From positions 16,046,257 to 16,110,256 of the forward strand of contig OZ316892.1 of the NCBI GenBank assembly GCA_973895155.1: 64,000 nt of DNA. Reading direction: 5' to 3'. This document shows, piece after piece, positions 1 through 64,000 of the stretch. Position numbers and translations under genes: made by a program. Every line of letters starts with the position of its first letter. The first letter of the stretch is position 1. The notes under the pieces are model-generated. The model searched no databases. It was not told where the DNA came from and worked only from the letters and a program-made list of their open reading frames with translations. This DNA is from Marsupella aquatica. Taxonomy: Eukaryota > Plantae > Marchantiophyta.

Positions 1-1646
1 CCTTCATTCACCCTACCTGGGGTTCTGAAGCCACCTGGGAAAATACAATGCCATTCATGCTTGAGAACTACATATAGCAGAATGGATGACGGCAACATTC
101 AATGCTTCACTTCAAGAAAAATTCTTCAAACATACATACCTGTAGCTCTGCCTGTAGATGCCTGTGCAGGGACTGCACTCTGAAATTGTTGCGACCCTGG
201 ACCACCTGTCCAGCCTAGTACAGGGGCCGGATGATGTCACTTTCTAGGTATGTGTGTGCAAACATATGTACTGAAAACTAAGTACAAACTGTAAGAAAAC
301 AACTGAACATTCACCAACATACCTGTCCCCCTTCCGTGCTGCATCTGCATAGGGGCATTAGTGAATACTTGAGTCGATGGTTCGACTGTCCAACCTGCAC
401 ACATACATTTTCTATCATTATACATGTGCAGAGTCCCCCCCACGTGAATGGACTCCAGATATAATGAGTTCTTCCATTGCTGACAAGATCAGACATTACC
501 TGCCCCTCTTCCAGCATTTGTAGGTACTGAATTTTGATATCCCTGCCAATTACCTTCACCACCTTCCCAACCTTGTTCATTCCACGACCCACCACCATCC
601 TCCCAACCTGGTTCAACCCATGTCTGTCCTTGTGGACATTGGAACTGATCATTACTAGCATTTGCCCAATCAGGTTGGGCAGAATCTGCATGCAATGGCA
701 GGTGGACAAAATTTCATGTTGTCTGAATCCAATACATCCCAAACAATGTCAAAAATTGATATGCAGTCTGAAATTCAGGAGTGCCATGCCTTCACAAAGA
801 ACTGGCATATAGATATATACTCACATCCCCATGGTTGAGGTGGACGTCCATACCCACGAGATTGTGGGTTTGGACCTGCTCTGCCTCTACCACGGGCATA
901 ACCTAGAGCTTGCCCCCTGCCATAGTATTGGGCACCAGCCTGGGATCTACCACTACTACCACCTCGCCAACCTTGATCAGAGGTCAGCCCCCCCTGCTGG
1001 TATGGTGCATGCACAGGCTTCGAAGGCAAAACAGAACTGGCAGGACGCTGCATCACATCACCAACTACAATGTCAGGAACTAAACAAGGTACATATGTGT
1101 AGTACTGAACATATGAAACCTCTAAACAAGAGTTTTTAACTCAAAACCTTGTTGGGAAAACTACTTACCTGTTTCTTTTGGGGCTGCTCTGCAATGTATT
1201 CATCTTCATAACCCCCATCCTCATCCATTTCCTCTGGAAAATACTCATCATCTGCATCTTCTTGTCTAGTGTCTGCACCCACCTGTGCAGCATCAATGTC
1301 ATCTCCACATTCTGCCATTGTAGGTACGACCTTCTTGCTCAACCTGTCACTCTGACGCACAGGCCCAGAGATAGTGCTGGTCACCCTTCTTGCGTACTCC
1401 TTTTGTTTCTTTGAAAATACTGTGGCTCTGCGACATTCCAATATGAGAATACAGTCACAATTTCAGTGCCACATTGAACTATTCATGTCACACAAACTCA
1501 GCGGAGGGGTGTAGTTGAGAATCGTTCCCTTACAATTCAGCCACATCCTTTTCCAGATCCAGTTCTGCGATTTTGGCTTTCACGTATGCTCGTTGTTCCA
1601 TAGCTTTCCTTTCATACTCACACATCTCTGTGTCACTCTGTTCCAT
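1..1646 (-). CDS. CACTA second gene (TnpA/ORF2-like), multi-exon, continues off-window
   Basis: First exon MEQSDTEMCEYERKAMEQRAYVKAKIAELDL resembles the N-terminal 'EYER..I..L' motif of CACTA ORF2 proteins. Further low-complexity exons at about 1170-1440, 825-1075 and 500-690 have GT/AG-type borders and lie downstream of the transposase. Confidence 0.5.
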
Positions 1647-1802
1647 CCTACTGGACCACAAAAACATGTCATCTATGATCACCCCGTATAACACAATGCA
1701 ACCACAATCACCAGGCATCCATCCATACATCTGTGTTGCTTCAGAATTACTTTATTACACATCCTTCCCCTCACTAATGTCCATGCAAACAATTCACATT
1801 AC

Positions 1803-4800
1803 TCATGGCACAGGCACACTGTTGGCATCTGCATCTTTGAATTCGCCTCCTTCAGCAAATGCATCTACCCTTGTCACAGGAATGAAGTCCCCGCTATCAT
1901 GAACTACGGGCACTTGGTCTGAACGCCGACGATCAAAGGCACTATGAGAGTGTAAATGAAACTCAAGGTTTGATCCTTCCATCCGACGTTGCCTGGCCTG
2001 TTTATGACACACTACACGCCAACCTGGGGAGTCTTCCACATCCAGGAAGAAAGCTTGCTCCACCTGACTAGGAAACACAAATGGCTCAGACCATTCGGGC
2101 AATTTCCCTCTGAAATTGGCCAGCAAGAAACTGTCGTTGTCTCTCTTCATGGTAGCCCTGTTACCAAGCCAATCCTACCGCACCCATGAACCTTTCATAA
2201 GAATCATAGGACTGGACACCGCCCCATAGTCCAGAGCCCATATGTCAACTAATTCTCCCACATATCCCATCTCCATCCAGGCCCTGTCGTGATTGTGGCT
2301 CTGTTGCTCAAATACAGTGATGAGCCCGCAGTCATTCGTCACCCTGTAGGCACTGTCACCATCCTTCACTCGAAAGTGATTCCCATATGCTCTCATCCGT
2401 TTGTAAGTCTTCACTTTCAGGCTAGGGGCATTAGACAGTAGGTAAACATCTGCATCCATGTCTGGGTGGGTCTCATGATGCTCTCTAATTGCCACTCTGA
2501 TCCACTCCATGAAACCTGGAAAAGTTGTTCCTGCAGTGGGATGGGCCGCCTTCAATGACTCATACTCCCTGAACGAACAATCACACAGCATTAGCTTGGG
2601 TAAACATGAACAGGCTGAAGGAGAAAACCACACGAACACAACATTTAAGCTCATGAACTGGATTATAGCACATGTATGCACTCACTGTATCCAGGGTTCC
2701 ATCACCACAGTGTTGTGCAATACAAAGTCATGTGCCAAGTCTCTCATAGATATGGTCAGGTTCTTTGTGGTTGCAGCCCCTTCCAGTACTTCACCTATCA
2801 CCCCTTCCTCCTCATCAGAATTCCACACCCTGGTCTTCACATGCTCATATTGTGCTATGTATTCGGTCAGAAATCCTAGAGTCTCATCCTTGATGTAACC
2901 TTTAGCCATGCTTGCTTCAGGTTTGTAATATGTTCTCACGTGACCTTTGAGTAGCTTCATGTACCGTTCCAAAGGGTACAACCAACGAGCACTCACAGGT
3001 CCAAATTGGTGTAGCTCTTCCACAACATGGACAAGTAGGTGGGTCATGACATCAAAAAATGTGGGAGGAAAATAAATCTCCAGGTCACACAGCACCTGAG
3101 CGACATATTCTGTCAGTTATGGGAAGTGTGTTTCATCCCAAACCTTCACACAAATACGACGAAACACATCACTGAGTCGCATGATCACAGTACGAACAGG
3201 CTTCTGCAACAGGCCCCTCAGGCATAAAGGCAACACCTGTTGCATCAACATATGGTAGTCATGGCTTTTCATACTACCAAGCTTTCTAGTCATGATATGC
3301 TTCTTGAAAGCACTGCCATAGTTTGAAGGAACCTTCAAAGAACTCAACCTCTGCACAAATAGTTTCCACTCTGTGTCTGTCAGAACATAGGGCGCTTGGT
3401 ACTTCAAGAGCACATCAGCTCTGTGGGCATGTGGCCTCAACCAAAGATGGGGTTTCATTCCCCTCTGTTCAAGATCCAATCTCACTGAACCAGTGTCTTT
3501 CTCTCCACACAAGAATCTGAGTAGACTCTCACAAATATTCTTTTCAATGTGCATAACATCAATGTTATGTTTGCTTGGCTCAAACTCCTGCATCGTTGCA
3601 ATGCAAAAGCGTTAGGAAATGCCTCAAGTTTAGTCTCTCTCTTCGAAATGAATGCACATGCTCTGAACCAAAACATGTATCCCAATTAGCATCAACTCCA
3701 AGAGGCTTACCCTCCAGTACTTGAGCTCCAAGTCCAATATGCTCAGTCTTTTTACACCATATCGCTTTATTGGATCACTCACTCCATCTTCCCTGCCCCC
3801 TCGTTTGATATAGTCATCCCTCAGTGCTCCCCACTGCCTGATCTCCTCTTTGGTCACTCGTGCCGGGGGTCCACGTTGCTCAATCTCATTGCCAAAGTGT
3901 GCAATCAGTGCCTGTCTTTCTCTGTAAGGGTGATCTGCCTTCAGAAAACGACGATGGCCCATGTATATCACTTTCTGCAGGGCTCTGGAGTACTCACTTG
4001 TGACATTGCGCCCACAGATAGTACAAGCACAATATCCTTTTGTTGTTTGGCCTGATATCATCCCATGGGCTGGGTAGTCAGCTATAGTCAGAATGACAAT
4101 GGCTCTAAGGATGAATGGGTTTAACCTCCCAAGCCTCTGTAGGACATCATATGTGAGAACTCCTTCCTCCCAAAGCTTTCTCAATTCCTCCACTAGGGGA
4201 GCCAGAAACACATCTATGTTGGCAGATACAGCACTGTCTGGCCCTAGTATCAGTAGGACCATCAGAACAAAAAATCGCTTTGTAGTCATCCAAGGAGGAA
4301 GGTTATAATTCAAAATAGTTACAGGCCAGCATGAAAATTTGTTGTTCTTGTCTCCAAATGGGTTTACCCCATCCAATGACAGCCCAAGTCTGACATTCCT
4401 CGGCTCAGCAGCAAATTCAGGATACATCTCATCTATGAGTTTCCATTGCCTTGAATCTGCAGCATGTCGTTGTAGCCCATCATCACTTTTCTTGTCAGTT
4501 GCCCAAGTCATCATCTTCGAGATGGCACGGCTTCTGAACATCCGCTGAAGTCTGGGAATGAGTGGAAAATGACGAAGTACCTTGGCGGGAACCATAGACT
4601 TTCCTGAGTTCCGATACCTGTGCTTCCCACACTTAGGGCATGTCAACGATTCTTTATACTCCTTTCTGAAAAGAACATGCCCATCAGGACAGGCATGGAT
4701 CGAATCATAGTTCAATCCAAGATTAGATATGCATCTTTTTGCCTCGTACATGTTCTTGGGCAAAATATTACCATCTGGTAGCACAGTTGTTCGCAAGAAT

Positions 4801-5534
4801 GCCAACAACTCAGAAACCAAAATGTTGGGGACATTGTGGTTGCCGCAAATGTTCAGGAACATGATGACAAATCCCAGTTTAGAACATTTGCTACCGGGGT
4901 ACAAAGACTTCCTGCCTTCCTGTATTTGCAGGGGAGAGCCAAACATCCCATCATGCCCAGGGGTTTCCTGCCCTATCTCAAACTCATCAAGAGGCTCTTC
5001 GACAGGGGGCACACTTGCATCTGCAACCGTATCCTCTTTGTTGTCCAGCCCATCATGAAATGCATCCAAGTCTTGGAAGATGTCTCTCACCATCTCTTCC
5101 ACATGAATTCCTTCGTCACGTGGTGCTGCCTGAGCACCATCCCGTTGGAGAGCTGACAACCCACAGAGACCAGCTACAACATTTTCAAATGCACCAGGCA
5201 GAACCTCACTTGCCCGTCTTGCAGCATTGGCAGCATCAAATTCTAACCTCCACTCCTCGTCGGAAGAATCTTCCTCTACAGGATCATTCCAAACTCGATG
5301 TCGTGGATCTCTTCCATGAACGGCGATATGCCGCCAAACCTCATTCAGACCCCTGGTACGGGATCCTTGGCAGATTGCACAAGGACATCTCATCCTACTG
5401 GCTCCTGAAAGTCTGGTTCGTAACCTTTCACGCTGCCAAAGCTTATTATCATGGCGTGATATCCTTGTGGGATGATGCAAAGGCAGTGCCTGTGCCCTGG
5501 GCTGGGTTTGGGGAGGGTGGTGACCAGGGTGCAT
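1803..5534 (-). pseudogene. CACTA TnpD transposase (Transposase_21 with DUF4218/DUF4216-like regions), two premature stops
   Basis: Motifs IHACPDGHVLFR, LRHFPLIPRLQRMF, RNVRLGLSLDGVNPFG, IADYPAHG, IDVMHIEKNICES, MKSHDYH, FFDVMTHLLVH, WLYPLERYMKLLK, EPFVFPSQVEQAFF. Introns at about 3588-3710 and 2569-2685. In-frame stops at 3117-3119 (TAA) and 2175-2177 (TAG). Confidence 0.92.
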
Positions 5535-6066
5535 TGTAACAGGCTGGAAGCTCTGCAATCATGGACAGCAGTGAATAGGGATGCCTAATAGTGGTATTTG
5601 TGTTCCATATATCCCTGACTGTATGTGCCAAAAGAGTTAACATAACGTGTAATAAATTCTCACAAACCCTAAACCACCCCAAAAGAAAAAAACAGGTTTG
5701 CGAGTAGTGTACCTATTGTCAAGTGAATGACACAAAATTCCTCAATGTTTGAGGGTGTCACCACCTCCACAACTGTCCTCAAATGTACCGCCTCTGCATG
5801 TACACCCATGACCATATCAGAGTCCAATCATGTATAGTCATAGGCATAGGTGTGAGAGCGGTATCAGATATCTCACCGCCGAGATTTGAGCCCACCCAGT
5901 ACGTTTACAGTGACACCCCCAGGCAGCAGGAAACAACAATCCGCCAACAGTAAAATAAGCCCAACTGCCACCAACCATAACAAGGTACATTAGTTCAAAG
6001 ATCACATTTATTTCAATGATCTGATTTATACAAAAAAACTTGTGTCCAAACTGATGCTACTACTCC

Positions 6067-6945
6067 TCACTCTGATTCAGAATCGCTAATGACCCATTCC
6101 TCACTTGTTGTCTCATAGTCCTCTCTGTAAGGATCCTGACCCTTCCGTGGCCAGGCCTCAAAAAGATTATAGTCCATTGGGTTTTGACACTTCCCAGCTG
6201 CTACTGATTCCACAAGCCAAGCATATGAAACCACAAACACATTATGGGACATGACATAAAAGCGAATGTCTCCCTTCCCAAACTTGCGGCAGGCTTTGGG
6301 ATATGACTTAGTAATGACATGAGTGGTGTCCTCTGTTATATTCTCCTCAACTGTCCCACCTAGGTCAAGCACCGTGGACTTGTACACTTTGCACTTAACC
6401 TCTCCAATTCCCGCCTCCACAAATACCATGCTCAGCCCTTTCAGAATGGGGGTTGGTTGCTTCGTCTCCTCAGCCAACATACTCTTTAGCCTTCTAGAGC
6501 TCTGTCCTTTGTTGAGTACAGGTCCATATTGGACATCAGCAAGCCGTGCCTTTGCTTCCCAGACTTCTTGTTCAGCCCAAGCTGATGCAGTAGCTTCTTC
6601 ATCCTCCCACAGCTCATATTGCTCAGTATCCTGTACAATCTGATGTGCCATGGAATCTGTGATCCAAGAGGCCTCAACTACTTTTAGGCCTTGCTTAGTA
6701 ATTGCAGAATTCATGTAGGACCATGACCACTTCTTTATCACTGATAGCCATGTCCCTGCAACAACATGTGTAGTCTCTGGAGTGATGTCCTGAACTACAG
6801 TGCCATGGAGCTCAGAGAATCGTTTCTGTACAATTGGCCAATGCACTTTGGTCAACCCATGCTGGCCATGGACCAAAATGGCTCTGACCCCTGTAAACAC
6901 TGCTGGGTGGTCACACTTTCTACGTTTCCCAGGCTCCATGTACAC
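6067..6945 (-). CDS. Tandem BRCT-domain protein (DNA polymerase lambda-like BRCT) inside the CACTA element
   Basis: Intact 292-aa ORF with two repeats of the BRCT pattern: FTGV..LHGTVVQDITPETTHVV..VVEASWITDS and LKGL..LGGTVEENITEDTTHVI..VVSYAWLVESV. The second resembles the plant Pol lambda N-terminal BRCT. Basic N-terminus PGKRRK. Confidence 0.8.
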   Translation of the reverse strand: MYMEPGKRRKCDHPAVFTGVRAILVHGQHGLTKVHWPIVQKRFSELHGTVVQDITPETTHVVAGTWLSVIKKWSWSYMNSAITKQGLKVVEASWITDSMAHQIVQDTEQYELWEDEEATASAWAEQEVWEAKARLADVQYGPVLNKGQSSRRLKSMLAEETKQPTPILKGLSMVFVEAGIGEVKCKVYKSTVLDLGGTVEENITEDTTHVITKSYPKACRKFGKGDIRFYVMSHNVFVVSYAWLVESVAAGKCQNPMDYNLFEAWPRKGQDPYREDYETTSEEWVISDSESE

Positions 6946-7531
6946 ACACCCTACGTGATGACAGTGAATTTTGGAAGAATGGGTTCACCTGACAATACAA
7001 GGACAACAAAATTCCTGCTTTTTGAGTTGATCTGGCCCACTGGTGCTCAGGTCCGATTTTGATAGGTACAAGGGATATGTGAACAATATGTACTAGGCAC
7101 CTGCACGGATGCAGGACATTGTTTGAATATATACTACAAAATCCATATCGAAGGTGAAATGAAGTGCAACCAACTTGTCATGGCACATACATATTTTGTT
7201 GTAAAGGAGGATACGTTCAATGACAAACTTATAGGGCAATTTGATTAATCGCATGCCTAATAATTTATATGCTTACAACTTAGAAGTCCTGTTTTAATTT
7301 AGCAGTTTGATGAAAGTGTTTATGAAAATGACCACTCAGCCTAAATACTTCCAAGAAGGCTTGTAAGGATAAGTTTTTATAGGCATGTACCCAGCCACTG
7401 ACGCCAGAGCACAAGATAAGTGCTGCCTATATAAACTCGCCTACCCAACTCCTTTTCAAAATTGGAATCTCTGCAATCTCAAAAAATAGTACATCCACAT
7501 CAGGTGCACTGTGCATGTACAATGTTCAGCT

Positions 7532-8212
7532 TCACAGCCAAGATATGTGATCTCTCACAGGAGTGCGCGAGGTAGGATCAATGGCATGGCGATGACAATA
7601 AAATATCCATCGATCAACACCATGTGCAGAGTGATCATAGATTTCTCTATCACAAGCATAACCCTCTGCTTGACGATCTTTCAGGCAATGATAGTGCCAC
7701 ATGGTGGGACACCTAGCACAGTGGACTATGTCAGTCCAGTACTCATGATCATGCTCACCACATGCCTTGCACCTATGAAGTGGGCAAGCTGTGGCATGAG
7801 CAGGCAAACACTCAAAATAGAAAAATCTCACACAAAAATGGTCTGGACATTTCCTAACATTTGTTGCAGCATCAACAGAGCCCTCATAGGACCCCAACTT
7901 CCCACATTGTGCACACTTAGCCTGCTTCTCCAAACAATCAGTGCACATCCAGTCTCCCTGGTGTGTTGACGGGAGGCCCACCCTTGGACAGTTGTTTTCT
8001 GCAGCAAGGTCAGACTCCGGGTTGAGGTGGAAATGCCTCATGCAAGGGCCCTCACAAATGACCAGGCCCCCACCATCATCACAAATGGCACAACAATGAG
8101 CTGCCTTCTGGAAAATCTGACTTGCAGAGAAGTTAGTAGCATCTGCCCCAAGTACACCTGTGTTTCTCACCTCTGTCACACGCTTTTTGGCTTGAATTTT
8201 AGGTCGTGCCAT
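7532..8212 (-). CDS. Stand-alone EDM2-type composite PHD-finger protein inside the CACTA element
   Basis: Intact 226-aa ORF: CAICDDGGGLVICEGPCMRHFH...WMCTDC...CAQCGKLGS...CPLHRCKAC...CARCPTMWHYHCL...FYCHRHAID...TPVRDH. This is collinear with the EDM2 PHD module (CAICDNGGE..CEG.C.RSFH...CPLHKC..C...CRRCP..YH..CL...YC..H.ID....TPVRDH). Confidence 0.85.
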   Translation of the reverse strand: MARPKIQAKKRVTEVRNTGVLGADATNFSASQIFQKAAHCCAICDDGGGLVICEGPCMRHFHLNPESDLAAENNCPRVGLPSTHQGDWMCTDCLEKQAKCAQCGKLGSYEGSVDAATNVRKCPDHFCVRFFYFECLPAHATACPLHRCKACGEHDHEYWTDIVHCARCPTMWHYHCLKDRQAEGYACDREIYDHSAHGVDRWIFYCHRHAIDPTSRTPVRDHISWL

Positions 8213-8223
8213 GCCTGCGCATG

Positions 8224-8367
8224 AGATAGACTCTACAGTTTAGCAGACTGCACAGAAAGTAATATATATTTAGCATTTAAGGTACAAAGGCATTTAGATA
8301 GACTCTACAATTTAGCAGACTGCACAGAAAGTAAAATATATTTAGCATTTAAGGTACAAAGGCATTT
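8224..8367. repeat. 72-bp direct tandem duplication (2 copies)
   Basis: agatagactctaca...ggtacaaaggcattt occurs at 8224-8295 and 8296-8367 with two substitutions. Confidence 0.9.
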
Positions 8368-8984
8368 GCTACTGCAATGAATTGGAATGGCCACACAAGG
8401 ATGCAGAGCAGACATACTTTTGGTATGTTGAGCCCACACACAAACCTGATCCCCTAATACAATTGCTCCACCAACACCTCAATTTTAATTGTGGCTATGA
8501 TTCACCAAAGGAGATCTGCAACAACATTTCATGCATTTGAATCACATACAATAGTCGTGACATGTAAAACGCGCATTCTTCGAAGAGGATTGGTATGAAG
8601 CAGTGTCATAAGGGTTGAAATTTATACATCCTAAATAGGCTATGATAGTGGCTGAGACAAATAAGTGATGCATAAATCACATTTTACAGGTTATCACATG
8701 GCCCATTAATTCATTGAACGTTGCAATGTTCACCAGGTTAAAGCAGTCATGAAAGCAGTCTTTCAATAGAGACTTTTATGCGAGTTTGCTAGCCTCTTAA
8801 ATTAGGATATTTTGCCTAGTGCAGGCATAATAGGATATAAGTTATGTACTGTTGACCCTAAACCCTGGACCCAAAATTGCTCATACATCAAAATTTTAAG
8901 TAAATATCCTCTGTGTTGAAGTCAAAGTGTTAAGCTATAGGTCAATGGTATCTGGTCTGTGCATGCGGTGTGACAAGTGGTCCT

Positions 8985-9435
8985 CTAGAGCATGTGATCC
9001 AAACATGTGTAGACACCAAAGTCACCGGTGGTGGGGTCTGGGAGGGCAGGACAAGTGACATCACCAGGCACACTGCAGGATGGCGAGTGATTCCAGATGA
9101 TACATTGTGCTCTGTGCAAAAATCAGCATCCAAGAGAACGGTCATCCAATTTTGGGCCAGAAGCCCTACAGGCAGGACAATCATATTGGCAACTGTGTAC
9201 ACACCCTTGGCACCTAATTTGTGACGGGTCATGTACAAGAGACACAAATACCAAGGATGTCGGGAATCGTACTGAAGCAGGTAGAGGCCGGCTGTAGTTG
9301 TTCCTGGAAACAACAGGGTACTCAAAGTACCATGCAGACTAGGCTGGAAGGATCCCAAGTCTGACATACTCAAGGCGCAACATGTCTGCCTTGCGTGCAA
9401 GTCGCACATGTTCAGCGTTGCGGGTCCTCACCATA
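8985..9435 (-). pseudogene. Decayed Cys/His-rich (zinc-finger-like) ORF inside the CACTA element
   Basis: Manual translation of a frame not in the ORF track: ...QIRCQGCVHSCQYDCPACRASG...GC*FLHRAQC..WNHSPSCS...TC...FGVYTCLDH, with internal TAG and TGA stops. Confidence 0.4.
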
Positions 9436-10442
9436 AGTGTTGCTTTCGTTGTGATGTCCTCTGTTCACATCCTTTGATGAGCAAGGTGAGCAGGAGGTCG
9501 ACTTGCCTCGCCAATAGCAACCACCTAAACTAATCAGTTCTCACTCATTGTCTTGGTTCCAACTACAGGTCATAGTATACACATAGCATGAAACGTGCAT
9601 AGTACATATTTGATTCTGAGTTTATGAGTTTCCTAAGACAAAGAGCTTGGTGATAAACCCATATTCTCGACGGACATGTATATCAATCGTATTAAAATCC
9701 TGTTTTTTCATCCAGAAAGACCGAAAGTCTCACCTTGCAGGTTGCAGCAGAGAGAAAATTCACTGGTTGTCGTGTTGTGCAAGTGAACCTCCACTGATGC
9801 CCCCGGTGTAGCCCCTCAGATGCAGGTGACACTTACCAACTCCCAAGTTGCCTGGTCTAACAGAAAATGCTTATATCTTCAGAACTTTATAGAGCAAGTA
9901 CATGATCACATACTTCTGGATCTATTCATATTTGGAACTCTTGCCAACTACAACTCCCATTATGCACAAGCTCACATCAACAGAGAAAGATACAGAATGC
10001 ATACTTACTAGGCTCTAAGCACCTTCACTACCTTGTTGAACCCAGTCCTGAAGTCTTTTCAGCGTGTTTGTTGTGTTGTCTCCTTTGGCACCCAACACCT
10101 TAGTCCTTGATGTAACAGAATGCAATTTTACAAGTTAGATGCTTTGGAACCTTCTATGGTCTTAGCTGAATTGATGTCATCGTAAGTGGTGAAAGACAAG
10201 GAAGACGAAAGCTGGTTGAAGAGCTGTAGACAACACACTAGCATGAAGTGCTTCAACCAATCCACTGCCAAACGGAACTCTTACACAGTCACATTCTTTC
10301 AGTAAACAGAAACTCAGTCAAACTTCATAATCAAAGTACAGACTCTGAAGGACCAAAGGAGGATGTTGTGAGTTTCTCTGTTGTTTAATGTGTTACCCTT
10401 CTAGTTTCGAAGTTAGCAAATGCTGAATAATGTGTCTACCAG

Positions 10443-10784
10443 ATCTTCGAAAAGAAGCCCACCACAATTAAGAACTTCGGTATCTGGGTGAGGTATCAGA
10501 GTCGTACAGGTTATCCCAACATGTACAAGAAATATCGTGATACCACATTGAACATCGCTGTAGAGCAGATGTATGATGAGATGGCTTCTTGTCGTAGAGT
10601 TTGGTTCCCTTGCATCCAGATCATCAAGACTACGACAGTCCCTGTCTCTCTGTGCAAGCGAGAAAGTACCAAGCAGTTCCATGATTCAAAGATCAAGTTC
10701 CCCTTGACGTACCGCAAGATTCAACCTCCATCGCGAAAGCTAAAGACGACTTACAAGGCCACCAAGCCCAACACATTTGTTTGA
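10443..10784 (+). pseudogene. RPL18A: Captured last exon of 60S ribosomal protein L18a (eL20)
   Basis: After the acceptor ctaccag: [49 protein letters not shown]...CIQIIKT...[33 protein letters not shown]. No upstream exons seen; several conserved residues are substituted (e.g. GYHN to GYPN). Confidence 0.88.
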
Positions 10785-12479
10785 GTAGTGCGGGTGCAGG
10801 TTCCCAATTTTGAAACAATTTGGCTCATTTTATGTCCCGAGGGACTCCAGGAGTTTATGTATTGAGTTTCTAGGTCAGGATGCTTAATATAAGGAAATTC
10901 AATTTTCACTTCGTTCCCAGCTTCTACTAATTGAATATACACGAGATGGAAGCAAGAAGATAAGCCACAATCTAGCATCTTAGCCAAACACATTCGTCCC
11001 GACAAAGCAAAACTACAATCACACAGTGCGAGTTGTGTCTGCACCGGCACCCCCAGTGAGACTGATCAGCATTTGGACTGCATCATTGTCTAGAGCTAGC
11101 AGTGGAAGGTGCAGTGGAGATAGCATGGGGACAGGGAAGGAAATGCAGGTTCCTTAAGCATAAATTTCCAAAAATGGAACAACAGGAAATGAAGAATAGG
11201 CACTGAAGTGGTCAACTAGACAAACGTTGTAACAAGGCAGCAAGCATTGGATTAAGAAGAAGCAAGGTTTCATCAGCAGAAGCAAGGTTTCATCAACAAT
11301 GGCATTGTGAGACAAACCACTCCTTACAAATTTCTACAGACATCCTCCCCACTTGCAGCTTCTCGGCCAGGCTGGATTTCTTGTAAGAGAGGTTTCTTGT
11401 AAGAAAGATTTCATGTTTGGTGAGGAAAGATAAAAAAGCAACTGATCAATGCCTTCTTGTCATCTAGAAGAGCTGGATGCAGCCCTGTCTCACATTTAAT
11501 GTTAAACTGAATGAAAGACATTATGCGCATGCACAAAAGAAAGACATGAATATAATTAAGGTAGGTTTTAAGGAGCGGAGTCAGCAGTCAGACTTAGAAA
11601 GTTCAAATTGAAGCGCCATTAGTTTGGCGTGGTCAAGAGTAAATAAATGTTGGTCAGGGATACTCACCTCTTTTGAATGTATTACTGACTCAGCTAAGCC
11701 CAGCTAGACAGAAGTCACTCAGACCCACAAAAAAGTGAAGATCCACCTCCAAGCCGGAGCTCTATCACTTCAGTAGAGCAGCTTCTGGACGGAACCAACT
11801 CTAATCAGCCCCACAGAACACAAATGTTAAGGTTCCAAGTCAGAGCTCACTTCAGCCGAGGTGGACATCGCAGCTAGACCATTCAGTATAGGCAGTATGG
11901 AGCCTGAGACTACGCTCATTGTTCAGAATTGAGGTGATGAAAGTGAGTTGGCATCAGTGGATACAATGAGAGGGGAAAAAATTCTGACCAAATCGCACCT
12001 CTATAATCAGAGAGGTTCTATTTCCAGGGAACTCATTCATTGACCAGAGTAATATGGCCCACATTTAATTAGACTATGATAGACTCTTCCTCTGCAGACT
12101 CAAACTCGAGGAACCCCCACGGATGCCAGCATATACACGAGCTAGAAGCAAGAAGACAAGTCGCAATCTAGCATCTTGGCCAAACACATTCTTCCTGGCG
12201 ATAGTAACTGCAAGCAAGGGGGAGACAGGGAGAACAAGGAGAATAGGGAGGCAACTCACAATGGAGCTAGGTAGCTCATGATCAAGCAACTTGCAATTGC
12301 AGCAACAGTAGTCTTAGTAGCAAGCGATTGAGCTCCAGGAAATGACAAAGCCGCAGCTGAGTCCTCAACTGACAAAATGTTCGCCACTCGACCCTCCTTC
12401 CAACTGCAACCGCCAGATAGTAGGAATAAGATAGAGAGGTTGCAGCCTTCTCAGTGATCCAATAGCACCTCTCTTACCA

Positions 12480-12700
12480 CCTCCGCTCTTAGCACATCCG
12501 CTCGCACCCTCCGCTCGCACCTCCGCTCTCAGCACCTCCTTTGGCACCTGAGCCGCTCTCAGCACCTCCGCTCGCACCTCCGCTTGCACCACCTCCTTTG
12601 GCACCTGAGCCGCTCTCAGCACCTCCGCTCGCACCTCCGCTCGCACCACCTCCTTTGGCACCTGAGCCGCTCTCAGCACCTCTGCTCGCACCGCCGCCCA
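12480..12700. repeat. GC-rich 57-bp minisatellite (about 3 copies) built from gcacctccgctc 12-mers
   Basis: ttggcacctgagccgctctcagcacc recurs at 12541, 12598 and 12655. Confidence 0.9.
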
Positions 12701-15464
12701 AACTGAAGCTACGTAGCAATCCTCAGCAGTGTGTGACAGAAGCACTCCACTCCAGCTCCACTCCGCTCGAGCTCCACTCCAGCTGCTCTCCGCTCGTAGC
12801 TCCTCGGCCAGACCGGCGGCCAGAGCAGCTCCCAAATTGCAGCTCCTGCCCGCCCACAGCTCCTCCCAGTCCTAGAGCTCGTCGTCCACTGCAGCTCACC
12901 TCTCCACTCCGCAAGCCGGTCGCCCTCTCAGCTTGAATGCTCTAGAGCTTTGAAGGTAAACCTTCAAGCTCCAAGCGCAAAACTCCCCTACGCGAAGGAA
13001 CTGCCCCGATCGCGAAGCACACTCCCCACTTTGTGAGACCACGCACAATGTGACGACCTTCAGGCACGACGAATGTCCCCGTAATGGACAAGTGAGTTTT
13101 TCTGAAACAAAACCCTCCGAGTTCCCACGCACATTGAACTGAACTTTGCACTTTGCTGGCGTGTTTAAACCCTAAACAAAACCCGCGCACCCTAAACTCG
13201 TGTCCAAAGGCACACTCACGCACAAAGCATACCTTAACACTTAGTGACACTTAGTGAACTAAACCCAATGAGCCTCGACCACTTTGCGTTGACATGAGCC
13301 GTTGATACACATGTTAGTACCCTAAAGCAAATTGGACACGACACTTTGTGAGCAAAGATTAAATGAACGCAACTGTAACCTCTTAGAACGCAACTGTAAA
13401 TTAACCCTTACACATGCCACTTAGGGAGGGTGGACAAAGAATGGGGGCCAGACACTACTTTAGCCCTGAATTGAAAATGATATCACCCCAATATTCTTGT
13501 CAAAGTTGCCCATGAACTCTAAGGAATCCATTGAGCAGCATAAGACTTACTATTATAGAGGCAAGTACTCCCATGCACGTTTAATTAGGCTAGCTAGGAT
13601 AACTAGCTACAATGCTCTTGACATGAAGACATTTAACTAGTTTTGCAACCCTAAACCCCCATTCCTTCTATGTGCACCTAGTGCTCCCGACTCCGCAAGT
13701 TGCAAGTCAAGGGTTGTAAATGGAACATTCCGTGATGTCTAGAGTGCATGTAATCCTTCTTGCACTCTATTTCAGAATGCCGTAATGGAGAGTAGCTTAT
13801 TCAACTTACATATGACTGCCCTACTAGTGTTACAATTGCTACTTTATCAGAAGTTGTAGGAATGACTTTCACAAATATCCCCCAAAAATCAGTTGATAAA
13901 ATGTAACAACAATGACTCCCCTAAACTTGGAGTCATGTATTTTTGAAAGTCTCCCTAAAGTCACAAAGCATAGGGTCTCAAAAGGGGACGTTTTCTTCTA
14001 GTGGCTCCACCTCAGTAGCACGTTGCTGATCGATGACAATCCCCGAGGGAGATGCTCTTCTGGCGAGCAAGCTCATCAACCCTTGACTCTATTTCTCTAT
14101 GGTCTCCAATGTCATCTTGAAATCTCTCCATTGGGGGTCCGGTATTCCGCCCCTCCAATTTGTTCATCTTAAGATGATCCCGTGTCCTTTGAGAATCCCA
14201 TCTCGAGAATCCGTCCCTCTCAACACCTGAAGGTTTAAGTCCATACCAACTTTGCGCATTACCTGTACCTTCAGTCGTGCCTTCTCTTTGCAAATGGGAA
14301 TGTCCAAAGTTGGATTTAGCTCTGACATCTTGACTTGGTGCACCATGCACTAAAGCAGCTCCCTAGCCAAGTGTATCAGCAACATGTCCCTACAAGCGCA
14401 AACCACCTCCGGGTCGATCACTGGAATAAGACCAGTGGTTTGCTCCACCCTCCGCATCCGTCCGTTCATTACCTGAATACGCATGCCCCGGGCCCATGCC
14501 ACGGCCCTCCATGCGGCCGGAGTTCCGATAGCGTGACATTCGTTTGCTCACCCTCCCAAGTTGAAGCCAAGCCTAGTAACCCAACCCAAAAGCAAGCAAA
14601 ATGGCTGTCTCGCTTGGCAGTCCCACAATTTTGCTTTACCCAAGACTTATTCAAGCGCATAAGAGATAAAAAAGGTGAGAGCTCACCCAATCCAGAGCAC
14701 TTCCAGGTTGATCGCTCCATGCACCCCAAATTCTCCTCCGTAAGAAGTTGTTTTCTCTCCTTCTAATCACCGCTTACACCACGGGCTATAATCAAGTTCT
14801 TCTCCTAATGCACTTTCTACTCCAGATTTAACTTCCTTATGAAAACCAAGAATCCCGTGCAAAGTTTACCAAGGAAACAAGGGTCGTTCTTCTTCCTCGT
14901 CCCTCTTTCCCTGCGTTCCCAACCCTAACATGTTCCAGGTTTTCTTCCTTCTCCGAGCCACACTGAATTTGCTTTCACTTCTTACCACAATAGTAACACT
15001 CCCTCAATGAGGAGTAATTATCTTAGCATCCTATAACCTTTAATCTATCCTACCTCCTCCCGCCCTCCAAATCCAAGTACAGCCAGCACACACTTTCAGC
15101 TCCGCCAATTCATTGTATCAGCTTAGCAGTCAAATTGTCACAAAACTTAATTCCTCCATATTTAACCTTCCATTGATAATCCAAACTAAGAGATTATCTT
15201 AACCAGATTGATTTCCTCTATCTTTTGAGCGTTCTCTTTTGTACGAGCACACACCAAGACCAATGGCAAAACCATCGGTTACCGCCTTGCTGAAAATTGA
15301 TTTCACTTCATCCCACACACATTCCTTGGATGAACATGGGGGTCCACGGAGTAATTGAAGCTACAAAAAAACATTAAAGGTGACTAAGTTCAAAATGACA
15401 TTCAAAGATAGGAAGCCTACTTTGGATATTCATATATGTTGTGATGCTCTATGAAAACTAGGGA

Positions 15465-16075
15465 TACTAGGCTCATTGGAAAGCACATTTAAAGGTGCCC
15501 CCCTTATGATACCAGGATTGGCAATTGTCACCCAATGGAGGGATCAAAGATCACCGAGTGCAAAAAACCCTATAAGCAACTAACTTTGCAAGTTTTATTT
15601 GCATTGTTGCATGCAAGGGAAAATTGGTGATGTTGGACTCAATGAAAAGCACATCTCATGGCACTTCCAATGCTACCAAAATAGACAATTGTATTTCAGT
15701 AGTAAAGGAGAAGTCAAAAGTCAAACGTCATAAATTACAAAAAGTCTACAAACATTCAACAAAAGGCAACTGAGTTTGATGCTCAACAGAAATTGGCAAT
15801 GTTGAGCTTGTTGGGAAGCACATCTCAAGGCGCTTCAAATAGTACCAGGATTGACAATTATCCAACCTTAATCAGGGAGAGGTCAAAGGTTGATCCTGCT
15901 GATGGTAGAAAATAACATTCAAAAGAAGGTATCCAGGGAAAGCAATGGTTGATCCAAATTGTGGAAAATCTACAAGTTTTCAAGAAAAGACAAATGATTG
16001 TGTGTGCAATGATGCTCAACAAAATTTGAAGATCTTGGGCTCATTGGAAAGCACATCGCAAGACTCTTCTAATGG
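15465..16075. repeat. Diverged tandem repeat (about 165-230 bp spacing), probably a transposon remnant
   Basis: A motif like ggctcattggaaagcacat...accaggattg(g/a)caatt recurs at about 15470, 15635, 15805 and 16038. Confidence 0.6.
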
Positions 16076-16813
16076 GAGTGTTCATAAAATGAGAGATAAC
16101 GGGTATGATAGCCACGACAGAAAACAGAAAACAGAAAACCTGTTACCAGGGGTTTATTTTCTGTTAACAGGGAAATTGTACCTGTTACCAATAAGCTTGT
16201 CCCTGTTACCAGTTTTGCCTGAACCATAACGTGCATATCCACCACTCTAAGGTGCATATCCACCACTCTAATGGCATAATTTTTCGGGGGGCAATAAAGT
16301 TTAAAACAAACAATTATTTTGTGCCATCCGATGGATGAAGTGTACTATCAATCCTCCATTGACACAACAATTTATTGTAGAAGATAAAAAACATGGTATT
16401 AGGAGTGTGCCTAAAGAAACATTCATGCAAATCAATCTATTTTCATCGGCAAATAGTGACCCTTAGAGTGGGACCCACCATAGCACATGTCAATCGTGGA
16501 GTCCAAATGAACCCAATCTAAAGGAGTTGATTAAATGGACCTTGTAACGTCACAAACAAATGACAAATCACATCCTCGAGGCTTTGAAGACAGTAGACAA
16601 TTTAATCAACTTACACATTTTAAATAAAACAAGAGGTCATTCTTCCACAATGCACGTACATAATGAAGCAATGAATATCCGGTTTCCTAGAACCAGCGCC
16701 TGGCGCTAACCAACAAAGTCTCAATAAAACAACTAAAATATCTGTTGGAAAAAGACAAAATAGGGAATAACCGTTATATTGAACGACGACCTATTGGGCA
16801 GTTTCGATCTCTC

Positions 16814-19800
16814 TCATAAGCCATTCAAGTTCTGCCTCTCCAGCACAAGCCTGACTTCGCCTAAAGTCAAAATAGATTGGCTGCAAAGAGTCGACTCCTC
16901 AATCTCAAGTTTGAAAACATTTATGTACACCCAGTATAGATGTTTGCAAGGCATGTACGACTTGCCACGCGAATGTCGGAGGAAGAAGTCTTCACAAGAG
17001 CAAGCGGGGAAGATACAGATTTGGACGAAGTATGTGCTTGGTGATCGATGGTTCTCATGGGTTCGAATTCGAAATTGCTTTCCAAAAGCATTTCCGGTCT
17101 GAACATTCCATTCCCCATCCAAACTCATCACTTCTTGTCGTGCAGACTCCATTCGCTTCGTGTGACCCACAGTGAGATTAGACTGAGGCCTTGAGTTCCT
17201 CCCATTTCGACTACCAAGTCGGAGATTCGGCTCCAAAAACCTTATTGTTTCTGGGAACATGTTAACATTTATCCTGAGGTCAAAAGCAGATGGCGCAGAT
17301 TGACTCAATCCTGTTGTTCACGCTAATACAAGTCCTTGCTCTTCCAGGAATGTAATTTCAGAAGGAGACAGGCTTGTACCCTTCAGAACAGGCAAAATGT
17401 CAGGAAAAGGAGGAAGCTTCTGAACACCACGACGCGGATGACTCTTGTAACACGCTTGGTTCGGGAAAAACCAAATCATTTCGGAGATGGGTTCGCCCCT
17501 GAAGAGACGATGGCCCTTCATGACAATTCTGACAACACCTTCAGACGAATGGAAGCCAACCTTCTTGATACGATTTCGACACTCATCGCGATCCAAACTC
17601 CCATTCAGTGTACCATTGCATTGCGGACCTGCTCCATACTTCGATGTCCGTCGCAACTGCCACTGCCCCGGAGGGACATCCTTCTCTAGCACAATCGTGC
17701 GTGGAAGTTGATTCTGAAGTGTTGCTGGGGCACTGAGCGGAGGTTTTGAGGATCTTGTTGTTCGGGTTGTTTGAGGAGTATAGTCCAGTGAATCAGTATC
17801 ACTCTCTGATGTGACCATACCTGAGAGATTCACCACCTTTGTGACAGGATGATCAGAACTTGAGGGAATAGAAGAAAAGTCAATTCTGTTCAGGTTCTTC
17901 CTTTTCAAACCACGAGTATTTGGTGTGGTTATTAGAACGGTGTCATGCCGATGGGAATCTTGTGGAGAGACAGTCCCAGTTGCATGTCCCTTCCTCTTCA
18001 TTGACTTTGTCATTATATCTCCATTCAGGGGAGTACTTCTTTCCAAATCGAATTCTGCTGCGTTAGATAGAAGCATATTAGTCGCTTCTTCAAACAATCT
18101 TGGCAAACCTGCTTGATCGGCGGAACGGAACGCCAATTCCCATATAGTTGGCCCCTTCCCCCGGTTCAAGCCTTTACGGTATGCACTGTATCCGGCAACT
18201 TGAGACAGAGCACGGTTTTGGTCAACTTCGCAAGCTTCATAAAGACCGACCTTTTTCTTTGTAGCCGAGGCTTTCATGGACGCATGCCTTGATTTTGACC
18301 CTGTACAGTTGGGGATCAAGGCACCTTCCTCAGCGCTTTTGCTCTGCCATACGAAAATGTCAACCATAAGTAGTATTATATTACCAGCGCCCGGCACTGG
18401 CAACATAAATATGTAGAACAGGCCTGAAATACAATTTCAATGTTTAATACTGAATTCTAACTACATATTGGCTTCAATTTCTTGTACTACTTGTTTTGAC
18501 GTGTATGGAGAAAATAACCAGCGCCTGGCGCTAATATGAAGTTGATGAACATTACAGTCTAGATAGATGGATGCCTTACCACTCGAATAAAATTGCCCCA
18601 TTGGCGCCAGCGAACAACCCACCAAGATATCCAGCTTTGCAGCATCTTCAGCTTTCCGGGGACACAGTTTCCTGATTGCCACCACACAACAATCTCTCGG
18701 GACACCCGGTATGCTGCCACAAATGATGGAGCATTTCTCAATTTCTCCCAAAGTCTCCGATGCTCCGATTGACATTCTTCCAGTACTCCTTCCTTGGAAT
18801 GACGATGAAAAGATTGATAAAAGTGAAATGCATCAGAGCGCTCCCTCTCCGGGTCCGGGTGTCCACCAAAAAAAACATTTCGCACTGCATTCCATCCAGC
18901 TTGTGCATTGTTGGCCATAAATCCTTGGATGACAACCTCCTGAAGTTCATTTTCTTTGCAAACCTCAATCATCACTCTCCATGCCTTTTCGAAGGACTCA
19001 GTGTCTTCACCTTTCAACTCGCATGTGAAAATTGTACACAGTGCACGGAAATTGTGGTTGTAGACGTGTGCGCTGAAAGTAAACCAATCCGTGGTGACAC
19101 GCTGCATCACATCAAAACTTACCCAGGCTTCTTCGAGTCTTCCACCCGGTTGCATCTGCCTCAAAAGATCCACACCGGAACCGTGACCTTTCACGGTCAT
19201 TTTAAAGATGTGAGGCCTATCGTTCTGACATCCCTGACCTGGAAGCAAATACCTCTGGAGAAACAACACATGAATCCTCCTCTGCATTTGCGAGAGAAAA
19301 TCTAATTCACCCCGACCTTTTTGGTCTATCCTAACGCTCCGACAAAGAGATGCAAACTTCTGCGGAGTGGAAAGGATCATCAGAGACTTCCATATTTCAG
19401 TTTCTTCGATATCGACCATGTCGTCAACATGTTCGCAGAGAGATTTCACTAAGGACCCTGTAGCAGAATTCAAGATCCCTGCCGGTTTTGACAGAGGATT
19501 GGCTTCATGTTTTTTTTTAATTAGATCCTCAGCTATCTTCTCCGCACTCCTACAGAAGGTTTTTCTACCTGGATGGTTGTGCTCACCTATATGAATTGCC
19601 AGGCGGGATATATGACTGCATGTTTCCGCATCAAGTAATACTTGGGGGTACATGTAAAACAAACGGGCAGGGCAGTACTTCACACAAAAAGGAATCTGTT
19701 CGCAGTAATGACAAACAACACCTCCCTCTTCGATGAAAGATCCCACAGCATACTGACCACTGAGCTTTGGAGTACCCTGCCATGCCTTAGCATTTGCCTT

Positions 19801-20501
19801 CTTCTTCCTTTGGAAATAGTCGCAGGACTTGTTCCTGCATTCAATGAATCCTGTACAAGTAACCTTCCCAAACTGCCAAAGGTTTTTAGGATGAACAGTT
19901 GCAGTTGTTGGAAATATGCGTGTCCAAATGTAACAATCTTTGGCACGATCCATGTCCCTAAGCCTAGAGCCTTTAGAGAGCATCTTATCAATGGGCGGCA
20001 ACTCAACACGACGTTACCATTGTACTTAGTTGGCAGACAGGACACTTGTTCATGCCTGAAATGACCCACTGATATGAACCGTGACAACTCACTATGACCA
20101 GTTGATTTGAGTAACGTATCCATCGCACTGCGCCGGTACACGACCTCCAACTGCTTAGAGCTTCCTGGAGTCTCAGCTTTCACGACAACAGGGAGTGGGC
20201 TTTTCTTCTTCGACGGTGGACTTAGAGTACGATCTCCATCCTCACTTGAAGAAATCTCAACCACATCACATGGAACCGGCGGGAAACTGGACAGTCCTGC
20301 ATGCTATCTTAAACAAACCGAGTACGAGATCCCTACGTAGAGATGCCAAAACCGTTCACCATCATCGACATTGAACGTTGCAGCATCCTCGATATCATCA
20401 ATGGATTCGAGCTCTCGAACAATGGCCTCAATGTCATTCATCTTCAAATCAAATCTCCCGCAGAGATACCTCTCCCGGACCTACTTGTACGTATCTTCCA
20501 T
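16814..20501 (-). pseudogene. MULE-type transposase with GCM-like DNA-binding domain, DDE core and SWIM finger; disrupted
   Basis: GCM-like CTGFIECRNKSC...CHYC...CPARLF...HIGEHNHP. DDE region SFDVMQRV, GFMANNAQ (D expected at the first N), DAFH, SKSRHASM (E expected at K). SWIM PACSCEDF...MPCKHLYWV. Intron about 18344-18579, frameshift near 20005, in-frame stop at 17318-17320 and further stops near the 5' end. Confidence 0.8.
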
Positions 20502-21526
20502 GGGGACGGGGATAGTCACAATATCTTCAGAACCGAATCGAGAAAGAACGATAGACCGAGACATGGTGAACAAAAACAAAAACCGAGGGCTATAGCGTTT
20601 GAAAGAAGAAAAGTTCATGGTATTGTTCAGCTTATATCTGTCGAACCTGGGAATTTGACGTTAACCGATCCGTTTGTATACGACATAAAACATTGACGAT
20701 GGAGGATCCGTTGGCACCATAAATGATTTTTGTCGTTTTTTCCTCGAGAAGTCCGGATGTCAGACACGAACATATTGCTAAAAAGATCACCAACCTTACT
20801 TAAACAGACCATAAGATATGACAAGGTATTGTCAAATTTTAGTAGCGCCTGGCGCTAACTAAAATACGCCACCAAAAATGTGTCTGAAATCTCGACATTC
20901 CAAACTAGCGCCCGACGCTAGTATAGAATAAATTCCCTTAAAATGAACATTATGACCACATACCAGGTGGTAATTGGGAATAAATGGTGCCTTCAAAGGA
21001 TGGTTTTGATTGATTATGGATGATAAATGAACATTTATACTAGCGCCGGGCGCTAGTATTACATTTGAGAAATATTTCTCCGTAAATGATGTACTGAAGG
21101 ATACTTTAATAAAATATGGGGGTGGAAAGGCCGAAATTTATGTCAGCTCCTTCAAAAAAGACCTCTAAATTTCTTCCAGTTTATACTAGCGCCGGGCGCT
21201 ATTATAAGCATACTCTAAATTGTTCACCTTGATGGTCATCATTAATGCTAGCGCCCGGCGCTAGTATTGATATGATGTTAGGAAATGTCTTTAACGGTAA
21301 CATTCAACGGTAACTTATGACTTCCGTGTGTGTTACGCATCTTCTACCGTTTGATTTTGGTAATTAAACCTTCCGTATACAGACGTTGGAAACCGCCAAA
21401 CATCAGAGCTAATGGCTTTCCTCTAGGTTATGTCATCCTCCCGCTAGAATATATTACACGTTCAGAGATGATTATAGTTCCATAATTTCATTGTACGATA
21501 GTTCGTACGCTTCTAGAAGGAAGACG

Positions 21527-24500
21527 ATGGAGGTATTCCCCTCTTCTTCTAGAGGGTATAGTGTGGTTCCTGACCAGGAGCGAGCTTATTCTGAATCTTC
21601 GCAGTCTTCGTTTACTGGTTCAGTCTATACACGTCATGTAACTCGTTCCTCAAAGTTGTTGCCGCTCACTTCTGTCAGCGGTGTTTTGGGTCCAAATCCT
21701 TTGCGAAGAAAGATGGACAACGTAGACATAATTGCGATCCAGGATGTTGCGGATTGCGCGCTTGCTGAGACTGATCTCATTTCGAAGCATGTCATGTCTT
21801 TTGGAAAGGATTCTCGTGGATTTGACAAGGAGCCGCCTCGAATCCCTCTGTGTCGATTGGTTCACATGGAGGTGGTTCGTACTCTGCAGAAAGACAGCTC
21901 TTCCATCGAGAAGCTGAAAGACTCTTTTCGTAGTATGGGTTACAACTCTTCGATAGGGATGCGTTTCTATGTGCAGCCAACGGATGAGAACGGAATTGTT
22001 CTGACCTGTACCCAGGACATTCGTGATTCATGGGATCCAATATGGCAATTGGAGAACAAGAAGTTTGAGGCTGAATGCGAGGCTGACCCGGATTTTCTCG
22101 TCTTGAAGGATAAGATGTTCTCTGTATTTGATGGAAATCACAGGCTGTACTCCTGGACGCTTGTAACAGAGGAGAACCCGGACAATCCAAAATATCATCC
22201 TCGTGTGCTCTGTACAATATTTAAAGGAGACAAGGGATCTCTCATTGAAATTGAGGCAGCTATGCACACCATGAATCAGTAAGTTCTCATGATTTCCAGT
22301 TCTTTCTTTAAATCTTGCGAGTGCTGTATTTACTAGCGCTCGGCGCTGCTTATACATGAATTGTTTTTCATGGACTCTTACTCTCAACGTTTGTTCGTGT
22401 AGGCTTGGCCAAGCAGTTGTAGAGCCTTCCTGGATCCTGGATGCAGACAGAATCAAACGAATTCTGGCGCATGACCTTGAGTATTACAGTAAACTGATTG
22501 ACCCGGGTAATTTCAAGAAGTTTGAAAGCATTCGGCTGAAAACTCGGAAGGGGTCATGGTATACGAAGAAGATGCCACAAGAAGCACTTGTTTACATTCT
22601 TTGTGAGAATAAGATAAAGTCGTACTCGCATCAATTCAAACTCGACATGGAGGCAGCGGAGGCTCAAGGGAGTCCATGGTCGGCGGACGAGATTTCAAAA
22701 CGGCATGCGGCCATGATGAAAGACGCAACCAAAGATTGGGCAGTGAAGTCTTCAAAAATTACGCCCTTATTAAGTCCTGAATTTGAAGATTTCCTCAGTA
22801 CATGTGCAGAAATGTATGCTGTCACAGAGAGAAACAAGAGAGAGAAGAAGCCTGACACCGTTGTATGTACGATGGACCGCGCACGATTGTTCACCGCTGT
22901 TTCTGCTCTAGACCCAAAGTTACGAAGCACTTTACTTGTGGCACATTGCAATCCTGAGCTGCGGAGACAGTTTTTTCACCCAGCAAGTGTTAACGATGAT
23001 CCAGTCAAACAGTGGTGCCACACTTGGATCACTTGGAATAGTGTGGAGGGAATTGCTGCTGGCATGTTACATTCATGTCTACGTGAAGTTGAGCAAACCA
23101 TGCCCGCGAATAGATTGGAAGAGTGGAATTGTAGTTCATTTGATGATCTAGTTTAGTTTGTTACAAATGAATTCAAGAGATTTGGTGATTCCGTGAAGAA
23201 TAAGTTCTTTCACACTATGTGGCCTTCAAAGTACCCTGACAAAGAAGATTACACCCAGAGAAACCAGAAGCGAGCGAAGAGGTTTGTGTATAGGTTCTAC
23301 ATGCACATGGAGGTAACCAAACCTGATTACTTCTGGGCATATCCTGCAGCTTTTATGAAGTGGATTTCAATAAGTGAAGATGATGCCTTGGCTGATTTGT
23401 ACTCTATGTACCCCACGGAGGGCATATTTCCTCCGAGACCAATGACAGAATGGGAGAGAACTCACTGCCCCTAGTATCTAGATACAGATAGATGGGATTC
23501 TCCTTTTGATCAAAGGGAAAAAGATGCCTTCCATAAGCTTTCAAAGTCTCAGATACCAGCAAAACTTGTGTCCGACATGAAGCAGGGTCTACTTGACGAT
23601 GTAGACAAGTCTGCCACAAACTTGCAAACTATCTGTGAAACAACTATTGTGCATGTGGACCGGAGTCGCAAACCTCGTGCGAAAGCCAAAGCGGAGCTAG
23701 CAGCACCGAGCGAGTCTACTAAATCTGGAAAGAAGAGTAAGTATTGCTATCCATGATTTTGCCAGCGCCATGCGCTGGCAAAAGAATTCCGTTGAGGGTA
23801 TTCTCTTTCTTGGTTATTAGGCTTCGGTTGCGACTTAAGTGAATTGCATTTGGTTAGCGCCAGGCGCTAGCTTCTTTCAATACTTTAAAAGTACTTATTC
23901 TAACTACGACCTGGTTATATTTTAGGAGGGAGGAAGTCTAATACGGTGGGAACGAGAGATACTAAAAAGGATGCTACACCTGAAGTTTCCGAGGCAAACA
24001 CGGGAGCTCGATCGGACCCCATTACTCCAGTCGACAAAGGGAAGGTTATAGTTCCTATCGACGCCACGAGTACCAGGAAGAAATGAAAGAGAGCTGTCGA
24101 AGGTGGACAATCTTTAAGGGAGAGTGTTATAGCTTCTGGTTTCCAACGTGAAGTTGGAAACTTCAAAACAACTGTGTCTCGCCATTGCATGGTTGAGACA
24201 AGCCTTTCTGAATTTTTTGACTCGACGTTCAACAAGGAGGAGAAGCCCGAGTGGGTTAGTGATGTGGAGAAATGGGGAAAAGACCTCGTTAAATTGGGAT
24301 TTAAAGAGAAGGGAGTTGTTCGGGGGGGAAAAGTAAGATCGTTTGGAGTGGATGCCGGCTTCATTTACCTACCGACCGGGTTCAAACCATCTATCATTGA
24401 TAAGAAGGTTCCTAAATGGAACATTCCAGATCACTCAATGGCGAGATCTTTTTTCAAATCCATGGATCCATTTTTATCAGATGATGGGTTCCTTGTAATT

Positions 24501-25202
24501 CTACACAATGGGGAGTACGATCCCATGTCGCAAGTCATTGCTGCCTGTCAGGAGTCAAGGAAATTTTAGTGTATATGCTCGCATAATGTTGTGATGTCTG
24601 ACCCGATGTATGCGGCAAAGACAGACCGAGAGATGTTTACCCTCAGGCTCGACATATTTGGCCGAATTAATGGGAAATGTAAAATTTCCAAAGACCCCAA
24701 ATTTCGGCCGCTGTCCATCAGTGAGGACCCTTCGGTTACCAATTTGATCGGACTCTCTTCGCTCAAATCAGATCCATTCCCGCAAATGGAGTTTGCTGGA
24801 AATGCTCGTCTGTCTGTGGGTTTTATGCAATCTGTTATAGAGCTTGTCACACGGCCTCGTGATATTTTTATGGATTGGACTGCTGGGGCTGGAGGCTCTT
24901 ACATTGCTGGCGACTTCTCTGGACGATTTGTACTCGGGATAGAACACCGGAAAGAATTTATTGAAACCGCTTCAAAGGTTTTCATGGATTTGTTGTCTCC
25001 CAAAGAGATTGCAGTGTTACCTCCACCTGTTCCTACTGCCGACAGAAAAAAGAGAGATAAGCTTCGGTCGGTTCTCAATTTTGATTCTGATGATGAATCG
25101 AGTGAAGGTGAAGAGGAACAAGGTACAAGAAACTTTGAGGAGGAAAAGGGAGAGCATCGTGCAGCTGCAGATGAAACCGATAGTGATGACTCTTCCGAGT
25201 AA
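21527..25202 (+). pseudogene. ParB/Srx-like domain fused to a beta-class (N4C/N6A) DNA methyltransferase-like domain; 3 exons, 4 in-frame stops
   Basis: Exons 21527-22278, 22403-23736 and 23926-25202 join in phase to 1121 codons. ParB-like VRTL...IEKLKDSF..MGY...VFDGNHRLYSW. MTase-like VDAGFIYLPTG (degenerate motif IV), FLSDDGFLVILH, and FMQSVIELVTRPRDIFMDWTAGAGGSYIAGDFSGRFVLGIEHRKEF (motifs X-I-II). Stops at 23154, 23472, 24084 and 24567; no frameshift. Confidence 0.72.
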
Positions 25203-25265
25203 TGTTCATAAACTCGTAAGCTTCTTTCTCCATTCCCGTCAATTCATAACATTTCTTTTGTTGTT

Positions 25266-25616
25266 TTGGGGAAAGGTGCCTTACAAAATGGACTTTGTTA
25301 TATCAAGTCAGAGTGGAATGCAAGGAGACGATTCAAACTGCGGAGGAAGATCGCAAGACACAACGTAGAAACACCGGAAAAACCGTTTGTTCTTCCCTCC
25401 TATGCAGAGAAAGCCGCAAGGAAAGCAGAAAGTGCAAGGACACTTTGCTGGGAAAACAAAGGTCTTCGGTTACGAAGGGGTGTTGACCGAAAGTTCATTA
25501 AACATCCTTATGTTGATGACTTCTCCCGCAGCCAGTACGTAGATGATGAGGTTGTGTCCACGGACAGATCCCAGAGTACAGATTCTGGTTCCGAGTCAGA
25601 ATCTTCGGAACCTTGA
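25266..25616 (+). CDS. Small basic/acidic ORF or exon of unknown function inside the MULE
   Basis: 116-aa ORF without an ATG start, Arg/Lys-rich core and Ser/Asp/Glu tail, flanked by palindromes. No recognisable domain. Confidence 0.3.
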   Translation: MGKGALQNGLCYIKSEWNARRRFKLRRKIARHNVETPEKPFVLPSYAEKAARKAESARTLCWENKGLRLRRGVDRKFIKHPYVDDFSRSQYVDDEVVSTDRSQSTDSGSESESSEP

Positions 25617-26212
25617 GAAGTAGTGGGTAGTTGAGGCTAAATCTTTTAGCAGCGCCCGGTGCTTGTAACAAGTGTATTATTTCCCTCTGCTGAGGGTCCT
25701 TTGAAATTGTTGATTTCTCTCTACTTGTTGATTACTTTTGACTTCTGTTCTTTACAAGCGCCTGGCGCTCGCCAAATGGAATCTCTAAATGGCCGTTTAG
25801 TCAGTCGTCGGATTGTGTTCTTTAGTCAGTCGTCGGAAAACCGTTGGGGACCATAGTTTAGGGACCGGGCGGAAGGGACGACTATAGTTTCCATTTAGGT
25901 TTGTTCGGGACGACGAGAGTTGGGGACGTCGATAGTTGAGGACGACGATAGTTTTGGGAAGACGATAGAACGGGACGTTAGAGCAGGGCGAGAGAACGGG
26001 TCGATACCGGTTACCAAGGCGAAGATAGTTTTGGGAGGCAATAGAACGGGACGATGATAGTTTGATGGTCGTTTCGGAATGGTAGTGTACGCGGACCTTT
26101 ATCTGGCGTCTTAGTCTTCGCGGACCTTTCTTTGACCTTTGTCGGCTATAGCACTCGCGGATGACGTTCTTACGGGAGGAGAGGTTACATATTAGATCGG
26201 GATCTTTGGAAC

Positions 26213-26674
26213 ATGGCGAGTCAGTATGAGCCAATGGATTGGGAGGCAGCTTTTCGTCCTTCTCGTGTGCGTCCAGAAGAGAGCCATTTCAGCTCTTTTG
26301 AATCGCGGATGGAGACTGAAGAAACTGAAACTTCCACTTTTCAGAACCGTCATGCTCTCCCGTATGATGAGGCTATTAGTCCTGGAGAGAAGAACATCCC
26401 TTGGATTGTCGATTCCCCTACGCCTCCGTTCTCTAGTCGGTTTTCGTCTCACTCGGGAGTTCTTGTTGATGGGGTACTCCCAATCGATCGAAGAGTACAA
26501 GAAATGTTCGGGCGAGTTGATTTTAAGGACAGTAATATTCCTAATGAACATTTTACGAGGGCTGTTCATCGAGGACCTTCAGAGGGATACGTTCGTTTGC
26601 GTGGTCTCGGCTTCAAGAAAGATCGGCGGAGAGAAGCAGCAGGAGTGGATGATGATTGCAACTCAGAAAGCTAG
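26213..26674 (+). CDS. Unknown ORF inside the MULE, possibly the 3' part of a longer decayed ORF starting near 25860
   Basis: 153-aa ATG-initiated ORF; the upstream sequence looks coding-like but has several TAG stops. Confidence 0.3.
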   Translation: MASQYEPMDWEAAFRPSRVRPEESHFSSFESRMETEETETSTFQNRHALPYDEAISPGEKNIPWIVDSPTPPFSSRFSSHSGVLVDGVLPIDRRVQEMFGRVDFKDSNIPNEHFTRAVHRGPSEGYVRLRGLGFKKDRRREAAGVDDDCNSES

Positions 26675-27399
26675 ATGGAAATTTCGTTTTGCTGATCGCT
26701 TTAAGCTAGCGCCGGGCACTGCTAAAGTTTTCCGGATTTTGTGGCATTGAAGTCGACCTCAGCTCTGGTGTTAGGGTTTTCCCGGTTGTCTACTATTTAG
26801 GTTTTGGCTAGCGCCGGGCGCTATTGAAACGACAACGGATTTTGTGGGAGGGAATGGATCTTGACTATGTTGTCTGGGTTTGGACGCATCTTGTCTCCAA
26901 GAAACGACTAGTTTTCTAGTTAGTTTTTGGCTAGCGCCGAGCGCTGTTCATGTATTAGTCGAAAACCTCCGACGGTGTCGACCGTGACTTCATGGATGGG
27001 ATTTTTAGGCCAGATTGTTGATGTTGATAACTGCATTTTGTATCACTTAAGCCGAGCGCGTTTTCTATTTTGCCATAATATATGCGAATGTTTTTTCCGG
27101 CCTTTCTTTTCTACTTGTATTTGTCTTGGATTTTGTGTATCTCAATTGGCAGCCGTCTTTTATGTTTCAAAAAATTGTTCCCGTGTTGTTCTTTTATTTA
27201 TCACGAGGGTTTGGTGGTTTTGTTTTCTATTCTTGTACTTTCAAATGGAGATTTTGAGACCTTTTTTTAAGATCACTGTTCACGACCATCCAAACACTGT
27301 TCACTGGTAACAGCTCCTTTTAACTGGTACCAGAATCTGTTTCTTGTTACTATTATCTGTTTGCTGTCGTTTGTAAATTCCCCCAGCATACCTAAGGAG

Positions 27400-27935
27400 A
27401 TTAACAAGCGAACGAGAAAGTACGTCAATAACAAGCTCAAAATCATCAGATTTGGAGGAGTCGCAATTGCCTCAACAAATGAATAGTCCACCACGACCAT
27501 CGGGGTCTGGTTTGGCAGGTCCTGCCCCGAGCCCGGTTGCACCTCCGCCAGTGCCCCCATCGGCTGTAGCTCATGCGGCCCCAGCTCCTCCGCAAGTATC
27601 ACAACGATCAAGGTTCCATTACCGACCATTCAAAGGACGTCACGGGGACAATCCGGATGAATGGTTGGATGAATTTGAGGCCACCACCAAAGCTAATGGG
27701 GAAGATGCCATTAAAATGATAGTTCTTCCAGGAGTAATGCGGGGAGAAGCCCACCCATGGTACAACTTGCTACAACCCGGAATCACCTGGCCACAATTCC
27801 AGGCAGCATTGTTCCAAGAGTTTTGTGTGGTCGGAGCAGAGTCGCACTCCATGTTAAAAATTGGCCATCTTTGCATGGGGAAGAAGGAGGTCCTGCAAAA
27901 GTTCATTCAGAAGTTCTAGAAGCTCGCGGCCAAGA
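27400..27935 (+). pseudogene. Ty3/gypsy gag (capsid) fragment
   Basis: PFKGRHGDNPDEWLDEFE...MRGEAHPWYN...ITWPQFQAALFQEF matches the retrotransposon gag pattern F.G....P..WL..FE...A..W.....TW..F...F. Confidence 0.75.
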
Positions 27936-28319
27936 TTTTTGCACGGGTTTCCCATGGATATGCAATTTTGGGTTGCCCACGGATATGCAATTCTGGGTCA
28001 TGAATCCGCTCATATACGAACACTCTTCCTGGTGGGTTTCTGCTAGCGCTTGGCGCTACTAATATCTGTTCTTAGAACTTACGTTAAACTAACGGAAATA
28101 TTTTGTTGTCAACGGTCATCCGCCACCATTTATCTCATATTTATCCATTGTATCAACGGTAAATTAATTCTATTTTGGAGGTCCACGTCATGTTTTCTTT
28201 GTTCAAGATGACTTACTTGCAGAGAAATAAGAATGTCAAACTTGAAACAATCTTGTCATTTCCTATTCTGTCACGTTGTTTGGGGTAATTAGGGTAAAAT
28301 GTGTGGTTTTGGGTGACAT

Positions 28320-29410
28320 GATTAGCGTTCTTGTGACTAATAGAGAAGGTCATCAATGCGTTAGTGAAGATTATCTTTGCAGAAGGTTTGATGTCAGGAG
28401 GAAAGACATTAAAATTTTAGCGACACCTGACGAAGGGTAAGCTCATTTTTATTACATTCTGGGAACTGCACGTAGGTGTCCAGTACATGCTTTCCCTCAA
28501 AGGAAAAGGGGTGGTCAGGTGAAGTTAGAGACGGGAGATGCACCAAGGGAATTCATTGACCTGACGTCTAATGGCGAGGACTTATTCCCTGGATCTCAAT
28601 CGTCGATCAATGTTAGGAAGATCACGAGCGAAGAATGTCATTTCCAGTATATCAGTGTAGCAAATCAACAGAGGACGTTCTTCTTGCGTCAAACAATGGA
28701 TGTGACAAGCTTCTAAAACCTCCTTCTCTTCCTGTCGTTTACAGAAGAAGCGCATTAGACGCCCTTTTGAAATCACCTGGTCAAAGTGAGCTATCTTGCT
28801 TTGTGCGATCAGAGACTTTCAAGCACAAGCAAGTAGAATTACTTCCAAGAACTTACAACGACAATGTTATATTTGAGCTTCCACCTGTCGATTGTGTTGG
28901 TTCAAAGGGGAAGCGTCTCCTTAACATGGACCGGTCAAGGGATTGCTATCTGTGGACTTGAATTCTTCCTACTTCAACCAATGTCTTGCTGAAGAAGATG
29001 TGGGAGTTTGGCAAAGTCAGTTGTAGCAGATCACTTGAATGTCGAAACAAAGCTTGCAAGTTTTATATCAAAACCAATGGTAGGAATTGTACGTCATGGG
29101 AAGGGACCCCCAAGTTAGGAGGCCAACATTGTCCAGGAAAGTTGATTGATGCAAGAGGGATTGTTTGTCATTATGGTCTTCAACTCCCGTTATGTTTGGA
29201 CTCCTGTTCCGCAAAAATGTTCTACATGTACCCATAAGTCCTGCTGGATTTGGTGACAATGCAGCATATATCACTCCTTGCCATCCATATGGGTGTCCAT
29301 AACCATCCTTGTCAAAAGGTCTGGTCTAGAAGTTTAGAGATAATAGCTGTCGAAGAGATTTGAAAAGAGCACTTCAAGAATCCTTCTTCCTCACCCTTTG
29401 TTTGTTGTAA
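28320..29410 (+). pseudogene. Second, truncated and diverged copy of the GCM-MULE transposase N-terminus
   Basis: EDYLCRRFD, VVYRRSALDALLKSPGQSELS, FELPPVD..GKRLLNMDRSRDCYLWT, WEFGKVSC...WEGTPKLGGQ...MFYMYP and IHMGVHNHP are collinear with 19550-20500 (-). Several stops. Palindrome at 28043 upstream. Confidence 0.85.
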
Positions 29411-31212
29411 GAAGGACATCACGCCCTCTATCTTGATTGGGTCTACTTGATACAAAAGTTGCACTCCTGGGAGTCCGAACATTTTGCACAGCTTCGGGTT
29501 GGAGAAAGTATGAGTTTTCCCCTTGTATGTAATGAACAAAGCATCAAGTGACATTGTCACCTTAGTAATTTGTGAGCAAATTTCACCTGCCCAAGCGGTT
29601 GATAGATAGCAATCTATTTGCACCATGCCATCAACTCTAGCCCTATCAAGAATTATTCAACTCTCCTCGATGCGCTGCACCTCCATGATGGAGTTGCGGA
29701 TCTTCTTGTTTGAAGATGGAGCTCCCTTCTTGTTCCTAGCCGGGGGGAACCTCCGCTCTCCGTGTTCTTGTTGCCTCCATTTTGCCTAATGAATTCTAGT
29801 AGTGTAAGTGGGGAGTGAGCAAATTGTTGCGTTGCGTTTCGGCGAGTGCTTTAGTTGGAAGCAAGGGACAATAAGTGCGCAAATGCCTCGTGGGGAAAAA
29901 TCCAGCCCACCTCTCTGCCTTATGCTTGAAGGATTTCTCTCTTTGGTCTTTGAGTGTCCGGAAGGGCGGGATGGCCCTTTGTTGTGCAAGCGCGAGAGCA
30001 TCTTAGTCAAGCGCCCACTTAATGATATCCTTAGATACGGTGATTACTCTGGGGGCTACTTACGAGTGTCCTCTACTCATTACTAAGTAAAGCCACAATA
30101 CTTGATATGGTTGTTATGCAGTTTTCCTTAAGTTCAGATCAGTGGCGGTACCTTAAGACCCATTATGGTTGTCCCAACTATTTTTAGAACAATAATCGTG
30201 CTTTACTATAAACGACAAAAAGATTGGGATCTGCACAAGTATATGTGAGGGGAGCGATACCCTTGGGGGCGGGCCAGGGGCAAACCCAAGTTTGTGTGAA
30301 GCGTGACGTTCGCGCTACTAAGAAAAAATGCCAAATAAAAATGATAATAAATTCTCAACGTTGTTTGGGTGATTGTAATTTGTGAAAAGAGCATGTTGGC
30401 TCGTATAAAGTTAATCATGCATTGCACTAAGTACTAAATCAAGATTAAAATAATAATTATATTCAATAGAGTAGTGAGTATCATGAACGGTTTTGGCAAT
30501 ACTAATATGTTATTAAAGTTTTTTTCTTCAAATTTGCATATCAATGTCTCTACAATTGAACTTTGTACGATAAGCTATTTGAATATCCTCAAGAGAAAAC
30601 AAAACAAATAGATCATTTGAGGCTCTATTCCAATCCATGATAATTTTAATAAATAATGAAAATAATACATTTCCATTCCTCTCGGTATGACACAACTATA
30701 TAGACTAAGGGTTCATTAGATCCTATAACAATGACGATAAACCCAAAACCAAAGTGATATATTAGGTGTTATTGTATAGAAGGTTTGTCTAGAAGATGAA
30801 CTCTAATAAAAAATGGATTACAAAAGGGAAGATTAGGAATGACACTTTTTGCTTTTGTTTTCTATTAGATTCATAATAACTCACATGTTTTATCTCTTGG
30901 GCTGTTTTATCTCGAGAAATGACTCACATGTTTTTTTGCTATTCAAGCCAAATGATGTCTCATCTTATATTTCCAAAGAAACCTTCATCCTAAAGGTCCC
31001 ATCTTTAATTCTATGACTTATTTTTTTGTTAACCGAGCCAAAAGATACCCTATTATATGAACATAAGGCTAAAGAATGAAGGAAAATATGGAGAAAATAT
31101 GAGCATTTTGATGAGAGAATAATCAAGATGTGAATGAGGAAAGAGTGTCTTTTGCAATTTATTTATAGTGAATCCAATAGCGCATGGATCACGCCCAAAT
31201 ACTTGGATCAAA

Positions 31213-31555
31213 GGGGTATAACCACCGTGACAGCAAATAGCAAACAACAAACAGTAAATAGTTACTCGTAACAGCAAACGGGTGGTAAAACTTTTGGAAT
31301 TTTTTGGGGAATTTTTTGGGGAATTGTTTTTGGGGAAAAAATATTAAATTTTTTTTGTGAGTCGATATTTTTTGGCTAGCGCCCGGAGCTAGTAATAGTA
31401 TCGCCTTACACTAGCAAAAAATTGTCATGTTTTAAATTATTTTGAAAATTGTGACTTTTAATGACACATTTTTAGATTGTCTAGTTTGCTCGTAACAGGA
31501 AATTTTTGCTCGTAACAGTAAATCTGTTTGCTATTTGCTGTCACGGTGAAAACCC
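31213..31555. mobile_element. Mutator-type MITE related to the large MULE
   Basis: TIR core caccgtgacagcaaatagcaaaca starts at 31223 and its reverse complement ends at 31548. GGG...CCC ends. 10-bp TSD ttggatcaaa (31203-31212) / tcggatcaaa (31556-31565). One palindrome copy at 31376. Confidence 0.82.
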
Positions 31556-33765
31556 TCGGATCAAAGCCAAGAAATACACGTTAAATATAAAAATGTGTGC
31601 TAGTATCATTGCAAGCAAAACAATTAATGCATACAAGTAAAACAACAAATGCATGCACCAAGTGGTTAGTATGCATATACAAAAAATAACTAACGCATAC
31701 AATGCGTGGCTTGGAACCTTTTTGCCTTGCAAGTATGCACAAAATAACTAATACATGCACCGCGCCTTGCATGCAAATAAAATTACTAATAGCAAAATTG
31801 TTTAGTTATCCTTTAACAAAATATTAATCCAATCTCATATTACATAGTAATAATGATTCTATCTTGATAATCAAATTATCACAACACTGTTAGAAGAATT
31901 CTTGGATGTGTTGGAAAGCTCTTGAATAAGACATGTATCCTCCTGAACTCAGTTGGGTGCTCGGTTGGGTGTGCAGGTGCCTTTGGTTCTTGAGGTTTGT
32001 CGGGGCTAACTTGTGTGCTCGCCAAATCCAACACTCAAACCGCGTTCAGTTTCACACTGAGCTTGCATTGGGGAAGCAATGTAGAGTAGGCATGGGTGTT
32101 GAGATCCAAGTGCAAATGGCCCCTAGACTCTCACATGAGTGGGAGCCTCGGAGATATTTGCTAGAGTCGAGGCCAAACTGGTCTCGACATTTGAGAAAGC
32201 TTCGGAACAAGCAAGCTACTTGGGCCTTGAGCATATCCTGAAGGCATGGTGGTCAACCAGTGATGGATAGAAAGTGGGGAAGCTCGGCAATACCTAGTAG
32301 ATGGGCTATTCTAGACAAATGGTGGGTGTCAGCCTTGGCTTCAACTTCTGGCAAGGTCACGCGGGCCCGAAAAGTTCTATTTGCTAACCTTACTAACAAT
32401 TGTGGAGCTTGAGACAAGACAATGGTCTTGGAGATCCTAGATCATGATGGATTACTTACCGATGTGTTTGGTTGTTTGTGCAAATAGTGAGGACCGTTGA
32501 GCGATAGTCGTATTAGGGAGCAAGTGTGACTTCGTATGGGAGTTGCCATTGGGGATGATAGGGCACCGAGTAGTTTCATGTACTAGGCGTTTGGGCACCA
32601 AAGGTACTTAGACAAGAGTCATGTGATTGGTGATGGCGCTATGTGGCAACATCCATCACTCTCCCCAACTTCAATTCTCAGTTGCTATAGCTTGTCGCCT
32701 TCCGGCTAGAGGGATCTCCTATTGTTCCTCTTCTTCTCGGCTCTTCTTCTCTTCTACTTGGAGGAAGCGTTTAACCGCCGTCCATGCAAGGTCCTAGTTG
32801 ATCCTAGCGTCATGTTGTCTTTGCTGATTAAAATTCCATATGTTCTTGAGTTTGTCCTCCAGGATGGGTGAATCCATGAGGCTCACACAATAATTAGTAT
32901 GCGTGATACCAATTTTGGGTGATACTACTTACATGCATAGAATACTTAATGTAAAGAGTGTATATGTAGCTCTTTATATACATTGCACGGTTCAGTTTCA
33001 CTAGGAATTGACTTGGACTCCAGTTTTTATGGTCTGTACACTGTTCACCTGGAAAATGAGCAGTAGCCAGGATGGAATGGGGCCATTTTATATGGGCAGG
33101 TGAGACTTACACTGTCCACCGTAAATAGTGTGAGTATGTAATTAGTATGACACCAAAATTAGAGTGACTCACACCAAATAGTGTGAACAACTATTAGACC
33201 AAAAGTGTGACTTCTTGTGAACTCTAATAAGTGAACAACTATTTAGACCAAAAGTGTGACTTCTTGTGTTCTAATAAGTGTGACCCCTGAAATAATGTGA
33301 CTCACACTATTTTATGTGACCTAAAATTTAAGGGGCTGTGTAGCCTGACTGCCCAACCGTAGATAGGGCACACATTTGCCTTCCCATGTGTTGATTCATA
33401 GTGAAAATTATTGTGGGGAGTAACTCTATGTAGGCTTCATTTTAAATCTTAATGCCCTTCAAGATTTTTCTTGTTCTAGTTTTTAGTGCATTCTTGGAGA
33501 AGAATAGAGATATCCGTAAAGTCCAGAAAAAGGTAGTCGAGTTAAAGTTAACCGCGATATTCTTGGGTCAGTTAACTTAACCCTCATCGGTGGTTAACGA
33601 TGCCCGATGAAGAGAACACGATACAGGGTGAGAAGTTTCCCAGGCCCATTTTCAATGGAAACAAACTTTTTGCCCCCTATGTGACATTTGAATCGATGTC
33701 CAAGGAGTTCGGGGAAGAGCCCACGTCGAGGGCAGGGATTTCGTCGAGGGCAGGGAATTAAAGCT

Positions 33766-35721
33766 ATGGCGGCCGAAGGCAAGCAATTGAGATCTAGGTC
33801 AGTTCCTCCCACCATGGATCCCGTCGATGAGCAGAATGGAGTGAAGAGGGGAGAATCGTCAATACGCAGGGCAGCTCGATTGCTGAGAGCGGTTGTTCTC
33901 GCGGAGCAACAGTCAAATGGCAGAGCTGCAAGCCTGGATGAAGGGCCATCAAGCATTGGAGATTGTGAGGTTGAAGCTCAGCAGGAGGCGCTGCCTTCAG
34001 AGCCGGCTGTAGGGGAAGCAGCTGTTATGACAATACCGAAACCAAAATTCTCTTGTGAGTCTAAAGTGCTCCCTGCATGCTCTCTATTTCTTTGATCTTG
34101 TAGTCATCGCAAAAAAATCTGTAAGTTTCAGCCTGAAATGCTCCCTACGTGCTTTCTCTTCCTTTGATCTTGTAGTCATCTTGTAATTACTAGGACAAGA
34201 TTTGATCGTTCTTTGATCTTGTAGTCATCAACTGCCTTATGCATAAATCTTTCTTTGGCTGTTTGGTGCAATCTCTCATTCTACGTTTCTCTCCTGCCAA
34301 TGCACAATGGGAACGTGCAGTAGTCCACTCTTGAAAATCTCCATCAATTTCAGTACTTCAATTCAAAAATCCTTTGTTGCCTACCAGCTGCTGATGTATC
34401 TCATCTGAAATTCTGGATTAAAGAAAATCCATGGAATTCAAACTCTCTTCCCCATGACTCAATTTGAATCCTCTCTTGCCTACTTGTTGCCTTAATTTGT
34501 ACTTATCTAAGTTGAAATTTGATTGAAATATTTGTTGCAGTTTCAAATTACTTGGACAGAATTAACGACAACCGCATTAGGACAGGGATACCTGATCTCC
34601 CACCTGTCATTGAATTACGCCAGATTAGTGGGAGCTCCACTACCCAAGGATCTGCAGGCTCAGCTGGTACAGTTGAAGGTAGTACTGAGAAAAACAATTC
34701 CAATCCATCTTGGATGACCCTGGAGAAGGAAGCAGAGGTGAGAGCAGAGGCAGCCCAAGAGGAATCTCACAATTTTGAGGTCACCAACATGGAGCACAAT
34801 GCAGGGAAGGGCTTCTGCAACTAGTGCAAAGGACAAGCAGTGTCGACAAAAGAATGTTGTGAAGGGGAAAGAGACCGCGGATATAGACAAGGTGGGGCGA
34901 CAGGTTGTTGAAGGGGACCATGTTGTGAAACTTGTAACAGACTACTGGAAGTACTTCAACATTTTTAGCAAGGGCCGGAAGAAGCAGATATCACAACTGA
35001 TCCCAAACAAGGTTTGGATCCAAGTTTATGCTGATTTTGAGAAGGAGTTCCCAGGTTCCCCATTCATGCAAGACAGCTTGAAGGACCACTTGAGGAAAAG
35101 CTTGACTGAGATGAAGTCTGGCGTTAATAATCCTGAGAATGGTCTTGGACCTACACCCCAAGATGAAGAGCTAATGGTGAAGCTCATGGAAACACCATCC
35201 TGGAAGGCTCGAAATGTACTTAAAGTGAGGGAGAGTGCATCTAATGGACAAATTCATCCCATGGACTTTACCATTCCCCTTCAATCTATGTCTGGGGCTC
35301 AACAATCACCAGCAGCAGCAACAGTAGCAGCAACAGCAGCAGCAAATGAGGTAGATGGATCGGCTGCCCTTTCTGGAGTTGCAGCAGGCCCCCCTCGGCC
35401 CAAATCACCTCCTAGGCAGGTTGAGAGGCCTCCATCCAAATCCCAGAATTTGAAGCGAGCAGGGGATGACATTTCATCCATGTTATCAGAGTTTCGAACA
35501 ATCACTGAGCGATCCAATATTGATAGTGAAAGCAAGAAACAATGCTCAGTTATGAGGACTGCCATGTTGAGCACAAAGTAGTTGGAGTCCGAGGCTAGAC
35601 GAGTAGGGCAGGAGAAGCAAAACCAACTAGTTGAAATAGCATTGCTAAAGGAGCAGAGGAGCATTGGATTGATCAGTGAAGATGAATTCCGAGAGAAGTG
35701 TAAAGTGGTTTTTGGTTTGTA
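33766..35721 (+). pseudogene. Harbinger-type second gene (possible Myb/SANT-like DNA-binding protein), interrupted
   Basis: Segments at 33766-34054, 34541-34824 and 34775-35721. KLVTDYWKYF...VWIQVYADFEKEFP...QDSLKDHLR resembles a trihelix/Myb-like pattern. Stop at 35579 and an apparent frame change near 34800. Confidence 0.5.
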
Positions 35722-36234
35722 GAACTATCAAAGTACTTGCAGGGGATCCTTGTAGACGGAGAGTTTTGTTTAGTTAGCCGCGGGTTAGCAGCTACAAGTG
35801 ATCTAAAAGTAGTTTACAATGCCAACATTTTTGTAATTGTTGCATTCAAACTTAATCTACAATAATCTGTTGATAGAGAGCATGTCGAGAATGGTACAAT
35901 CCAAATGTGCATTGATAGTAGTGATTCCACAATTTGTCTTGCTCACAACTAAGATTGGACTCAAGCACAAACTGAAGCAAATTGGACTGAAGTAGATGTG
36001 GATGCACGTACATGACTCTGAAGTAATAACAAAGCATTTGACTTGCTTTTGTTGCAATAAGTAGTACTCAAGAACTGAGTTCATACATAATAGCTACTGT
36101 CCATATACCCTTCCTACTCGAACTATCCAAAATTTATCAAAATTTGGCTGTAGTTGCAACTATGTGTATACATGTGAACAAGAATCTATGTTGTCTTATC
36201 AAATTGCAAATCCCTGTGGGTCTCCTGCCCAGTC

Positions 36235-37407
36235 TCATCTCTCGGGTCTCCTTTCCTGTGGACCTTCAATGCTTGCCCTCATATTTTGTCGTTGTCGGTG
36301 GAGAAAATTAGTCATCAAAGCAGCAGCTTGGAAGGTAATCACAAACTTGGACCTGACTAGGTCGAATCGTTTCTGGAGACGTCTCCACTTCATCTTCAGG
36401 CCACCAATGCCCCATTCAACACGAACTCGATACCCAGACAACATCTTATTGAATTGCCTCACAGCACAATTGTTGTCCAAGTGCATGGCATTAATCTCTG
36501 TTTTTGAAAAACCTCTCATGATGTATCTTTCTAGGCTGGTGTACCCCTGGCACCAAGGATGTATTCAAAATACCTCTCAGAATTAGCAAACAGGTTCCTC
36601 CAATTCCTTTCAACCCAAGAATTCTTAAGAATTGTCACATCATGGTAGCTGCCTGGATAGCCAGGATCGACAAAAATGAAAAGTCCATGGTGATCTACAA
36701 TTACAGAACTATTCATGCAGTACATCTTCTTCCTTCCTTGATACCACTTGTTGTGGTACTGATCCTCATAAGGTCTACGAATTCTGCAAAGGGTACCATC
36801 AACAATTCCAATACATCCTGGCAATTGTGGATGATGCTGATCTAACTATCTCCTTTCCTCTGGGGTTGGCCAACGAATTTCATTTGCAATAGCATCATTC
36901 AAGCATGATGCTACGAATATAGCATCATCACACACAGCAGATCTAGCCCAATTCCAGAACATAGAGTCAAAATGAATAATATTGTCGTGCTTCATATATA
37001 AGATGAAATTCAGCAGCCTCTGCTCGGGAGTCAACTTACAAGGGCGACCTGAAACAATATCTTTGGTTCCAGTTGATCTAGCATTGGTCTCAATGACATG
37101 ACATACCTTTGCACAGAGCTCTACAAATTCATGTACCATAAATTAGTTAAGTCCTTAAACCGATCTGGAGTTGCCTGTAATCTGCTCAACACATCGTGAA
37201 CTCCCACAACTGGATTGATAGAAATTTGATTTCTCGTGATAGTTCAATTGGTTGAAAGCAATGCAGCATTTGAAGATACGAAGACATGGACAGTACCAGA
37301 AGTACCATGAGTTGCTCAATGCTTGAAGCATCTGCTTCTTCATCATCACTGCTGCTATCATCATTGCTATCATATCCCTCCGGTGGGAGAACTTGAAATG
37401 GCTCCAT
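36235..37407 (-). pseudogene. DDE_Tnp_4 (Harbinger/PHIS) transposase, disrupted
   Basis: HTH LTPEQRLLNFILYMKH, GCIGIVDGTLCRIRRP, PGSYHDVTIL, YILG[D]QGY broken by an inferred 1-bp deletion near 36550, RVRVEWGIGGLKMKW. Additional stops and frameshifts. Confidence 0.9.
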
Positions 37408-38400
37408 CGTTGCACAATCTAAAGATTGACTGGTTAGCGGTGCAAATCCCTAAAATTTCCTAGCTTCTGAATGCTTATGACCAAAGGATGCTGAAGCGGA
37501 ATCAATTCATCTCCTCTCTTCGTAGTTGTCTTGCTCACCTCGGATCATGCCCATCGATTGTGTAGCGCAACTGAATTCGGCAGCATAGGGAGCTCAAGGA
37601 AGCCAATCATGCATCGATGCTTCCCCTCCCACGGACCCTGCCCCCACCCCGCCTCGCACCAGCCTTGTATCGATCGGAGACACAGTCCAGCCCCGACGTT
37701 TCTAGTCACAGCCTGGTAGAACCCGACGCTGATGCAAACCCCCTGTGTTTGGCCTCTTAACCATGGTCGAGATGCGTCGCGTCAAGCTTGACATATCAGT
37801 GTTTCCAGGTAAACTCATGGGCTTTTCCAAAGCAATACCACTTTATGAATATCTAATTCTCATCCCCGGTTAGTGTTAACTCTTGTTGAAAAGATAGGGG
37901 ACTTTACGGATATCTCTAATGTATAGTCAAATCTGGATGTGTTCGCTATGAAGTTTCTCCTTACTTTTACCGAAAATAGCTGAAATAATAATTTCTTAGG
38001 CCTTTAAGGTGTGGGTCTCAATTGGACTGCAGTCTTGCTGTCGATAGTCGAGGGCGAGAGAGAAGCAGCACCAACTCGTATCATTTTAATTGGTGCGCAA
38101 AAGGAATTCATGTGAGAGACTTCTAGGCGGGGATTATCAGACACGGCATAAGCAAAACGTATGAGGAGATACTGCCAGGAGAGGACGATGGTGATGAACT
38201 GAATCAATTTCGCAGAGGAGGGTTGGATTGCCATGAGAAAACCTCTCGCTCGGAGCTGAAGGAGGATGGGTGTTTTGCTGTTCGTGCAAGCAACGCAACG
38301 CAGGTGGTAATGTGCAGAATCTGCAGAAAAGCAGGCTATAGTTTCGAAACAGCCGCAATCTGCAGATTTTTGCGAACGAGGAGGAGCTGAGCAGGGCAAA

Positions 38401-41400
38401 ATGCTCGACGAATGGGCAGAGTCCGCTGCCAAAGTCAATCCCTCCCGGTCTGCCGCTATCAATAATTTCCCTCACGATAACAAGGAGGTACTGTAGGATG
38501 TCATGTGATCACCGTATTGCTTACTGACTTTCGCCTCAATTGATTGGGCTTAGTAGGGCAATGCATTTGATCGTTGTGATTTGTAAGTTGTCGAGCCCAA
38601 TGTAATGCACTTCTTGCAGACCTTCGAAAATACTGGAGTAAATCTTCCAAGAAATTTGGACAGCCCTATTTTCGCCATCGATCTTCTGGAGCGACACGCA
38701 ACCAAGGGTCATGGCCTTGTCACATCTATGTCAGCTGGCAACAATGTCATTTTAGTGGGATCGAACCGAGGTTGGCTCGTTCGGCATGATTTTGGCGGTG
38801 GAGACAGCCTAGGTCCGCATCTCTTTCCTCCAGTCTGAATGATGTCATAAGCATTTTTGGATCCAGCGTACGGAATCTCCATGGGTGGTGAATAGCTTGC
38901 GATCTGCAGTAATGTGCATTAGCAATACCTAAGTGGATTTTCTGATTGACGGGTTAAACCCTCTGGCTGTCTGGTACGTGTCCTGACGATTTCTCCTGCA
39001 TACTTCTCGGTGACCGACCTGCAGAACTTGACTTGAATGCCAGCAGGGGTGTGGAACATACGATACACAGAGCATTGATCGATCCTGGTGGAAGGCACTC
39101 ATTGGCGTCAGTTTGCAGTACCGCTGGTGCCGAGAATTATTACATACATGCCAAGTGGAAGAAGCCCCGGCCTTTGAATAAATTGAAGGGTCTCGTTATC
39201 AATGCAGTTGCATGGAACAGGCTGCTGATTAGTGATGGTGAGATCCTTGACCTGTTGGGTCCAAATATGTCGGAACTCGTGGTTGAAAATAGTTTCATTG
39301 CCTCTGAGACATGGAATATCCTTGTTTTCTTGCAGCGACAACTGCGCCTGTTATAGTTGGTACGACAACTGGACAACTGTTTGAATTGTTGGTGGAAGAG
39401 AAGGACAAGAGAGAAAAACATGTCAATAAGCTGTTCGAGCTCACTGAAAGACTGGAGCCATTTGTTGGTGTGCAGGTAAAATCGAATTACTCAAACATTT
39501 GTAGCTTAGCTGGTACCTCAAATGTTTGCTTTCTTTCAAAAGTTGCTTCAATTTTTGCGATAATATAGACGACGTGTTGTATTGGTGAATACTTCCTTCA
39601 TTGTAACCTCTCCAACTTAGGGTGATTTGTAGATGTGGAATTCTTCTAATTTAGATATCTTATTTTCTAGGTTCTCTCACCTGAAGATGGAAAGTGACGT
39701 TGTCCGTGCAGATGGAAACGGTGGGGTCAGGTACCTCTGTACGGCATCTGGTTATGGCAGCTACTCCTTCCCGGCTGTATGTTTTTGTGGGAAATGGTTC
39801 TCTGGAGGTAATAGTCTCTCCCATCGCAAGAAGTTTGAATAGTTAAACAATCTCACGACAAACATGAGTAGGAAAATTGTCACGTCTTCAATTCGCCAAT
39901 CCCTCTGGTCAGATTCTTTTGCGAACCCTTAGTCGTCAAAATTTAATTTTCCGTCGTGGATATGTTGCAGTTAGTCTTCCAGGAATACTCAGACCAAGTC
40001 GCACGCTTTACCGAGCTTCCTGGCGATGTGCCCAGCAGGTACGAGGAAGCTGCTCCTTGGTTGCCAATTGTTCGCGGACAAGAATGGATGTCTTTTTGAA
40101 AGGATTTGTAGTATCACAACTAGGTCAAGAAGCCCACTTTTTGCTGGTCAGTTGTTGGAATGATCTGAACTATGAGCTTCTTGGATAACGTTGTCCTTGA
40201 CTTCTTACAGTGAACTCCATTTTTTTGGCAAGCAGCGCCGAATGGAACGATTTGCCTGGCTTTCTGGGCCTGGAATCTATCATGGTCATGTTAACATGGG
40301 ATCATCGAACAGGTAACCCTCAAGCCTTATGAAAAGCAGAAACGTTGCCTTATACGAACCTTGAGCTCTCGTGTGTGTACCACTCACATGACTTACCGGT
40401 CACTCAGAACTTGCCAATGCGATGGGTAAACTGGTACTGACGACGTCAACTTTCAAAGTGCAGGTAGCCTACTCAAGTGAAAGTCCTATCAGCTTAGAAT
40501 TGGGTCTATCTTATAATTTATTTGTTCCTTATATCAATATGGCTGTTGCCCTGGAATGCTATTGAAAACAGTGAGGACAACCACTTGGATCAGAAATCGT
40601 TGTTAAAGTATTCCAAGATTTCAGGGGAGAACATGGTTGCAAAGCCATGCTCGCTTGCACTTTCGGAATTTCACTTTCTGGTTCTCTATGAACATTCCCT
40701 TAAGGTAATCGTCCTGTTTGTAGACCTGTGTAAAGCTGTCGTGAACTGTTTACAAAAGCAGAATATGTAGGATTTCATAATCATTGGCACAGTTAGGATT
40801 TAAATCTTAGTGTGGTTTGCACATTGCAGTTTACTGTCAAAGTTTTGTTATTAGAAACCATAAGAGTTATTTGGTCTAAGGTTCTTGATGTCCCTCCCAG
40901 GTGGTGAATATTGCCAGTCAACAAGTCGTGGAAGATAAACGCCTTGATTTGACTCTCACCACAACTCCCATGCTTGGGCTTTGCACTGATATTGCTGCTG
41001 GCGTTTATTATGCTTACAACGAGAACTCTATATTTGAGGTGAGAGTCTTCAATTAGTATTGTACGGATAGTGAATAGTAGTTCATTAGAACCTCGATCCC
41101 ATGTTCTGATTCTGACGTTGACTGATGTCTGTTTTTGCTCTAAAAGGTATCAAAGTGTGTCAGTGTCAGGTAAGTCTGCACTGTCGACCAAACTAGGTGA
41201 TAATTATATTTGGGATATGTCCATTGTGCAATTCATATTTTGTGCTATGTGAACTATTCTCCTTCAAAAAAGTGGTTCTTGGTTCATGGAATTTCCTTTG
41301 CCGATGAGATAATACTCTTGACTCGGCTACTTATGTTCGAGGCTTTAATTCGTAGAAGATACTAGCCAGAATGAGATTGACGCATTTTCCGTGCTTTCTT

Positions 41401-44400
41401 TCATTACAGATAGCAGTCAATGATGAGGGTCGTGATATGTGGCTGGTGTACTTAAATATGAGAGAGTACGGTTCAGCTCTTGAACACTGCAGAGATACCT
41501 TCCAGAGAGATCACGTTTATGCGACACAGGTAGAAGATTGCGTCACGAATGTGGACACTGCCTTTCTTCCAGTTTCTGCTTTTAGCTTTTGTCTTGATCA
41601 TTGCAGTGGCAGATTAAAGGAATTGCGACAATGTTGTGGGCGTAAGAAGGGAAGTACTTCGAATGACTCTCAAGGATTGCCAAGAATCAATATCAAAGAC
41701 GATATCCACATTTCTTCTATGTCTGAAAGTGATCATTTGGATAAATAGGTCCAGCCACAAGAGCTTACTGGTTATGAGGTATCAATGAGGTTGTGGAAAT
41801 ATGTAGGCAGAGGCTGCGTTCAAGTCTGGTGAATATGACATAGCTGCATCGTTCTTTGCCAAGGTAAGGAGTATTGTCACACGCAAACAGACCCTAGTTT
41901 GCTCAAAGTTCATTTCCCGCAGTGTCAGTGCCCCAAGGTTGGTTATTTTGGCGTCGATTTAAATTATTCAGATCTTTTATGGCCACTAGCATAACTATGA
42001 ACTGTACTGAATAGACGTACTATTTATAAAGTTCTCAAGATTACCAAGAAAGAGTTTGAAATTCTTCACACATTGAAAGGCTTGTGATAGACATTAGCAG
42101 CAATGTTTAAAAGACATACGATTTCCCCCAGATAACCTTTTACTCTAATTGGTATATTGCGCTGTTCTTTGTGCAAATATGTATATTCGAAGCTAGACAT
42201 GATTGCGTGTGGCTTATCCTAATTACCAGAAACTTACTGATACATGCAGGCAAATTCTGTTGCAACGTTTGAAGAAGTTGCTTTGAAATTTGTCTTAGCG
42301 GGAGAGCAGGTGATCCGAATTTAGTTAAAGCTATCCTTTTTTTTTGCTTAGTCAAGTTTGCTTAGTCAAGTTTGCTTAGTCAAGTTTGCTGCCTCGAACG
42401 TGCTGCGTGATGCTTAAATGGCCCTCAAATGGTATCAGTAAGACTCGTTGTGTACAGGACGCACTACGAGCCTACCTGTTGAGAAAACTGGATTATTTTG
42501 GTCAGGAGGACCGGGCCCAAGTTACCATGATTGCAACATGGGCCACCGAGCTTTACTTGGACAAGGTATAGCGTGAAAATTGGTATTGGTGGTAACAAAT
42601 TGTTTATCCATCCTGTCAACCAGGGAGAAGACGACTCTTAATTTTGAAATTGGACCCCTCATAGCTTACAACAAGCTTCTTCGCACTTATAAGAAGACCC
42701 TTTCATTTGAGCTTCAAGTATAGTGTTTGCTTGCAAAGTAGTTGAGTTTTAAATGTGTACAGAGCAGAGATTTCAAAGTAGCCATTATGTTTCCAACATT
42801 TTTTAATTTCATTTTAAGATCTTGTAGATCAACCGACTTCTTATGGGTGAAAGCAAGCAAATGCTGCCAGGAGCCGAGAGTGAAGACAGCCCAAGTGCTG
42901 AGTACCAAGCTACCCTGAAGGAATTTCTAGCCTTTCTGAGTGACTGGAAAAACGTTCTAGATGAAGCTACCACAGTGAAATTGCTTGGAAGGTTTACAAC
43001 TTCCTCCAGATTAAATAGCATGAACTGTTTCTAAGTTCTTACCATCCACCGTAATTGAATAGGGAATGTAGGTTGTTGGGCATCTTACTGGTGGTAGTCG
43101 ATGATATATATTTCATCATACGCAGAATTGAATAGTGTTGTCGTTTGTTAGAATATTACTGTTGGGCTTTTGGTTAAATTGAACCCCCACAATGCTTTAT
43201 TCCGCATTCACTTAACTCCACTTGTCCATTACCATTCTGAGCAGCTATGGGAGAGTGGATGAGTTGGTGTACTTTGCCCGTCTCAAGGAACAGTACGAGA
43301 TTCTGCTGCACCATTTCATTCAGGTGCAGGAACATTTTTTTTTAAAGATTTCTACATTCGATCGCAACGTTTCAGGCAAAAGTGTCGTTGTGACAGGACT
43401 GCTCTAAATTTATGCTGGCATCCACAAGTGTCAATATTTGTTGGCGTATGGAAATAGTAAATTCCACAATTTGTAGTCATTTTTGTTCTTTCGCAACAAG
43501 TTCAGCTGCGTTGTGACTCCGCGATGTACAGCGCAAAAACGTCAGCAGGTATTTGGGTGTTTTCGATACATTAGAAAATGTATGTTGGCATCGCTGTGAT
43601 GTGTCTGGTATGGAACTTACGTGTGTATCTGGCAAAATATCAATCGACTGAATAGATGTTGCCTTGGTAGATGGCTGCTCATTTCCTATTCTGTGAGACT
43701 TTCTGAGATGTTCAATGTGGGTGATTTGATTCTTTGCAGCAAGGAGATGCTAAAAGAGCATTAGCTGTGCTCCGAAAACCAAATATTTCTCCTGAGCTGC
43801 AGGTTTGGCCCAAATGGTAGCATTCCGTCTGCATTGTCCGTTTCTGAAAGTCAGCAATTTTCTCTCTGAAACTTACAAATACCGAGATTGGTGGAAATTC
43901 CTTTGTCATGAATTATATCTTTATATCTACAGTGGAGATTCTTGCTGGAGTGCAGCGCGAAAGAGTGAGCAGCTGAAGGGGTTTTGTATTAGCAAGTTTA
44001 GGATTTATATCAATGCCGGTCTGTCAGAACTTGCCGAATTGTTGTTAAGCTCCTCTCCATTCTTTCTGCTGCAGTACAAGCATGGTCCAGCTTTGATCAT
44101 GGTGGACCCACATGCAACTGTCGAGTCTTGGATGGCAGCAAATCTGAAGCCACGGCGGCTGGTTCCTGCTTTGATGCGTTATGCCAATAGACATCCTCCA
44201 AAGTGAGTAAGCACAAGACGTTAGAGTGGAGCGCAAACGAAAATGTTAGCTGAAAATGAATGAGTAGGTTTGATGAACTATGTAATTCAGCTAGCCAGTT
44301 GTTTAGATGTTGAGAAGATCGTCCATTGAGTGTGAACAATGACTAAGATTGGTGGGTATATCTGTAATTCGCACGGGGAATCTTAACTCATTGTCCTTCA

Positions 44401-47400
44401 TATACTCTCTGCAATAGGGATGAAGCAAATGCTGCAATTCGTTATCTTGAGTTCTGTGTACAACGCCAACAAAATGAGGATTCTGCTATCCACAACTTAC
44501 TGCTATCCCTTTATGCAAAGCAGGTGGGTTGGTGTTTAGGATTGTGCTGTAATTGTCTGAGCAACTATAAGACCAGTGACTAACTCCAGCTTTAGTATAG
44601 AACAAAGGTGGCGTCTGGTGAGGTGGTATGGTTTGTTAGGAAGTTTTTAATTCATCATTTGATGAGCATTGGGATTGGGAATAATTTACGAAACACACAT
44701 TTTCTAATGACCTCAATATGTCATTAGTCCCCGTCATGGTTGACTCAGACTTCGCCAAGCAGTAATGGTTGCTTAATCCAGAGTGAAGGTTTGAGTTTAG
44801 GTTTTTGGAATGATACAGTGGTTTTGAAACATCAGTGGTACCCTGCTCGATGTATTTAAACACAATGCTTTAGTTTTTCAGATTTTAGGAGTTCCTGGAT
44901 TGCGAGATATTTCGCAAGGTGTTTTCTCTCATGGTTCGTTTCTGTGTGACTGGTCAGGAAGATGAGAGTGCTTTGTTGCTGTTCCTGGATACGAAGTATG
45001 GGAAAGGAAGACCTGGACGGCCTGACATATTCTATGATCCGAAGTATGCACTTCGACTTTGTTTAGAGGAGAAGCGTATGCGAGCTTGTGTGTACATCTA
45101 TGGTTTAATGGGGATGCATGAAGAGGCAGTTTCTCTTGCCTTACAGGTGTGCAAACATGTTTGGGTTTGTTAGGAGCAACAAGGGCACAGAATAAACAGC
45201 TCTAGAAATTTGACTCAAGCTAGGGCTTTGATCCTTTTATATACTCTCTAGCAGGTGCTGGTTCTCCAGTTTACTAACGCAGCATTCGAGTGTAAAAGTT
45301 GTTGCTCCTATGACAGAACATTTTGTGCTTGTGGTTTGGAAAACTAACGGTGCGAATTCCTAAGGTTAGGTAGAGTCCACTCGTGTACTCTATCTTCCCT
45401 GGAATAAACGGGAGCTGGAGAATGCATCCCAAATAGAAGATGATTGCATGCCTCCAGTGCACCTTAATTATCAATCTTGAACCTCGTTGGCAGCCCCATA
45501 TACCTTCAGGGTCATAATCGTGGTCCCAATTGTAACCTGACTCTCTACCAAGTATTTTTTCTGCTGATATTCAGTTAGTGAGGTTCCTGCCATAAGAAGT
45601 GCGTTCCAACTCTGTGGCACACAACTTCTCAGACAGTACCCTTCCGAAATCTCATTCAACCACTAGAAGTTCTATTTCTTTATTTGCTAACCTTCCCAGA
45701 TGCCAATCTATTGTCAGTCTTGGAAATTTCCCAACAGGGTGCAATCTCCTTTGCTTTTTGTTAAATGCTGAGAAGCAGCTTGTCTGGTGATGCAAATGTA
45801 TGACCAAGTTTCTTGGGGCACTGGCTTTTAAAATCTGGTGGTATTAATTTATGAATTAGACTCCTACAAAACAAGATAGACGAAACTGAAGCTATTGTCA
45901 ATTACACAACCTTCTTTACACTATCCAAATCTTTTGGGTTATCAGTCCTGCTAACAGTATATTGTCTGTATGATTGCCTCAGATAGATCCAGAGTTGGCA
46001 AAAAAAGAAGCCAATAAGGTGGATGATGACGAAGGGCTGAGAAAGAAGCTGTGGCTGATGGTTGCAAAGCATGTTATTCAGCAAGATAAAGGTGTCAAGG
46101 CGGAAAATATACGGATGGCTGTTGCTTTCTTGAAAGAAACAAATGGCTTGCTGAAGATTGAAGACATTCTTCCTTTCTTTCCTGATTTCTCGCTGATTGA
46201 TGATTTCAAGGTATATCTGATACTCATTTGGTATATTGTATTGTTACCTACTTATATGGACATTCTGGCTTCCTTTATGTATTTCATTGACCAGTTTTTA
46301 AATTTGTAATTTTCTGTAAAACTCATGGCACTTGAAGTCACAATAATCTTCTAAGCACGAAAGATCTATCACGTGAGATAAGCTCAAGCACGAAAGCTAA
46401 AACTTACCTTGTCAAATGCTTGTTTTTTACTAGGAAGCTATCTGTACTTCCTTGGAAGATTATACTAAACAAATTGAGGAACTGAAGCGCGAGATGAACG
46501 ATGCAACACTTGGAGCTGACAATATCCGCCAGGATATAAATTCACTCACGCAGCGTTATGCAATCGTCAATCAAAATGAGGATTGTGGAGTAAGTTTCAA
46601 GATTTTAATCAGATGTAAAATAGTGTTTGTTTTCTTTCCAATTAACGTCCATTAGCAAGTGCACTTCGATTCAGCAAATACCATCACTAATGGTGCACAT
46701 CGTAGATACCTTAAGTCTTTGTTCTAGCTAAAACATGAGTTTCATGGAAATTTCTTGTTAAATATGTTTCTTCTCAATTTCTTATCATTTGCAGATTTGT
46801 GGGAAGCGAATATTATTGACAAGTGGGAAATGGGGTGCAAGGCCAGTCGCTCAGAACTATACTTCGGGAATGGCACCGTTCTATGTCTTTCCCTGTGAAC
46901 ATTCATTTCATGCGCAGTGTCTAACAGACTATGTAATGAAGCATAGCGACAAGTTCGAGGTAGATCTCGTTACTGGGCCCCCTCGTATGTGCTTTCCTCA
47001 GCCCTGATCATCTACATTGAACCTGCTTCTAAGCAATGGCTTTACGAAATCGTTTACTGTCTGAGCAGTCAGACAGATCCATTACAAAGGAGAGTTTCGT
47101 CATGGACTTGCAATCCCCCAAAGTCTACCACTACAACTTTGAAGAATAATGTGGTTTTGTGACGTTTTCTGGATTTCCTTCAGAGAGAGCGTATCGCAGA
47201 ATTATGCAACAGGTTGGCAGCAATGTCAACAGAGGCTTCGTCACAAACATCTAGGAAGATGATGAATGGAAAATACGACGGTCAAATATCTGCGGATGGT
47301 CAGATTCAGCCGGCGGATCAGGTATGATTTCTTACGGCGTAGTGTATCTTGAAGTTTAGCCTTCTAACCATGGAAAACACTCTGGGGACACCTCGGGCAA

Positions 47401-47689
47401 GGATCTCTGAAGCGATTAAACGATGTCTCGTAGCATCTAGACAACACAGCCCCACCACCAATTCAGTTTCTTTTCAATGTTTTGGTAAGTCTTGCTTGTG
47501 TTTACTCATACACGTCTTGTCCAGGTGCGTGCACAACTGGATGATGCAGTTGGTGGTGAATGTCCGTTTTGCGGAGAGCTAATGGTAAGGAAAATCTCCC
47601 AGCTTTTCATATCAGCAGAGGAGTCTGATCTTATCGCGTCATGGGCAATTCACTCTGGAACTCTGGCCAAGGAGAGCGGTTTTACGTGA
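38401..47689 (+). CDS. VPS18: Vacuolar protein sorting 18 (PEP3; CORVET/HOPS subunit), about 24 exons
   Basis: Exons translate to FAIDLLERHATKGHG, DPGGRHSL, LKGLVINAVAWN, VEEKDKREK, VNDEGRDMW, ATWATELYLDK, YDPKYALRLC, LLKIEDILPFFPDF, and the RING-H2 parts CG..CGKRIL, FYVFPCEHSFHAQCL, ECPFCGELM. GT-AG introns throughout. The start at 38401 is inferred; exon borders are approximate. Confidence 0.93.
42343..42390. repeat. 14-bp tandem repeat (tttgcttagtcaag, about 3.4 copies) in a VPS18 intron
   Basis: Directly visible perfect repeat. Confidence 0.9.
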
Positions 47690-49284
47690 TCACAAATTCA
47701 AAGTCGATGCTTCAATTTCAACTACTTGACTTTATAATGGATATCAGCGGGAACTGAAAGCAGTCCCTTTTGTGCTACTAATATCAGAATATTAGTAGGG
47801 GTGTTGTGTTAGGTTTTTTGCCACCTAAGGTCGTTCTGCTAAACAATGCTGCCTGTCAAAGAACAAGGGCAGTATTTAGATTTTCGATCCTCGGCAGAAC
47901 TCGGGTTCTCGTTCCAGTAGTCTATACTTATATCCGAGACTGGAACTGTGACATTGAAACAAGAAAGGAGATGAAATATCTTCTCTCAAGTGATCTTACT
48001 TATTGTGAGTTCTAAGGTTTCAGAGATTCGGCAAGAAATAGTATAGTAGGAGTCACTCTCAATGTAGAGTCTGCCAAGTTATTTTTTGGAACTGGCAAGT
48101 AAGATGGTGCATGAGGGCAACCTTGTCCGCTCGTCCAATATACATGGGAGGAATACCGGGTAACAATTTAAACAGATTCCTCGATGTTACGTGTGATTGG
48201 CCATTGTCATGTGATCCAATCCAGTGAGTTTTCTGCTATGTTTGTTTCTTTGGTGAAAAAAAGGGGAGGTTAGACGCCAGCCTAACCCAGGAGGGCCTGG
48301 TGGCTCCTCGGTCAAACCCGTCCTCGTGGTGATTTCTCTACCATTCAGATAATGAATGACCTTATTTGGTGGATTACTGATTCTACTGGATAATAATAAT
48401 CCGGTAAGAATGGCATGAATGGCATTTCCAGTTTAACTGTGGGGTACCTAAGGAGGGACTATCATAGGTGTAATAGAAGTACTTCGCATGTGAACCCTAA
48501 TCCCTATCCCCAATTTCCCCTCCCTCTTAGCCAGAATCGTGGAGTACAAAGAGCATTAGGATGAAACTACACCGTCAATTTAGGTCTGATCTTTAGAGTA
48601 CCATTCACATGCAACATGGCCCTAATATTAGACAATTTGGTGGGGTTTTCCTATCCTAATGCTCTAGCTTTGAGGGTTTGCGGCGTAGAAGATTTTGACA
48701 CTCTTCAAACATAATATCCTTAGTGTAGGTTAGGGTTTCCTTCCACAATTGGACCCACTTTCATGCCCTGGGGCAGAAAAAGAAAACCAATGAAAGTCAA
48801 ATGGATATAATATGGTGGCTTAAACTGGAACTCGTTGGCGCTAGGATTAGTACTAGTGCCTAATCCTAGCACCTTTGGTTTGAGATTTTGTTTTTGGACG
48901 ACACATTCTTGGATCTGTGCTATTAATTATGTAGAGATACTATACTAGATACTATACTGTCATATTAAATATTAAGTGTAAACACTCACATTGTAGATTT
49001 GTTTAGTTTCTCTCCATAATTAAATTTTTTCCAAAATTCCTGGCTCCATGTGCAGTCACATAACATGATTTGTCACACACTAGAATCTAGTCATGCAAGA
49101 AGAACCAAATTTGAGTATTTGTGTTTGAGACAAGATAAAGAAAACCGGTTAGACCTTGTAATTGTAAAGACAATGGAAAACAGTAAGATTGCAAGTAGAC
49201 AAAGAAAAGGGTAAAATAGAGTTAAAAGAAAATAATATTTGAATGAATCATGAATGATTAGCTCAATATCTGTGCGTTGCACAA

Positions 49285-49612
49285 AAGATGTCATGTCAGT
49301 CAAGATGTCGTTGAGAAAAAGAATGTCGTGTCGGCCAAGATATTGTCAAGAAAAAAAATGTCATGTCGACCAAGAAGCATTGCAACAAAGGATGTCATGT
49401 CTGCCAAGAAGTCATTAGAAAACAGATGTCGTGTCGACCAAGACATTGTTGAGAAAAAAAATGTTGTGTTGTCAAAGATGTCGAGTCGGCCAAGAGGTCG
49501 TTGAGAAAAAAAATGTTATGTCTGCCAAGAAGTCATTAAGAAAACAGATGTTGTGTCGTCCAAGATGTCGTGTCAGCCAAGAGGTCGTTGAGAAAAAGAT
49601 GTCGTGTCATTG
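49285..49612. repeat. Degenerate tandem array of gatgtcgtgtcggccaaga-like units with A-rich linkers
   Basis: The motifs atgtc(g/a)tgtc(g/t)(g/a)ccaaga and gtcgttgagaaaaaa recur about ten times at 16-36 bp spacing. Confidence 0.75.
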
Positions 49613-52137
49613 AAGACCTGCCACCCCCGGATAAACTTTGGTCCCGATATTTTGGCCCCAAACTCGGGCGCCTTTGAGTGGTAAACCTAGTGGCAAGAGG
49701 TAATAGCAAGGTCTAGGGCTGGGCCGACACTTGGAACCATAGAAATGAGCTTACTTATGGCCAGGGGTGGCGTAGTATTATAAGACCTGTTGGACAAAAT
49801 TGAGGCGCCTGGACCTGAAACCCGTGTTTAGGTTGCCTGGACCTGATCCAAACCCGGGGGTAGTCGCTTCCATCACCGGTTAATGTTCCGGCAATGGAGA
49901 GGCCGCAGACTGGAGTTCAAACGCGGAGTCCGGGCAATTGAGGGAAACTTTGATTTTTTTGGTTGGGGCGCGGAGGGAGTCATCGCCCCTGTTGTCGGGA
50001 CCAGTTGGGTCGCGGAGATGGTCAGCTGTCCAGGGAAAAGTCGGTCGACCTTGTTCGCGGGGAGGTCAATGGCGGTTGTCGACCAACGGCCAGCTGTTGA
50101 CTCAGGCTCATTTCGGGGCAAGATGGCGAGGTCGGCACTAAGGCGGTCTGGCAAGGAGGTCTGGCCGCAGTCCACTCAGGCTCGTCGCGAGGGTGAGTCA
50201 AGGGCGAGTTGAGGGCTTTTAGCGCGGCGACAGGAACTCAGTGCGTGGCAAGACACGGCATCGCAGCGGCAAAAGTGGAGGGTCACGTTTTTTCCCTTTA
50301 TATAGCTTTCACTTTTTACTGTTCCTATTTTTTCTCCCATTATATTTGAATAACAACCATGGCTTTTTTGGGAGCAACCTTGTATTATAGGAGTTATTAT
50401 TTTATTTATACTCAAGTTTAATATCCAATTCTTTAAATCTCAATTTTAATAATTCATTTATTATTATTATTTTTTATCCTGGTCAGGTTTGGGTAGGTTA
50501 AAGGTAGTTTGGGCAGAGGTATGGAGATTATCAGGGGTATGGATGGATCCAACAATTCCAGAAAATAAATTTTTATTGAAGGGCTGGGATTGGTTACCTT
50601 TTTTGAGGTTGTAAATGGACTATTTCTAGAGTATGTGATATTATAGTGACTTCTCCCATCCCATTTTTCAGACTTTTAATTATTTGTTTCCCATGATTAC
50701 ACTATTGTAAAGTGACACACAATCTCCCTCCCGGCCCTCCCTTTACACCCCCCCCCCCCCTTGAATATGCAAGCCGTAGCCGGCTGCTTCTTTGCCCCCC
50801 ATCAGCCCGTCGGTCCTCCCTCGCCCTCCCGCCGGTCACCACCCCTTTGCGACCCTTCACGCAGCCAACACTTGCTTCCGGCAGCCATTTCATGGCTGCT
50901 CCTCTTGGCAGCCTGCGTGCAACCCTGCCCTGTACGCGCCCATCCAAATGACCCCCCTTTTCTTAACGTCTGATTTAATAAAGGGGCTTTAAACCCCCTT
51001 TAGCCCCTATTTTTTATTCCTTTTCCCCGGTTTCTGATTGGTAGCCGCATCTCGGGACCTGCCGCCCTCCACTTTCACCGCTTGGATAGGGGGAATGCCC
51101 TCTGTGAGCCCTGCTGCTCTATGCGGGAATATTCCCCAAAAAACAGAGAGTGTTTTTGGCCGTCCGTCAAAGATTTTGTTCGCCAAACGTTAACTTTTGT
51201 TGCTTGTCTTTGGCAAGTTGCTAGTCATCAGAGTAGGCAACGTTGTGGTGCGTCCCATGGCTCCCTAAACCCAAGAAACCCCCCTGCACAAGCCGATTCC
51301 CGCAGGTTTTGCTCTTGGCAAGGCCGGTTTCGTGGCTTAGCGGCATTGGACGTTGCTAACTCTCTACTAACATTTTACACACATATACTGGACAGATCCT
51401 TCATCGGGTCATGAGATACATAGTCGGCCTATTCTATGCCTTCCCTTGTCTTCCTCTTGTGGTTTTCCTTTAGGTATGTTTGGATTCCGCCGCCGGAATG
51501 ATCCCCAACTGGCTTGGGTAAGTTGCTAAGACCTCTCTCAGCTTGACACATCCAACTCTTACTACCTTGCTTACTCCCTTCTCTTGGTTGATGTGGGCAA
51601 TCTTCAAACAAGTTAATGCGACACACAAATAGCAAAATGACTCCTTCTGACTGAGTTATACCATGCACTTGCCATACAAACAATATTTCTCATACACAAG
51701 ATCTGCGAACTAAGCCGTGAGGCCAACTCTATTCATCTCTTAGGCATGAGGAAACATGAATATACACAAGGGTCACAATATAGCTAACCGAGAGCTTCTT
51801 TTACTACTTGATCCCAGCCCTACTGGTGCACTAAAAACTTGCTAAGGAAGAAGGCCCTAAACTCCCCGCTGCCTAGGTACTTATCCTGGCAGTGGATCCG
51901 CCTAATTCCTTGCAGCGTAAGCCTAATCTATCCTATCTGTAATCTACCTATGTACAGCAAGGCAGGAGCACAAGTGTTGCTCTTACCAGTGGATCCGCAA
52001 TCCCACTAATCTAAGTGTCAGGGCCGCCTCTTGGTCCTGACCCTAAGTCTAAACTTGGAGATCTGAGCCCGCCCTGCCCACTCACGCCTCCTCCCTCCAC
52101 GTCCGCCCTCCTTAAAAGGAGCGGCCCTCCACCACCG

Positions 52138-55100
52138 TCATGGTAGCGGTGGCTGGTCCTCAATGGACGCCCCCAACGCTTCCTCCATAGCCACTGCCGT
52201 AGGTCCATCTTTTGAAAGATTACCTGCCCTAGACCCAGTCAACTCACTCGCAGCCTGACCGGGTCCACCCTCAGCTTTGGCCTCAGCATCGGCCACGGTC
52301 TCCAATACGGCTACGGCCTCCCCGGCATGCTCAAGTGGTGGATCCGGTACTCCGGCTTCATCACTGAGTATCCTGGCCTTGGCTTTGCCATCCCCGCCTT
52401 CTAGGGCAGTTGGATCCTCTGTCGTGACCCTGCCTTCGGTTGGTGCCGGGTTCTCCTCCGTGGTCACGACTGCTTGAGAAGTAGTGTTACTCCCTGACCC
52501 AGAAGGTTTTCGCTTCTTCTTCTTCCCTGGTTTGGCAACTGGTCCCTTCCCCTTGCCACTTACCTCCGGCACTAGTGCGAGTGTTGCGGCTTGTCCTTCG
52601 GCCAGTACTACTCCTGGAAACTTGGTTGCCCCAATTGGAGTTGGAACTGATGAAGCCAAGCACTTAAATACTGCGGCTTGTTTCTTTAGTCGCTCTGTTT
52701 GGTTGTCGGCCCGTCGTTGTAAGTTCTCCATCTTCCTCGTGCTTTCTTCCAACTCCTCTTGTGTTTCATCCAACTCCTCCTGTGTTTCATCCAAGTCCTT
52801 CCACACCTCCTCCAGCTCCTTTTGGGCTTCCTCCAACTCCTTCTAGGCTTCCTCCAATTCCTTCTTTAAGGTAGCTCTCTCCTCCTGGGTTGCTCTTAGC
52901 TCCTTGTTGAGCTCCATTACGACCTCAAACTCCATTTTATTCATCTTGGCATAAGTCTGATCGAGCTGGTCGTCTTTCTCACGTAGGTCGGCCTTGAAGC
53001 TGGCCGTTAGGGATGCAAGCTCCTGCTGCAGCACAATAATCCCTTGATAGGATTTCCCTAACTTGGCCTCCTTCTGCTCAAGGGCTCCGCGGATATCCTC
53101 GAGCTCCCCCTTCAACGCCCTCTCCCTCCTTTGGGTCTCCGCCATGGCCCGATTGTTGGTTGCTATGTGGGCCTCCTCTGCGTCCCTTAGTTCTTGCTTC
53201 CACTTCTCCCTTTCCTTGACCGCATCGGCCAACTCCCCTTGGGTCCGAGTCAGTTTATCCTTGATAATCTGATTATCAGACTAAGCGGTATCCAGTTGCC
53301 CCTGCATGATGTTTAGCTCATGCCGCTTAATCCGCAGCTCATCTTGGGCTTTCTTGGCCGCCTTCAGGTCCTCTGCCTTTGCTTCCTTCTCCCTAAGCCG
53401 TCGGATGACCTCGTCCTTCTTCCTTCTCTCCAAAGCCACCGCTTCTTCCAATCGGCATTTCTCCAATATCCCCCTCCGGAAAAAGGGTCCTTGCTCCAAC
53501 TCCTCCCCAAAGATGCTGAGTGCAAGTTCCCCACACATCTCCCCATACTCCATGGCTCTTTCTTTAGCATAGGTGGAGTGAGTAGAAGTCATTGGCATCA
53601 ACCATTGCGGCCTTTGTTCCCAAGCCGCCTTCCGTATTTCTTCTATCATGGCTGGAGGGCTGCCTCGTCTTTCTGCAAGCCGTCGGATGTCCTCTGGCCA
53701 TTCTCCCCCAAGTAAATCCTTTTCCCTAGCCAGGGTTGCCTCCTCTTCTTCCCTAAGTTGCTCCAGAAAGTCCTGTGCCATCTGTTTTATTCCGTCAAAG
53801 CTCGGGGGAGCGACATCTGGCGGGGGAGACTCGGGGCTGTTCTGCTGGGTGGGGTCCCCTCGAACTACTCTTGGAAGCGTGGGGATGAAATGGCCACAGG
53901 TCCTTATTCCTGGGACATGATGGTCCGACCCGTAGCCGGGGTCATCATTGTCGTAGTCCTCCACCACCTCCTCCCCAACTTGGACTACCGACTCCCCTCG
54001 CTGCTCTCCTGGTCTTGTTGTGAACACGGCCTCCTGCCGATCATAGCTTATAGGTCCTAGTTCCTCCTCCGGCTTCCAGGCTGTCTTCTCTCTCTGTTTC
54101 CCGTGAACAGGAGCCTTAGGCTGCCTTCCCTCGGCTTTGGGACTCGAGGCTCCTACATACATTCAAACCCCCGGCTTGTGTTCCAGCCTCCTTCTTTCCT
54201 TGGCTCCGGTAAAGGGGTTTTCCTTCATGAGTCGGCTTAGGCCGACCTTTGAAGCAGTGTCTAGTACCTATGCCGTTGGCGTTGCCGTTATCGTCCTCTT
54301 TTCCTTCTCCAGCAATTTTAGCAGATTCTGCATGCCTGGTTGCTGCATCGGCAAGTCTTCCGTCCTCGGCCTAAACACCTACTCGATTGTCGGACTGTCG
54401 GGCTGGTTGGGCTTCTCTGGTGCCGGCCTCTATTCTTGAACCTCCTCTGGTGTCCTTGCCTGTTGGGGAAGTACCGGGGCAAAGATCTGACTTTGGGCAT
54501 ACCGGCACAACAACGGCATGTGATAGCCAAGTCGGGACACGCTTCCCTTGCCGATCACCTGCTATTCCTCCTTCAAGATCTTCTTCAGTTGGGTGAGGAG
54601 GTACCCATTGTAGTCCCGGCTTGGGTCTGGTCTCTCCGCCAGGTAGACCTGCGCCTTGCAGAACTTTGGCCTCGGCAAGTTGCAATGCATGGTTACCCGC
54701 AAGAAATCGATTATCTCTCCTATGTGCGGGTTGGTGCAGGTGTTCCGAAAGAAGCCATTCTTCGTTGATGGCCCTAGGAACGACCGGACTCCTTGTCTGG
54801 CAAGGTCTTCCTGGTATCTACTTTGGTCTTATTGCCCATCTGCAAGCCAAACACTACGGCAATCACCCGGGTAGTGAGATAGAAATCCTTCCCATACACC
54901 CTTGTGGAATTGGTCTCGGGCTCCCAAGATCCCACAAATTCTAATAAGTCTGAATCTGGCACCTCTGGCTTCAGCCATGGTAATTTCACGAAGGCTTCCA
55001 AGCCGGATCATGCATCCTTTCGAGTTTCCATAGCCGTAAAGCATGCATCCTCTTCACGTGCAAAGTGTAATTGCACTTCCTCGAGGAGGGTCGCCGCCCA

Positions 55101-55700
55101 GCCTTTCCAGGTGTCATCCTTTGTTGGAACGACATTGATGGGGTCGACCTCCTCTTCTTTGGCTTCTTCCGGCCTCCTGCTCCCTTGCTCGATTGGCTTC
55201 CTTGGTGCCGCCGACCTTGTTCTCTTTGCAGGGGTGGTCTCTTTGTTGTTGTTCCCTTTCCTCTTCATAGCTGTTGCCATGGATGTTTCTCCAAGGATGG
55301 TTGCCTTCGTCCACCCCTTCGTGCTACCCTTCAACTCCCAATGTATGTCGTTGCAGCGGTTGATGGCTTCCCGGATGCCAACTATTCTGTTCTTGCAAAA
55401 TAGAAGGTCGTCTAGCTCATCACCAGTAGGTGTCCATGGGAATTCAACCGTGATGAGTTCTCCTCCTAAGAAGGCAGACTTCTGTAGCTCCCATAGTCGA
55501 GCGAGCTCCTGCCGTTCTCGAGCTGCTCTTTCTGATTCTTCATCCTCGTAGGTCCCAATGTACTCAGTTGCCCTTTCTAGCAGGCATCCCCAAAAATGAG
55601 CAACTTGATTGACGTTGCTCATACCCTTCTTTGAATTGATAGTCGGTATCTGCTCCGGCCCCGAGTGCTTGCCTAAGCAGCTGACAATAGTTGGCTTCAC
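52138..55700 (-). pseudogene. Long TE-associated ORF (plant-mobile-domain-like segment plus long coiled coil), disrupted
   Basis: ORFs 55700-55008, 55001-54774, 54162-53281, 53232-52843 and 52836-52138 chain through single stops and one frame change. LLEFVGSWEPETNSTRVYGKDFYLTTRVIAVVFGL resembles accessory ORFs of gypsy elements. E/K/L-rich heptads (ELEE repeats) follow. Confidence 0.55.
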
Positions 55701-56415
55701 GTAGTCGTCTGCTTAGTTCGTGCTTGCAAATGAGCCACCATTCCTTGCAATCGGTCCTTACCCCCCTTCTGCCTGGTCTTCCTTCCCATTAGTTACCCAT
55801 AGCCGCCGGTACTTAGCGCGCCCTAACCCTAATCGTGTTCCCTCCCCCGACATCCTTACTTTCGGCCTCGGCTTGGGTTCCATAGTTATCCTTAATTGTT
55901 TATATTTTCCTTGTTTTTGTTACTATACTAATGTGTTTCCAAGGTACACTCTTGAATTTTATCATTTAAACTGGCCTAATGATTCCTGGCTAGGCATCAC
56001 AAACGTGGTGCATCAATCAAATTTCATTTTCGATGTTGGGTACTAGTTTTCATTGTGGTTATTCCCCGAGGTAGTCAAAACGGGGGAGAATTCCGAGTTT
56101 TACCCACCCCGACCGAAAGTGAATAAGTTTTACGTCAGAGTTTGGTTTGATTATGGTTTTCAGCGTTGGAGAGCTAGGCTTGTGGGCTATGCGGCGGTGA
56201 TAAGTTTTGAGTTTTTGGAGAAGTTGAGAAAAATGTTATTTTGTCTTGCATTTCTCACATGAGTGATTCGGAGGAGATTTTTGAAGACGTGGAGCTTGAA
56301 ACACGAGGATCACCACAACGGTTTGAGGTGGAGAGGGAGGAGCAGGAGGAAGCGCATGTGACATCGGTACAATCACCAATGCCAGCGAGTAGAGGGGGTT
56401 GTGAAGGAAAAAGAG

Positions 56416-57458
56416 ATGGCATCCAGGTTCGAAGGTGTCAAGTTTGAGATGGAAAAGTATGATGAGCATACGGACTACTTGCTTTGGGAGAAGTAAGTGA
56501 AAAGAGTTCTTTGTACTATGAGCTTAGATCATCTTCTCTCTACGCGAGAGATGTACGATGATGAAGAGGAGATTCCACTAAAGAGGTGGAGGCAAGAACA
56601 AGTGATTGCAATGAATGCAATGATGCTTTATTTGAAGCCGCATATCATCAAGAAGTTGGATGACTACGCGGATTATGCATCTCTATTCAAAGCCCTAAGG
56701 GAGAAATACTATTGGGAGGATGCATCAGACCGATTGTACAAAAAGTCTCTCTTGATGAGCCTTAGGCTCAAAGAAGGGAACAAACTTCACGATCACTTTG
56801 ATGAATTTGATAGCCTAGCTGTTAATTTGTCTAATCTTGGTAAGGGCGTTGAAGAAGAGGACAAGGCCTTGCTTCTTCTTAGCTCCTTACCCCCATCTTA
56901 TCAGGGTTTGAAGTAGGTTCTCTTGTATAGAGACCTGAAGTCTATTTCATATGATGAGGTGGTAAGCCCTTTACTGTCAGATGATGCACAAAAGAAATTG
57001 GGTCAAGCCCAAATAACATTGTTGTTTGATGCTGCCTTGAATGTGAATCATGGGAGGTCACAAAATGTCTTGAGCAGCACACAAATGACAGGGGACAAAG
57101 TATATCTAGGACAAGATTTGCTTCAAGGAGGAAGTCCTAGGAGAGGAAACCAGTGGTATGGTAGAAGTGTGGCAAGGCTGACCATGTTAAGAGGGATTGT
57201 AAGGGTAAGGCAGCTGAATCTTCATCAGCCAATGTGGCTAGTGCTGATGGAGAAACTGATTTACTCAATGATGAATATGTTTTATAAAGCCAAGAGTATG
57301 CCTTGTGCACCTCATCTAGGAGAGTAAACGATGTGTGGATTTTTGATTGTGCTTGCTAGCTCCTTTCACATTTGTTACATTCGCGAGTATTTTAATTCTT
57401 ATTCTGTGTCAAACGGTTCAATTTTGATGAGAAATGATCACTCCTATCGAGTTGAGAA
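56416..57458 (+). pseudogene. Ty1/copia gag-protease remnant
   Basis: KFEMEKYD...YLLW, LRLKEG...DHFDEFD, EEEDKALLLLSSLPPSY, zinc knuckle CGKADHVKRDC, protease-like WIFDCAC. Multiple stops; ends at the LINE junction. Confidence 0.85.
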
Positions 57459-59967
57459 GTGCATAGAAAGCCAGTACCCAAACCTCTGTTTCTAGACCCT
57501 GATAGAGAAGTCATCTTCAAAGCCAACTTTGAACATCTTCTCCATACCCTGGATGATCAGATTGAGCTCTCAGAAGTCATAGTACAAGCAGCAGCCTCTA
57601 CTTTCTCCACCAAACCCCCTAGAAAGCAAAACATGAAGGCTTGGTTTGACGAGGATTGTGCTAGAGCAAGGATGCAAGCAAGATCACATTCAGGGGAAAA
57701 GAGACTTTTGGCATTCACTATGTACAAGAACTTCATCAAACACAAGAAGAGGTGCTTCTTGAAGAGTCATCAACAATCACTATGTGAGGAGTTCATCAAA
57801 CATCCAAAACGTTTTTGGGAGAGAATGCAATCAGGCAAGACTACTCCCCCCTTGGATCACCAGGACCTGGTAACCTATGTCACATCCTTGTATTTCTTTC
57901 CAGATGCTAGTGGCATGCCTTTGCCCCTTGGGGACACCATTCAGTTTACAGAGAGGGAGGTGAAGGTGCATCTTTCCCACATGCAACATGGGAAAGCTAA
58001 AGATCTGTTGGGCCTGAACTTGGAGCTTCTTTTGTGGGGAGGACCCTCTTTATTAACAAACTTGGTGCATGAGCTGAATCAAGCAATGGCTTTAGGTTTA
58101 CCTAAAGCTTGGATGACCAGAAGAGTGGTGCCTATCTTCAAGGCAGGCAACAAGGACGATGTGCACAACTACAGAACCATCATGGTAGGCAATACTTTTG
58201 CTAAAGTTTTGGGAGGACTACTTGAAGCCAGATTAAGCTCTTGGTTGGAGAGTGAGATGAAAAGGGCACCTTCACAAGCAGGTTTTAGGAGAGAATTCAG
58301 CACTATGGATCACATTCTCTGCTTGAGGGTGTTGTGTGAAAAGGCCAAATCTCCACATAAACCATTATTTTGCTTGTTTGTGGACTTCTCCAAGGCCTTT
58401 GACAAAGTTTCCCGATCCAAACTTTGGGATAGGATGGTGGAGTTGGAAGTGCCTGAAGAGCTCAGGTTGGCTGTTTCTAAATTGTACCAAGAAGTGCGCA
58501 TCAAACTTTCAAAGGAAACCTCTGAAGAAATCTGGAGCACTCTTGGGGTGATCCAAGGTTGTCCTCTCTCACCAACTCTCTTTGGCATCTTCATTGATCA
58601 GCTACACAACATTTTGGAGGAGCATGGTGGAGTTGGCACTCAATTGGGTAGGTTTGTCCTCCAACTTCTTATATTTGCAGATGATGTGGTCCTACTTGCT
58701 CATGCTCAAGAAGCTTTGCAAAGACATCTCAATGCCTTGGAGGAGTTTTGTCAAGCAACAGGGATGGTAGTCAACCTCAAGAAGACCAAGTGTTTGGGCA
58801 TTGGCACACGACAAAATCCAGAGCTCTACTTCCAAGGGAATCTGGTGGAATTTGTGAGGACCTACAAATACCTTGGGGTGGAGTTCTCTCAAAACTTGAG
58901 TTGGGCCTCATGTGTAAAATCTAGGGCTGCCAATGGGTACAGAGCTTTTTATGCATTCATGAACAAATGTAAAAGAGCTGGTCTACACACTTGGAGGTTA
59001 AGGAAACATCTCTTTGGAGCTTTGGTGAAACCAGTCATTCTTTATGGAGCACCAATTTGGGGAGCAGGTGTGTCTAAATCTGGGTGGCAACAGATTGAGG
59101 GGCTGCAAAAGCTATTTCTTGAGATGGAGCTTGGGATCAAGTCACAAACCCCATATGCACTTACACTTGCAGAGGCAGGCTTGTTTCCTTTGGAGGTGGA
59201 GGCACTCTTCCACACACTCAATTACATCATGCGTGTAAGAGAGTTGGAGGAAAACAGATTTCCTTTTCATGCCTTGCGCTCATCTTCAGCTAAAGGGTGG
59301 TATGCAGATGTGTGCAGGTGGGCCCATGCTTGGGATTTTCCTGAACATGAATGGCCAACACACCCAACCAAGCTAAGAGCAAAACTTGAGCAAAAGGCTT
59401 TGCACAAACTTTGGCATGAACCTAGCCCACGGCAGCAATACTACATGAGAGATGTGAACCCCATGAAGAAATATCGAGAACAAGAATACTTATCTAGCAC
59501 TATCTCAGTACAACTTAGACAACTTATTGCTCAGTATAGACTAAGCTCACACCACCTTGAAGTAGAACAAGGGAGATGGAAGGATATTGACAGGAAAAAG
59601 AGGGTTTGTCAACTATGTGATAGCTCTAGTATAGAGAATGAATATCATGTATTCATTGCTTGCAAGTTTTATGAGGGGGTTAGGATGGCATCTCAAATCT
59701 TGGTGAAAGATTTGTATGCATTGTTTGGTCTGCCCCCTCAACAACTTGGAAGATATATCTTTGCGGTGGATAGGGAAAGGAGAATAGGTTTGGAAAATCT
59801 TTCAGGGCTCTCTAGGTCCATAGTTTCTTTGAGGACATAGTTGTCCTCTTCTGAGCAATCTCTTTTGGTTGCTCTTTTCTTTGATTGCATTGTACTTTAC
59901 TTTTTGTGGCAGCTCCTTTGACTTTCATGGTCCCGGAGCTTATAATACATTACCATTACCATTACCA
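57459..59967 (+). mobile_element. 5'-truncated LINE (RTEX/RTE-L2-like) with open RT and (TACCAT)n tail
   Basis: Open 793-aa frame 57459-59840 with QAGFR, FVDFSKAFD, GVIQGCPLSP, LIFADD, YKYLG and C-terminal RLSSHHLEVEQGRW...CQLC...ENEYHVF..C. Tail cattaccattaccattaccat. Confidence 0.92.
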
Positions 59968-60176
59968 TGAGCCACACTCTGTCTGTGGCACTTGCAGATC
60001 ATTTTTCCACCCGTTCGAGAGCTTTCTCTTTTGCCAAGCTAGGCACAAAGAAATCATTCCAGGGTTTTGTCAACTCCTGAGGTCTGTAATCACTCCTGAG
60101 GTCTGTAATTGTAGAGTTCACTGAAGGTGAAAGACGTTCATGAATAGAGGGAGGTCGACTTGTACAAGGACAGGTC

Positions 60177-61055
60177 GATCTGTTACGTCTCCAGTTTCGC
60201 AATTCTGAGCTTGGGGCAAAATTTCACTTCGAGTTGGAAGGGAAATTGGCTGCAGTTTAAGCTCAGACTTTGCCAGAGCATTGGAAACAGCGAGAATGTA
60301 TCACTGGCAAAGTTAGAGCTGCAACCGACATCGTTTGGTATGCACTTTAGCATGCGCGATCTGCTACGTCTCCAGTTTCGCGATTCTGAGCTTGGGGCAA
60401 AATTTCACTTTGAGTTGGAAGGGCAATCGGCTGCGGTTTAAGCTCAGACTTTGCCAGAGCATTGGAAACAGCGAGAATGTATCACTGGCAAAGTTAGAGC
60501 TACAACCGACATCGTTTGGTATGCACTTTAGCATGCGCGATCTGCTACGTCTCTAGTTTTGCGATTCTGAGCTCGGGGTGAAATTTCACTTCGAGTTGGA
60601 AGGGCAATCGGCTGCGGTTTGAGCTCAGATTTTGCCAGAGCATTGGAAACAGCAAGAATGTATCACTGGCAAAGTTAGAACTGCAACCGGCATTGTTTGA
60701 TATGCACTTTAGCATGCACGATCTGTTACATCTCCAGTTTCGCAATTCTGAGCTTGGGGCGAAATTTCACTTCGAGTTGGAAGGGAAATTGGCTACGGTT
60801 TAAGCTCAGACTTTGCCAGAGCATTGGAAACAGCGAGAATGTATCACTGGCAAAGTTAGAGCTGCAACCGACATCGTTTGGTATACACTTTAGCATGCAC
60901 GATCTGCTACGTGTCCAGTTTCGGGATTCTGAGCTTGGGGCGAAATTTCACTTCGAGTTGGAAGGGCAATCGGCTGCGGTTTGAGCTCAGATTTTGGCAG
61001 AGTGTTGCAAACAACGAGAGTGTATCACTGGCAAAGGTAGAGCTGCAACTGACAT
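60177..61055. repeat. 181-bp tandem monomer array (about 4.8 copies) in the LINE 5'UTR
   Basis: gatctg(c/t)tac...gcaaccg...tagcatgc units start at 60177, 60358, 60539, 60720 and 60901. Confidence 0.95.
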
Positions 61056-61118
61056 CCTCTACTGCTCCCAATTTCTATTTGTCGTCTAAGATTACATTCT
61101 AACAACAGTTTCAGCTTT

Positions 61119-61892
61119 GTGATGGCAACGGAGGAGATTGCCCATCTCAAGGCTTTGCTTGAGAAAATCTTAGTTGTGGCTGAAAACTCCGCAATTGAGA
61201 TTACCACGCTCAGCAAGGAGGTGACGGAGCTAAAGAATGAGAATGTCAAGCAAAAGAGGTTGATTAGTGATCTTCGATCTCAAACTCAGGAGAATGGTAA
61301 GCAACTCTCATTGCTTGCATCGTGTTTTGGAGACATGGAGAAGAGTATGTGCCCAGAGAAATCAGTGATACATGAGGCTGTAGGGGAGATTGAGGAAAAG
61401 CTCAAAACCTTTGCACAGGCTGCAAAACAATCACATATGGAATTTGTCCAAGCCAAGGAGGAGGAGAGGAGAGCACTAGAGGAAGAACACAAGAACCAGC
61501 ATGCAAGAGTCAGCAACTGCAAAATATCAGGCCTTGTTGAGGAGGAGAAGGAAGACACCAAGAAGGTAGCAATTTCATTCTTCCAATCTCAGATGAAAGT
61601 GCATGACCCTATCATTTTGCAAGCATATAGGATTGGGCAAAAGAAGGGGGACCTTCCACGTCCAATCTTGGTGAAGTTTGCAGCTGAATCCGAGAAAGCT
61701 AGAGTGATGGCTAACAGGAGCATGCTTAAAGGGCTAAGGATTTGGTTGGATGATGATCTGACTCCCACACAAGTCCAAGCAAGGAAAATTGAGCTTGAGA
61801 AGGTGAGGGTAGCCAAAGACCAAGGATTGGTAGCCTACTTGCGCAATGGACAAGTTGTTGTTACCAATAAGAAGAGAGTTGTTTCTAAATGA
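61119..61892 (+). CDS. LINE ORF1 (coiled coil plus RRM-like domain)
   Basis: Coiled-coil N-terminus, then NCKISGLVEE, AYRIGQKKG..PRPILVKF and IWLDDDLT, the L1-ORF1/Tnp22-like pattern. Confidence 0.85.
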   Translation: MMATEEIAHLKALLEKILVVAENSAIEITTLSKEVTELKNENVKQKRLISDLRSQTQENGKQLSLLASCFGDMEKSMCPEKSVIHEAVGEIEEKLKTFAQAAKQSHMEFVQAKEEERRALEEEHKNQHARVSNCKISGLVEEEKEDTKKVAISFFQSQMKVHDPIILQAYRIGQKKGDLPRPILVKFAAESEKARVMANRSMLKGLRIWLDDDLTPTQVQARKIELEKVRVAKDQGLVAYLRNGQVVVTNKKRVVSK

Positions 61893-61904
61893 TGAATCGG
61901 GACC

Positions 61905-63548
61905 TTGAGAGTCATGGCATGGAATGTTTCAGGACTTTCCATAGAAACAGCAATTGGAGGGGAACCTTTGTTTGAGAATTTTGACATCTTGCTTTTCACG
62001 GAGACTTGGGAATATGAGGGAAATGCTCTACCTAGCATTAAAGGCTTTACTTGCATACAATCCATCTTCAATGAGAAGAAGACCACACGGGGAAGAGGGT
62101 TTGGAGGCATTGCTGTCTACACCAAGAATCAACTTCAACACATCACCTCTATTGAGCATGAAGATCCCAGCAAGCAGTTCATGGTGGTGAGACTTCATAC
62201 CAGAGGTACTCCATCATTTCTGATTGTCACCTACTTTGCTCCCCTTAATATGAATGTCTATAAGATGGGAATTGCTGATGCACATTATCCATTTCATAGG
62301 TTAATCCAAGTCATTCATGATATATCACCACTAGGGGAGACATGGATAGTGGGGGACTTTAATGCCAGGGTATCTAATGAACAATTTACTGAAAGTGAGG
62401 ACTTAGGAACTTTACCTTGGTCATCATGTAGTGAAGAGATACCTTGGGTGAGAGAGGCTCTTGACACCAGAACAAATGACATGACACGTCACTTTTTGCA
62501 TTTGGGAGCTTCTTGTAATCTAAGAATATTGAATGGGCTTGAGAGATTTCCCCAATCATCTGGTTACACTTTTAGATCTAAACAAGGATGTAGTACCATT
62601 GATTACCTTCTTGCCTCATGTGTAAAATCTAGGGCTGCCAATGGGTACAGAGCTTTTTATGCATTCATGAACAAATGCAAAAGAGCTGGTCTACACACTT
62701 GGAGGTTAAGGAAACATCTCTTTGGAGCTTTGGTGAAACCAGTCATTCTTTATGGAGCACCAATTTGGGGAGCAGGTGTGTCTAAATCTGGGTGGCAACA
62801 GATTGAGGGGCTGCAAAAGCTATTTCTTGAGATGGAGCTTGAGATCAAGTCACAAACCCCATATGCACTTACACTTGCAGAGGCAGGCTTGTTTCCTTTG
62901 GAGGTGGAGGCACTCTTCCACACACTCAATTACATCATGCGTGTAAGAGAGTTGGAGGAAAACAGATTTCCTTTTCATGCCTTGCGCTCATCTTCAGCTA
63001 AAGGGTGGTATGCAGATGTGTGCAGGTGGGCCCATGCTTGGGATTTTCCTGAACATGAATGGCCAACACACCCAACCAAGCTAAGAGCAAAACTTGAGCA
63101 AAAGGCTTTGCACAAACTTTGGCATGAACCTAGCCCACGGCAGCAATACTACATGAGAGATGTGAACCCCATGAAGAAATATCGAGAACAAGAATACTTA
63201 TCTAGCACTATCTCAGTACAACTTAGACAACTTATTGCTCAGTATAGACTAAGCTCACACCACCTTGAAGTAGAACAAGGGAGATGGAAGGATATTGACA
63301 GGAAAAAGAGGGTTTGTCAACTATGTGATAGCTCTAGTATAGAGAATGAATATCATGTATTCATTACTTGCAAGTTTTATGAGGGGGTTAGGATGGCATC
63401 TCAAATCTTGGTGAAAGATTTGTATGCATTGTTTGGTCTGCCCCCTCAACAACTTGGAAGATATATCTTTGCGGTGGATAGGGAAAGGAGAATAGGTTTG
63501 GAAAATCTTTCAGGGCTCTCTAGGTCCATAGTTTCTTTGAGGACATAG
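61905..63548 (+). CDS. LINE ORF2 with APE endonuclease and C-terminal zinc finger but no RT (in-frame deletion)
   Basis: MAWNVSG, FTETW, GGIAVY, IVGDFNAR and STIDYLLAS join directly to CVKSRAANG, which is post-RT sequence in the first copy. Junction about 62614. Confidence 0.88.
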   Translation: MRVMAWNVSGLSIETAIGGEPLFENFDILLFTETWEYEGNALPSIKGFTCIQSIFNEKKTTRGRGFGGIAVYTKNQLQHITSIEHEDPSKQFMVVRLHTRGTPSFLIVTYFAPLNMNVYKMGIADAHYPFHRLIQVIHDISPLGETWIVGDFNARVSNEQFTESEDLGTLPWSSCSEEIPWVREALDTRTNDMTRHFLHLGASCNLRILNGLERFPQSSGYTFRSKQGCSTIDYLLASCVKSRAANGYRAFYAFMNKCKRAGLHTWRLRKHLFGALVKPVILYGAPIWGAGVSKSGWQQIEGLQKLFLEMELEIKSQTPYALTLAEAGLFPLEVEALFHTLNYIMRVRELEENRFPFHALRSSSAKGWYADVCRWAHAWDFPEHEWPTHPTKLRAKLEQKALHKLWHEPSPRQQYYMRDVNPMKKYREQEYLSSTISVQLRQLIAQYRLSSHHLEVEQGRWKDIDRKKRVCQLCDSSSIENEYHVFITCKFYEGVRMASQILVKDLYALFGLPPQQLGRYIFAVDRERRIGLENLSGLSRSIVSLRT

Positions 63549-63683
63549 TTGTCCTCTTCTGAGCAATCTCTTTTGGTTGCTCTTTTCTTTGATTGCATTG
63601 TACTTTACTTTTTGTGGCAGCTCCTTTGACTTTCATGGTCCCGGAGCTTATAATACATTACCATTACCATTACCATTACCATT

Positions 63684-64000
63684 GTTTTCCAAAAATGCAA
63701 TGCTCATAGAAATCCAATTTACAAGACTGCAAATTAGAAATGAGCTCATTCTTCCGCAAGATAGCCAAACCCTTCTCACTCATGTGGCCTAGCCGTGAAT
63801 GCCATAGCTGAGTCATTTCCTTGTGAGACTTGGTTACATTGGCCTCTCCACATACTGTATTGCCCTGCAGCACATACAAATTGTTTTGTCTGCTCCCCTT
63901 CAAAATCACTGTTTCTCCCTACATGACTTGAAGTTCACCATCAATTACTCGCCATTGATGATCATTTGTATCCAACACACCAAGTGAAATCAAATTCTTA
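63684..64000 (-). pseudogene. Ty1/copia pol fragment (post-protease and GAG-pre-integrase region)
   Basis: NLISLGVLD...LKGSRQNNLYVLQG...QLWHSRLGHMSEKGL...HCIFGKQ on the minus strand. Confidence 0.85.

Follow-up and report, generated by a model that had tools for sequence, protein, structure and literature searches.

Organisation of a CACTA element in the window

The window, a stretch of 64,000 nucleotides from Marsupella aquatica (contig OZ316892.1), carries a CACTA-type DNA transposon. Read on the minus strand, its features follow in the order CACTA terminus at 14003, GC-rich array, ribosomal protein L18a fragment in opposite orientation, cysteine-rich ORF, PHD ORF, BRCT ORF and TnpD transposase. 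The terminus is a candidate 5′ terminal inverted repeat (13991..14003, minus strand; CACTAGAAGAAAA) which coincides with the edge of a repeat, and it is the only element end mapped within the 64-kb window, the other one lying before base 1. TnpD (1803..5534, minus strand) is present in pieces which encode the domains Transpos_assoc, Transposase_21, DUF4218 and DUF4216 in this order, the four-domain set given for CACTA transposases in the available text of PMC8978399. The piece at 3630..5534 matched Transposase_21 of Pfam with an E-value of 4.6e-70, and the other pieces are located downstream. With the four-domain transposase and a 5′ CACTA terminus at the repeat edge, the element belongs to the CACTA/EnSpm transposons. 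A premature in-frame stop at 3117-3119 distinguishes the window copy from autonomous CACTA copies, which have an uninterrupted TnpD. Where the second gene of such elements is expected, short minus-strand frames of high read depth were found (1..1750) which run off the window; none of these frames matched Pfam, and it is their position that suggests a TnpA-like gene.

The gene of main interest is a stand-alone triple-PHD ORF of the EDM2/NSD type (7532..8212, minus strand). As the initial annotation had stated, it is intact and intronless, with an ATG start and 226 aa without internal stop, and it is co-oriented with the transposase, since both PHD ORF and TnpD lie on the minus strand. A 72-bp tandem duplication (8224..8367, 97% alike) is found just upstream of the ATG. 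The second accessory ORF, also intact, codes for a tandem-BRCT protein of 290 aa (6067..6939, minus strand), to which two stand-alone proteins of 294-295 aa are related with 60% and 54% identity. Its best matches among solved structures were DNA-repair BRCT repeats such as those of BRCA1 (E 0.003-0.009), and the protein may function in DNA repair where the element excises or inserts. The BRCT ORF and the stops in between rule out that the PHD ORF is an exon fused to TnpD. The candidate third accessory ORF (8985..9434, minus strand, 149 codons) is cysteine-rich, contains two internal stops and showed high depth in sequencing runs X1 and X2; searches of Pfam and the PDB gave no match that would assign it to a family, and an overlapping frame at 8945-9427 matched nothing in Pfam or the Atlas. 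Its start, M-V-R-T-R, is H3-like except for Arg instead of Lys at position 4.

The 5′ part of the element contains the GC-rich tandem array (12464..12697) with periods of 12, 15, 27 and 57 bp. The L18a fragment (10431..10781, plus strand) is intronless and represents ordinary cargo. A 65-bp direct repeat (89%) occurs at 10935-10999 and 12131-12195. Some element copies do not contain the region 9653-11889, as contigs in both X1 and X2 skip it.

Public contigs from 4 of the 11 listed sequencing runs were placed on positions 1-16000. Summed contig depth, which does not equal copy number, was 34,000-155,000 in X1 from base 1 to 10146 and 1,900-21,000 from 10146 to the terminus at 14003. At the terminus, a contig of depth 3887 (13690-13917) was followed by one of depth 130 (13977-14179), and contigs beyond 14003 had depths of 80-167 in X1 and X2. 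Summed depths of the PHD bins (48,512-88,529 in X1; 241,190-348,508 in X2) were similar to those of the TnpD bins. The step at 14003 and the unbroken high depth through all three genes indicate that PHD, BRCT and TnpD travel in one repeated unit, and the 5′ end at 14003 probably belongs to a smaller subfamily. The location of the PHD gene inside a CACTA element, as originally proposed, is borne out by this high depth, which continues from TnpD through the ORF out to the terminus; it also speaks strongly against a host gene beside the element.

The composite PHD module and its stand-alone relatives

The predicted protein begins with MARPKIQAKKR and ends with TPVRDHISWL. Its composite PHD module had been described as whole, and the Pfam families PHD-1st_NSD, PHD_NSD and PHDvar_NSD were indeed matched in this order, each slightly below the curated cut-off. 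The conserved end is located as described, but the stop follows four residues beyond TPVRDH rather than right after it. PHD unit 1 (C41-C93; 7934..8092, minus strand) is of the C4HC3 type, keeps the acidic residue 54 and Trp88, and has a histidine at position 60. Unit 2 (C100-H146; 7775..7915, minus strand) contains a 7-residue linker and Tyr132 (bases 7817-7819). Unit 3 (C148-H209; 7586..7771, minus strand) shows the C4HC2H variant typical of EDM2/NSD1, described as the signature of the last PHD unit of these proteins in the available text of PMC3776765. The claim that most zinc ligands are kept holds for 23 of 24, the exception being residue 132, which is Tyr in the window copy, Cys in 10 of 10 stand-alone relatives and His in 132 of 136 host-like modules. 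Since the entire depth covering base 7818, in X1 as well as in X2, carried the Cys codon letter, the change to Tyr is private to the window copy. Each of the 24 ligand columns is kept in 9 or 10 of the 10 stand-alone relatives.

A profile built from the window protein together with the five relatives closest to it retrieved 595 proteins at E ≤ 0.001, the short relatives first, followed by EDM2 of Marchantia and seed plants. EDM2-family proteins were retrieved at E-values down to 6e-34, with Arabidopsis EDM2 as a member of cluster P0049, and an Atlas search with P0001 confirmed plant PHD_NSD clusters (0.93, 195 shared features). The best solved relatives of the module in a profile search of the PDB were NSD2 and NSD3 (E 1e-26), and AIRE PHD1 was the closest single-domain solved match of PHD1; none of the PDB searches with the module returned an entry for EDM2. 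AlphaFold modelling with a 50-row alignment resulted in a mean pLDDT of 86.5 and a pTM of 0.81, with residues 26-226 folded confidently; with only 6 alignment rows, the pLDDT was 47.7. A Foldseek search returned partial matches only, to PZP/PHD-H3 complexes (E 4e-5, TM about 0.2), and a fold search gave a partial match to NSD2 PHDvC5HCH (Z 5.1, rmsd 2.8, 75 aligned).

Five stand-alone relatives of 217-245 aa are 82, 75, 52, 36 and 37% identical to the window protein and agree with it in the start and in the DHISW end. The careful phylogeny, computed for 46 modules without a mixture model, united the 11 stand-alone full modules in one clade (support 100/100, stem 0.98) separate from the host EDM2/NSD modules. 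A quick tree of 145 rows, from which 9 near-duplicate rows had been dropped, agreed with this result (95 SH-aLRT). The clade was not nested with support in any host EDM2 clade of the 46-module tree, and the AU test gave p-values of 0.54 for a position with bryophyte EDM2-like proteins and 0.32 for one with land-plant EDM2. The identification as EDM2-type is correct for the kind of composite PHD, and the stand-alone modules constitute a clade of their own. This clade is marked by Gln35 (10 of 10), the His-to-Cys exchange at ligand 132 and the linker of 7 residues as compared to a host median of 27 and minimum of 10. The acidic stretch before PHD1, a region with a median charge of -5 over 131 host proteins, is absent from the window protein.

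The PHD ORF shares no more than 37% identity with any of 136 host-like modules, the host's own EDM2 not being among them, and 31% with the module of Arabidopsis EDM2. No close longer or fused form was found among 2,865 candidates (best 31%), where only host EDM2/NSD proteins appeared, at 24-34%; as evidence this is weak. A search for the genomic context of the relatives in metagenome contigs yielded host-type EDM2 sequences only (11 loci at 26-46%, two of which were read), and no loci were found in viral or prokaryote contigs. The distant stand-alone relatives are presumably transposon-borne as well.

Among the 40 variants listed out of 77, 38 lie in the PHD ORF, 20 of them at third positions and 18 synonymous (21% expected). 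From these 38 of 77 variant rows we calculated a pN/pS of 0.30 (p 2.6e-4), a rough value which derives mostly from one contig of an air-metagenome run, with each variant scored alone and pieces at least 80% alike. A second contig placement on 7300-8440 included three more distant runs. In X7, from a different organism, contigs with summed depth up to 12,186 covered the PHD coding part, mostly less than 95% alike, and the loose end of one of these contigs, read by hand, stays in register through the W-x-C-x-x-C motif. The spacers on either side of the ORF were scarcely covered in X7 or not at all, an observation given no weight here. As judged from these sequence comparisons, the PHD ORF family is old and under purifying selection. 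The initial suggestion of a selected accessory gene rather than passive cargo is supported by the separate clade, the relatives at 36-82% identity, the low pN/pS and the high depth to 14003.

EDM2 is described in the available text of PMC7529245 as containing an RFD, an ELP methyltransferase-like domain and acidic and proline-rich regions. The PHD ORF resembles EDM2 (P0163, EDM2_ARATH), EDM2-like plant proteins and the PHD1-3 cassette of NSD1-3 in the three-unit PHD arrangement, the C4HC2H last unit and the TPxRDH end. It differs from EDM2 in its length of 226 instead of about 1300 aa, in the separate clade, the intronless gene and the location inside a transposon, in the missing RFD, ELP methyltransferase-like, acidic and proline-rich parts (PF12047 was matched by EDM2, and the PHD ORF gave no match of this kind), and in the ligand exchange and short linker of the stand-alone family. 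Its domain composition is not that expected of an EDM2 orthologue. Short PHD-only derivatives of EDM2 from grasses (P0030 and P0048 of Eleusine, P0072 of Setaria) likewise consist of the EDM2 module without the methyltransferase part, and three of the five members of their clade start with M-A-R-x-K. However, these forms have a separate origin among seed-plant EDM2, and neither the His ligand nor the long linker has been lost in them; they also retain a C-terminal tail. Their clade comprises P0030, P0037, P0048, P0072 and P0092 (320-386 aa); a further instance is locus L003 (667-1665).

The H3-tail-like N-terminus

Residues 1-10 (8183..8212, minus strand) form an H3-tail-like N-terminus. After removal of Met the sequence reads A1 R2 P3 K4 I5 Q6 A7 K8 K9, and its register is that of ARTKQTARK, the H3 peptide quoted in PMC8166343. 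The initial annotation had classified this start as NLS-like; it is basic indeed, but an H3-tail-like motif is the more specific description. H3 mimics are defined in the available text of PMC8166343 by the start iM-Z-R-X-K, which occurs in 48 of 20,996 human proteins. M-A-R-P-K of the PHD ORF conforms to this iM-Z1-R2-X3-K4 definition of H3 N-terminal mimicry proteins (H3TMs) and, in addition, a lysine is placed in the K9 register. The H3TMs and the influenza NS1 and G9a mimics, as far as covered by the same text, are host or viral and do not possess a PHD pocket of their own, whereas here a putative mimic is transposon-encoded and joined to a PHD module.

For the profile comparison, 27 proteins from the stand-alone side were reduced to 22 by dropping four EDM2 fragments without PHD and one insect NSD; three of the 22 begin inside the module, leaving 19 with an N-terminus. 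The mimic rule applies at the first Met in 9 of these 19 clade members and in a tenth member at its second Met. Lys is found at position 9 in six of the ten fitting proteins and at position 8 or 9 in nine of them. They are mutually 34-82% identical, and the register persists even among proteins 34-45% alike; because the clade members are kin, these counts measure conservation and not independent events. The nine members which miss the rule comprise three with M-A-R but without K4, five with S-R-[KP]-K a few residues inside, and one with neither.

Among host-like proteins the rule applies to 3 of 156, all from the one clade of short PHD-only grass forms, and their mimic start is likely an independent second origin. 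Of 154 other proteins, 14 begin with M-A-R, most of them from non-seed plants, and EDM2-like proteins of Chlorella, Calypogeia, Marchantia and Selaginella show the M-A-R start without K4. As non-seed-plant host proteins often start in this way, A1-R2 may simply be inherited. EDM2-like proteins starting with M-A-R are P0012, P0014, P0015, P0017, P0019, P0023, P0074, P0088 and P0112; those looked up are algal, liverwort or lycophyte, and most seed-plant EDM2 differ. In the non-seed-plant proteins, the M-A-R start may be a ligand of the protein's own PHD module.

In the AlphaFold model, residues 4-10 have pLDDT values above 50 with a beta-bridge at 6-7, and residues 11-25 are below 50. Co-folding of the tail (residues 2-31) with the module (residues 33-226) gave a score of 0.34 compared to 0.01 for the best control, graded as weak support; the runs agreed in at least 59% of contacts and the partner pLDDT was at least 42. 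In the calibration, which did not cover peptides, 5 of 78 solved pairs passed at scores up to 0.60, as did 4 of 180 mismatches, these being all the mismatches that passed; the run itself was made without the 50-row alignment. As solved PHD-H3 complexes exist, the score may reflect likeness to these; furthermore, the stretch 25-31 adjoins residue 33 onward in the intact protein, and its packing could produce the score without ARPK. A profile of 8 selected N-termini retrieved no H3 chain from the PDB at E-values up to 10. The Met is conserved across the stand-alone clade. An AG dinucleotide two bases before the ATG means that the ORF could be spliced to an upstream exon, in which case the tail might not be a free N-terminus.

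Possible functions of the PHD protein

Position 60 of PHD1, which we take to be the site of the cage tryptophan, is His (8 of 10) or Gln among the stand-alone relatives. Leu50 and Trp/Phe88 are retained in PHD1, and residue 54 is acidic (Asp in 10 of 10). According to the available texts of PMC8166343 and PMC5415848, the usual target of PHD fingers is the tip of the H3 tail, with K4 either trimethylated and bound via a Trp-containing cage or unmethylated. With His or Gln at the cage position and Leu50, the acidic residue 54 and Trp/Phe88 retained, PHD1 would read K4-unmethylated tails, that is, the silent state. As the acidic stretch before PHD1 is missing, H3 binding may be weaker or changed.

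We tentatively favour the interpretation, at slightly less than even chances, that a multicopy CACTA family has conserved the ORF as an accessory gene, the product of which acts as a reader-plus-decoy anti-silencing factor with an H3-like tail. The gene lies in the repeated unit between 5′ terminus and TnpD, in an old family under purifying selection. Following the rules for PHD fingers, PHD1 would bind the K4-unmethylated H3 N-terminus and thereby hold the protein at silenced copies. Away from chromatin, the protein's own A-R-x-K tail could, after Met removal, occupy the PHD1 pocket, as the co-folding weakly suggests; upon displacement by H3, the tail would become accessible to H3 readers and K4/K9 writers of the host. 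Since it has no catalytic domain, the protein is restricted to competition or bridging. By masking genuine tails and exposing imitations, it would weaken the silencing loop, so that TnpD/TnpA could be expressed. One can speculate further that the protein is a self-gated histone mimic, in which the H3-like tail locks its own PHD reader until K4/K9 methyltransferases modify the tail or H3 displaces it. The element would then sense the silencing enzymes and decoy them, and the A-R start of algal, bryophyte and lycophyte EDM2-like proteins would be an ancestral gate overlooked in EDM2 biology; we consider this extended version doubtful.

Integration guided by a chromodomain or PHD occurs in retroelements, which provides a precedent for a role in targeting, the third function originally proposed. 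The PHD module would recognise a nucleosome state and direct the transpososome, possibly jointly with the BRCT protein, either to donor ends or to sites of insertion within tolerated chromatin, and the tail would be a self-inhibiting gate or an import signal. Such a tethering function agrees with a PHD protein devoid of an effector domain and with the adjoining tandem-BRCT ORF, whose resemblance to DNA-repair BRCT (BRCA1) suggests a cut-and-repair cassette; we regard it as unlikely.

Arabidopsis EDM2 is reported to bind H3K9me2 and to promote full-length transcripts together with ASI1 and AIPP1 (PMC9910501, PMC7529245, PMC9292364), and the background on EDM2 given in the initial annotation was correct as far as the available texts of these papers and of PMC3632883 extend. 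By analogy, the PHD protein might be an aid to RNA processing which binds H3K9-methylated element chromatin and recruits or titrates ASI1-AIPP1, so that transcripts run through to TnpD without an early end. The clear EDM2-type module with its C4HC2H last unit and the several co-oriented ORFs ahead of TnpD fit this proposal, but the protein does not possess the other EDM2 domains, is only 31% identical to the Arabidopsis module, and shows a ligand swap and the loss of about 20 linker residues in PHD2, so that we consider this function improbable.

We judge equally improbable that the protein is a plain reader with a basic import signal, that is, a selected chromatin-binding factor whose likeness to H3 is incidental (an inherited M-A-R plus an NLS) or whose ATG is not the real start. 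This explanation would account for the 9 of 19 members which miss the mimic rule, the possible splice acceptor just before the ATG, the occurrence of M-A-R in other, mostly non-seed-plant proteins and the failure of the N-terminal profile to match H3. However, an NLS needs no fixed distance from Met, yet the R2/K4 register is kept at 34-45% identity while residues 11-30 are unalignable. 

Finally, a captured EDM2 fragment useless to the element, or an adjoining host gene, is largely refuted and very improbable: Pack-CACTA capture is common according to the available text of PMC13317346, the element also carries the L18a retro-fragment, and the window copy has a lost ligand, a dead TnpD and a second TIR and TSD outside the window, but against this stand the old clade of its own, the unbroken high depth from TnpD through the ORF, the lack of a close longer or fused form among the 2,865 candidates and, as arguments against a recent capture in particular, the identity of at most 37% to the 136 host-like modules and the pN/pS of 0.30.

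The favoured reader-plus-decoy factor can be compared with VANC of the VANDAL MuDR elements, which is also a separate accessory gene on a plant DNA transposon, is proposed to counter silencing and was likely co-opted from the host chromatin regulator MAIN, according to the available texts of PMC5735166, PMC10398659 and PMC13547354. VANC is reported there to bind DNA motifs and to cause hypomethylation, whereas the PHD ORF encodes a predicted histone-reader fold on a CACTA element and gave no Pfam match to a VANC-like DNA-binding domain. Long-kept cassettes of chromatin-related accessory genes are also described, in the texts available, for red-algal Plavaka elements of the EnSpm/CACTA superfamily (PAG1-3; bioRxiv 10.1101/2025.02.11.637652) and for fungal EnSpm elements (TET/JBP; PMC12730594). 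The products of these genes are writers or erasers (SET, N6-adenine methylase, 2OG oxygenase), in contrast to the predicted reader with a histone-like tail beside BRCT in our element. A Peptidase_C48 accessory gene on CACTA is mentioned in the available text of PMC8978399.

Chromatin-related accessory genes on DNA transposons are already known, namely VANC, PAG1-3, TET/JBP and SET; what would be new here is a reader from the host EDM2 family, long kept and equipped with a histone-like tail. To our knowledge, few counter-silencing genes on transposons have been found in plants (VANC and TnpA), and SET/TET-type enzymes are known from algae, oomycetes and fungi. The literature searched, which contained few subscription papers or Repbase reports, did not describe any plant DNA transposon with an EDM2-type reader or an H3 mimic, and the word PHD is absent from the available texts on transposon accessory genes (PMC13547354, bioRxiv 10.1101/2025.02.11.637652, PMC12730594, PMC8978399, PMC13317346). 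If true, the anti-silencing function would represent a new counter-silencing strategy based on histone-level mimicry and competition instead of DNA binding or enzymatic erasure. In addition, structural studies could use the PHD ORF as a minimal EDM2 module that occurs naturally, and the ORF hints that the N-terminus of EDM2 proteins in non-seed plants may be self-inhibiting.

Several other features were found in the window. Exon-like frames at about 41371-44206 (plus strand) presumably resemble a host gene of the VPS18 type, for which no supporting Pfam match was found in this region. Cysteine/histidine-rich, transposase-like ORFs at 16814-20123 (minus strand) and 28635-28961 (plus strand) are related to each other and gave no convincing Pfam match; we assume that a motif at 16814-17260 is SWIM-like. 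A run of broken ORFs at 21527-25202 (plus strand), one of which has a weak match to N6_N4_Mtase (E 0.0096), is reminiscent of the ParB and adenine-methylase genes that accompany Plavaka elements, and a D-G-N-H-R motif in another of these ORFs is presumably that of a ParB-like domain. LINE ORFs for reverse transcriptase and endonuclease, the 3′ half of which is duplicated, lie at 57633-63548 (plus strand) around a 181-bp tandem repeat of 4.9 copies at 60176-61056.
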